Part shown: in pieces, positions 1 to 64,000 of the stretch
How the letters are laid out: each line of letters begins with the position of its first letter
Position numbering within the stretch: the stretch's first letter is position 1
NCBI GenBank assembly: GCA_964187785.1
Contig: OZ076409.1
Coordinates: 18,912,001-18,976,000 of the forward strand
DNA length: 64,000 nt
DNA from: Amphiscolops sp. MND2022
Lineage: Eukaryota
Reading direction: 5' to 3'
Translations under genes and position numbers: made by a program
The notes under the pieces: generated by a model
What the model was told of the DNA's origin: nothing
What the model saw: only the letters and a program-made list of their open reading frames with translations
The model's database searches: none

Positions 1-290
1 CAGTTCGTCATTTTGAACTGATTTTGTCTGTTTCTCAGATCCTAGTCATACGATTTTGATGTCATTGAACACATAGAACCCTAATAGGGTGCAGAATGAT
101 TGTGAAAATTTCGTTTGAATCGCATGGAGAGTTTTTTTAGAAAATAGAAAAAAGCCCAAAAATTGCCGTTTTTTGGTACTTTTTGGACTAATTTTGGTTG
201 TTTCTCAGCGCCCAATAATACGAGTATGATGTGATTGCGCACGCAGGAACACCTTTAGGTGTAATTTGACTGTGCTAAATTTTGTTTAAA
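1..290 (+). repeat. ~175-bp tandem-unit repeat; related copy at ~4860-5150
   Basis: ggactaattttgg.tgtttctcag...gatgtcattgcacat anchors at ~15, 185, 4875 and 5045. Confidence 0.75.
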
Positions 291-2198
291 AAGTATGGAC
301 AGTATAAAATAATGCATAAAACTGACTGAATTCACCAGGGTTTCAGAATTCAAATTGGTCCCTTCAGGGCTCATTATTATTCCCGTAAAAAACTTCAAAC
401 AAATTTCAAAAAGTTCATCAATCGTTTTCATATATATTTTTGCTATAAAATCATTCAAAAACCTTTTCAAAAGTTGATCTTTTACTTCCGAACAGAATTG
501 TCAAACAATATATAATTTTGAATGTTTCGAACGAAGTGCAAGAAATAATCCACTTGAGCTCATTGCTGTCCTTTTAATTTTTTGATATGATTGTCATACG
601 GATGTCATACGTAGGAAGCTAAAAAATTGCATACGCTATCTATCATCAACGGATTTCGACAGAAATTCAAACTGTCGATATTGATATTACCACACAGCAA
701 CCCACAATAACGACCTCCCTCAAAAATGAACTTTGTTTTAGTCAATCATCATTTGCCTTCTGACGTTAGCCAAAGACAAAAACATCATTTACCGTACAGA
801 GGGTATGATCAAACATTACGAAAGGATAATTCCAAGACTTAGTTTGGACTGCCTACTATCCAATGTTGATCAATTGTGCGGTATTTGGACTTGATATCAA
901 ACTTACTGTTGAAACAAAAATGTTCTTTTTTTTGCTTTGAAAAATTTGAAAAAAATAAAAAAACTATGAAACATTTTTCAACACAGCAAAATCCCAAACA
1001 ATCACAATTTTCAAATTATTTCCCGCAATAGTGCCCTCCAAAAAACTTCGCTAAACGTCACTTTTAAACGACGTGTAACTTCTGAAAAGTCAGCTGGTGC
1101 ATATGGGCGTTTGAAAAAATTGGCCTTCTTAGAAGTCACAAATGTTTCTGCAGCAGCAAAAAATTCCAAAGTTCCGGAAAGTTCGTCAATTTTCCACTGA
1201 AATTTTTAGAAGTTTCGAGGTGTAAATCTTTCAATGCGAAACGTTATATAAAAAAACATGTTTTCAATTTTGAAATTTTTTGAAGGTTATGAAGCTACAA
1301 AATTTATTAATTTTGACAGAGCATCCAATCTTTGGAGAATATTTTTTGGTAATTAAACGAAAAAATACTACTGAAAATTATCAACGATCTGTTTTCTTCT
1401 TATTTGTGGAATTCCTAACTTAGCGAAAGTTCAAATCGTCGAAAGAGAAAAATTGATCTCAAGCATCAATGTTTGATAATCGCGATTTCTGATTTGTCGA
1501 ATTTCAAAATCGAATTGAATTCAGTCATTTGAAGAGGCGCATCGCAAATTGCAGACTATTATTTGGAAGTAGTCACATAGATTCATATATCGATATGTCA
1601 CTGCTACTCCAGATGTTGATTTCAACAAAGGAGGGAAGAATGCAGAGACATACAACCAGCATTTACACACTGGTAGCAAAAAGCGATGTACAGCTGAAAA
1701 TTAAATCTTATTCAGTTTGTCAAGAACATTTCATTTCATTACAGTGCATCTGCAAGATAAATCGCCATAGACACTTTTCTGTGCGTGTATGTCCTCCGAT
1801 TCCGCAGACATGTCTTGAAGCGTGTAAAATCGGCAATTTAGCACTGATTTTGCGGAATCCACACCACGAAAATCTGCGTTTTTCGGAATCCGAGGGCATG
1901 GGTTAATACGTTAGCAGGTTTCAAATTGCGGAAACTGGGACCAAAAATATGCCGACAAATGCCGACTAGATGCCGCCAAATTCGTGTCTTGGATTCCACA
2001 AAGTGCATTATAGCCAATCAGATGGCTGTAAATTTTAGCGTCTTAGTTTCCACTTACGTTTTAAATAACCGAAATCAAATTTAATACGCCAGAGGGTAAA
2101 TACAAAGTCAATTACCACAAACAAGTTACAATCAATGTCTCCCTTTCCGTAAAACTGTCGGCTTCTCTTCCTTTCATCTTTATATTGGTGATAATTAC

Positions 2199-2293
2199 TT
2201 ACATTTTAAAAGAAAGATTGACTTCCTTTCTGGTTAAGAATGAAAGTTTCATTCTTAACCAGAAAGGAAATCAATAATTCTTTTAAAATGTAA
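2199..2293. repeat. 95-bp near-perfect inverted repeat (hairpin)
   Basis: ttacattttaaaagaa...ttcttttaaaatgtaa centred on 2246, with a few mismatches. Confidence 0.9.
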
Positions 2294-3099
2294 AAATTCA
2301 ACAAAAATTGTTGAAAATGCTCAATTAGTTGAATTCAGACGTTGTTTGCAAAACCGTTGGACTTCGCGAATTAGGTTTATCTTGATTAAGAAGTAGGAGA
2401 AAAGTTGTGAATAAAGTCTCGATCGACAACTCATACAGCCTATTAGCACTTTTTGAGAACAAATGCTTTTGCGGCGAAAAAACGTCCAGGCCAATCAGAA
2501 AACTCAGCAAAAAAGAGCAAAGACTACATGTACGAAGAGTGGAAAGGGACCCAAAAACAACATAAAACATAAGACCGAACAAGAGTATTGCAAAACAGTT
2601 TTTCAACGGGAAAGACGGTTTCAAAATGTACTATTCGAAGACATTTGAAAGAAATGGACTTTTTCTAGAAGACCAGCAAACGAAACAACTTGAGAAGAAA
2701 AAACAAAAACTGATCCGAAAACATTGGTGCTCGAGAGTGCCGAGAAATCCTTGGTTTTCAATTTTTGCTCAAAGATGAAATGAAAAAAAAACGAAACACT
2801 TTTGGAAAAAAATTCATTGGCAAAAAGTTTTTAAATTGCCGATAAACTCAGAACGAAATCAAAAGTTAAATCACCAAGGAAAATTCATTTAGTCCAATGA
2901 AAAAACTGACATTCACAATGGCAAACCCTTTCGTCGTCAAAAAACGAGCTCCCATTTTTTGATCAATATTTCTAGACTTCTCGCGAGTTTCCCCCAAGGA
3001 AAAGTAATGCAACCAGAGTGTACTTTCAGGATCTGTTGCCATTAAGCACTGAATAAAACCTTTGGTTTTTCGGCACTGTGAGATTTTTGCTTCCGTGAG

Positions 3100-3560
3100 A
3101 TTCACGTAAAAAAATTCGAACGTTAAACTTCAACAAGACCTAAAATCTTCAATGTTATTTTTTCACTGGGAGTTTAGCATTTTCGTTCAGAGTTTTGGCT
3201 GGGTGGAAACTAAGCTTCTGGGATAACGTTGTATTCTCAGACAAAACCCATGTGCGCTTGAATAGTGACGGCGCTGTGCTGCTGTTTAGGCAGAATTTTA
3301 GTCGCTTTGCCCAAAAAACACCTACGGACGAAGCACAGACAAGAGATCTATGGTGTTTTGGGAGCCATCAGATCAGATGGCAAGAAAATGCCGCTTAAAT
3401 GTCCAGCAACACTTATCAGTTCGGTATAATTGGAGAATTTAAAACAATGCGATCGACATTTGAATTAACCGGACTTGGTGTTCCAGCAAAAAACATATCT
3501 TTTTAACAATATTGCAGCTTAAGCAAGTTTTTTTAATGAAATGCAAGTTGAAACTTCTCA
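3100..3560 (+). pseudogene. Tc1/mariner-type transposase remnant (boundaries approximate)
   Basis: WDNVVFSD(K) motif, frameshifted 'MVLGAIRSDG' and 'LVFQQ' segments, typical of Tc1 DD34E transposases. Confidence 0.7.
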
Positions 3561-4361
3561 AAACAATTTCCGTGAACTGAAGTTTTTTTCAGAGCTCACA
3601 ATGAAATTTGCGGTGAAAGAGTTTGAGAACTAAACAGCTTCAATTTGAGTTTTTTCTCATTTCAAAAAGACTTGTTTTTCAACATCTTACTAAATACATG
3701 TAGAATTAAAATTGGAGGTTTATTGTATAAATAGCTCCTTGTCAGTTGGTGGTCTTTCTCTTTGCGTAATTGTTATAATTTACCTTTTTTGGTGCAATTG
3801 GCAATGAGGACCAATTTAGAACCATTTGACCATGATGGTTTTACGTAACTCTTTCTGAATAATTGATGTTTCAGACACATAATCAATGACTGACATGATT
3901 TTAAACTGTCTCCAAAACAATTATTGCATCATTTACGGCTCAAGAAACAATATCATCAAACTAAAGTATAAAAGTAATGATTAAAACATCATTCAATTTT
4001 TTCGTTTTGTTTGATTAATTTGAAATCTTGTATTTTTTATTGAGAATTTTCAGTACTGTCAAAAAATGGTACTCAAATTTTGGTTTTCATTTCATTTTTA
4101 ATTCTGCTTTGTTTTCGAAATGATTCGCAAATCTGTTCAAACGACAATATTTTTGAATTATGTGAATCATGCGCTGCTTGGTAAATTCCTCTTTCAGAGA
4201 AAAAAGCAATTTCTCAAAATTTTGAATGATGATTCAAAAGAATGAAATGGTTTTTGGCTTAGAGGCTTCTCCGATGGATAGTTTTCTTCCAAGATGAATA
4301 GTGAGAATGATAACCAGAGCCGCATGTGCGGTAACGGAGTCGGAAATGGATTAAAATATTG

Positions 4362-4839
4362 AACAAGACGAGAACGTCTAAAGTCGGCGCTATATCTAAG
4401 GCTCAAAAAGCGCAAAACATTTTTTTTGGCAAAAAACTTGAAATTTTCGAAAATTTTTCTCTTTCGGAAAATGTCGCACAGTGCCTAAAAATGTAAAAGG
4501 GGGACCTTTTTTGATTTATAAACATGCATTCTGTTGCAAAATAACAAAAAACTCAAAGGGGGGACCCTTTGGGGACATTAAAAAATTTCGAAAAAAAATC
4601 CCACAGTGCCGAAAAAAAAATCGAAAGGGGGACCCTTTAGTCCCGTCCGGGCTTGTAGGTAACGTTTAAAAAGTGAATGAATGCGCTCCTTATTTGCCTT
4701 TACCGGTCCAGTAGTTTAGTACTGTATTTAGTAGTTGAACGTTAATTTCAACGTTCGTCGCTTCGAGTCTGTCTTAAATAAAAAAAACGAGTGACTGTAA
4801 TAGTCGGGCTCTTTTCTTAAGAAAAGCGCCGACTAAAAA
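4362..4839 (-). mobile_element. Helentron/DINE-1-like non-autonomous element (HINE-like)
   Basis: TTTTTAGTCGGCGCT 5' end with hairpin, AGCGCCGACT subterminal inverted repeat, small stem-loop plus CTTGTT 3' end, internal gggggaccc core repeats. Confidence 0.7.
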
Positions 4840-5462
4840 CAAATTACGTACTTTATTGTCATTTGGTCATTTATGGACTAATTTTGGCTGTTTCTCAGAT
4901 TCCAGTCATATACGACTTTGATGTCATTGCACATATAGGACCCTAATATGGTGAAGAATGATTGTAAAAAATTTCGATCGAACCGTATGAACAGTTTTTG
5001 AGAAAATCTAAAAAGTCCAAACTGGCCCTGTTTGGTCATTTTTGGGCTAATTTTGGCTTATCTTCCTAAGAACCCAGTGATATGAATCTGATGCCTTTAG
5101 GCGTAGAATGACTGTGCTAAATTTTGTAAAAATCGGATGGAAACTGTTTGAGAAATTTGAAATTTTCATTGAAAGGTTGTGAGAAAAAAGGAACGATTGC
5201 ATAAAGTCTAATTTTTTTCCGACTTCTAAAAAGCACTTCCTTTCAAAAGACAACTTGAAGATATCTAAAATCTCAAACCTTACATTCTTCATGTAACCTC
5301 AGAAAAGAATTTTTATTTTCTATTTTTTCTTCCATCTGAATCCGTGTTTGCCAAAAAAGTGCTCCTCCCTGTGAGAACAATTGAAGTTATGGAAAGTGGA
5401 GTGTGAGGGGATTGTGGGGGGGGGGGGCTCTTGATTGCTCTTGGGGGTTCATCTCAACCTAC

Positions 5463-5651
5463 CCCTGTTTTCGAGGGACGTTGTCATGAGGATAGAGAAA
5501 CAAAAGCCCAGATTGGGGATAACGCAGAGTAGGGAGACCACCGTGGGTCCCAGGGAGTCGTAGAAGCTGTTGGGGTTTCCAGGGTCCAGGAACAGGTAAG
5601 GGAAGTAGGTGAAAAACCAGATCACTCCCGTCATCACAGCCGCTGTGTTGG
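5463..5651 (-). CDS. ABCA transporter coding exon 7 (ANTAAVMTGVIWFFTYFPY...SLENR); the gene continues leftward, probably beyond the window
   Basis: ABCA TM motif 'AN.AA...G.I.F.TY.PY'. cag/gtagg boundaries, 189 nt, phase 1->1. Confidence 0.92.
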
Positions 5652-5878
5652 CTGGAAGAGAAAACGAAAGCGAAAAATACTCACAGCAAGATTTCCAGTT
5701 TCTTGTAAATTTCTGGAAAATTTTTCCAACTTGTTGAAATGTTTCCAACTTCAATTTTTCCAGTTTCCAGAAAATTAAGAAAACAGTTAAGAAAACTGAA
5801 AACTGGCAGTTCAGAAGCTGGCCGTATATAATCAAATGTTCCTAGTTCAATGATGATGCATCGAAGGAGAAAAAAACA

Positions 5879-6251
5879 GGTGTCAGGACATTTCATCCTT
5901 TACAATTTCAACTTCCTGCAATTTCGACCTAAACTATTCTTGGTCAATGGATCCTATTAGGTTCATAATTACTTTAGCTGGTGTTCATTTTCATACCTTT
6001 CTAAATTCAAATGTGCTAATTTTATGCCAGTTTTGATACGTTTTGGCATTTTCATGAATAATTACAATTAATTCAGCCTGTTTGATTCCTCACTTACTAT
6101 TGTACTGAAATAATAACTCGACAGAATCAGGACTAATTAGCCAAAATTAGTTTACGTCGAAATTGCGAAAAGTGAAAATGCAATAGGTTAAATTTGTCAG
6201 CGGCTGAAATTGCATAGGTTGAAATTGCAAAGGACGAAATGTGATGTAACC
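5879..6251 (+). mobile_element. MITE with ttcaacc/ggttgaa-rich inverted arms (ABCA intron 6)
   Basis: Reverse-complement homolog of 53300-53671; ends ggtgtcaggacatttc and gaaatgtgatgtaacc. Confidence 0.7.
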
Positions 6252-6274
6252 GCTGGGACTAGTTTTGAGCTCAC

Positions 6275-6519
6275 CAGACGAGAAAAGAGTTGAAAGGAAA
6301 AAGCAGCAAGTGAGAGTCTGGAAAGAGTAGACGAGGAAAATGAGGAAAATTCCTCCGAAGCTGGACTTTTGGAAGATGGCTCCCTGGTTCACAATCTTCG
6401 TGGTTAGCAGAATGGTCTTGAGTAGACAGATCAAAACGAATATAATTGCGAAATGCAGAATCCATGCAAAGTTGTGGGTCCACGGTTGCAAACCCATCAT
6501 CTTCATCGATTCCTTCAAC
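6275..6519 (-). CDS. ABCA transporter coding exon 6 (RLKESMKMMGL...FFLSTLFSS)
   Basis: ABCA signature EKE.RLKE.M..MGL followed by TM segments. tag/gtgag boundaries, 245 nt, phase 2->1. Confidence 0.95.
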
Positions 6520-6694
6520 CTAAAATGCAAATAGGTTAGTGTGAATGATGTTCAATGAGGTCTAAGTTTGATTCGGAATTCAGACGACGGAAAACTGTGG
6601 AGCGTTCTTTGTATACTTGGTAAGAAGCAATGATAGATATAAAGAATCTACAGTAGTGATTTTAGAAGCAACATAGCACGCGGAAACAGCTATA

Positions 6695-7630
6695 AGACGG
6701 AAACGTCTAAACTCGGCGCTATATCTAACGCACAAATAGCGCAGTTTTTAAGATATGCGTAGGATGTTTTCATGAAAAACTCCTGTTTTCGAACATCCGC
6801 TTCCTCCTTACTAAGACGCCATATAGTTCAGATATAACGTCAAAAGTTCGAATATAGCCCTTCACTCCGGATATTGCGAGGGGGGACTTCAATAAAATCG
6901 AACAAAAAAATTCGAAAAAAAAGTCTCACAGTGCCGTAAATAACTGGAAGGTACTGGGACCCTTTAGTCTCGTCCGGTTTTGTATGTTACGTTTAAAAAG
7001 TAAAAAATGAAAGGGGTCCTTTGCTGTAACTTAGATTCGTTTCCGAGGTATTCATTTAGTTGAACAAACTGAACAACAATTTCGTCGTATTCGAGTCTGT
7101 CTTGAAGGAAACAAGCCGGGAACGGCATCAGTTGGCGCTTAAATCTAAGGTTCAAAGACAGCGAAAAGACATCAAAGTGTCATAAAACTCAAAATATCAA
7201 ACTCACAAAAAAGTATCAAGCACTTTCGAAAAACCCAAACGACCGAACTGGCGCGCCGGGTGACAGTTAGCGCGGGCACCTGGCGCGCTAAAGGGGGGCA
7301 CTTTTGGAATTCTCAACATCCATTCTGTCGCAAAACATCAAAATATTGAAGTGGGGATCCTTAGGAGCGGAAAAAACTGAAATTTAGTCTCGCTCGGTAT
7401 TGTATGTAACGCGGAAAAAAAACGTGTTTGGCTCAGCGACAGTCAACCCAAACACATACACACCTTCAGCATAGTCAATGAACTAAATCCAATCGTGAGG
7501 CCAAATGGTTCAATTTGACACCATAAAATTTCGTAGAGATTTTATAGAACTATTTTGTTCAGATCGTGGGGATTGAAAACAAGCCGAAATCGGCATAAGC
7601 CGGCGCCATATCTAAAGCTCAAAAATAGCA
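6695..7630 (-). mobile_element. Cluster of partial or nested copies of the same HINE-like family
   Basis: Family end motifs at ~6695, 7110 and 7578 (aacaagccg...ggcgc..tatctaa.gctcaaa). Confidence 0.65.
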
Positions 7631-8211
7631 GAAACTACTCTGATGTACTCTTCGCTTTCCAAATAGCACGCTGAAGAAAAGGCCAGTTTCAGTTCACATT
7701 GTGAATGAAATCAATTCGCATTAAGATGGTGGTAAAATCCTAATTGCATTTAAACATAAAACTAATTCATGAAACCTACAAAACGTCACGGCTTCAAATT
7801 GCCGCCACATTTAGATGCTTCTTTCAAGCAGCTTGATAAAAATCGGTCACAACATGGAAATATTGTTGCCGTAGGAGATTTGAAATCATTTTTTAAAAAG
7901 TATAACATTTTTGAAAAAAAGGCTTTTCGTTTCCTATTTGATCTCTTTCTTTCTTTGATTAATAAACTTTATTTAAAATATTAACTGAAAAGGAAATGAA
8001 AATTCGAACAGCAGATATTTTTGAAACAAAGATTCTGGATATAATCAACGTCAGCGGAACAACCAGCGGTGTTTCTTATATTCCAACATTCTTATATAAG
8101 GGTTTAAAAAGGAACTAAATTGGCAGTGGGGGTCAAGATCCACATTGACTATAGGCGGGTACTTTTTATAAGCGTGTTTCTTATATCCAGGATGCACTGC
8201 TGAAATATTAC

Positions 8212-8461
8212 CTTCGTTCCTTCTCCAACACGAGTTGTTTCACTACCATGAGCACGAGCGAGATCATGGCTATGACGAATACAAAAGGTAGCAGTGTGTT
8301 GATAAAAGCACTATACTGGTTCTCTTTGTAAGGCGGGTACGGCATCCTCTGCATTTGAATCAACTCTGTGCTGTCATCGAAATTGTACGGGTTAGCCCCT
8401 GCACCTATGATTCCCAGGTTCAAAACCAGCTGTAGAGTCATGAATCCTTCCTCGTAGTAGC
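8212..8461 (-). CDS. ABCA transporter coding exon 5 (GYYEEGFMTLQ...MQRMPYPPY...LVLEKER)
   Basis: ABCA motifs GY..EGF..LQ, QRMPYPPY and V.EKE. tag/gtaat boundaries, 250 nt, phase 1->2. Confidence 0.95.
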
Positions 8462-9360
8462 CTATTAAGCAAAGTTTATCTTCATTCATTTGGCTATTAC
8501 AAGTCAATTACGAACCTAATTTTGTTTTAATGCAGAACTTGCGAGTAGTCAAGAATATGCATCTGTTACGTCACGGTTTTGTCGCCTGAACACATTTGGA
8601 GAACATTACTTTTACGTTCTGACATTTCAGTGGACTTGAATTTTTGGCGAAATAACCCAAAGTTTTCAAAGACTGCCAAAGGTAGTTAGTTCCCTGGTAG
8701 TTTTGTCATAGTGGAAACTGCCTCGGCCGACAAGTAACGAAAAGTTTTCAATTCTTTTACCGTCACATGATTCTGGTGGAATAAGATCTAATATCATTGC
8801 AATTTGTTGAAATGAAAATTTAATTCACTATCACAGTGAATGATTCGATTTCAGATCGTATTCCAGTGGTTTTGGATCTTATTCGAATAATTTTGCAAAC
8901 TATTGCTGAATTTTTAGATCTTGATGCAGTTATTTTGTCGGTTCTCTGAATGGTTGGGAAATCGTATGCGACTTACAAACTTTGTCTCATCTTGTGTTTC
9001 AAGCTAGTTGTTTATTCTTGGAGCTTTGTCATGACTTTTATTTTTAAACAAACTAGTGATAATAAAAAACGTCCCAACAAATTTCATTAGATTGACTTTG
9101 TCCTTCTACTTTCAGTATTACAATTTTTAAAACCAGTGTTTCTTATATTTATTATTGAAACCAAGTCTTTAAAAAATCTGTCATGTTCTTCATCGCTTGT
9201 TCTTGAATTAGGTTTTTCAAGGTATATTCAAATCATTGATTAATCATTTTTCCATATTTTGAGATATCATGATTTAAGCAGATGAGTTTAAAGTTTTCCA
9301 GTTTGTGGTTATGTTCACAGAATGTTTTTTATGTAAACGGTTAGGAAACGCATAATGTTC

Positions 9361-10133
9361 TGTAACGGCAAGCTCTGGTACAGCAATATCAACCGATTTT
9401 GCAACTTTGACATGTTCAGAAATTTTGTCAAAAATTCTAATCCGATGTGTGACGTGGCACTGAGCATGTGATTGCTCTTTTCGCTGTTTCCACGAAATTG
9501 GCAGGTACTTCGACAACAAAGAGCAAGAACGAGCAAAAACACAGGCGCGCCGCCATGAAAGAAGCCAGAGACGGCAAGAACATCCGAAAATAGACTCTAT
9601 TTGAGGTGCTAACACAGGTTTTATCGATTTTCAGCATTATGCTACCCTATGTAGCGGAAACCGTAAAAATGAGTCTTTTCGCCTAAAGATCCTTGTTTGG
9701 TGCTTGGAGCCCCTGCGCCCCAGCTTTTTAGCTGTGTGGTTTGCCATATTCGTGCCTGTTTTCATGTGTTTTCAGTGATTTTGGCTGTATTCAGTAGCGC
9801 TAGCGCTAGTTTAGATCTTTTTCCCCAGTTTTAGATCTTATTCACATGTCACCCTGGAACTGGAAATTTACCTTATTCTTGGCATTGTTTTTATATGCTA
9901 GTTAAGCGGTGGTCTTTAGAGAGTCAGAAAGATGCCCGTTACTATTAGCAATCAAAGACTAGGACCGGTTGGACAGTATTCGTCGAAGCACCCGCGGCCC
10001 CGGGACGTATTTCACCCCTGGAGGCAAAATGGATCTGTGGCGATGGGCGCCTGTCCCGAGCGATTATCCCATTCCTGCAGGTTCCTCCACCTCTGTTAAC
10101 GTGTTAAGCGACCGATAACAGCTTGCCGTTACA
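9361..10133 (+). repeat. 5' LTR (773 bp)
   Basis: Direct repeat of 24795-25567. Perfect 14-bp terminal inverted repeat tgtaacggcaagct...agcttgccgttaca. Confidence 0.97.
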
Positions 10134-10148
10134 TGAGACCTCATTTTT

Positions 10149-10166
10149 TGGCGACCACAGAGGGAT
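10149..10166 (+). promoter_or_regulatory. Primer binding site, tRNA-Arg(UCG)-like (TGGCGACCACAGAGGGAT)
   Basis: Near-complement of the metazoan tRNA-Arg(UCG) 3' end ...TCCCTTCGTGGTCGCCA (recalled, not searched). Confidence 0.75.
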
Positions 10167-11879
10167 CGCTTCCGATTACTGCCCTATTATATGGTTTTGA
10201 AATTTCCGACCCCCTGGTATTGGACGCCAAGAACGATTGGACTCTGGAAGGGGACGTTTACCCAGAGTTTTTCCAAACTGTTTAGATGATATGACGTTAT
10301 ATTTTGGTATTTTTCCTGTATTTCGGGGGATTTTTCCGAGTACCTTTGGTATGTTTTGATAACAGGTATTTGTTGACAGGTATCGTCTAAAATTGTAAGG
10401 TTCCCATCAGCGGGTCCTCTTTTCAGAAGCGTAGTGGACAGTAGCACGTCGCTACTGGTGTTTAACAGGTTTTTCTAGCTGTTTTCAGTGATTTGCGCTT
10501 ATGTACGAGAGGTGAAGTTGATGGTTGAACCATATTCCATCCTGATATGATAGATGACGCTGATAGATGAGCTGAAACGAGTGTTCCCGACTCTCCTTTC
10601 CCATTTCTCGTGGAGACGTGCTAGAGGGATGGTTTTTGGTGAAAGGTAGAACAAGTGCTGACGTTGCCGACGGTCCAAACTGTTTCTCTCTAGCTGGTCT
10701 GGGTGTTGAGAAAAAAGACGACGAAAGTACCACCCCTCATTCCAGAAGTATCAGTTTTTCGGAGTATGGTATGAAAAAATTATTAGATTGTGTACTTTTA
10801 TGACGGGGAATCATTTGTGCATGCTAGTTTTACCCTGTTGCAACTAAGTGTGTGCTTTTGCACCTGTTTTCACTGAAAAAAGTGTGATTTTTAGTGCAAA
10901 AGTCGCAAAAACGTGATTTTTGGCATTTTTGAGTACTTTTATTGGTACGAGCGCGAGCGCTCGAAGTATTAGCCACAGTAGTTGCAAAAACAAATAGAAA
11001 GCAGCCCAAAGCCTTGAGGGTCATGCTACATGATGTAACGACAACCAGAAAGGCCGTTGGAGACCTTTTTGAGACACATTTTGCATGAAAAAACCCGGTT
11101 TTTGGCGAAATTGGCAAAAAACCACTACGAAATGCCACTGGGAGAGTGCTGGATTGTGATGTAATTGCCTCTTCCGTGCTGCTATTAGTTTGGGGCACAC
11201 TTCACAGTACCGAAAATAGGATTTAAGAGAGTTTGTAACGTTTTCTTGGTGAGAACAGGTCGAAAAACCTTGATTTTTGGCCAGTTTCAGGAGTGCCAGA
11301 GTGCATCATTAAAACCTCTGGGGCACTCAGTGTTTTCGAGGCTTGGGAGCCCGCGCGCTCTCATTTTCTGTTTTTATAGTAAAAATAACGCATTGTGGTG
11401 AAAACCGCGTGCAAAAACTCCCATTCAGTGCTGAGAAAAGTGGAGAAACGCACTGAATTTGATCAATTTTCCACACAACCGGACTGTCTCTGAGCTAGGG
11501 TCGGGTCATCGATTCCTGAACCCTAGCCAAAAAGTGGTTGCATTTTCGTAACCACCACAAAAATTAACGTTAGTGCCGAAAATTTGGTGGGCGTATCGGT
11601 CACCAAAGTCGAGAAAAGCTCTCTGACGTTTCGACTTCAGAGAAGCGTCAGAGAATCGAAAGAATCCAAAACTGCAGGACAGTCAGTGCCTTATACCCAA
11701 CGGGCACGACCAATTGAGGGTTTATCCCAGTGCTACAGATAGTGGGACACCACGTTGGTCCCATTTTGCCCGCCGTATCACTTTCTGAGGTGATCCTCTT
11801 GGTCAATTTGTGAAAAAAGTTGTCGAAAACAGTGTTTTTTCGTGTACAACGTACATAGTAGGTCGAAACCTCAAATAAG

Positions 11880-14050
11880 CGCTCGCGCTTCAATTCGACC
11901 ATTTCAGTGGCATTGTAGGTGCCCACTAGCATAGGCTACTAAGTTTGGTGCCAATCTGTGTGATACTTGTCGAGAAAATAGAAAAAACGTGGAGCCCAAA
12001 AAGGCGCGCAAAAAGGCAGTTTTTCTTAATTTTTCCGAGTAACCCGGGCACCTTAGCCGACGGGTGGTGCTATATTGCAGCCCACCATCGTAACTTGTGC
12101 TAGTTCCTACGTTGCTGCAGAGAATTTGAGCTTGCTAGCTCTTGCCAGTGGACCGCAATCTTGAAAAAGACGTTAGAAACAGTGCATTTCGGTACATAGT
12201 GATACCGCACGTCTGTACCTAGGTGAAACTGTGTAGAAGGGGCGCAGCTCAAAACTGTGTTCATTTTCGTAAACCTACGTGTACCTAAAATCTGCTGGTC
12301 AATTATGGGCTGGATACGGCGATTCCAGTGCACACACGAGCCTCTGGAGAGTTGTTGTGCGATTTTTGGAAAATCCAAAAATTCTGTGAAATTCTTCCTA
12401 TGGGTGACTGGAGACTTCTTGCCCCAAACCAGGTTAATTTTCTGGCCCAGCGTGCTTGTGGGAAAGCGCTGTGCAAATTTGAACATCCTACGAGCCTTAG
12501 AACGTGTTTTGAGAAGTCTTGGACGTTGAAAAAACATCAATTTTCTTAAGTCCTCACCGAGACGAGCAGAGGGCCAAATCCTTGAGAAGACCCCCTGCAA
12601 GCCTACCACCGTCTATTTCACTACTCTAACAGCGTGGTTGGTGCCTACTGACGGCGTCTGCCAGGTGTGGTGTCAATTGCTACTATATCTGTTGAGAAAT
12701 TGACTAAAACAAACTGCACAAGAAGGTGCGCAAGAAGGCGAATTCTACGAAGTCTTGTGGGATTGCCTGAACACCTTATTCAAAGAGTGGGGCCAAATTG
12801 CTGCCCACTATCGTAACCAGTGCAACTTTATCGTATTGTTGCCGAAAAAACGAGCTTGAGAGCTCTTTGCAGTTTGCCGGAATCTGAGTTGACACGTGAA
12901 GAACAGTACATATTGGAACACAGTGATATCGAACGTCTGTACTGTGTTGAAATTTCACCTAGTCACCTCAGCACAAATCAACTATTACTCCCTTGTACCT
13001 CAATTTACGTGGGACTGTGTGGTTGATTTTGAAGCCAATCCTGCGTTTCTAGCGTTAGCGCTAGCCTCTGGAGTTTTTTTCAAGTGAAGCTGAAAAACCC
13101 AAAAAACATCTGAAAAACCTCTGACCTGTGACTGGATCCTAATACCCCAATTCTGGACTCACTTTTTGAGTCAGTGCATCAATCCGGAAGTGCTGTATAC
13201 CTTCCAGCGCACTCCGACCCTTGGAACTTATTTCGACGCTTCTCGGACGTGCATATTCATTGTGTCAGTTGAAGGTTTCACCGAGACGAAAACTGGGAAA
13301 GTGAGAAAAGTCATTTCTACGTGTTGGAAACCTGTGGAAACCCCTAGTTTCTTCTCCCAGTAGTTCGTTCATTGCTGTGCGTGCACTATTTGATCAGTAT
13401 CGAGTGGGCTGCCTTGCTGGATCATAGCATTTTGTTACTTGAAGTTGTGATATCCTGTGTATTGTAACGAATTGGATCATTTTTTCGGAATTGTCGGCGC
13501 ACCTTATTGGGAAGTTGGGATTACATTGCCCTGGACTATTCTTATTAGTGTCATTTGGTGCACTGTTGCTGAAAAAGTGAGCTCGAGAGCTCAGCACTGT
13601 GGACGAGAGTCTTTGATTGCAGGTAAAAAAAAGTGTCAATCGAGACACGGTGATACGGAACCTCAGTATCAGATCTAAATCTTGCCCAGTGGTCTGAATT
13701 CTCATTGGTTGTTACTGTAGTGTAGCTGGCTGTACGTGTGATCGCGTGACCAATTTTGAGCCCGATACCACGTTTCCAGCACTTGTAGAAGCCATCTGAG
13801 TGATTTTCTAAAAAAGTTGAAAAATCCAAAAATCGTTGAAAAAGGCTCTAGCTTGGAGCTGGAGGCAATTATCAGCTACGGAAGGTTATTTTTCTGACTT
13901 GTGTGGCTGACAAATTGTGCTGTGTCATTTTGTACCCAGTACGATTGATAAAACTGAATTTGACTCTGTTCAGACACACGTCTTGAACAAAATTCAAAAA
14001 ACACCAGAAAATCTATCATTGTAAACCTTCAATACTTCCGCTGTATAGGA
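11880..14050 (+). repeat. Three diverged ~720-bp tandem units in the retrotransposon leader (boundaries approximate)
   Basis: Homologous anchors at about 12051/12774/13502 and 12361/13083/13810; paralogous antisense peptides TDVRYHYV, TDVRYHCV and TEVPYHRV. Confidence 0.75.
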
Positions 14051-14675
14051 GGCAGACCCAAAAAGCCTTCACTTTCCAACGGAAGGGGCCCAGTAGACCT
14101 TCCTGGGTGCAAAAGAGGCAAATCCCACGGTTCAAAAAAATTGCCGGCGGGGTTCATAAATTTTGGACTCCTCTGGAACTTTGAAATTCAATCCTGAACA
14201 GTTCAAGGCAGCAGTTTTAAGTGCCTGCGACGCACTCTGGACTACATTTTTACATTTTTCAAAAACAAAAATCTCTAGGAGTTACCTTGAGCAGGGTTTT
14301 CGATATCCAAAAGAGACCCTGAGTGTTCCGACTTAGCCAAAATCACAAGATTTTGGGAGGAGCAACTTCCTAGTGACGAAAAATTTGACCGGGTTGCCCG
14401 AGTGTGACACCTTTTTGAACACTCTGGTGCCTCATTTTGGTGTTATTTCGCTGTATCGAGTAGCATCAACGCCGAATATTACGCCAAATTTGCAGAGAAC
14501 TCTTTTGGGCAATTGCAAAATACCCAAATCTCTTGAGGTTGAAAGGTCGACAAACCGCTCGACTGTGTGTTTGGTGCGCACTATCCAACTTGGCTGCAGC
14601 AATCTGCTCTAGAGCAAAATTTTCTAAACCACTGAGCAGTCTGCAGAGTGTTGAGCAGTTTTCAGCACGCTGTGA

Positions 14676-15350
14676 TTGCTGGAAATTCTCTTGACTTTGA
14701 CCCTGACACTGAACTTGGGTACACAGGTTGTTCTAGTGATGCAGTTCGGAACATCTAAAGCTAAAATTAAACATGGGAGATTCTCCCGCCGCCCCCGTTG
14801 CTTTTTTCAAGGGGGAAGGAATGTCAGTGCAGCACAACCAATGGATGTTCATGATGCTCAACCTCAAAATGAATCCCAAATGGTAGATGAACATGACCGA
14901 TCGACGAAGTCAGAGGATTTGAACTTGAAAGATTGGCCTTTGGAGGATAGTTTCAAACCTGTCTCCAATTTTCTAGACACAATGCCATCTAACTCTCAGG
15001 ATACCGAGCCGGAGAGGAGCATAAGGACTCCCAGTCCTATTTCAGTATGGTCGTCTAAAAGATCTTCTCTCCATGAAGCCAGTATTCAGTTTTATCAGAA
15101 ACAGGACCAAAAATTAGAGGCCCTGGAGCAGCAGATGGATGAGATGTCAATCTTTTTTGCACAAGGCACACTTCGCAGGGAGAAACTGCTAGCGCAAATG
15201 CAGTCGATAAATGCAGAAGTACAGGCACACCTCACAAATGTTAAATATCAATGTTTCGAACGACGTCAAATCAGAACCATTGACACCGCCAACAAAAGAC
15301 ATGGGGGTGGACCCAATATCTTTGGACACTACAACCATGGGTATTGCTGA
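14676..15350 (+). CDS. Retrotransposon ORF upstream of and overlapping gag (probable frameshifted gag N-terminus with a coiled-coil segment)
   Basis: 224-aa ORF that shares a paralogous peptide (FFQGGRNVSAAQPMD vs LLKGGEGTSAAQPID) with the gag ORF. True start uncertain. Confidence 0.5.
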   Translation: MLEILLTLTLTLNLGTQVVLVMQFGTSKAKIKHGRFSRRPRCFFQGGRNVSAAQPMDVHDAQPQNESQMVDEHDRSTKSEDLNLKDWPLEDSFKPVSNFLDTMPSNSQDTEPERSIRTPSPISVWSSKRSSLHEASIQFYQKQDQKLEALEQQMDEMSIFFAQGTLRREKLLAQMQSINAEVQAHLTNVKYQCFERRQIRTIDTANKRHGGGPNIFGHYNHGYC

Positions 15351-17670
15351 CACTTTGCCTGAATATCACGCCGATGATAGTGGGTTGCGCGAGCGCAACC
15401 TCTACTCAAGTGATACGAAGAATGAACGAATATCTATCTCATCCTCCATTTCCTTATCGCAGGATTCTTTAAGCAACTCTCACTTCCCTGGAACAAAGTC
15501 CCTAATATCAACTACGAAGTTGCTACCGAGTTTGCTGAAAGACTCCTCTGAGCCACATTCTGCTACATCTAACGCTGGAATGAAACCTTCGGAAAAATTC
15601 CAACGCCACCGCTTCCTTTTGAAGGGGGGAGAGGGCACCAGCGCAGCACAACCAATCGATGAACCGGCCTCGATATCTTCGAACAACGCAACCATGGGCA
15701 TGGCTCACACGTCGCCAGAGGATCACACTGTTCGAGGCAGGTTGCTCGAGAGCAATCATGGTACTGATGACCCAAAAGATGAATTGATATCTCCAGAAAA
15801 ATTGAAATTCACGGAGGCGATATTCAAAGCCATGGCTAAAGAGTTGGCTCCCTTGATTGCCAATCGTGATCAAACCGCTGTGCGACCAACCTTATACAGA
15901 GGTTCGAAAGACGGGACTGTTGAAGAGTGGTTGCTCGTGATGAAACGGTATTTGGAGCGAGTTTATTCCAATGCTTCACCTGTCGACAAGGCCTGGGCGA
16001 TAATCGATCACTTAGGTGATGAAGCTCGGAGTTTTATAATCAACAAACCGGAGTCCGAACGGGATTCTCACGAGAATGTGACTACCTTGCTCTCCAGCAG
16101 ATTTGGGACTGGGAAAAGCCGCTGGCCAGTGAGGCAGGCTTTCAGGTTGCGGAATCAGCTTGAGAAAGAGGGCCTGATGCAGTATCTAGATGCATTAGAG
16201 GGTCTGAGGAGTCAGGGTATTCCTGATGAGCCTATCACAACCCGACGCTATGAAATCTTGCATCGGTTCATGGATGGGGTCAGCGATCCCGTGTTGCAAC
16301 GAGAACTGACGGTAGTGTTTGCGACTGAGGCGTATCTAGCCGACCCACCTACCGTGGAGTCACTTCGGTTCACAGTACAGGAACTCCAAAGGAGTCGTCA
16401 CCAACAACAGCCTCGTGACCCAGGGTGCCCCGAGACTGTACCCTGTGAGTACCTACAGAGCGACCAAGTGCCGGGGTCACCAGTAGCCCAGCAGTATGAA
16501 TCGCTGCCACCCCTTGCACGCCGGTCGGCGCGATTGCCGATGCCGGCTGCGTCAGTACACACAACCCCTGAATACAGACAGACCGCAACCTTAGAGCAAT
16601 CCGCGCGCTGCTTGCAGAGTGCTTGCGCGAGACGCAAGCTGGTGGTGCATCGCCCGGAGCATATTCTTGACCCACATGGTGAGTCCCAGCAAGGTGCTGC
16701 AGCAGCAGTTCCTGCGCCTGCTGTCCCAGTGAAATCGTGCACAACTGAGGTGTCTGCAGGTTGTCCAACATTATCAATCCAGTCAGAAACTTCCAGCCCT
16801 AGGGCTGAAGAAAAGAAGAAAACGGATGCAACGCAAACCCTATCTACTGCCTCTGGCAGGGTATTAATGCTACGTCCAGCTGACCAAGCCACCGTAAATG
16901 CTCCATTGACAGTCACCTGTGGCACAAAGCAGGTGCAGACAGGTTTGGAGTCCACAACGTTCGACCCTAGTGGCCGGACTTTATTGTCTGTACACCTAGT
17001 GCTGGCCTCGGAGCAACAAATACGCCCAGATTTGACCTTGGAAAAATTGAAGCTCGAGTTAGCTAGCAATTCGGCTGTCAAAAAGATCTCCTTACCACTG
17101 CCAAAAGAATTGTATACTGAAGGCGAAGCTAGTACGTGCACGGCATACACCCCAGTTCCTGTGCATGCCAACATAGATGGCGTGGACATGAAATTTGATG
17201 CTAGCGTGGTAGTAGATGTGTTCCCTCAAGGAGTGTGTCTAGGGCCACATGAATTACGCTGCTATAGCATCAGCAAGCAGGAGCCCACAGGTGAGGCCCG
17301 CATAGATGAGCGTGCGTCGCTCGTTGTATCTTTTGCAGTGCCAGATGCCAACCCTATTCCACTGAGAGGAATGGTCGACACGGGGTCAGACGTATCAATC
17401 ATGAGTTTCTCAGCCTTCAACCGTGTAGCCTTGCGGACAGGTGTAGCGCTACAACCTTATCGAATCGACTTGTATGCTGCTAATGGGAAGACGATGAAAA
17501 CGTTTGGAATAGCGGAGCGTGTGCGCTTCCAACTTGGTGGATATGAACTCGAAACAAATTTCGTGGTCGTTGATGACGCACATGGCTTGGAAGATTTCTT
17601 GCTGGGTAGGAATTTTCTGCGAGCATATAACGTGCTCGTAGATCTGACCGCCATGAAAATAGTGTTGTGA
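15211..17670 (+). CDS. gag: Gag (capsid-like) plus aspartic protease
   Basis: Capsid-like segment (YRGSKDGTVEEWL...HLGDEAR...FRLRNQ...RFMDGV). Protease DTGS at 17377 with a downstream FLLGRNFL motif. Confidence 0.9.
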   Translation: MQKYRHTSQMLNINVSNDVKSEPLTPPTKDMGVDPISLDTTTMGIADTLPEYHADDSGLRERNLYSSDTKNERISISSSISLSQDSLSNSHFPGTKSLISTTKLLPSLLKDSSEPHSATSNAGMKPSEKFQRHRFLLKGGEGTSAAQPIDEPASISSNNATMGMAHTSPEDHTVRGRLLESNHGTDDPKDELISPEKLKFTEAIFKAMAKELAPLIANRDQTAVRPTLYRGSKDGTVEEWLLVMKRYLERVYSNASPVDKAWAIIDHLGDEARSFIINKPESERDSHENVTTLLSSRFGTGKSRWPVRQAFRLRNQLEKEGLMQYLDALEGLRSQGIPDEPITTRRYEILHRFMDGVSDPVLQRELTVVFATEAYLADPPTVESLRFTVQELQRSRHQQQPRDPGCPETVPCEYLQSDQVPGSPVAQQYESLPPLARRSARLPMPAASVHTTPEYRQTATLEQSARCLQSACARRKLVVHRPEHILDPHGESQQGAAAAVPAPAVPVKSCTTEVSAGCPTLSIQSETSSPRAEEKKKTDATQTLSTASGRVLMLRPADQATVNAPLTVTCGTKQVQTGLESTTFDPSGRTLLSVHLVLASEQQIRPDLTLEKLKLELASNSAVKKISLPLPKELYTEGEASTCTAYTPVPVHANIDGVDMKFDASVVVDVFPQGVCLGPHELRCYSISKQEPTGEARIDERASLVVSFAVPDANPIPLRGMVDTGSDVSIMSFSAFNRVALRTGVALQPYRIDLYAANGKTMKTFGIAERVRFQLGGYELETNFVVVDDAHGLEDFLLGRNFLRAYNVLVDLTAMKIVL

Positions 17671-20600
17671 GCCCCGGCTAAGCCCGTGTGGCATCACGCA
17701 CACGCCCAGACGAGCGATGAAACTTTATCCAGTACAGTAGTCTTGGATCAAGACGTAGTGCTACAGCCATTCGAGCGTGCTGTTCTACGTGCCAAGGTGA
17801 TCACTTCGAACTTGGAAGCTTTTGCTTTCAGTAATGTTGTGATTAACTTTGCAACACCGAACCGATTGCTGAAGAACACTATATTCGTGGAAGACACTAT
17901 AGCCACTGTTGGAGAGACAGGTTCGTTCTATGTCTCTGTTGGCAATCTGACAAGCAATGCCCAGAAAGTGAAGTGCGGCACCATGCTTGGTACTGCTGCG
18001 CCAGTACGCCTAGTCTACCATGCAGTTCCCCAATGTGCGCTAGCGCACAAAGGCGAGAGTGACGAAAAATCGGACTCCCCAAACGAGTTCGTCAACAGGG
18101 TCTATTCTGAAATGGACCTGAACTCGCATTCAAAATGTTCGTCGTCGTCGGAGTTCGAGTTTCTCTCCTCTACAGACCCATCGGAGGAGGGGTTGTCAGA
18201 ACGCGAGATCAGAAAGCGCACTGACCCTGATCTCTTGGCCCCTATTCCTGGACCCGAATCTCAGTTAGAGGAGGTACAGAAGTTGTGGGGACAGACTGCC
18301 CGCGACTCGCTGAACAACATCCTAACGGAATTTGATGACCTATTCATGAAGCACAAAGCAGACATTGGTCGCTGCACAATAGCCAAGCATCCTGTTGAGT
18401 TGGAGCCTGGGGCTGTACCGCATCGTGAAGGTGCTCGTAGGATGTCCCCTGAAAAGGCTGAGCGTGCCAATCAAGAAGTACGCAATCTCCTGGCTTTGGG
18501 CATGATCCAACCTTCGCTGTCACCTTGAGCGAGTGGAATCGTGATGGTAAAAAAGAAAAATGGGGAGTTGCGGTTCTGCTGCGACTTTCGCCCCCTCAAC
18601 GCTGTCACAATAAAGGACGCGTATCCCCTCCCACGCATCGATGAAAACCTTTCACGATTGGGTAAGGCCAAGATTTACACCAGTATTGATTTGGCATGGG
18701 CTTTCTGGCAGATACCAGTGCGCAAAGCAGATAGGCAGAAAACGGCCTTTGCCTGCGAGCTGGGTTTGTTTGAATGGAGGCGTATGCCCTTTGGGATGTG
18801 TAACGCTTCAGCTACTTTCCAGCGAGCCATAGCGCGAGCGCTACGGAAAATTGTGAACCGGGAAGGAGGCATGGTGATGGCGTACATTGACGACATCGTC
18901 ATTGCTACCGAGACAGTCGAGGACCACATGGTACGCTTACGCGAGGTATTTGAATGTCTGCGCGAAGCTGGCTTCAAAATGAGAGTCGCTAAGTGCGACT
19001 TTATGAAGTCGGAAATCAAGTACCTGGGACGTGTGGTCTCTGCCGAAGGCATCAAACCTGATCCTAAAGCAGTAGCAAAACTACGCGATTGGGAAGTACC
19101 GAGGAACAAAACAGAGATGCAAAGCTTTTTGGGCTTCGCCAACTATTATCGAGAGTTTATTCCTTGGCACGCCAAGCTTGTGGCCCCCTTGCATGTTATT
19201 ACCGGCCTGGGCGCGACTTTCGCCTGGGGGATGAGCAGCAACAGGCTTTCAACGCCGTCAAATTGGCTTTGATCGAGGCAACTGCCTTGGCGCAACCGGA
19301 CTCGGAGGGCGAATTTGTGCTGGACACTGATGCCAGTGCTGTTGCAATTTCCGGCATTTTGCAAAAGTGGCAGGGTCCTCCGGGCGAAAAGCGCCTGAGA
19401 CCAATTGTGTATGGTAGCAAGAAGTTGAATGCCACTCAAGCGAAGTATGGCGCTCCCAAGCTTGAAATGTACGCAGCTTATTATTTCATCTTGAAGAATC
19501 ACAGTTATCTCTGCTCCAGAAAGTTCATCCTTCGGGTTGATAATCAAGCTCTCTCTTGGCTCAAAACGTATTCCACTGATCAGGCCTTGATTGGACGATG
19601 GATTATGGCACTCGAGAAGTACCATTTCAAAGTTGAGCATCGTCCCAGGACACAGCACAGGAATGCCGATGGCCTCAGTAAACGAACCAATGATTATCGG
19701 TGGCGAGAGAAGCAGCTCGAGAAGCTGCCAGCTGTAACGGACAAATGGAATTTCCTCTCACAGGAGGAGTTTGACCAGCTGCCCGTTGCACCTTGGTTCG
19801 ATTTGCATGGTCGGGTGATACCCAATCACCCCCAATTGCCCGCTCACTTGCGGAACACTAAACCAGAGCCCACAAATGCAGTTTGTCGTGTTGCACGACG
19901 GCGTAAGCGCCGTCAGGCCGCTGCGAAAAGGGAGAGGGCGCTACGCGCTCCTCTACCTGAGGTACTAGTGCCTACATTGCAAACTCACGAAGACTTCTAT
20001 CCAGATTATCATGAGGACTGGATTGACGTCACTGAAGAGGCTAGGCAAGATTACTTGCTGCCTACACATGTGGCAAATATCCCCTCACGCATGACATATG
20101 CCCTTGACGAAACAGTGGAGCAAGCCATGGCTTCCGTTCCAACGGTGGTTAGGCAAGCTGCCCTAGCCATCAAGGACTTAGACACGGAACTTCATGAACA
20201 TGCCAACACGGTGCATGGCATCAAGGATCTGCTTTTGGCGCAGAATCGTGATGTGCATGTTCTAGCCATAAAGAAGTTGGTAGCACAAGAGTCTATTGAT
20301 CATGACATTTTTCCTGACGACGTGCGTGCGTTCGCACGTAACTATTACAAGCAGAAAAAAGATCTTCTGTTTGTAAACAAAAATGGAATTCTTTGTGTTA
20401 AGTATCCACCTCAGCAACGTCCATTGCACGAACGTCCGTGCATGATTGTAATGCCACAATTGTACCAGCATGAAATTTTGTTTCGTGCTCATGATGCCAT
20501 GGGCCACCACGGCATTGCAAAGGTGGTGTCGCGAATCCAAGAACGCCATACCTGGCCAGGTATTCGCCGCAGCGTTGGTCAGTACGTGAGTCAGTGCCTC

Positions 20601-23600
20601 ACGTGCCAGAAAGTACGTGACAGGCCGGGTGACGTTCGGTTTCACTTGAAAAATATCCAAAGTGGGTACTTCAATGAGCTAGTCCAGTATGACCATCTGA
20701 AAATATGCCCCTCCGATAACAATAACACCGGCATATTGGTGATAATTGACCATTTCTCCAAGTTTGCGGAGGCTGTACCCTGCAGCCATGAGGATTACGA
20801 TGCAGTGACCACGTCTAGGTTGCTTTTGCAGAAATGGTTTGCCAGACACGGCACGCCTACGCGGATGCAATCAGACAATTCCCCCAACTTGACCGCAGAG
20901 GTATCCAATGAGTTCATGAGGGCATCTCAGGTCACAAAAGTTACCTCTACGGCGGGTCATCCGCGCACCCAAGGCCTGGTTGAACGACAAAATCGGACTT
21001 TGCTGACTTTGTTGCGTGTATTTTGCTCGCGTCGCATGAGAGATTGGGACCAGCATTTGGATGAAGTCATGGGAGCGTATAACTCAACGCGCCATGCCAC
21101 GACTGGGTTTTCACCCTACATGCTGACCCGAGGGACCGAAAAGGCTATTCCTCTCACCTATCTGTATCCGGAGTTCGCAGCCAGATCATTTGAATCGCAT
21201 GGAGCTTATGTGGAGCATATTCTTGCTCGCCAGCAAGAGATTCATGACTTGGTGCGTAGAAACACGCATCAGGCGCAACAACGTCAAAAGCTAAAATATG
21301 ATCGAGCTATTCGTGCAAACGCATACAATGTGGGAGACCCCGTTTGGGTATTCTGCCGCTATGTACCTCAAAAAGGATCACCGAAGTTGATGAGAGCTTG
21401 GCGTGGTCCGCACAAGGTTGTCCATGTACTACAAGATGGCCGCGTGTATATCCTGGACTCAGGACAAAAAGTGCACTTTGAGCGCCTGAAACCTCATCAT
21501 GGTGGCCCTACGGAGTTTGTTGCGCTTCCCTCGGGGAGTGGCGAAGTGGTCATTGTCATGGATCCTGAGCCTGAGCACTCTGCTGAGGAGATCCGAGATG
21601 ACTGCTCACAACCCTCATATCGCGAGGAAGAACCGCTCTCTGAAGCATCAGATGTATCGCTACCATCAAGAAGACGCCACTGGATGGACACCAGGTTGCG
21701 TACTAGAATGCGAGCTGGAGGCAGTCGTCTCCACTATCAGCAATTTGACTATTCCAGTTCCGACCCAGAGCGTTCGCGCTCTGACGACTTGCTGTTAGAT
21801 GCCCGAGATCATTCCCAGGAAGAACCTCCGGCGCTATTCGAAGCCTCAATGCCTCCCGATGAACAACCTCGGTCATTTGAACCTGCCGATGAGCTTCCAT
21901 TTTTATCCGAATCTGAAGTTTTTCCGGAAGTACCTCAATCGCAAGATATTCCCGTTGCAACTGGAGAAGCCGAAGTATCACTAGCGGGTACATCTGCTCC
22001 TCTGTTGACAAATCCTACATTGACGGATGTGCCAATTAGTATTCCCCAATTGCCGAATGGTACCTCCAACCTCCAAAACACTGAAACCCGTGACACCGAG
22101 TTATCCAACACCAACGAGCCAACTGCTCGGAACAATGTCCCTAGCACGCGTGGCAGGGGCAGATCGCGAGCTGCTTTACCTCGTTGTTCGACACGAGCAA
22201 CAAATTCCCGGTCGCAGAACGTGAGCGTGCGCGCTCAAAGGACTCCCAGTCGCAGAGGACGTCCTCGAGGACGACCTCCTCGGAGGCCACGAGGACGCAC
22301 TATTTCTTCACGGCAAACAGCTCGTGAAATTGACACACAGCCTTCAATTACATCGGATTCTGACTCTGATGCGCCCACCGCGCAGCTTACATCCGATGTT
22401 GACCAAGGCGCAACGCAGGTTAACCCACACTATGGCTCACGCCGGAATCGAGTACCTCGATATCGATGTGGAACCTGTGGGTTCCGCGATTGCACTTGTG
22501 TCATGGCTCTGAACAAATCGCCCACTATCCCACTTGGACCTGTGAAAACTCCGCTGGATCCAAAACCTCAATCTTTTATCCACAATGGTAAGCTTCTTGT
22601 CAGTCGCGTTGTCATCCGCGCAGAGAAGACATACACCGGACTAGAAAGAGAACGTATCTTCCCAGTAGACGTCGTGCTGGAAGAATTATCTAAATCCAAG
22701 ATTGCTGAGGAACCTTGTCCTCGCTTCAAGGAGTTGACAAGCGATCTCCGCGGATTGGAATTCACGCTTGCTGTCACAGTGCCTCCTGTCACTCCTAACA
22801 TTGTATTCGGACCTTTCAATTATGAGAGGGAACCCATCCAAATGGTCCGCTGTATCACCGCTGACCTCCTATCTGACAAATACGGCATCACCTGTCAGCC
22901 TGGTCAAGTGTATCGCCCAGCCCAATATTGGTGGTTGCTTGTAACTGCCCCACATGCTCACTCTTTGGTCCAGCCTGACAGCTTGCGGAGCTGTCTAGAG
23001 AGTTTGCGGACTGTTGTCACTGAGGAACTCATTTTGTGCTTCCACATCGTTGATCTTTATCGTGGAAAACTACGGTTCCGATGGTGGCTAGAGCTGATTA
23101 TCACTTTGTTCGCCAGCTTCCCTCGTATCCGCCTTTTGGACGATTGGACCCATTCCTTCACCGAGCCTGTAACGATCCACACTGCACTTGGTACCCTGGA
23201 TTCATGGTCAACAGCAAATGTGGATAATCAGTCTCTGTCGTGGTCCGTATGGCAGGATCTATCTGCTATTCGTGGACAGAACCATAAAGACCCAGCTGAT
23301 GAAAAAGGTCCCGGACGTTAGATTGTGTTTCCTGGTGCCCTACGACGAAATTTGGTCGATTACATTGTTTACGACCAAACTGATTTCTTGCAGGTGCAGG
23401 GCCACGTAGCAATTTGCTGCCCTGCAGACCTTAATACTAATTCTGCTGCCTTACGCTACATTCTTCGCGAGTGTGGCAGCGACAAAGTATTCCAACTTCG
23501 CCCAACAGTTGGTGAAGTCCTAACTCTCCCATCTTCATTGTCTTTAATGGATAGTCAGGTTATTCACCTAATGATAACACGCCCCTCCCAGCGTTCACCA

Positions 23601-23834
23601 CAAGTCACCGATGACTTTTTCCTATGCTTGGAGCACTTGAAGGCTTCATTATTGTCCAACAAAACCCCTGATATTTATTTCCCCATAGTGGACCCTGAGC
23701 GCCCACTTCGTAGCTTGGACAATTTTTATCATAGTGTCATGGACGTTTTTGCAGGAACTGATATCACTGTATTTCTGCATGATCGCGTCTATGTGTCCAT
23801 TGCCAGTATTGAACAATTTCCTGGCATCACTTAG
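17671..23834 (+). pseudogene. pol: Pol (RT, RNase H, integrase, long C-terminal extension), disrupted
   Basis: RT motifs LRFCCDFR, MPFG and YIDD (18883); RNase H TDAS...DGLS; integrase H-H-CC and D,D,E. Same frame as gag with TGA at 17668 and 18526, a 1-nt deletion near 19226-19230, and TAG at 23319 after which the frame stays open to 23834. Confidence 0.93.
23325..23834 (+). CDS. TARG1/OARD1-like macrodomain ORF (in-frame continuation of pol after a single TAG)
   Basis: Colinear similarity by eye to TARG1: IVYDQTDFL/ITYVKGDLF, GEVLTL/GEVAVL, LMITR/YLITK, LEHLK/LEAMK, DVFAGTDITV/EVFEATDIKI. Confidence 0.7.
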   Translation: MFPGALRRNLVDYIVYDQTDFLQVQGHVAICCPADLNTNSAALRYILRECGSDKVFQLRPTVGEVLTLPSSLSLMDSQVIHLMITRPSQRSPQVTDDFFLCLEHLKASLLSNKTPDIYFPIVDPERPLRSLDNFYHSVMDVFAGTDITVFLHDRVYVSIASIEQFPGIT

Positions 23835-24778
23835 CTTCAACGTAAAATTTTTTTGGTTAATTTTCTATTTGCTATCCTGATATCTCATGCTTGACACGCG
23901 GTGCTTGGTACTTTCTGGTAGCATGCGTTGAAATCCATTGCCCAAACCACACTCCACTTCTTTTCGCGGGGGGAAGGGGTGTCTTCAACGCCCAATCCAT
24001 TCTCTCGCATTTTTTGTTAGTCATTGCTATCTTTATATTATTGAAGGTGCTCAACGATTAAAGCCCGGGGAGCCCCAGTGCAATAAATAACCCAAAAACT
24101 CTACATGTATTGCTACGCCCGAAAGGTGCTATTTCTGTTTTTCTTTTCCAAGATTTCCAGAAGTTTCCTCCAGATACTGAACTCTATACAGGTATGGAGC
24201 TGCACATCAGTGCGTGTTGCCCAAACCAAGCCGAACTGTAAAAAAAAAGTATCAAAGAAACAGCTTGTCTTCCTTTTAAACAGTGGTTTTACTGCTGAAA
24301 AGAAGTTTAAGCGAAAATAACTTTTAACTGTGCTGCAAACTGAAATTTTATTGACGTTGAAAAGATGTTTTTCATGAGAACCACGTGCGCTTTGGAGCGT
24401 GAGCGCTCCGTAAAAGAAATTTTAGACGTTCAAAAACCAAAGTGCTAGCAGGATCCTATTCAGATTTTTGCAGAAAACTCGTGCTAAAAAAGTGGTGCTT
24501 TTTTGATTGATGTATAGAATCTTGGATTTGATCAATTTCGAGGTGCATTTTTGAGTACTGGTTTGCTAGCTCTCGAGCTAGCTCTGTTTCAACAGTTTCT
24601 GGACGATGCAGGTTCTCTGGATGGCAAGAAGCAAGACCTCATGGTTGCCCAATCAGCAAAAGATGACAATGCCACTGGACCGTTGCAACATCACCAGTTT
24701 GAGACCCCCATGGATTGCACTCATGATGTGGCGATGTATTCAATGCCAGCTTCTCCGCATGACAGGGACGTCATGCAT

Positions 24779-24794
24779 AAAGCCCGGGGAGTGA
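24779..24794 (+). promoter_or_regulatory. Polypurine tract (weak; aaagcccggggagtga) abutting the 3' LTR
   Basis: Purine-rich run immediately before the TG of the 3' LTR. Confidence 0.6.
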
Positions 24795-25567
24795 TGTAAC
24801 GGCAAGCTCTGGTACAGCAATATCAACCGATTTTGCAACTTTGACATGTTCAGAAATGTTGTCAAAAATTCTAATCCGATGTGTGACGTGGCACTGAGCA
24901 TGTGATTGCTCTTTTCGCTGTTTCCACGAAATTGGCAGGTACTTCGACAACAAAGAGCAAGAACGAGCAAAAACACAGGCGCGCCGCCATGAAAGAAGCC
25001 AGAGACGGCAAGAACATCCGAAAATAGACTCTATTTGAGGTGCTAACACAGGTTTTATCGATTTTCAGCATTATGCTACCCTATGTAGCGGAAACCGTAA
25101 AAATGAGTCTTTTCGCCTAAAGATCCTTGTTTGGTGCTTGGAGCCCCTGCGCCCCAGCTTTTTAGCTGTGTGGTTTGCCATATTCGTGCCTGTTTTCATG
25201 TGTTTTCAGTGATTTTGGCTGTATTCAGTAGCGCTAGCGCTAGTTTAGATCTTTTTCCCCAGTTTTAGATCTTATTCACATGTCACCCTGGAACTGGAAA
25301 TTTACCTTATTCTTGGCATTGTTTTTATATGCTAGTTAAGCGGTGGTCTTTGGAGAGTCAGAAAGATGCCCGTTACTATTAGCAATCAAAGACTAGGACC
25401 GGTTGGACAGTATTCGTCGAAGCACCCGCGGCCCCGGGACGTATTTCACCCCTGGAGGCAAAATGGATCTGTGGCGATGGGCGCCTGTCCCGAGCGATTA
25501 TCCCATTCCTGCAGGTTCCTCCACCTCTGTTAACGTGTTAAGCGACCGATAACAGCTTGCCGTTACA
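24795..25567 (+). repeat. 3' LTR (773 bp)
   Basis: Matches the 5' LTR except for two substitutions seen by eye (aaattttg/aaatgttg; ctttagag/ctttggag). Confidence 0.97.
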
Positions 25568-25936
25568 TTCTTTTTGATAAAAACATCATCTGTCTGTAAC
25601 TAAACATTCATCAAGTATCAAATTGAGAAATATCAAATTGAGAAAATGCACTGTCGCAGTTGACGCAGTGTTTCAAGAATGTCAGACACGAATTCCAGGT
25701 TTAACCTGCCTATCTAAACTGAATTCTGCCTTTAATTTCAACTATTTTGTTCCAGTGTGTCTCTCGCCATTCTGACAACTTTGTTGTACTCTTGGACCGG
25801 AACTTTTAACTTTCCGCCCACTAGCAGAAAAAGATATGTACAAAATTTGGAAAGTTTGCATAAATTATTCGATGTTTGTATGCTTGGAGGATGTTTTAGA
25901 AAGTATTTAGCGAGTCGAAATGTGTTATGGACTGAC

Positions 25937-26073
25937 CAGGGGGGATGGACGCGAACTTGCTTAACTCAGATCTGATTCCACTCTCGACCGGGTCGTACAA
26001 ATCCTCCGTCTTCCAATTGTCTCTCCTCGGGTTGTCCTCTAAAGTCACGTTTGTCAACCCATAAAGCGGGTAC
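25937..26073 (-). CDS. ABCA transporter coding exon 4 (YPLYGL...NWKTEDLY...IPP)
   Basis: cag/gtcag boundaries, 137 nt, phase 2->1. 'W.T..L' motif; joins to the GYYEEGF exon as in ABCA proteins. Confidence 0.85.
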
Positions 26074-26577
26074 CTGTAAGAAAAACAAAGCTTCTTTTTC
26101 ATTATTCAATACAATTGTACGTATCAGGTTTGTGTATTTCTCCGCAACTGAGATCTCCATTGCCTGTTTCATTAAGAAACTAATCAAAATTGAAAAGTTT
26201 CGTGAAATAGGAATGCAACCTTTGTTATGATCAAACTGTTACTATTTTACAAGGGAAAGAATACGGTAAACTTGGAATCATGAAGGCAAACTGCTTACCA
26301 GGACAAGCAATTTCAGGAAAAAAATTGGCGGAAATTTTATCAGCTGATGCAGTTAAAAGTAGATTCGGGATCCGGCGAGTAAACCATATTCGATCGTTTA
26401 AATTTAAAAAATATTCGCCAGTTGAAAACATGAGCTGTATAAAGGTTAGTGAATAGCGACTTTATTGCCTAATTAACAACTAATCCTCTTTTCAATGCAG
26501 ATTTGTCCTTCAATCGATGTCAATTGTGGATAGATAAACGTGAGAAGCAGAAAAATAATGAAGGTAATTCCATTTCA

Positions 26578-27202
26578 TTTTTTAGTCGGCGTTTTCGAAG
26601 AAAATCCCGACTCTTACAGTGGCTAGTTTTTTTTCGTCAGTTCAACGCGATCGGCCCACTTTTTGTGCATTATGTGCATTTTTGTGTTTTTAACATAAGT
26701 ACTTAGTACTTCATTTTCAACGCATCCAAAGCCTCTAACATGAGATAAAAAACCATTCCAATGCAGAAGAGTCCCCCCTTAAAATTTTTCGACACTATGA
26801 GACTGTTCAAATTTCTCAAATTTTATTTTTTCCGAACTATTTTTTATTGCTCCAAAGGATCCCACCCATCATTTTTTGCAACAGAATGGATCCCCCTTTC
26901 ATTTTTTTACTTTCTAAACGTATCATACAAAACCGGACGAGACTGAAGGGTCCCCCCTTCCAATTTTTTCGGCACTGTGCGACTTTTTTTCGAAAATTTT
27001 TTTTGTCTCCAAAGGGTCCCCCTTTGGTTTTTTTTTACTTTTTTAACGTAGCCCACAGAACCGGATGACAGTGAAGGGTTCCCCTTTCGAGTTTTTTCGG
27101 CACTGTGTGACTTTTTAGCGAATTTTTTTGTCTCCAAAAGGCTCCCCTTTCGATTTTTTGAGCCTTAGATATAGCGCCGACTTGGGCCGTTCCCGGCTTG
27201 TT
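26578..27202 (+). mobile_element. HINE-like element, complete
   Basis: ttttttagtcggcg...agcgccgacttgggccgttcccggcttgtt. Confidence 0.75.
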
Positions 27203-28023
27203 GTTATTAAATATGAGCAGAGAAACGCTGAAACTTTCATCAATATTTGCGCTGATGGGTTAGAACATTTTAAAACGCTGTAGGCACAAAGGTGTAGGCC
27301 CAGTCTATGATCATCCTGTTTCCATGCACATGTTTGATCATACTAAAGTGTCAAGACAGCTGAAACTTTTTACATGATGAAAGCTGTCTCGCTTGCAAGC
27401 AGGTCAAATATTTGTACAAAGTTCGATCTCTTCGAGGCTCACTAATATTTTTGCAACTCTAAAAAAACGCGAACAATTTTGAAACGTTCGACTATCATTG
27501 CCATAAAAGTTTCGATATACAATCATATTTGAGACTTTCCGGCAATAAATTTTCCAATTTCAAACAGTTTCTGAAAAAAAAACATTTAAAATCATTGAAT
27601 TCACCGGAAAAAAGTTGAAAATTTTTAGTGAAAGCATTCAAACCTTAATCTATAAACTTTGCTACTTGAATAAAAGAAATTCCTACTGGTGAGTCGTATT
27701 GACATTTTTCATTCTTCTCTGAACACAAGTGAGCTCTTAGCCAACAATTACTTGGTAAACACGCGTTCGTTTTTTCAGTAAAAAATGTCGCAAATGCTGC
27801 TAATATAGTTGAATTCGATTCTAAAAGAAAAAAAAACACAATAGAACGATATTTTAGTAACATTTTCACTTTGCTACGAACGCTATCACGTTCTTTTCAC
27901 ACTTTAGCTCCTAAAAAACAGCCCATCTGATCTAACCACCGTTATCCAAGTAGCACAATGAAGATGACGTTATGAAGATGGTCGAAGTTACTCTGCGTCG
28001 AATTCGCAGTAAAAGTTAAAGTT

Positions 28024-28492
28024 ACCCTGGTTGGAACTGCTTGAACTTTTTACAAGTTTTTGTAGGCTACCAAGCTAATTTTTCATGATTTTATGAAATC
28101 CTCAAGGAAACGTCCGTGCATTAAAACTTCACTGATGCAATTTAATTTTATCACGCTGCCTATAAAATGCATCCTAAATTTGGCGGCAATTTTGCGCCGC
28201 AAAATTTTGCAGGTTTCATCAAGACGTCGTTCTAATTTTGAAAGCAGCTGAGACCTTCATCAAATTTACCGCGGTTTCAATGCAAATAATTTTCAGTCAT
28301 ATTATAAGTTTCAAAGTAGCGTCATGTTCAGCGTGCTATTCGACTGATGGTGTTTACATAAGGTAGTTGCATGAGAAACTTACGCGTGAAAACAAAGTGA
28401 TCGCGGTGGTGAAGAAGTGGAAATGTTTTCAGTTTTAACTCAAATAGTGAAAGCTGCATAGTAATCCTACAAAATATTTCCATGCATGGTCC
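28024..28492 (+). repeat. Dispersed repeat; close copy at 35701-36168, diverged copy at ~29120-29650, partial inverted copy at ~7650-7850
   Basis: accctggttggaactgcttgaactttttaca...catggtcc is shared with 35701-36168. Confidence 0.85.
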
Positions 28493-30528
28493 CTGAATTT
28501 TCCATGTTTTATAAAAAAATTAGCCGGCATTTTTTGAAGGTGCCTGTACAACTTCGCGGCAACTTTGATTAGGGTATGAGCTCTATGCTGCATGTACCAA
28601 CAAAATTCATGCAACATAGAGCCTCGCGGGGCTCAGTAATATTTCTGTTTTAGGCTTGAAAACCCATTTACCTGAAAATTAAATGATAAAGTCGAATTTG
28701 AAATTATGCCCAATTAACAATTCTGACAGTCTGTACCGCCTTTTTTGATTCTTCTCGGAATATGAGCTTTGTTTCATGAACAAAAGAAAACAACCAATTA
28801 GCATACATGACATTTCGCATTCGTATTTGAATGCAGGCAAAGCTCTCGGTGTAGGAATAATTAACACTCGTTCATTTTGTCTCAAAAAAGCACTGTCTCG
28901 TTGCGAAGACAATTTAATAAACTATAGACATGGAGTAGCACTGTCTAACCAGAACTGACGACGAAAATTAGTCAATAAAAGTATGGCAAAAACAAGCTTT
29001 GCCAATTCCTATATTATTTCAGCTGACGCATAAATTATAATAGATCCTACAAAGTTTTACTATTTCAAAAAGTCGGCAACTTTCACAAAAAGTGTTTCAT
29101 AAAAATCGAATCCCTTGTTGAAACCGCTTGAGCTTTTTGCATGTACCTTAATGTTGCCAGCAACTTTTATTATGATTTTTTAAAACTCTTTCACGCGAAA
29201 ATGTTTTCCTGCTGTATTTGAAATTCATCAAGCTGCTTAAAAGATTCATCAAACTTTTTGCGGCAATTTATGCCTTGAAATTTTGCAGGTTTCATTAAGC
29301 AGCAGCTTTGATTTTAAAAGAAAAATGGTTGCTATCTACTTTTACCGCTAGTTTAATGCAAAATAACTTCAGTTGAGTAATGAACTGCATATTAGTTTCA
29401 TGTTTAGCGTGTTATTTGAGAAGCGATAATCACATCAGATGAGTAGTTGAGAAAACAAGGTGTGAATACAAAATGATTGCGTCGGTGATGTAGCGGTATT
29501 CATTTTAAAATTTAATTGCAGGAGTGGAAAATGCAGTGTAATTGTACATGATTTGCCACCCGAAGTTCACTGAATTTTCTAAGTTTTATAAACAATTTAC
29601 CCTGCATGCAGGCCTGCAGCATGTAAAAATTTCCTTCAGTTTCAACTAGGGATACGGCGGGAAAAAATGATTGAATTAATGCCAGTTTCGGTAAACATAC
29701 TAATACCTATGTATTAACCTCCAAAAATAAGTCGAACTTCAAGTAAATTCAATTAGGGTAAGCCTGGAAATTTTCGGGATTGCATGTTTTGTATCGGAGA
29801 GGAACTCGGATTACTGGAAACAAATGACCGATTCTTTTTAATATTTGACTTGGAAATCTATCGGTTCTTTCGGACAAAATGAGTTTCAAAGTATTTCTTG
29901 TCGTTTCAATGGACAATCAAGTTGACTTCCGGCTACTGTTTGCATTTTCAGAGGAAACTTGAGACCCGACAAAAATCAAGTTTAAAAATCAAACAATACG
30001 CCCGCTATGCACCGGGATATTTTCCGCCTTCAATTGGCTAACAATAGACACTTAATAGAAAATTAACCTCCATGGTAAACGCAATTTACTTCGGATATAA
30101 CGTCTAAATTTGAATATAGCGCAATTGTTTCGAACCTCCGCTTCCTCCGTAGTAAAGCACAATCAACTTCGGATATAACGTCAAAAGTTAGGATATAGCG
30201 TGCTGAGACAAATGGGAGCACTTGTTTTAGAACCTCTCCCTCTTCCTTAGTAAAACGCAATATTAAATTCAAGTAACTGGAATAGTCAAGTAACTTAAAG
30301 TGTCAAGAGGATGGAGATTGTAGAGATTTGGTAGAATTTGGAAAAAATGCAACACAGATTATGATTTTCCTCCCCCATTATATGTGGGCGGAAAATAATA
30401 AGCTGTATCTGAGATAGGTTACGCAATAGGAACTAATCGCTATTCATCGACGGCCATCGCAGTCCCACGAAACCCATCGATGAAATCTCACTAATATGAG
30501 CGAAGTTTTCTGCCAACATAGGGCTAAC

Positions 30529-30712
30529 CTTCTTGAGTGAGAGAGCCGTATTGTCATCTTCAGTTTGGTAGGCAGGGATCCGTCGCTAGGCCACCCTGAG
30601 GTGCCGTCTTGGGGCTCAAACTTCACGAGGCCGAGTTCGTTGGTTTCGCTCCATTTCACTCTTTCTAGATCATCCAGTTTGGCGTCCAAGTCGTTTGTGC
30701 CAGTGAACGTTA
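30529..30712 (-). CDS. ABCA transporter coding exon 3 (TFTGTNDLDAK...LKMTIRLSHSR)
   Basis: cag/gttag boundaries, 184 nt, phase 1->2. Contains an ABCA-like 'L..TIR' extracellular-domain motif. Confidence 0.8.
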
Positions 30713-31227
30713 CTGAAAATGACACAAAGTTAACAACAGGAATCTTGGCAATACCTAATTAGGTCGTTTGAAATTATGTTTATATCAAAGAGAACCTTGC
30801 ATTTCGGATTTCGCGAAGCAAAAAGCGCAAAAAATTTCGATGACTCAGTGTTTTTTCCAGCAATAGCAGAAAACAAATTTTCTTTGAGGGCCTTAGAAAC
30901 TATTTCAAACTTTTTTTAATGAAGGAAAAATACAATCATTTTAATGAACTTGGTAGGACACATTGCAATCTATGCATTCATTCATAACTATCGTTTCCTA
31001 AAGTTATGTTAGAGAGTACAAATATATGTCTGGGGCGCTATCATAAAAAAACTTTCAATCCTAAATAAACAAAAAACAATATTTGAGAGCCAATTGGAAT
31101 TATTAATTTGACTTTTTTTCTGGCTCAGAAATGCATCCTTTGAAGAAAGTCTGGTTTCTACTGATGTCAACGCTGATTGTTTTTCAATGATTTTAATCGA
31201 CGACTCAATGGTTTTAAAAAAACCCAC

Positions 31228-31440
31228 GTTTGTCAGTGAACTGTATGGCTTTGGTTACGATGGCATCTGTCTGTGTGTTCTTGGGGTAGTAGTACACAAC
31301 CAGGGTATTAGATTGGTTAGAATTGAACATGTACAGGTCGTCCCAGGGCAGCAGCTCAAACGAGTCCCAAGTCGTCGGGTCAGAGTACACTTTGTCGTCT
31401 ACCAGGGTCCTCGTCCACACCAACAGACACGAGAAGGCCA
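31228..31440 (-). CDS. ABCA transporter coding exon 2 (VAFSCLLVWTRTLV...AIQFTDK)
   Basis: cag acceptor, gtggg donor. 213 nt, phase 1->1, in frame with exon 1. Encodes the end of TM1 and start of the extracellular domain. Confidence 0.85.
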
Positions 31441-34130
31441 CTGAAAACAAACATCACTCGGGTTTTATCACGTTTTTGGATTTGTCATTTCATGTTGACG
31501 TTTCTTTCGATAGCCACTACGTAACATATTCATCAACCCCCTTTAGAACAAAAAAGAAGCTCCTGAATAATTTGTTTCTTGTTTCTTGAGTAATCTTGTT
31601 TCTTAAGTTAACTGGCTTTGAAATAAACTATTTAGAATTAAAGAAAACGTGAAAATCACGCCAAAATTAAGCCAAATTGAATGGTTTTTAAGCCAAAGTG
31701 AAAGACAAACAAACCGGAAACAGCCCAGGCCTTTTTCCGTTGCTTTTTCCGTGTTTTTCCACTAAATTGGTTTTTTTTCTTCAAAAAAGACCCAAAGGTT
31801 TTGAAGAAAGTCTCTTTAAAATTTAAGATTTTAGCTCGGACAAAGCGTTTTGCGAGCTTAGAGAGCCCTTTTGGATTCTTCGACACTGTGTGTCTTTCTA
31901 GACATTTTTGGCTTCGATGTTCTAATTCAAGGAAAACAGTTTTTCGAGTTTCAGGGGTTATTTATTCAGTTCTTTTTCAAAAGTGTGAGATTGAAGAGTC
32001 TTCTTTAATGGTGATTGTGCATCATCAAAAACTTTGTTCTTTCTGACTTTTGAGCAAGGCGCCCGCTTACGCTTACACCGGGTTGTTTCATGTTGGGAAA
32101 TTGCAATTTTCATGCCTGAAAAGTTTTTTTAGTGCGTTTTCGGCACTGTGCAACTACTTTCAAGATTCGAAAAAAAAAATCAAAAATAACTTCATAATAT
32201 TTTGGTATTAATGCGATAATTTGAGTTAGCATGAGAAATAAAGTGAATCCAGGAACGCCGAAGGGCTCCCTTTGATTCTTTAACTTTAAAACAAAGTTAT
32301 AAAAAAAGAACAGCCCCAAGGGTTCCCACTTTTGTTTTTTGGCACTGAACAAATTTTATCCAAAAGCTCTTTTGTCACCACATGGTCTCCCTTTTAAATT
32401 TTCTACTTTTTCAAACGGGAAAATGCGTTCTTCAAACTCAAATGGCCCTTTTGGGTGATTTAGGCTTTGGGTGACTTTTATGAAAGAAACATTCAATGTA
32501 CTAAGGAGAGTTAATTCAAGTGTTAGAAAGTATTTTTTGTCCTAAAAGCGTCCAATTTTGGGTCTTTTCGGAAGTGTGAGACTTTTTTGTAAATGTTTTG
32601 CATGAATTGGTCTTCTTTTTGGCAAGAGTTGGGATCTATTCTTTGCCGAACCTCGGTATTTTTTCAAATGAAAGGTATCCGATGCGCTTTGTGATATAAT
32701 GCCTTTTCTGATGAAAAATGTGCTGCTTCAACTGAAAATGTAAACGTTATTGCAAGTTTTATCTGGATTTTGAACTCGAATTGTCAGTATTGCCAAAAAG
32801 AGTGAGGGGTCGACTCTGGGTATTGTTAAAGTTTTGTACCCTCTGAAGTTGAGAGAAAACAGTATTTATTAACCCGAGATAATGATAAAAAAACATACTG
32901 ATTCCGAATTTTCGACACCCGTTTTCTATTATAACCTATAGTGATAAAAATGCGCTTTATCAGAAATTTTAACGTTTCTCCGACCAATATTGGATTTAAC
33001 GAAGACGAAGACTTTTCTCGAATTGCTATTGCTGATTTCTATGCATAAGTGAATGAGTTTTCACATTTTTCAGATCAATGAGGACTTTGTTAGTTCAAAA
33101 TATCCCGTTACACGTTCTGGCAAACAATTGAGGCTTGAAGGTGTCCGTTTTTTTAAAAAGACGTCTTAGCCGAACATAAGAAAAAGTCGCAGTGCCACTA
33201 AGCCTCTCAATCACTGCATTGTTTCAGGAGCTCGAACATAATTTTAGCGCAGACGAAGTGCTCTTTCACAAGCCAACATCAAACAAACGCTTCCTCGCCT
33301 AATTCATGCTTTTTTGTGATGCTTTTTTGTTCAGTGAGCATGAAAAATAATTAAGCGCATGAGGAAAAAGCGGGGCTTGAGAAAAACTGAATATTCGTCA
33401 AAATTTTCTGAGATCCTGTGACCTCATAGTCAAAAAAATGGTTGGTTATCAAGAATTTGTAGCAGTAATAAAGAATTATTACAAGCACACTTTAGCGTCA
33501 TCGACAACTTTAAAATTCAGTGTCGCGAGAGAAGTAAGTTGAGAAAAACTTTTAAAAAAAAAGACTTCAGGGAGTTGATCAACCCATGTTTGTGGTTTTA
33601 TTTTCAATCATTGATAAAAATCAACTCGAATACATTAGTTCAACCATGATTGATTGACTAAATCAATCAAAATATACCAGTTTTTCCAAATGGATGAGTT
33701 GTTTGATCTACGAATAAGCAGATTCTGACGTCGTTTCAAGCACTGTAGAATCGGAATGCGTTTTTATCACTATAGACTTTATTCATTCGAAGACTAAAAA
33801 CCAATTTGGAGTTGAAATATCTAAACCTCCTGACTTTGTTCACGCAATTTCTCCTTATGAAGTCACGCATTCTTGATGAACACTCAATAGCTTCCTGTTT
33901 TGAGTCATAAAAAAAACAGTTAATTTTCAACATATTCACAGTCAAGATGTGTGAAAAATGCTTTGTTCAAACGAAAAAGTTTTCCAATAGAAGTTAATCC
34001 TGTTATGGGAAAAACTTCACTTCGAATTCAACCAGTTTGAATTTTTTTGCAAATTTCCCTCAAAAATTTGATAGTGGGGAGTCCAGAAAATAGCCCCAGG
34101 TTCTTCATAATATTCAAAGTTCTAACTCAC

Positions 34131-34296
34131 CGGGTAGAATAATGATGAGGGCCGATAAGATAGGACTGCGTATTTGCAGGATGAAGTTTTTGACCATGAG
34201 CAGAAAAACTTGTTTGGCACCGCTCATCATGGCACCGCTCTTCTTTGGCTTCTCGGCATTCTCCGCATTGTCCGGAGTTATCTGGACTGTGGTCAT
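34131..34296 (-). CDS. ABCA-subfamily ABC transporter, first coding exon (MTTVQITPD...KQVFLLMVKNFILQIRSPILSALIIILP)
   Basis: Matches the ABCA N-terminal pattern 'Q..LL..KN..LQ.R' followed by TM1. ATG at 34296, donor G|gtgag, phase 1. Confidence 0.85.
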
Positions 34297-34910
34297 CTTG
34301 TCAGCAGCCACTCCAGAAATCACACCTCTGGTGATTGCTCACTGATGATCTAAACGCTTGAGAATCAACTTTCAAGTTCGGCAAAAAGTCACAAAAGTCA
34401 AGAAAATCAAGCAGTGATATTGATAATTATAAATGAAAATGAATTAAACATGTGCCGCTCAGAGCTTTTTTGGGCCACGAATATTCCCAGAATACGTTTT
34501 GAATAGTCAATATAATCGACACTCGCTAGATTACCGACAAATAGTTTCAAAAACATGGACCTAAAATGAGAACACTATTTAGAGCAAATTCTCGAACTTC
34601 AAGGTAAAAAAGCCTTCTGAAAAACGTCCTACAGAAAACATGAAATTGAGTGCAAATGTATGATATCATGCCAAGTCAGGGAAACATGTTTGAAGCCAGT
34701 TTTTTCTGGTACAGTTAAATTGGGCATTCCTTGTGAAACTGTTCTCGTTTCGTTCATTCATTAGTGGTCATTTAATGAACCTTCACTGGCGTTAATTCCA
34801 TTTTTTGTTTTTTGAATTCTGATTTTTTGGTCTTTTTAAAAAAAATGCTTTCCATCCCTGTTAAAATACTTCTCATTCGTTTACAAACTGAGGTATGTCG
34901 TCTAATATTG

Positions 34911-35489
34911 TTTTCGTCGGCGCTTCATGAAGTGAAACTATTATAGTGACTCTTTTTTTTCAATCCACACGAAATGACCAAAATAGTTCTACAAAAGTTC
35001 TACGAAATTTTATGGCGTCAATTGAACCATTTGGCCCAGTGAACAAAATCAACAAAGTTTTTCCTTTTTTTTCCTCGTAACATGCAATACCGGGCGAGAC
35101 TGTCCCCATTTCAGTTTTTTTTCGGTAGGGTGCGACTTTTTTTCAAAAAAATCCCCAGAGGGTCCCCCTTCAATTGCTTTGATGTTTTGCGACAGAATGG
35201 ATGTTGAAAAATCCCAAAAGGTACCCCCTTTCCGTTTTTTGGCATTGTGAGAGTGTTTCCGGTTTTTTTTTCACAAAACTGCCCCCTTCAATTTTTTGAT
35301 ATTGTGCAACAATGGATGTTTGAAAATCCGAAAGGGTCCCCCTGGCGCGCCAGTTCGGTCGTTTGGGTCTTTCGAAAGTGTTTCGAAACCCTTTTTCGAG
35401 TTCGATACTTTGAGTTTTTTGCTTTTCATATCCTTTTGCTATTTTTGATCCTTAGATATGGCGCAGACTTATGCCGTTCCCGGCTTGTT
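34911..35489 (+). mobile_element. HINE-like element, complete
   Basis: Same termini and core repeats as 26578-27202; reverse-complement relative of 47241-47795. Confidence 0.7.
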
Positions 35490-35700
35490 GCCAATAACTA
35501 TAGACCTAACCTTGAATGCTTATGAGTAGTTTGAGTAAAACATGCTAATTGACTTAAATCAATAACGTGATCAGACACTGCGGAACTACCATACGTTAAT
35601 GATACGATTTTGTCATGACATCACAGCGACAGTTACGAATTATGACACGATGATCCTTTAGACTTTGCCGTGATCAAAACGCCATACCAAGACCAAGACC

Positions 35701-36168
35701 ACCCTGGTTGGAACTGCTTGAACTTTTTACATGTTTTTGTAGGTTACCAAGCTAATTTTCTTTGATTTTAAAAACTTCTCAAAGAAACGTCTATGCATTA
35801 AACCTTCACTGATTCAATTTAGTTTTATCAAGCTGCCTATAAGATGCATCCTAAATTTGTCGGCAATTCTGCGCCGCAAAGTTTTGTAGGTTTCATTAAG
35901 ACGCCGCTCTAATTTTGAAAGCAGCAGAGACCTTCATCAATTTTACCGCGATTTTAGTTTAAATAAATTTCAGTCACTTTATAAGTTTCAAAGTAGCGTC
36001 ATATTCAGCGTGCTATTTGACTAACGGTGATTACATAAGGTACTTACTTGAGAAACTTCGCGTGAAAACAAAGTGATCGCTGCGGTGAAGAAGTGGAAAT
36101 GTTTTCAGTTTTAAATCAAATAGTGGAGGCTGCATTGTAATCCTACAAAATGTTTCCACGCATGGTCC
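35701..36168 (+). repeat. Second copy of the 28024-28492 dispersed repeat
   Basis: Colinear, high similarity by eye. Confidence 0.85.
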
Positions 36169-38683
36169 TAAGATTCGACTCACATAAGCAGCATTCTTAA
36201 CTACTGCTTTGTAATCGACGTTTTAAGGAATCACAATGGACAATTTGCATAATGCCTTCGAATGACAAGACGAACGACATACCATATTCGAAAGAAGACC
36301 CCGGTTATTCGAACAAATTGGGAATTAATGGAATGTTGAATTATAAAATTGGAGAAAACGTAAAATGTTCAGTATAGTCGATCGTGAGCAATAAAATGAA
36401 CTAATTTTTGAATAAAAGTCTTAGTTTCAGTGGCATTTTTTTCAATTTCCTTCCAAAATACCGGCCGAAAGTTTGAAAAGCTGTAAAATTTTGAAATAAT
36501 AGATGGAATATCAGATAACCGACAATTTTTATCCAGTTATAAAAATTGATGTATCTTAACTTACGTGGTTCATTCGTCCATTTTGTAAAATATATAATAT
36601 GCACGTGAAATAAACGAAAAAAAACAATGTCTTTGCTAGTTCAAGTACTGTTGAAAATCAATTCCTAAATGATGAAATAATAATGAAACGTTAATTAAGT
36701 GAATAAATTTGGCGCTATATTCTGAGACAGTATCTAGAGAAAACTGCTAAAAAGGGATTAAGAAAAATGCAGCACAGACGGCATTGAAGCGTTTTCTGTC
36801 CGGCCGAAGGACACTTTTTTGCTTTGGTCTCAAACAACAACGGGAAGTAAGCCAACCACAAGAACCATAACGTGCCGCGCGTGCTTCGAAGCGCCACGAC
36901 TATATTCCACCAATGCGGAATTATTTCTAGTCATTATATATATGCATATTATACGAGCACCGTATTTCAGAGGATAGACCTTTACTGTGTTCCACCAACG
37001 CGTTCTGACGAATTCCCGGTATCGCGGTTACAGAATGCGAGCCACTGGGAATAAATACGAACAAGCTACTATCTTTTGACTCTGTAGAAAGCGTCATATT
37101 CGAGGCGAGGACTGACGAACATCGAATTCGAATTCGAATGCGTGATCAAAGTCATATTTCTGGAAGAAACGTTTTCTTTTCAAACGAGGTCTTGCTAGTT
37201 AGCATTTGGCAGCTTTGCTGTGAAAAACAATCAGTTATCTAATGAGAGTCTGAATCAGATGAAGGTGAAACAAGTTCGGAAAGGTAAGCTTGAAATTTTA
37301 AAAGTTCAATGACCCTTTTCTTCCTCCGCCGACACACAGGGGATAAAAACTGATGGAACATGCTTCTTATCTCCCCGAAATCGTTCGCACTAAAATTTTG
37401 GTCCAAGAAAATAATCGATGACGACATAATCTTATGTTTTACATTGATTCACGATTAGAAGTTGCTGATCATATTGTGTAGACGAACTTTTGCGTTACAA
37501 TAGTGGACTTCATTTACAATTTTAGCTTGTTCTATGCCTCAAAATTTGCAACTCTGGAATCAAGTTTTAAAAAATCAGGGTAATTTTTTTGCTTGAAGTG
37601 TCCATATCAACTTGTTTTTATTTGACAGTGAGGAATGTTTGAGCTCGTCTGTTTGGGAGGGAGGGTGATTTTGAATGGAGGTATTTTGGAATTAACGACG
37701 TCACATAAGTTCATACGATCGACTACATTACGATACACGTACCGGTAAGCTGCATTTCAGTCAAGCAGCGTAATCTGTGTTATCCGTAAAATGGTCATTC
37801 AGCGTAAGTTAGTCAAGACGGTCTATGCTTCAACGGTGTAGCTGTGTCAACGCGCGTAATGGAAAATAGTGTAAGCTAGTCAAAACACGTAGTTAGTGAA
37901 AAGTGGAAGTTAGTCCAAAAATACTCTTTTTCGTAATTCAGTCAAAACTTTGACTAACTTCCGCTTTTTGCAAATTGCATATCGCTATACTTGCAATAAG
38001 TGGAAGTTAGTCAAAGTTTTGACTAACTTACACCATGTTTATATGCATTCAAAACTCAGTGTTCATTTTAATTCCAATTCATACCACAGCATCGTAAACC
38101 AGTCAAAGTAAACAATGATTCAATAAATAATTAGTTATCATTACTGAGCTCTACCGTGCATAGTACGTATAAACTGCATTCAATGTTTATTTGTTCAAGT
38201 AGTACTAATTAATACAAAATTAGTCGAGCTCTTCTTTAGAAAAAAACGACTATAGCCATGGTTTTTCGTCAATTTTTTCCATGCACCTGAACTAGCCAAA
38301 ATAGTTCTACAAAAGTTCTTCAATTTTGACAAACTCTCTTTCGGCCATCTATATTCAACATTTGAAATGTTAAAAGTGCTAAGGAGTCCCCTTCGACAAT
38401 GACGCAACCCATACCGGGTTTACCGCATACCGGATATAACATACAGTAAAGTGCGTTTTACTGAAAGGAGACGGTTTCAATCGAAGTGATAAGATTTTTA
38501 GTCACCTTTTGATTTTTACGGGAACAAAATGTTTTGAGAGCATATAGGGCCACCTTAGGATTTCTCCACACAATGCGACTTACCGAAGGTTTTTTTTAAA
38601 AAAAATAATTAGTTTCTCAGGAACTAACGGAACTTTTTTTCACTAATGAGACTCTTCTCAATAATTGTGTAAAAATCCTACGG

Positions 38684-39239
38684 TTATTAGTCGGCGCTTT
38701 TCGTAGAAAACGCAGACTATTGCAGTGACGTTTCTTTTAGTTTAAGACCAACTAAGTGACAGTTTTTATAAGCATTATAAGCTGACTTGCACTAACACTA
38801 AACTGTGCCACACTACTTCTACTGGCACTTGGCATAGAGGTTAATAAGGCTTTTTTGAGGTCTGCCAAGCAGAAGGACGTCGGTTCGAGTCCCGCCCTCG
38901 ACCAAATTTTTTTGTTCAGGTTATTTCGGCTTTGTGAGACTTTTTTTCGCAATTTTTTTAATGTCTCCAAAGGGTCCCCCTTCAATTTGTTCCTATTTTG
39001 CAAAAGAAAGGATGTTCAAAAACTCTCGAAGGGTCCCCCTTTCACATTTTCCGGCACTATGCGACTTAACAAAGACAAAAAAATTCGACAATAACTTCGA
39101 AAAAAATTTTTCCTAATGCTTTAGTTTTCCTTTAGTTTTCCTAAAGGGTACTGTAAAAGAGAATACCTGACACTTTGAAGTCCTTTTGCTATTTTTGAGC
39201 CTTAGATATGGCGCCGACTTGGGCCGTTCCCGGCTTGTT
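38684..39239 (+). mobile_element. HINE-like element carrying a tRNA-like B-box segment
   Basis: Family termini, with internal ggttcgagtccc...cca at 38882-38904. Confidence 0.7.
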
Positions 39240-40364
39240 TCGGCAATGTGTGACTTTGAAAAAAAAATTGTTCGCTCGAAGTGTACTGCCTTCACTTTCA
39301 TGAATGTCATCAGCTTGAAAAAAGAGTTTTGCGAACTTGAGGGGTCTGCTTCTTGGTCCTTCGGCACTAAGACTTTTTCAGGAAAAAACCGAAATGAAAA
39401 AACTCAATAATTGTCGTTTTTGATGACTCGAGTTACAGAAAACGCGGTTTTCCAGTCTGATGGGTATCCCTTCGGTATCCTTTTGGTATGTTTTTGGTAC
39501 TGTAAGTTTGATAAAAGTTTTCTCAAAAGTGTCCCCTCAAGCTCCGTTTTCGGGATCGAAAGAATTTTTCCGAAAAAAATTCCAAAAAAAAGTTTTTTTG
39601 TTGTTTCCAGTTGGGGGAAAAATAGTTTTCGAGCTTAATGCCCTTAGGGTATTTTTCGGCACTGAGAAAGTGATAAAAAATTTTGAAAAGTGTTCTTTGC
39701 ATATTTAAGAAACTTGGTTTTTGAAACTTGAGCGGGGCGCCGACTTAGCCCGGTCCCCGCTTGTTGAATATTTTCATACAATTTTGACCGCATGGGGAAT
39801 TATGTTCCAGAAAAAAAACAATTAATATTTGTCTCTGTGAAGGCAATCCGAACTAAAAATACCCTAAGCAAGTCGGGATTGGTCCAAGTTATTGCCCAAG
39901 GTTCAAGATTCAAGAAAAGCAAAGTGTTTTAAATATGCAAACACTCGAAAATCTTTTCTTCCCCCTTTCCTCGAAAAAACTCGAAAAATAAGCAAAAACT
40001 CGAAAAAAACCGATTTGAGAATGTCTTAAAATTTTTTCTTCCGGAAAGAAGTTTCAGTGTCGAAAACCCAAAAACTATCCATTCAATTTTGCCAAACGCT
40101 TTTTTTCAAGCCAAACAATTTCAAGTGTAGGAGTGATACCCTTTGACCAAATGAAACTTTTTTGAGAAGCGGAGGTTCGAAGTAATTGCGCTATAATCCG
40201 AAGTAAATTGCGTTTTGCGAAATGATAGGGCCTCTTTTTAGCTTTTTCAGCGCTATGAGACTTTTTTTCCGAAGAGAAAAAAATTTCGAGAAAATAGGTG
40301 GCCGTTCCCGGCTTGTTTGTTAGAGTTAGTGCTATCATTTTGCAGACAGTTAGTGTCTGTAGAG

Positions 40365-40546
40365 AGCTTCTCGACTTTACCGAAAAAAAATATGTTCAAA
40401 AATTAAAATACATGAAACAAAATCTGGCAACAGCTTTCACATTATCTGAGGGTAATTACCCTCAGATAATGTGAAAGCTGTTGCCAGATTTTGTTTCATG
40501 TATTTTAATTTTTGAACATATTTTTTTTCGGTAAAGTCGAGAAGCT
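40365..40546. repeat. Perfect 182-bp palindrome (91-bp arms, no spacer)
   Basis: Centre ...gagggtaa|ttaccctc... at 40455/40456; arms pair without mismatch. Confidence 0.95.
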
Positions 40547-41022
40547 TTTATAGTATCTAAGAAGATTTAAATACTGACAAAATCAAAAACAGTCAATTTC
40601 AGCTAAAACAATCGGATAAATTTCAAAAGAAACAATTTTGCTCGGTAAAATTGATTTTTCCTAAAACCACGCATCACCGACTCAAAGAAAATCTCGTTTA
40701 ATCCTTTTATTTTGCGACCAATGGAGTGCAGCACAAAACGTCAAAGCGCGATATGCGATGAAACTTAGCGAGAAGTATTGCGACTAATGAGCCGATGTAT
40801 AATGTTTCATCAGAACGGAGTTGAGCTTTGCTCTAACAAAAAGCTCGATCATTTGCTTACGGCGCTGCCGAGTACTCAAAAGACACACCGACTCCGTCGA
40901 ATCATCCACGTGTATGATTGCAGAAGGGAGGCTGTCCTAAAAACTTTTTCAATTATCCCACACTTGTTGATATTTTCATGTTTAATTATTTTGGGACAAG
41001 TATTGACATTGTAAGGCGGCTG

Positions 41023-42273
41023 CAGGGACTCCGTAAAAATAATGGCATTTTATGGACGTAAAGCCATAAATAATTTCCCTACTACTTCTCAAAAAATAAA
41101 TTATTTCCCTAATTTTGAAAGAAAATAAATAATGGAAATAATGGCAAATTTCCAGAAAAATTTGAATAGCAGGAAAAAATTAGATTATGCAGGAAATCAG
41201 TTCGACATCCCAGAATTTTTTATTGATTGATAAGAACAGTTCAGCTTCCAGGTGCATTGGTGTGATGTTGTGTCTTGAGTTCCCAATATTGAGCTTGGCG
41301 TGGCTAAATAAACGTTCACAGATATTCAATGTTCCCACAATCCAGCATAGATTTCCATACGTGCTGTCATCTGTTTTCCGCCGTTTGGTTAGCAAAATGT
41401 TTCCGGCAAAATCTTCGTTTTTAACATCTTATCTACCTGAATTTCATTGTTCTCTTACATTTTCAAATCTTCGTGCTCATCCAGTAAAAGGTGGACCAGC
41501 TCCAGGTCAGATTGAGGTAGAAAAGCTTTAGGTTGTGTATATCTGTCAATCATTTGAAATGTTGACGACCAACGAGTTTTGTTTCTCAATATTGGCCGTG
41601 ATTAGATAAATATCTGTGTACGGCAAGATTTAGCCTGTGACCAGGGGTATTCAACAATTAATTGTCAAAACAACTGAATTTTAAAAAAAAACAGTGAATA
41701 GAGGATTACTTTTGGGTAGGGAACAATAACTGTTTTTTGAATGGCAATGATTGCAATAATATAAACACCCCTTCTGCGAAAGTTCTTGTTGCCATTCAGG
41801 ATGATCCACGGTGATGTGGCTGATCAAGTTTGTATAACCCTTTCTTGGTAATTGTTTACGTTCTTTTCCACAAACGCAAACGTGTATATTATTACCTTTA
41901 TGAGTGAAGAATGTTTTAGCAACTTCGGCGTTCACTTTAACAGACATTAAAAAAATTCCAACTTGAAGGTAAATCAAGCACAGAGTTTGAATTAATTCAC
42001 GCTGTAAAATCCGCTGTGAATTTTAACCAATCAGAATGCGCCATGATTTGCTTGCGAAGTGTGTTCTTTGCTCGACAATGAGAAACTTTGATCACGCGTT
42101 TTGTTTGCTTTCTACTTCTGTTGGCGCCAAAATTATCTTAAATTATTTCAAGTATGTGAAATAAATTATTTCCCTAAACTCTATCTGAAAATAAATAATT
42201 TTTATTTTCGTGATGAAAAAATAAATAATTTATGGCCATTATTTCCATAAAAATTATTTTTTCGGAGTCCCTG
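41023..42273 (-). mobile_element. Internally deleted hAT DNA transposon (1251 bp)
   Basis: TIRs CAGGGACTCCG(T/A)AAAAATAAT and a perfect 8-bp TSD ggcggctg (41015-41022, 42274-42281). BED-finger remnant at 41681-41977 and hAT dimerisation motif CERLFS...LEAELFL..N...W at 41180-41395. Confidence 0.95.
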
Positions 42274-45200
42274 GGCGGCTGTGAAAGTTGCCTCGTAATT
42301 GGCACTTTTTCATTTGATGTTCGACTGCCCCGTACTACAGAATGGGCCCAATCACTTGCTACATGATAATGTTTGGTGGTTTCAGTACTCACAGTCCAGT
42401 TTTCGTATATGAAATAAAACGAAAATAACCGTTGTAAGCAGGATCGAAAGTAATTGTTATCAATTAAACGATTTTTATTATAGATGAAAAAACATTAGGC
42501 TACCAAAAGTTTACACACCAATTTCTTTCCGATCAAAGCAGTAAACACGAGACGTCACAAAATTCAACGTCACAAAATTTTTCAGTCAGATTGAAACAAC
42601 TAATTTATGGTCACAGATTTTTCTGAAATTTTCTTACCAATTGTGATGCTCTTCATTGAGCCCAAATTTAATGAATGTAGAACATTGCATTGCATTGCAT
42701 CCCAACATCAAAATGGTACCCAACTTCACGTTCATTTTTGAATTTAGGGGAAGTTCTCCTAAAGGTCAAAATTAAACTTTTTGTCAAATCGGTCTGACAA
42801 TTGTGTCAAAACCAATTTATATGCACTCGCTTTGTAACAAAAGCAGCTGAGAGGTAAGTTAAACATAACTAGCGACGGCTAGAAATTTGATGATCTATAC
42901 AAACTGTCAATGAATACTCTTTGGTTTTCGAGTGTTTTGATATGTAAATTCAATTGTTAAGTCATTTCCGCACTATTTTGACGTAGATGAAAGAGAGAAC
43001 GCCAGAGGTATCTGTGTAGCTCTGTTTTGGAGACCATTTTATTAAGAAAATACGAAAACTTTTGGGATCCTGATCAAACTATAGAAAATGACCCGGCATA
43101 TCGAATTCAAATTAACTAAACTAGGGTACCCATGGCGAGGTCTTGGAGCAACAAATGCTTGAAAAGCAAACAACGAACCATGGATTTCTACAAGACGCCC
43201 GCTGAACAGCGAGATGAATTCCGCCCCAAACTGTTCTCCAACGACATAAAGTTGAGGCTCAAGAATGAAAATGCAAAGCAGTTCGAAGAAAAGAAAGTTT
43301 TGATTCATCTAAGCCCATTTTTAGAGCAAACACATAATTAATAAACACTCAAAGTACCTAATTGTTTTACTGTTGAACTATGTGGATACCAATAACTAAC
43401 ATACCAAATTATCAGTCGGCGGTTTTCGTCAGTATTTTTTTCCAAAAACTTGATCTACCAAAAGTTCTTCAATTTTTCAAGTAACTTCTCACTGCCACTT
43501 GACCTAGCGGTTAACCGGACTTCATGCAGTCTTAGAGGCAAAGGTATGCGGGTTCGAGTCTCGCACCCACCAAAAAAGTTTTCATGTTGGAAAAGTAGGC
43601 CCCCTTGAGAACTTTTTCGGTGCAATGTCATTTTTGCAAAGTGTCACACTTTTTTGCAAACATGAACTCCCTCCCTCGTTTTTCAGCAGGAACCACAGCG
43701 TTTTGCAAGCATAGCTGGCCACTTACCGTTTTTTCCAGCAACAACTTTCTAAACATGTTTTTAAAAAGTTTAAGTTTTTAGGTTTTCTGTAAAAGAAATA
43801 TGTATCAAGAGTCTTGAGGGTCACGTTTTTGTTGTTTTTTGATCCTGTGCAACTGATGAATTTTCTGAATGATTGTCAAAAATACCTCTTTTCAACTTTT
43901 TTAGCCTCTGTGCGTCTTTCGAAAACCTTCATCTGGTCGAACGGTACCCCTTACGACTTTCAAAGCTAACTTCGGATTGAGAAAAAGTAATATTGCGAGG
44001 TAAATTTTTATCGGCACTGTAGGGCTTTCCGAAAAAAGATCAAAAATTGAACTTTTGTTTTTATTGTTGGGGAAAAGCTGTTAGCGAGTCTCAGGTAAAT
44101 TTCTTGGGGTAAATTTGGGCACTGAGAAAAAGGATAAGTTTGAAACGTTTGCCCTTGGCAAGTCTAAGGAACTTGAGCGAGGCGCCAAACTGGGCTGGTC
44201 CCAGCTTGCTATATTACTGCACATAACGTCACCAACTGAGTCAAAATTGTTTTAGGGGTCAATCTGACTACCTTTTTTTAACACGGAACTCTAGATGTCC
44301 CCACTAAAAAACCTAGTGGAAACCGAGTGTACAGCATTCTACCACAGGACGTAGCTCGAAAATTGTACAAGAAAATTGCAACAAAACGTCAAACAATTCT
44401 TGATTTTTGGGTCGTTCTCATATTTCCTTCCTACGTAGGGAATTGCAAAGACAATTTATTTGGAAGGTGTGCTACATTCTCAGTGATTTTGCTGGAAACT
44501 TTTAGAAATTTAAATATTTGACAAAAAACTTCAATAAAATACGTTTTCAAGTAAAGTTTTCCGGAAATTGTGCAGACAAATTTGTCCGATATCTCCTCAA
44601 AACACTACCGGTAGCTAAACCTTTCAATTTTGATCATATGGGCTTTCCGATTGAAGTAAACTTACGGAAAGTGTCCTAATTTGGGATTATGTTATCCTAA
44701 ACTGAGAATACCACTTTCTTTAACAAATTCCGTTTTGAATACCCTATTGTGTGAACGTTTAGTTCAATGGATGTTCTGTTCTACAAAACTTTTCGAGGTT
44801 TGAACAAACAATTGCGAATAATGTGTCAAAAACGTCCTCTGTCGTCATTTTTAGATTTTGAGGTGTTTCTGAGGCCAATTTCAGCAACAATTGCAGTTTT
44901 GTCTTCGAACACGCCTGCTGGATACCAGAATTAGTTGTTGTTGAGTTTTTGGAACCAATTGTTGCAAGAAGTTGCACAAAAATTTTTGAAAACAAGTCCA
45001 AGAAGACGTAAAAAACTAGAGAATTCTGAGTTTTTCGCATATTTCAGGTCATTCTGAGGTAACTTTTTTTCAAGAAAAAAGCGGACTTTTCTTTGAAAAG
45101 CGAGCTGCGGACCTAGTTTTACTATCTGGAGCTTTTCGAATCTTTTATCTGACAAGAATTTTCAAATCTCAAATAAAAAAGTAAAAATCACTGAGAATGT

Positions 45201-45349
45201 TAAATCAGCAAACGTTTTGATATTTTCGACATTTTGCGTGCGTTTTTGAGCCTTTTTCCAACCTGGAGTCCGCAAATATGTCTTGAAAAAGATACCAGGA
45301 TTTGAATTCAGTCATTTTTGAACGTTTTCGAACATTCTGATTCCAAATC

Positions 45350-46380
45350 AATTCAGAAAGTACACATAAATTGCACAAAAACGAAGATGTTGCAATTGTT
45401 CGACTCATTTGAAGTCATTCCGAAGTGTTTTTGAAAGAAACCGCTGCAACGTTTTCGTCAAAAAAGTACTACACGGCTTGTTCTGTCAACTTTGAATGTC
45501 TTGTAATTTCTAGTTCATCAAGTCTCTCGGAAATTGTACAAAAATTGCATCAAAATCAACAGAAACTGCATAAAAATTGACAAAAACTTGAAAGTTCGGC
45601 ATTTTTAGACAATTTGTTGGTCAATTTGATGACTTTTCTATTACAAATTGTTTTAACGAATTCGTCCATTGTTTAACAGTTTCAACATTCCAACCTAGCA
45701 AATCTTTCGAAAATTCGACAAAAATTGAATAAAAATGGTGAAAATCGGAAATTTTTGAAGAATTTGTCTGTTTCGGTGTCAATCCGTGACATTATTCTTT
45801 TGAAAAAAAAAACAGCATCTAACTCTTCACTACTCCTACTGGACAACAAAGTCTTTCCTTGTTGGTCCTCCTTTTCAACATTCCGATCTACGAATTCGAT
45901 CGAACATTTGACATAAATTGCATGAAAACCTTGAAAAATGAAAATCTTTGGAGTTTGGCCATTTTCGGTGTCAATCTGAGATACTTTTCATTTGGAAAAC
46001 CGAATTCATCTCTTCGGAAAAGCCTACTTGGGCGACGAGTTCTTGCCTTTTTGAACCTTTCCAACATACAAATCCACAACCATTTAGAAAATTTGACAAA
46101 AATTAAATCAAAATTTTGAAAATCAGGAATATTCGGGCTTTCGGTGATTTTTGGGGTCTTTTTCTTCAGGAAATACAGCTTTTATCTCTTCATAAACAAC
46201 TAGTGGACAACGAAATTTTGCCTTGTTGAATGTTTTTTCTATTTCACGATGTCTATAGAAACTTTGACAAAAATTGCATAAAAACGTTAAAAATAGGGAA
46301 ACTTTCGACTTTTTATTTTCGGGGTCATTTTGAGTCATTACGGGGTCATTTTTGTCATTCCAAAAAAAGACCAAAAATCT
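45350..46380 (+). repeat. Diverged ~180-bp satellite-like tandem array
   Basis: Recurring (t)gacaaaaattgcataaaa-like anchor at ~45361, 45538, 45717, 45908, 46093 and 46264. Confidence 0.65.
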
Positions 46381-47240
46381 CTACAAATACATATCGCACG
46401 AAGCTAATTTTATGCGAGTTGAATTCTGTGGGTGACACCCTTCAATTTGAATATAAATTTGGTGCTTGGCAAACTTTGTAAAAAAAGTTTGATTTAAATA
46501 TTTTCCTTTCCCATATGGAATGTGGGCGGAAAATAAAAACTTTTTACAACTGAGATTTCGAGAAATCGATATAGTTGTGCGTAAACTTTTTGTACCCTAC
46601 TATATACAAACCAGTGTTTGCAACAGCTTTTGTCGAAGAATTGAAACCAAGTAGCTCATGTGTTGATTTAGAAATGCGGTCTCAGATACCAACGTGAGAG
46701 TTATTACTATTCATTTATTGTTAACTTTCGAGTTCAATTTCACAATCGAACATTCTTGACTGACATTGTTTATTCAGACTAGGCTTTCATCGTTTCCACT
46801 GCATACCATTCATGTCTTTAGAACTTTCAAAGGATGGTATTTCGAAGATGTAGGGTAACTAATTTAGCGACCAGTGTACCAGCCAACTTAGCAAAAGCAA
46901 AGCATGTGTTGAAAGCGATAGAGCAAATGCTGTTCAAAATCTTCCAGAACAGCAGACTAGAACAGACGCCGCCCTTGAAGATGTATATCTTAATAGAAGG
47001 AAACTCTGGGCTCAATTCAATTCAGTTGTTCTAACTCCGCTGCCACCAAATTTTTAAAATGAATTACAAACCTTCTCTGAATTGGCTATATCATTTGTGA
47101 AATAATTATTTCATTTGAACAAAACATTTTCACAAATTTTGATGGTGATTATGTTCGAATTAACTTTATTTTTTGAACGAACTCGGCGTAAGGAGAAACT
47201 ATCATGTGAATATATGTCTACAACTTCCCACCTATAGAGG

Positions 47241-47795
47241 AACAAGCCGGGATCGGCATAAGTCGGCGCCATATCTAAGGCTCAAAAATAGCAGAAGGAC
47301 ATGAAAGTGTCAAAAAACTCAAAGTATCAAACTCACAAAAAGAGTATGAAACGCTAAAAGGTAGGACCCTTTCGCATTGTTGCAAAACATCACAAAATTG
47401 AAGGGGGAGACTTTGGTGAAAAAAAACTAAGAAGAAAGTCTCACAATGCCGAAAAACTGAAAGGGGGACGCTTTGGGATTTTTCAACATCCATTCTGTCG
47501 CAAAACATTAAAAAATTGAAAGGGGGACCCTTTGGGGAAGTTTTTTGTGAGAAAAGATTCGCAATGCCAAAATAATTGTAAGCAGGGACCCTTTAGTCCT
47601 GTAGTCTCTCCCGGTATTGTATGTTAAGCGGAAAAAGAGGAAAAACCTTTTTGGTTCAGTTCGCTAGGCTAAATGATTCAATTCGAGACCATAAAATTTC
47701 GTAGAACTTCTAAGAACTTTTTTGGTCATTTCGTGTGGAATGAAAATAGTCACTATAATAGTCGGGTTTCACTTCATGAAGCGCCAACCAAAAAA
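47241..47795 (-). mobile_element. HINE-like element, complete
   Basis: aacaagccgggatcggcataagtcggcgccatatctaagg at one end and a gtcgggtttcacttcatgaagcgcc hairpin at the other. Confidence 0.7.
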
Positions 47796-47875
47796 ACTTC
47801 ATGGTTTTACTTCAATTATTTTTGCTTTTACCATAATTTTCCGGAAAAAAATGGTGAAGTGTGGGAAAAACAGGG

Positions 47876-50800
47876 TGTTGTATTCCTCATCAACTTCTAA
47901 AGGAAGGAATTCAGTGTTCAAAATAACTGTTTCCTATCGAATCTTTTCGTAGCACTAGGCTGTTGTTCTTCTGAGCTTATGTGACAGGGACAGGTATTTA
48001 AATAACACTAACAAAAATTACAGTACAAATAAGATGAAAGCATAGACATAGAATAATTAGTTTATACAGTCTGAGTTCGCACGTCCTCAACATTCCTCCT
48101 TCTACTATTGGCGGATGATCTGCCAATGGGGACGTGCTGCTTTCTTTGTGGCGGTCGTTCCTCCACTGGTCCGAGGTTTGGGGACGGGTAACTGTTCCTC
48201 GCTTCTTTGGTTGACGGGACTGGAGCGGTACCTGATTAGTTTGGGTCTGCTTCGGCCGAATGTACTATTTCTGTTGTGTTGTCCAGCCGCTCTTGAGTTC
48301 TCGGGTCTTCTAGGTAAATTGGTGGTGTTTCTGGCTCGCCGTCTGATTCTATCACCGTTGTCCGCTTTCGTTTGGATAGTGATTTTGTAAATCGGCCAAC
48401 CGGTCCACATGGTCCAATCTCTCTGTTGCTGTGTTCCTGGTTAAAATCAGCGGTGGGTTTACTGATGTGTTTTTATGTAATACTCTCCTGTTAGGAGTGG
48501 TTACTGTATGGTCTGTGCCCGATATTGCTGTTTGCGGTTTGTCGGATTTTGCACTTTCAAATTTTTGTCGTTTATGTTTTTTCTAGAAATAAAAAGAGTT
48601 TTTACTAACTCCTTTTGTTTGTCTTTGGCTCCATATGTAGCTGGTCAGACACACCGCCGGCTCCACTTAACGAATATACTTGTAATGTATCTGGCTTGGC
48701 AATGTATAGGAATTTTTTGTTGACCTTTCTAAGGTATCGAGATTTAACAAGATGCTTACTTCGGTGTTAGGTGTTCGGCCGTAATGGGCTTCTAAAGCAA
48801 ATTTTCTCAGTCTCGTATGTGGTGTTTTTCTCATTACGTCCAGAGACTTGTCTAAAGCATTGTCAAACTGTTCGCCCGCTTTGATGTTCGTTAGGAGGTA
48901 TTTTCAAGTTCTCCCCGTTCTACTAGGACGGAGCGGGTATGTATACACGGTGTCCCGCATAATAGTTTGATGAAGTGTTTTTTACAAAAATCCCTTAAAA
49001 AGCGTCCTGTGAACGCGATGACTTTATCCGTTCTAATCTTTTCAGGTATGACGTTTAGCTGTTCGAGAAATTTCACCGCTGTTTCACCGTCCGTAGATGT
49101 GCAAACACTTTCTGCCGCCATTTGCTAATCCGGTCTGTGGACATAAAAAAGATAAAAATGACGGTTGTTTTCCGAGATTGATCCATTGGAATCCAATTGG
49201 ATTTCTTCGTTTGGACTATTTAGCGGTGGAAGGTTGTTTGTTTCCGTAGTCGGTATATTAGGCTTAATGTTCTCACCGGACCTTTTGCAGGGAAGGCATA
49301 ATTCACACTCCTTCTGTTTTGCCTCGATCATTCGTGGTCATCAGAAATGTCGCGCTGCAAGCGTCATCTCATTGATGGCCGGATGTCCGTTGTGGAGGAG
49401 GCTTAATATCGTCTTTCGGAGGTTTTTCGGGACAATGATTTCATCTTTCAGGAAAACGACACCGAACCGGCTTGACAATCTCTTTTTGTGACAAATTGTG
49501 GTATCAGCACGGGCTGCTGACGTTCTTGACGTACTAGTGTCTTCAGTAAGTTGGGATCGTTAGTAGTCTCCGTCATTAGCAATCGTAAATCCGTTGAAAG
49601 GTTTTTTGGTTTGTTGCACGGCTTCCTTAAAGTCCCAGTTGTTTTCTTCATGTACGGATATTTTCGGCGCGTGTCTCATATCTACATATTGGACGCTCTT
49701 CACTCCTATTTACGTTTGACTGCGTGAACTTCAAGGACTGACAGGTCCTTGTCCCTGTCGGAGTCAATTTCTCCTTCCTCTATCGAAATTGGGGCGTTCT
49801 GGTCTGGGCTGATCGGTGCTGTGGATGGTCGTGGCGGTTGGGCTGATGTCGGCCGTTCCATTTCCGAGAATGGGTCTACGGTCCATTGCTCCGATCAACG
49901 TGTCCGCAGTTGGAAGCCTCCTCTGTGTTGTGGACCGTTTCGTTGTCTCAGGTCGCCTTTGTCATGGCCCTTATTGTTTGTTGGAGCCGTTCTTCAATTA
50001 CTATACTTTCTTTCCGTAGGAATTTTGGATCGCGGTATTTCTTACACTTTCGTCTGGTCATGCGGTAAATGCCGGGTTTACCACTTTCCCTCCATCTGTG
50101 AATTATATCTGTCGTTTCAGCGGAGGAAACTACCGCTTAAATGTATTTCAATCGTTCTGGAGTTCATTGTAACTCTCGTGCTTTTTGTAATACTCGGTTT
50201 GAAATTTGTATGTGTGTTTGTTACGCTGTTAAAACAATGAATGACGGTGTGTTCACGCGCATCCTTTGACCGTGCTTCATTGTTTGTTTTGCCTTCGCTT
50301 TTGTCCGTTCTGCTTCTGATTGGTCAATGTGGTTGCTAAGGCAACCGCGCTTGGAAATGAACGTGTACTGCGGTAAGATGGTATTAATGACAAATTCTTA
50401 ATCGTGCGCTTTGTCCGTTTGCGGCGAGTCTGATGCATTCTACGCAAGTAATCCGTGAGCGCTAGATGTTCACCCGCGACATGGTTCACCTTGATAGTGA
50501 AATGCAATAACCGGTCCAGCCACCTCGTTACTCGTGCACTAAAAGTGTTTTGGAGCAGTTTCGTTTAATCAGTGGTTCCAGTGCCTGGTGATCTGTTAGT
50601 TATTTTATCAGTTACCGTAAATTTACAAACGAGGCCTTTAGCACTAGCGTCGGTTGTTATGACGTTTAGGTAGTTTGAGTCATGATGAGCCAAACTCGGT
50701 ATGTCCGTGATTTTTTGCTTGAGATTTTCAAATGCTAGCGTATGTTCTTCCGCCCATACCAATCAGTATCTTTTTTCAAAAGCTGTCGCAAATCGTCCAT

Positions 50801-53296
50801 GTGTGCGGATAGTTTGTCGATGTATTTTGACAGATATTGGATAGCCATCAGGAACAAAATCAATTCCTTGCCATGATTAGGCCGTTTCAGTTTCTTCATT
50901 TCCATTAGTTTGTTTCGTAATGGCCTGATTCCGTTTAGATCTATTTCATACCCAATCCATTCGTTTTGAAAAAATTCGCATTTGTTTTTGCTAAGTCTGT
51001 GTCTGGCGTTTTCTAGTCTAGTAAGGATATCTATAAGCTCTTTTTTGTGTTGTTATATCCAACCATTTGTTACCACAATTATGTCGTCCAACCATGCGGG
51101 GTGTTTTTATCTAATGTTTTGTCAATTTTCTCCTGAAAAATTGTCGATTTATCCGCTAACCCGTAGAATCCTCTCAAGAAACGGTAGTAACCGGTAAAGT
51201 TCCACCCGGTTACTGGAAGTATGCACAGGTTTCAGGCTTCCCGGAACAATAGTAGTTGTCCATACGCATAATCTAGATCGAATTTTGAGGTCAAAACTTC
51301 GTCTGCTGCTCCATCTATGATTTTTCAGGATTTTCTCGAAAAGAGCTTTTCCATGTTAGGCATTTGTGTCTTCCTTTTTATGGTGAATTTTTTCAAATTT
51401 TGTCAATGCAGTGCAATTTTCACTGATTTGTCTTACTTTACCGTAATTTCGGCCGGACTGATCAAGCAGTTTTCATCGATGTTATTTGCCGTTTCAATGT
51501 GGCCTTGTTTCTATAAAATTTTGATTTTTTTTTCAACCGATTGTTTTATATGTATCGGTATTGGTCTCCCTTGTTGTTGTATCAATTTTGCATCTTATTT
51601 TAGTTTTATTTTCACTTCTAGTCCCTTCATGGTATTGTTTTCGTTGAAAAGTCTTTTGAATTTTCATTTGAGCATTGTTATGTCCGGATTTTCTCTACGT
51701 AGTTTGTTTCTGGATCGGTCTTACCGGCATGAAGCCGTAGTCCCAGATTTTCTATCTTGTCTAAGCCTAGTAAGGTGTTTGTCTTCTTTGTCGTTACCAA
51801 AATCTCCCGGCATTTTTGTTTCCCATCCTTTTCAACTTTCGCCATTGTTTTTCCTTCAAACTATATCAGGTTGTCGTTCACTTCTCTGTATTCGGTTTCT
51901 AGAGGACGTAATGGTGCTATTTTGTTGAATTTTGACTTCAGTATTAAGGTTACCGGTGAGCCGCTTCCTATGATGAATGCGATTGGTCGGTTATTGACCA
52001 ATGCGGTGAAGGTAAAGAATTCCGAACCGTCATTGATTTTTGAGCGTGTTGAATGGATCTTCTGACTTATGGAATGAATTGGGTTTGGTGATCAACCGTC
52101 TTCTTCTGCACTACTTGTTCCTTGTTCCTGTATGCATTTTATTTTTCTATTTGTCCTGCAGCATTTCGCAAAATGTCCAATCCTTCACATTTTGCGCATT
52201 TCTTTCCCCTAGAAGGGCATTCGTGCTGTCTTGACCTGTTTGGGGCTCCACATCTGTTGCAGACTATTTTCTTTAATTTTGCCGGTTTGTCTGTTGATTC
52301 CCTGGTGGTTTTTGTCTTTCTTTTTGTGAGATATCGAATTTTTTTCGCTTCGTCTGTCTCTGGTGAGTCATTTTGTTTTTCATAGATATACTCGTGCAAT
52401 GCTTCGGTTATTTCCTCTAACTACATATCTTTCGGTCTGATCTTTTTCTTTAGATCGTAGTCGCCAGTTGATTTGCCGATTACGGATACAAATTCTGATG
52501 CCAGAAACTTTGCCGAGGTTATTAATTCAAATTCGCACCTTTTCTTTACTTCTAGGATTACTTTCCAAACATCAGCTGCGAATTCTCCGTCTTCTCGTTT
52601 CAGGTCAAAAAAATTGGCTCTGCTACGTTTCTCTCTGGCGTAATGTGCAGTCGGAACAGTGTATATAAATTATACAACGGTAGTGAGTTCGGTTCTCTCT
52701 CCAAAACCATTTTATTCCTCTCCGTGATAACATTTTGTCCAAGGGCCCTCGAAATTTGTCTTTTATTTCCGTTTCTAAATAATCACGGTATTTTGGCAGT
52801 TTTTCTTTATTAGTCGTCATTGTCAACAGGTCCAAGTCCTTCGTCCTTTTTATATACTGTACAAATTTCCGCCATCACATGTTTGCATTGATGCAGTGTT
52901 GCTTTTCCAACATTGGAATGAAAAACTTCTGGGTGCAGGTCCTGTTCATCGTGTCGTTTGGTAGCAGTTGTCCACTTGAGTGTGATTGCGCCGACGTCAT
53001 TGTGGTGCCTCCACTTCTTGGGGTGGTTTCTGTGTTGCTGTCCGTAAAATATTTTTTAATGATCTATTGTAACTTTTTCCGTTACTCTGACTGCGCCATG
53101 TTGTATTTCTCATCAACTTGTAAAAGAAGGAATTCAGTGCTTAAAATTAACTGTTTTCTATCAAATCGTTTTCTTCTGCGCTTATGTGGCAGGGACAGGT
53201 ATTTAAACAACACCAATAATAATACAGTACAAATAGGATGAAAGCATAGACATAGACTAATTAGTTCATACAGTCTGAGTTCGTGTGTCCTCTACA
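47876..53296 (-). mobile_element. Decayed Ty3/Gypsy (Mag-like) LTR retrotransposon, 5.4 kb
   Basis: Diverged LTRs at 47876-48092 and 53099-53296; 5-bp TSD caggg/taggg. PBS TGGCGCAGTC (tRNA-Ser-like) ends at 53098; PPT agaaggaggaa at 48093-48103. Remnants of a zinc knuckle (CNRC..H.C, ~52200-52265), RT AWLDDI (~51080-51097), RNase H TDAS (~50650) and integrase IRTD (~49030). Confidence 0.92.
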
Positions 53297-53299
53297 TAG

Positions 53300-53671
53300 G
53301 GTTACATGACATTTTGTCCTATGTAATTAATTTCAACTGTTGCCATTTCAACCGTTCACGCTTTCAACCTATTGCGTTTTCAATATTCGACAATTTCGAC
53401 GTAAACTAATCTGGGCTCTTTAGTCGGTTGAGTTAATATTTCAGTAAAATATTTAGTAATGGATCAAACAGCCTTAATTAATGGTAATTGTTCATAAACA
53501 AGCTAAAACGTATCAAAATTGGTGTAAAAAGTAACACATTTGAATGTAGAAATGTATGAAAATGAAATAATTGGTTCGAAATTGCGGCAGGTTGAAAGTG
53601 CAATAGGTTGAAATTTTAAGCGATTGAAATGGCAACGGTTGAAATTGCATTGAATGAAATGTCCTGACACC
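53300..53671 (-). mobile_element. MITE copy (9-bp TSD, Mutator-like), interrupted at its terminus by the Mag-like element
   Basis: gaaaaacag occurs at 47865-47873 and 53672-53680, flanking the MITE once the LTR element is removed. Confidence 0.7.
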
Positions 53672-56600
53672 GAAAAACAGAGAAGAACCAATCTTCTGTT
53701 TATCTAATGTGTGACGCATTAAAAACTACTCCTTTCCAAAGTCAACCAATAAATACAGGGACATCCTTGTCTGGGACCTTTTTTCCAAACACGTGCACAA
53801 ATGGTTCCTCTGCCGATTTAGTAATGTTACACTTACTGTACTGTGACAAAGCTTCGGCAATCTGTACACGTCGAGGAAAACCGTCATTTGTTTACACGTT
53901 TCCATGCTTCTCAGTCGAAAATGTATATAATTGCAAAATTGTTTTGAACTAGAGATTTCACTAAACAATTCAAAAATTACAAAAATTCAGGCGTTAAAAG
54001 CAAAAAGGTCCACAAATTTCATTCACTGCACAATCATGTTTATGTTGAGAAAATACGATGGAAACTGGCAAAAATACATGTATTAACACAAACTTTGTGG
54101 TCGAGAAAACAATCAAATATTTTTACTTTTTTGAATATTAAAAACTGCTTCAGTTTTTGCATTTTACTTTTAAAATTAGGCACCATAGCTTGCTATGGGA
54201 ATGAAAAGCACCAAAGAAGCATCGACTAAAAATCACAACTACCACTTCGGCTTTGGCTCGCGGAATTGTGTGTGAAACAAACTTTCTTCCTTCTTCATTC
54301 AGATGAGTTGTTAGAAAAAATTCGACGATGAAATCTATGCAAGTTTCGTGCAACTGGTTCAGAATTGCATACGAAATTTTCATCCTTTCAGTAAATCATT
54401 TCCATAAAAGCTGCTCCTTTCAATTAAACCGGAAACTAGAATCAAAAAGGACGTTTCAAAAGTGTTTCTGAATCGTTCAACTGAATTCTTCAAGTAAATT
54501 GGACATTTTTCCAGATTTTCAAATACTGACTCTTTCTTACCCTTCCCGTTTTTTTATTCAGTAAAAACTACCCGGGTACTTGTGAGGAAACCTATTTTTG
54601 GCGCAAACGTATTTAAAAACAAAAAAATACTTACCTTGTTCAAACCTTTCAAACAGGGAGAATGTGATGAAATTGTGAACAAAATAATGTCCCTCGACGA
54701 CCGTTGTGGGGGAATGAAGGAATTTAGTAAGTAGGTAGAGAAAATTCTCAAGTAAACGGGAAACGTTGACAAACGCTGATAAGTGTAAAAACGAAAGGTA
54801 TTGCAGAATTTTTAGCACATATAGATGTTCAAAGCGTAGAGATAAAATTCGTCAAAACATAGCTTTCGTTCGAGCTGTGCCGTTTCAATCGTTTTATTTT
54901 ACATTTGAAGGCAGGCGCGCAGCAGCGTTGAACAAATGACGTTATGTTTTGTATTTTCTTGTCTCGTTGTCATCATTTAAAAGCAAACATGAAATATGCA
55001 ATGCGAAAAATCAGATTCAGCTCAGCAAATGCGTTTTGAATGGCAGGAAACCTCATATGGTATAACCATCTTCTACCGTCGTTTAAAACAGGTAAAAAGG
55101 ACATGTTTTTTTTTACTTTTCGTTTTTACTCGACTTGCAAGATAACGAACGGACCGACATTTTCCAAGGAAAATCTTTTCCATTGGTGTTAATCACTAAC
55201 AGTTTACTAACCATTAATAAGGAGTCTTGACGAAAAACGAATTTCCTCTTAAATAGCCACCAATAAGTTTTTGTTGCTCAGGAATCTACAAAACCCGACT
55301 TTCATTTTTGGAAAAATCAAGGAAAAACAAGAACAGGAAATAAAGATTTATTGTGCATTGATGAAAGTAAAACAGTTGAAAGAGGAAAACCAATACCAAA
55401 GAAAGCAGGTTTTCACTTCCGAAAAAAGTACCTAAATTTTGCCTTGTTCGTATTTAGGTATAAACAGCATCACCATAGCAACCGATAATTATTATCGATT
55501 TTCAATTTGTGAAGCATTTGAAGAGTCGCCATACAACTTCAACGTACTTCGAATGACGTTGACGGGAGTAATGGGAGCATTCAAATTTATTGCATTAAAA
55601 GCTCCTTTTTAACCAATTACGACGCAAAATGTGCGAACTCATTTCCATTTTTTTCTGGTAATTGAATTCAGTGTTTATTTTGGAACATCGTTAAAGTTTT
55701 AGTGCGCAGGGCAATGAACCGCTGCTCTTCTAATACTCAATGCCTAAAACTCCTGCCGAGAAGTTTCAATCTCATAGTAGACTATGATATATCTCAAATG
55801 ATATTCTCATCCTAAACCAGCCCAGAACAAACAAAGTTTTCATACGCTGCATTCATTCACGCACGTCAAATATTTCGAATGTAGGAACTCAACATTTCAT
55901 AAACCGGATTCTTTTTGATATATAGCAGTGTCATGGGTTATATCATATGCAGTTCTTGCTTTTGGGTTTTTTAAATTTTCAGTATCGAAATAATTTGACT
56001 AGAAATGATGTAATAACATCTATCAAACTATTTGGAACAAAATCCAATGAATATTTTAGCAATAAACTGTTGAAATTATCATCACAGTAATTATAAACAA
56101 AAGCTTGCAATGAATAGAATCTAGAAAAAACGTCCGCTAAAATTGAACTTCATTGTAAAAAATTAAAGATTAGATGCTAAAATTGTTCTAGCCGATCATA
56201 CCAAACAATGTATTCTAATTTCTTTTACCTGCAATTCGCCAGAAACCGAAGACATTTAAACCCGGAAATGTTATAACCGAATACGTTTTTTTCCAAAATT
56301 CATACGTCATAACCGAAGTTCTTTTCACCTCAGCTACGTGACGTCAGATGTTATTAGCATAGATAGGTCAATTTGAAGAGATAGAAAATTTGACAAGGGC
56401 CGGCAAAATTTGACAAAATTTGATAGAAAATTTGAGGGTCGGCAAAATGTGAGTTTTTAAAAAAAATAAACTAACTGTAATTTACTGCATAAAACACGTT
56501 ATTTATGTTAAAAATTTAATTTCAGATGACAATTAATGATTAAATTGTCTGAAAAGAAACGCGAGTAAATACACTGTTAAATTGCATGTTAAATAACATG

Positions 56601-57396
56601 TTAAACAACATGCCAACCTTGACTATAGCCCCACTTTTAGCTAAGGAAAACATAGGAGTTACATTCTAATAAGTTTAGTTGTATCAGAATGCTATCAGAG
56701 AATTCGGACAGGTAAAAATTTGACTGTAGCAGGTTTTGAACTCAAGTTCTCCAGCTTGGGAAGCTTACTTTCTAACCACAAGAGCAACTGCTAACTGGTC
56801 GCTTCTTCTCTTCGTGGCATTTGTTTGTCTTTGAAAAAAAGCCACTGTAAGGGTCGGGCGATTTGTTTCAACTGAAAGCACTGGCTAAAACTGCTGATTA
56901 TCTATTTTATACAGAAAAATCCTTGTTTCAGAATTCGTGGCTTATTCGGAAGCAGTTTTAGCCACCGCTCTTATCAAACTCCTTGCCATTGTAGACTCTT
57001 TTCAGACTCGAACTAAATCCTCCACTGTTAATTTTTGACTAGTTGATTAGAACCTTTGATATTGGTTCTGGTCGTTGAAACATCTATCTACTTCTCAATT
57101 CCACGTGACTTACGAAGCTGGATGAGACTCAAGGTTCCCAGTCGTTTTCTTCTCGGAACTGAAATTTCTCGCAAAACATTTTTTGCATATTCTAAGAACT
57201 ATTAAAAGACTGCGTGGAACGACAATTTGGGCCGCTCCTGGCTTGTTAGATATTCAAGTGTTGATAGACTCTTGTCACTCTTTCATGCTGATACTTTTAC
57301 TGTACCCTTGAAACTTGCACCTAAATGACCATTTTATAAGAAGGTTTCAATCCCTCTAAACGCTCAAGTATAAAAAATACAGACTGAAAAAATGAA

Positions 57397-57402
57397 TTTA
57401 TT
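57397..57402 (-). terminator. Candidate polyadenylation signal (AATAAA) for nicastrin
   Basis: tttatt on the + strand, ~120 nt downstream of the stop codon. Confidence 0.45.
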
Positions 57403-57523
57403 GAGAAAAAAAATCTTTACAAGTTAAAACTCAGCAAATTAATGAAAAACTATCAAATAAATTTACACTTCACGGTAGCGGGTAATTATAGAAAAATCTA
57501 TGAAAATAACAATTCAGTCAAAA

Positions 57524-58006
57524 CTATACCACTCTTGGAGTATTATGAGATATCTGTGGGCCGTTAACAGGTTGCTCCGTTTCTTCAGTCACATTATCAC
57601 GTGAACCGCGACTAGGGGTACTGTTGTTGTATGCAATATTGGCACTGCTTTCATTGGCGGCCGAGAACTGCATAACTGTAAGCCTACTATCGTTGTTGCT
57701 TGGTCTGAATAGAACGTGGGATTTGTACTGGACAAAAAGGACAACTACGAAAGAGAAGAAGGTCACCATGATACCGACAGTTAGAGCCATGATCTCTATA
57801 CTCCGGTCACCGGTCGCGTACAGCTTGACTTCAAAGGTCGAGCTCCAGTATGACTCAGTCCAAGCTGGGTACTTGCCAGACTTCATCAATGACTCATTTA
57901 TAAATGCGGGCGATTCTGCACTGGTGAAGTACACTGGCGCCCGATAACACACTGACTCCGTTTCATTCGCGGAAACGTCTTCCTTTAACTTGAAGTAAAG
58001 GAAAGT
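57524..58006 (-). CDS. NCSTN: Nicastrin last coding exon (AESPAF, WTESYW, TM helix, cytoplasmic tail, TAG stop)
   Basis: Nicastrin hallmarks A.SPAF and WTES.W followed by a hydrophobic TM helix. 483 nt, in frame to the stop at 57524-57526. Confidence 0.95.
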   Translation of the reverse strand, partial: TFLYFKLKEDVSANETESVCYRAPVYFTSAESPAFINESLMKSGKYPAWTESYWSSTFEVKLYATGDRSIEIMALTVGIMVTFFSFVVVLFVQYKSHVLFRPSNNDSRLTVMQFSAANESSANIAYNNSTPSRGSRDNVTEETEQPVNGPQISHNTPRVV

Positions 58007-58990
58007 CTGAAACATGAAGGTTCACTGAACAAACAAGTTCAGCCATTAACATAAAAGGTCTCTCTGTAATCGTAGTTCTGGAGATTCCTTAAATAAGGTT
58101 TACCAAATATTCGAAAATACACGCCGAAAAATAATTTTCCTTGAAAACTTGGAAATTTTAAAATTTAGGCACTAAACGTATGTCACACGTAGTAAGCTAA
58201 GTATATGCATATGCTATCTTCCAAAAAGCGCTTTCGACTCTAATTCAGAAACTGAGATTACCTCACAGCTGTCCTCAAAAATTACGAAAACCAACTACTT
58301 CAAAGAGATGATCACTCGTTGTGAAACGATCACTCAATTTAGTTTGACTACCTGGTACCCAGGATCGGTAATTGTGCTTTTTGAGTTGAATAAGAAATCT
58401 TTTCTCCTACGAAATGCACACTTCGAAAAAATATATTTGTCGTTCATTCATTCTTGCAAGATCCAAAAAATTCGGGAACAAAGTTACTATTTCGGATATG
58501 GGGCATTTTTATGGTGATATGTTAAAATGGAAATCACTGTGTCAAGAACTATTTTTGACAAGACTCTCATCAATCTCACACTTGGTCAACGAGAAAAATG
58601 GCCAACGAGGTCATCCTTGACATCCTCAACACCAACTAAGAAAAAATCAAAAACTTGTTTGCAAGCTTTAAAAAATTGGTCTACCGCAGGTGTCGAACCC
58701 ACCACCTACTACTGATTCTCTGACCTCGTCGTCGGGCAAAAGAATTCCCGTTTGGCCCTAGACAAATTGGAAAGTACTTTCTAGCTTTTCACTAAAATCT
58801 AATAGCTACTGGCCAAAATTGGAGTAATTTTTAAAATTCATGTACTGTGAAATTCAGGTTTTTCGTTTAGGAAAACTAAAAAAATAGTTAACAGTTGCTA
58901 GAAATACAAACTAAAACATGTTGGTAACTGTTATTTAATTGCATGTTTAATATCTACGCTAAAAACGTGCAAACCATGGTCAAGTCTTAC

Positions 58991-59130
58991 CGTATCTTTG
59001 GCAAACTCAGGCTCACAAGTATCTGTAGTGTAGTTGGATGAAAGAGCAACAGCAAAGAGAGATCTGAAGACTGTGAGAACTGAACTCGTGTCAGCTAGAT
59101 CAGCTATAGAGACATACCTCCCAGCGGGTC
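58991..59130 (-). CDS. NCSTN: Nicastrin exon (GPAGRYVSI...CEPEFAKDT)
   Basis: 'P..RYV.' motif. aag acceptor, gtaag donor, phase 1->0. Confidence 0.82.
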
Positions 59131-59506
59131 CTTGAAACAAGAACACATGAATATAGACTGACAAAGTTGCGATATAGCTAGATTCAACGAGGACTAAGAC
59201 TGACATTACCTAAATTTCATCAAAATAAAAAGTAATCTTCAGAAGTTTTTGCAATCCCCCAGTTAGAAAGTTCCATCGATGAAAGAGAAGATTGAAAAAT
59301 AATCAGAGGAAGAGGAAATGAGCTCCCGTGAAACAATTTTTCTAATCTGCTGCCAAGGTAGAGTTCGTTTTACAAATATATCAATTTCTTATATTTCAGG
59401 TGAAAAAATATTCGACAAAATAGCGACGTTTAGGCTGATAGAACACATTTCTGTACACTTTTAAAGACCATTTCGATGAATAAAAAACTGGATGAATAAG
59501 AATTAC

Positions 59507-59591
59507 CTGGTTGCAAAATATTCAAACCCTCAAATCTTCGAATGAGAGAACAGTTCACATTGATGAGCATGCAATAGGCATATTCTTCCAG
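59507..59591 (-). CDS. NCSTN: Nicastrin exon (LEEYAYCMLINVNCSL...)
   Basis: 'YC.L...NC' pattern. cag/gtaat boundaries, 85 nt, phase 0->1. Confidence 0.82.
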
Positions 59592-60640
59592 CTGAAACAC
59601 AAACAAATGACTTACATTAATCAACCTTTTTCATCATTAGCGACAAAACATACAATACCAGTCACTTCTTGTGGCTTTTCAATATCTCAAAACAACATCA
59701 TTTCTTTGAATGATAAGAGTGACTGTTTTTATTCAAATTTCAAAAAGGGTTGATCACTAGCAAGAATATAGACTTAAGAAGCTCTTTGAGTAGGTCTGCA
59801 GAATGGCAGTACGATGCTCTCGGAGTTAGAGCCGAACCTCGGCCACAAGTGCCCTCAGAGCGAGCTCTTACTACCACTCTCCAACTACTACTTAATGACT
59901 AATCAATTTGTGACTTATGCCATCTTTCATTGTTTTGACTCAAACTTCCCTATTTAGGCAGACTAAAAGCGTTTTTTTTAAAAAAATTAAATCAAGACAC
60001 AAGCAACATAAGAAACCGTTAAAACAAGAGAAAACCAACAACGCATCATCACTGATTGATGCAAGATCTTCCTTCATCAGCAATCTAATGCTGGCTAATT
60101 GAGCGGTCTACAGTAGCGTTCTAAAATATCGCGACTCCATTATTCAAAATGACAAAATTCAAAACCAAATAACTCGCAAACTGTCACAAATACAAAAAAA
60201 ATGTCAGCTACCAAAGTTTCTTAGAACTTTATCTAGTTTACAAAAACGTTTGTTTGAAATTTCTACGTCCCACATTGAGAAAATTGGGAAATTCTCGGAA
60301 ATTTCAATTGAAATTTGAGTTTTATCAATATTTGAGACTTGAACTCATTTCTTATTCGAAATTTCTTTAGAATCCCCCGAACCTACTGAATTGTCCTGAT
60401 CAAAAACTTGTTTTCAATCAGAACACGTGCATTATATTTTGTGACTTTTCGCAGAAGATTCAAACAAATATTTTTGAAAACTACAAAAAAATTCTGAGAA
60501 ACTTTCCAGATGACTATTTCTCGTATTTGTGACAGTTTTCAAGATACTTGGATTTGAAATTTGCAATTTTAAGCATTGGAGATGCGAGGTTTTAGAACGC
60601 TCCTGTATGCTTCACGACTGTTTCAACGAAAACTTCAAAC

Positions 60641-60827
60641 CTGGCTGTCTTCAGGATCGTCATTCTGAACCGAGACATTCTCCACACCAGAATACTTGAG
60701 AACAGCGTCGGCAACAACTTGGCTGATAGAGCGAAGGTTGTCTGTGAATGGGGTGCGGGAGGGCCCCGAGTCCACAGTCAGGTTCAGACCAAACTTCTCT
60801 GGCAGGTCGTAGCTGTCTCCAAAGTAC
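60641..60827 (-). CDS. NCSTN: Nicastrin exon (KYFGDSYD...EDSQ)
   Basis: Completes the 'F.NKY..S.YD'-like motif. cag/gtttg boundaries, phase 2->0. Confidence 0.88.
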
Positions 60828-61340
60828 CTGCAACACATTAACCTATCTATGCTTCACTGTTACCATCATGAAGATTGCAGGTCAAATAAGAAATGATACA
60901 CAAAATCATTGAGCTCGACAGGACGCACATTTCTTTGAAAAGAACTCGAAACCAAAAATATGCAAGCATTGCATCGCTAAGACAATTCGAGAAAAATTGA
61001 CGCACGTTTTTTTTTCATGTCTTGAGCAGCTTGTACTTAAATAGAGGAAACTACGAAGCATTTCTCAATTTCATGCATTGTACTAGATAGATCGCTTAAA
61101 CTAGTTATTCAATCAAACGTTGGCAAAATTGAATACTTGTCGAAAACTTATCTTTTCGGAGGGAAGATAACACCCGAGTTTTATTCTTACATCCATGACA
61201 GGAAAATTATCTTCCGTTCAATTTTTCGGAATGAGTGTTTGTTTAAAATCTGTGGATCATGTGAGTACAAAAACGAATGATGAAATTTTTGAAAAAAACT
61301 TGCCAGTACTAACTTTTGCTTTTAGGTTTTGTGCAAATAC

Positions 61341-61931
61341 AACAAGACGAGAACGTCTAAAGTCGGCGTTATATCTAAGGCTCAAAAAGCGCAAAACATT
61401 TTTTTGAAAATTTTTCTTCTTTGGAAAATGTCGCATAGTGCCGAAAAATGTAAAAGGGTGGAGCCTTTGAGCTCTATTAACATACATTCTGTTGCAAAAT
61501 AACAAAAAACTTGAAGGGGGACCCTTTGAGGACATTAAAAAATTTTCGACAAAAAGTCGCACGGTGCCGAAAAAAAATTGAAAGGGGACCCTTTAGTCTC
61601 GTCCGGTTTTGTAGGTTACCTTGAAAAAGTAATAAAAAATGAAATGGGGACGCTTTTCACTAAGTTTGCCTTGGCCGGACTTGGCCTTAGGTGGTTTCAG
61701 CGATGTTCCTAAAAAGTGGACCGATCCGATCAGTGTGAGTAATGTGGTCTGAAGAAAAAATAATGTCACTGCTATAGTCGGGCATTTATCCTTAAAAGGA
61801 AAACGCGCCGACTAAAAAAGGTCACTGCCATAGTCGGACATTTTTCCTTAAAAGGAAAACGCGCCGACTAAAAAAGGTCACTGCCATAGTCGGACATTTT
61901 TCCTTAAAAGGAAAACGCGCCGACTAAAAAG
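61341..61931 (-). mobile_element. HINE-like element in a nicastrin intron, with a triplicated 56-bp terminal hairpin
   Basis: Same subfamily end as 4362; tandem units start at 61765, 61821 and 61877. Confidence 0.75.
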
Positions 61932-62286
61932 ATACCCATCAATTACACCTTGAGCTACCCTCAAGAGCAATAGTTTATAGAGGGATATCGATGCAAAAAA
62001 ACTGTGCAAACATTCAAATTTACAAGGGGTTACACTTGATCATATATATATAGTGCTGCAGCGATAGTAGTTATTCAGTCGGTTAAAATGCCGAACGAAT
62101 TTTTAGCAGAACAAAATTGAATTCTCAAATAATATTGGGCGCACCACTCTGATACTGAGCAGCAAATGATGAAACTCTTCCTCTGAAACAAGCGGTCAGA
62201 GAAAACAAAAGATGAAAGCAAATTTTACAACTACCATTTGGTTATATTATCGTTTGGCTAAGGCAACGGCAACCACTAAGTCTAAC

Positions 62287-62474
62287 TTGTTATTGAAAGC
62301 ATGCAGATGATCGGAGATGACGGAGCCATGGAATTCTTGAGAGGAGGACTCTCTGAGGAACGACTGAAGAGACGAAGGCGGGAAATCAGAGAGTGCAGGT
62401 CCCTCTGTGAACTGAATCGGCTGGTTGAGTCTATTCTGCGACGATGATTTCAACGCATCCACAAACTCAGAATC
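62287..62474 (-). CDS. NCSTN: Nicastrin exon (DSEFVDALK...PPSSLQSFLR...ISDHLHAFNN)
   Basis: Conserved PPSSLQ.FLR and DH...F.N motifs, phase 0->2. Confidence 0.92.
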
Positions 62475-62866
62475 CTGTTTCAACACAAGCACGTTTACAA
62501 AAAGGGAGCAAAAAATTGAAAGATCAGCTCTCAATCAAGAGTCACTTCGATAAAAAACGAAAGGTAGGTCGAAATAAGGACGTAGTTCGATGCGTTTTAT
62601 TTTGTAACTTCGTTGCGTTAAAAATTGAATAGCGCTTCTGAGCAAATCAAGAGAACGCTGTTAAAACTTTTTGAAATTAGCGCCTATTAGTTTTTTAGCG
62701 TCGCAACAAAAAGAATTCATTACAAGACAATACAAACTACCGCCACAAAAATAATAAGAAAGATCGGAAAACAGGGTTCACTCTCAATACTTGATTCACC
62801 ATCAACGAATGAAAATCAAGAATTTGAATCGACACTTCAAACAGTAGAAAAAGTTCTTCTTTTCAC

Positions 62867-63064
62867 CTGGAATGCCTTGGAGGTGCTGTGGGAGAAAAGT
62901 TGGGAAGCGGTGGCATTGGCTAATTGCGACAGTTCAATGTAAGCTTTGATGTTGGTCATGTTCAGAGTTGCCATGCACCTGTGCTTGTCGGAAGGGTCGG
63001 TGGGAAACACACGCTGTGACATGTCATACACCACTCTCAAAGAACCTGAGTTGTCGTAGAATTC
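62867..63064 (-). CDS. NCSTN: Nicastrin exon (EFYDNSGSLRVVYDMSQRVFP...KAFQ)
   Basis: Corresponds to the human ETFDYIGSSRMVYDM region. cag/gtgaa boundaries, 198 nt. Confidence 0.92.
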
Positions 63065-63565
63065 CTGCAAAGACAATCTGCTGAGAATTTCAGTCGCGGA
63101 AAAAAGCTTAACTTTAGGCTGATTTCACGGAAAACTGTATAAAACACGGGATTTTGCGGACAAAAAACTGCTTTTTTCTGCATTAATTTTTTAAACTATA
63201 ATAGCAATTTTTCACAACTTTCTCGCAATCTACATTTAAATTTCTTAACGAAACAAGTTGGAAATAGTTTATTGGCATCGATTAGATCTCAAAATCTACC
63301 AACTTCATTAGGTAAAAATTGGCAAGAATATATTGTGAGTAAAATCTACGAAATGCCTTCAATGTTAATTTCTGCCATAATTTCTAGCTGTAATATTTTT
63401 TGAAATTATTTTGCATCTCCACATAAACTGAAAAGTTTAATTATTTAGGTGTATACTTTGAAAGAAGCGACTACTACTCTTTACTTTTTAATTATAGTAA
63501 AATTTTTGTCAATTTCGAAGTTTTTTCCGTCCAAAAAAGTTGGGTTACTTCGTGGATCAGCTTAC

Positions 63566-63724
63566 CCCATCGAAAGCAATGAAAACCACACTGGTATTCA
63601 CACGGTCAAGGTCATCAGCAAACGGCTTCAACAAGTGAATCACTTGCAACATTGCAAGAACGCCAGACGCATATGCTTGTGTGCCCAGAGGTGATAAGTC
63701 GTAGAAGTACGAGTTCGAATCTAC
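63566..63724 (-). CDS. NCSTN: Nicastrin exon (VDSNSYFYDLSP...VVFIAFDG)
   Basis: Nicastrin peptidase-like domain motifs 'RxDS.S.F..' and 'F..F.G'. 69-bp upstream intron, 159 nt, phase 0->0. Confidence 0.92.
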
Positions 63725-63793
63725 CTGCAAACGAAGTTTTTCAATAAGAGAAAAGAAATTGACAGAATTTTTCAAGTCGTAGTTAAAACTCAC

Positions 63794-63897
63794 CCGAGAG
63801 GCAATAATGATGACGGAGGAGTCCGAATAGTGCTGAAAGTTGGAGCGTGGCTTCAACTGACCGTAGCTATTAAGACCACCCAAAGCACTGCACTGAT
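63794..63897 (-). CDS. NCSTN: Nicastrin exon (QCSALGGLNSYGQLKP...IIIASR); upstream exons lie beyond the window
   Basis: Resembles the nicastrin 'C.PL...N....LKP' segment. cag/gtgag boundaries, phase 1->0. Confidence 0.85.
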
Positions 63898-64000
63898 CTG
63901 AAACCGAAATTGGACTTCAATTAATGCCAACTCAAATGAAAAATCTTTTACGGGCGTTAAGCAGCTGTTCTTAATTTTTAACCTTTTGCTCACTGAAAAT

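Follow-up and report, generated by a model that had tools for sequence, protein, structure and literature searches.

The 64,000-nucleotide window analysed here (Amphiscolops sp. MND2022, assembly GCA_964187785.1, contig OZ076409.1, positions 18,912,001 to 18,976,000) contains a full-length LTR retrotransposon with the Pfam domain order PR-RT-RH-IN, as in Gypsy (Table 1). The TG..CA ends of the LTRs, this domain order, a GPY/F-type motif and a reverse transcriptase whose top PDB match is that of Ty3 (E 3e-49) are those of Ty3/Gypsy (Metaviridae) elements. The window copy is broken: stops lie at 17668, 18526 and 23319, and the frame is also changed within gag and close to 19230. Across the 1.07-Gb genome, we found 3,575 candidates for the last domain of pol, termed B; all of the 150 that were scored show 92-100% identity, 21 of them lying within open frames of at least 2,750 aa (hand count). 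At least 5 related families in the same genome share the tandem ending described below, with B domains that are 42-58% identical. No relatives of the element were found in the IMG/VR and JGI contigs searched. An extra downstream ORF gave no match in Pfam or the PDB, and elements of the clade also bear other accessory genes.

Table 1. Features of the retrotransposon, in positions of the window.
Feature	Position	Strand	Remarks
Left target-site duplication	9358..9360	+	TTC, 3 bp
5' LTR	9361..10133	+	773 bp, TG..CA, 14-bp inverted termini; 99.7% identity with 3' LTR
gag and aspartic protease region	14676..17670	+	PF13975; frame breaks in window copy; stop 17668-17670
Reverse transcriptase	18529..19272	+	RVT_1 E 2e-36; preceded by stop 18526-18528; frame change near 19230
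RNase H	19227..19622	+	Pfam
Integrase	20454..21500	+	HHCC zinc finger, DDE core, GPY/F-type motif WRGPH at 21399-21419
Basic RGRP (AT-hook-like) stretch	22251..22298	+	Motif, within low-complexity tail
Cys motif YxCxxCGxxxCxC	22461..22499	+	Conserved; probable zinc site
Macrodomain A (predicted)	22788..23150	+	TARG1-class fold without loop 1/helix 1; Ala at Lys84 position
A-B linker	23151..23345	+	Two helices; contains copy-specific TAG 23319-23321
Macrodomain B (predicted)	23346..23786	+	Complete TARG1-class fold; Arg at Lys84 position; DPER replaces GCGL
Purine-rich tract	24780..24794	+	Precedes 3' LTR; common to two sister families
3' LTR	24795..25567	+
Right target-site duplication	25568..25570	+	TTC, 3 bp

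In the window copy, the pol frame is open from 19068 to 23321, ends there in a TAG (23319-23321) and continues open beyond it to 23834, as an initial annotation of this DNA had described. Every peptide quoted in that annotation is present in the sequence, and its estimate of an extension of about 600 aa after the integrase agrees with the distance from the GPY/F-type motif to the TAG. The stop occurs in the window copy alone, with a sense codon in 56 of the 57 distinct copies that cover the region; programmed readthrough was rejected on this count. From A to B, 41 of the 57 copies are open and ungapped. Integrase, A and B share a single frame in 18/20 ten-kb loci, which were chosen mostly for their long frames, and in eight family-1 copies one frame of 3,048-3,064 aa runs from gag to B. 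The tandem macrodomains are fused to pol after the integrase and, since sister copies are open in one frame, genuinely extend the C-terminus of one Gag-Pol protein, with readthrough not needed.

Neither segment has a Macro match in Pfam, the check suggested at the outset, nor does any of 24 homologues. A PDB search with the single sequence returned TARG1 for B at E 1.1 only, and nothing for A; in the ESM Atlas, B led to one Macro cluster (rank 10, 0.90) and A to leads only. A profile of 58 B homologues, chosen for coverage out of 145 matches and including the query, matched TARG1/OARD1 over its full length (E 2e-13); no other match fell below E 0.1. P0113 and the long matches P0061, P0099 and P0114 had been removed from the homologues as unrelated repeat proteins. 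For the AlphaFold models of both domains (pLDDT 92 for B and 84 for A), the top Foldseek match is TARG1 (E 9e-12 for B, 6e-7 for A). A structure search independent of Foldseek also ranked TARG1 first, with Z 16.8 for B (rmsd 2.9, 139 residues aligned; DarG 15.2) and Z 12.2 for A (rmsd 2.8, 116 aligned; DarG 11.3, Poa1p 10.3). Profiles of A alone and B alone matched each other in HHalign with a probability of 96.6% (E 6.6e-10), the best of 20 column-shuffled controls reaching 9%; by this comparison, A and B are homologous to each other. The A part of the tandem profile A2 gave no sequence-level match to TARG1, so that A is assigned from two other lines, the fold search and the match between the A and B profiles.

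The predicted structures identify A and B as macrodomain folds of the TARG1/DarG (ALC1-like) class, in line with the two tandem TARG1-like macrodomains that had been proposed from the sequence. Both lie where they had been placed, with bounds now refined to about 22788-23150 for A and 23346-23786 for B. They share fold and element order with TARG1/OARD1 (C6orf130) and DarG at about 16-20% identity but differ from these in having the catalytic Lys replaced and the glycine loops replaced or deleted, in being acidic, and in their tandem arrangement and fusion to a retrotransposon pol. A prediction of an A-B complex, run without alignments and with an uncertain partner fold, scored 0.00.

The catalytic lysine is K84 in TARG1 and K80 in DarG. 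For the corresponding positions, we tallied 34 B domains, left of 144 after dropping those more than 80% alike and including some decayed copies, and 25 A domains from 126. Residues were mapped with the ungapped HMM alignment of the B profile and not with structure coordinates; the TARG1 numbers follow from chain offsets and agree with G43, I44 and G123 as numbered in PMC5928194. In B, the Lys84 position is Arg in 33/34 domains and Lys in one. The Gly121 position is Asp (31/34), Cys122 is Pro (20/34), Gly123 is Glu (21/34) or occasionally still Gly (4/34), Leu124 is Arg (27/34), and the Asp125 position is never Asp. Loop 1 has no Gly at the Gly41 position (0/34) and Ala at that of Gly43 (28/34). 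Pro118 is kept in 24/34, and the adenine-binding Asp20 position is Asp in 28/34. A has Ala at the Lys84 position in 19/25 and Lys in none, Asp at Gly121 (22/25), Tyr at Gly123 (20/25) and Arg at Leu124 (22/25), and its loop 1 and helix 1 stretch is approximately 15 residues shorter than that of B. Among the marks of a TARG1/DarG hydrolase, A and B lack the catalytic Lys, the diphosphate glycine loops (G41/G43 and G121-C-G123) and D125, and the adenine-binding Asp (D20) is present in B. The initial annotation had rightly noticed that the catalytic Lys and the GCGLD loop are substituted in both copies. Regarding charge, B contains 12 basic and 18 acidic residues (pI 5.2), with median net charges of -2 for B and -3 for A.

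Other columns are strongly conserved. Across the family, no column is more conserved than R87 (B numbering), the sole one at or above 90% in alignment A1, and D124, R127, D36, S41, R49 and E50 are conserved among B domains of 24-80% identity. A decaying site would vary; the pocket of B is not decaying. In TARG1, K84A is inactive (PMC8501950), and neither ADP-ribose binding nor activity survives in G43E, I44E or G123E, the last of which also fails to be recruited to damage sites (PMC5928194). By analogy with these mutants, A and B very probably have no hydrolase activity and probably do not bind ADP-ribose. The alignments thus point to an ADP-ribose pocket that has been rebuilt beyond catalytic blunting.

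The tandem also occurs in two unnamed database proteins, P0129 and P0050, which are 27-36% identical to the genome's best copies, suggesting that it is probably present in several species; both sequences are fragmentary, and a junction with pol is presumed. In a sister clade with 51-59% identical RT, pol ends in a single B-type domain with Arg and DPNR; this clade was not found in the Amphiscolops sp. MND2022 genome. Since these single-domain relatives already carry Arg and DPNR, the pocket change seems to predate the duplication, and degeneration before duplication would be the simplest reading. The domain tree, which holds sequences of the present analysis only and has weak deep branches and meeting long branches, recovers the A domains as a clade (98/99), nine tandem B domains as another (97/100) and six intact domains, on a long branch, as a third (100/100).

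Between families, synonymous sites of A and B are saturated (pS 0.75-0.90) and pN is 0.14-0.39. For the unsaturated pair L103/L107, dN/dS is 0.089 in A, 0.077 in B and 0.128 in the linker, with 0.035 for integrase and 0.008 for RT. Family-1 variants present in at least 3 copies have ratios of 0.09 (A), 0.21 (B) and 0.50 (linker), and singletons 0.62, 0.38 and 0.85, respectively. A and B are under purifying selection, with dN/dS of about 0.08-0.2 across family copies, as the initial annotation would have predicted for functional domains. Judged by selection, the tandem appears conserved and functional. A neutral relic of an old capture might be argued from the several breaks in the window copy and from the A singletons, which are near neutrality as expected after insertion, but these ratios between families and among shared variants contradict it and make it barely credible.

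Intact macrodomains in the same genome serve as an internal control. When scanned with Pfam Macro, the genome yielded 59 matches. We fetched 27 of the weaker loci, and among the 26 that could be parsed, the Lys is kept in 26/26 and Gly123 in 24/26. At one of the intact-domain loci, the loops are preserved and the match to TARG1 reaches E 1e-27. Such single TARG1-like domains lie in unrelated LTR lineages at three positions of pol, namely after the integrase, between RNase H and integrase, and between protease and RT. Five of 7 intact domains have a pI above 8.5, compared to 5.2 for B. Macrodomains are annotated on other invertebrate Gypsy proteins too. Given the intact domains in unrelated LTR families, a macrodomain on a Gypsy pol is common in this genome; the features peculiar to the clade studied here are the rebuilt pocket and the tandem.

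Upstream of A lie the RGRP stretch, which we take to be AT-hook-like, and the YxCxxCGxxxCxC motif. Both are present in 7/7 tandem ORFs of this genome and in 4/5 tandem proteins from databases, versus 0/3 single-domain proteins. Pfam detected no Chromo match in the element, and both folded domains of the tail are macro folds, so the mark of a chromovirus is absent. A search of 34 flanks for a shared insertion target found none; their G+C content is ordinary (0.37) and they have few repeats in common.

We tentatively favour the following scheme. An ancestor of this Ty3/Gypsy clade would have added a macrodomain of the TARG1 type to the end of its pol, and the captured domain would have lost TARG1 chemistry and the diphosphate-binding loops early, with the newly conserved R87, D124 and R127 (B numbering) filling the former pocket. 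One sub-lineage would have duplicated the domain, and the upstream copy would later have lost loop 1 and helix 1. Produced as the C-terminal end of a single Gag-Pol polyprotein, the pair may serve as an adaptor for protein binding: carried on the tail of the integrase, and in concert with the Cys motif and the AT-hook-like stretch, it would dock the integration complex onto a host nuclear or chromatin partner, with ADP-ribose not required. We rate a pseudo-macrodomain adaptor that binds a host nuclear protein, aided by the basic and Cys motifs, at slightly under an even chance. Position and neighbours make an adaptor or tethering role, towards a hypothetical partner, the most likely one, and chromatin tethering by a route other than ADP-ribose is plausible. 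Several points speak against an adaptor or tether: the insertion sites show no common target, the protease may release the tail from the integrase, B domains mostly keep the Asp20 position and in a few cases Gly123, and an Arg that hardly varies at the catalytic position might just as well signal a new ligand.

Such a ligand is the essence of a second explanation, in which the pocket of B has been re-tooled for another small molecule or reaction (e.g., another nucleotide or a modified residue) via R87, D124, E126, R127 and D36. The conservation of R87 and of the B columns listed above would fit. However, A, which has lost half of its pocket, retains the D-x-x-R pair too, suggesting that the pair is a structural staple, and no solved macrodomain ranks above TARG1; we consider re-tooling unlikely. 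The model put forward in the initial annotation was that of catalytically dead but binding-competent ADP-ribose or PAR readers or decoys, steering integration to PARylated chromatin or soaking up PARP signals. It draws on the TARG1 fold, the Asp20 and Pro118 positions, the conserved Arg87 and Arg127, which could touch phosphates, and the precedent of the PARP14/15 tandem macrodomains, described as catalytically dead (PMC10221186). The substitutions, however, are not confined to the catalytic Lys but extend to the binding loops, which makes this model distinctly unlikely: loop 1 lacks Gly41 in B and is deleted in A, Gly121 and Gly123 are mostly replaced in both, the median net charges are negative, and the Glu that most B domains carry at Gly123 is the very change that kills binding in TARG1 (PMC5928194).

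The absence of a target preference, the long low-complexity linker to the integrase and the other accessory genes on these elements would also suit a protein-binding module for counter-defence or particle assembly that acts once freed from the integrase and has no role at the target site. This we find improbable, as the tandem comes together with the AT-hook-like and Cys motifs and chromoviruses place their chromodomain at the same position (PMC12440569). Binding of nucleic acid (element RNA or cDNA), in the manner of coronavirus Mac2/Mac3 or of the basic surface of TARG1 (PMC7925111, PMC10221186), is very unlikely given the acidic B domain and the negative family medians, unlike most intact domains.

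How does the favoured adaptor compare with known systems? Fish epsilon-like endogenous retroviruses carry macro-domain genes as additional reading frames (Basta et al. 2009, as cited in PMC4977317). They likewise have a macro domain on a retroelement, but are vertebrate retroviruses with extra frames, whereas the elements described here are Gypsy elements with an altered pair in frame after the integrase. The initial annotation had noted that macrodomains are reported in some other retroelements; the text of PMC5408684 and PMC9040795 that was consulted reports none in LTR elements. In chromoviruses, a host reader fold, the chromodomain, has been captured at the C-terminal end of a Gypsy pol (PMC12440569); MAGGY is an example, and reader domains fused to transposons, chiefly Chromo and PHD, are known (10.1101/2021.11.30.470311). 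The chromodomain differs in fold and has a known mark, whereas in the present pair the site for the natural ligand seems to be closed and the insertions show no target bias. The closest analogy for how the A+B pair might work is Mac2/Mac3 of the coronavirus SARS-unique domain, where two macro folds that do not bind ADP-ribose stand in tandem within a viral polyprotein (PMC10221186, PMC7925111). Mac2/Mac3 are a distant structural match only (Z about 7.4); as described there, they lie behind an active Mac1 and are nucleic-acid binders, whereas A and B are of the TARG1 class and not basic.

In the literature searched, which excluded Repbase, GyDB, CDD and most subscription journals, we found no description of a tandem, pocket-altered macro pair after the integrase. 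Taken as a whole, it is rather unlikely that an undescribed Gypsy-type clade (3-bp duplications, TG..CA) captured an enzyme acting against ADP-ribosylation and made of it a tandem pseudo-macrodomain with a new function, whether that of tethering integration or of accommodating a new ligand in its pocket. The genome around it has at least 5 unrelated LTR families that keep active-looking TARG1 domains. If true, this would suggest that host ADP-ribosylation of retroelement DNA or protein is a general anti-transposon defence and that the pair represents a new class of integrase targeting module. How LTR integrases select and gain access to host chromatin is understood for few tail modules, to which this conserved, Pfam-invisible pair would add one, and it sits on one of the most successful elements in the genome. 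Because active-looking and pocket-altered versions coexist in one genome, their biochemical comparison could test ADP-ribosylation as a restriction of retrotransposons.

The target-site duplications set the clade apart as well. They are 3 bp long in 35/40 insertions (19/20 for family 1 and 8/10 each for families 2 and 3); 4 bp also fits in 1/40, within a T run, and 5-6 bp in none. An unrelated element, as a single control, has a 5-bp duplication. We dropped an A+T bias of the target, which was seen in family 1 (G/C at 8/57 positions) and was absent from families 2 (8/24) and 3 (7/24). According to Kojima 2025 (PMC12440569), duplications are 4-6 bp for all LTR elements except Troyka, a length that is typical of Ty3/Gypsy without formally defining it and that the present clade does not have. 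The clade resembles Troyka in its 3-bp duplications and single Gag-Pol frame. Troyka, as described in the same source, has CG..CG ends, LTRs of 100-400 bp, no GPF/Y motif and a CX2CX8-10HX4C knuckle, whereas the clade studied here has TG..CA ends, LTRs of 720-773 bp, a GPH/GPF motif and CX2CX4HX4C knuckles. The literature searched, again excluding Repbase, GyDB and most subscription journals, contained no description of 3-bp duplications in an LTR clade other than Troyka. We saw no link between the short duplication and the macrodomains. The 3-bp duplication is of interest in its own right: it has been published as a mark of Troyka (PMC12440569), and LTR finders that require duplications of 4-6 bp would presumably overlook these families.

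Single TARG1-like macrodomains that retain both the catalytic lysine and the GCG loop are borne by unrelated LTR families of the Amphiscolops sp. genome (loci L114-L160), whose reverse transcriptases (RTs) are 24-44% identical to that of the window's family; example loci and domain placements are listed in the table. Loci L137 and L140 may be TARG1-like exons, either of the cell or carried by an element. Three strong Macro matches in this genome (L111-L113) are host-like; by eye, two resemble MacroD and one macroH2A.

A sister clade represented by database proteins P0308-P0326, with RTs 51-59% identical to that of the window's family, has one B-type domain, i.e., a TARG1-class macrodomain like the window's domain B, at the end of pol. 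This clade was not found in the Amphiscolops sp. genome, where the best match (query P0116) reached 27-30%.

Locations of macrodomains, target duplications and the palindrome
Feature	Position	Found in
Intact TARG1-like domains, example loci	G000:C12:44821667, C8:61679113, C3:39936724, C1:2914938	Amphiscolops sp. genome
Intact TARG1-like domain	after integrase	two LTR families
Intact TARG1-like domain	between RNase H and integrase	two LTR families
Intact TARG1-like domain	between protease and RT	one LTR family
Intact TARG1-like domain	835-845 aa frame, no RT/IN matches	
3-bp target duplication	9358-9360 (left), 25568-25570 (right)	window's element
Palindrome of 182 bp, perfect, its two 91-nt arms directly adjoining	40365-40546	window

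Sister tandem-macrodomain families 2 and 3 carry a large additional frame 3' of pol, seen at more than 1,000 aa (L063, L051, L072, L215:168-3263 and L217:3-3164), while the gap between pol and the 3' LTR in the window's family is only approximately 960 bp. This frame has a core of 33% identity and contains DS and NxxDH motifs, which we take to be reminiscent of SGNH/GDSL esterases; Pfam and PDB searches with the frame gave no match.

Three tandem-macrodomain families have LTR ends TGTAACG..CGTTACA, and 3-bp target duplications flank 19/20, 8/10 and 8/10 of their insertions (window element and L167-L262). The 5-bp duplication at L159 belongs to an unrelated LTR element (n = 1).

Within the window's element, gag is separated from the 5' LTR by approximately 4.5 kb (10134-14675) that lack a long plus-strand frame, and the length of this interval differs from copy to copy. 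Elsewhere in the window, open frames of 150-218 aa in 48001-54000 had no Pfam match; this region has a strong A/T skew. Dispersed short repeats are numerous outside the LTR element.
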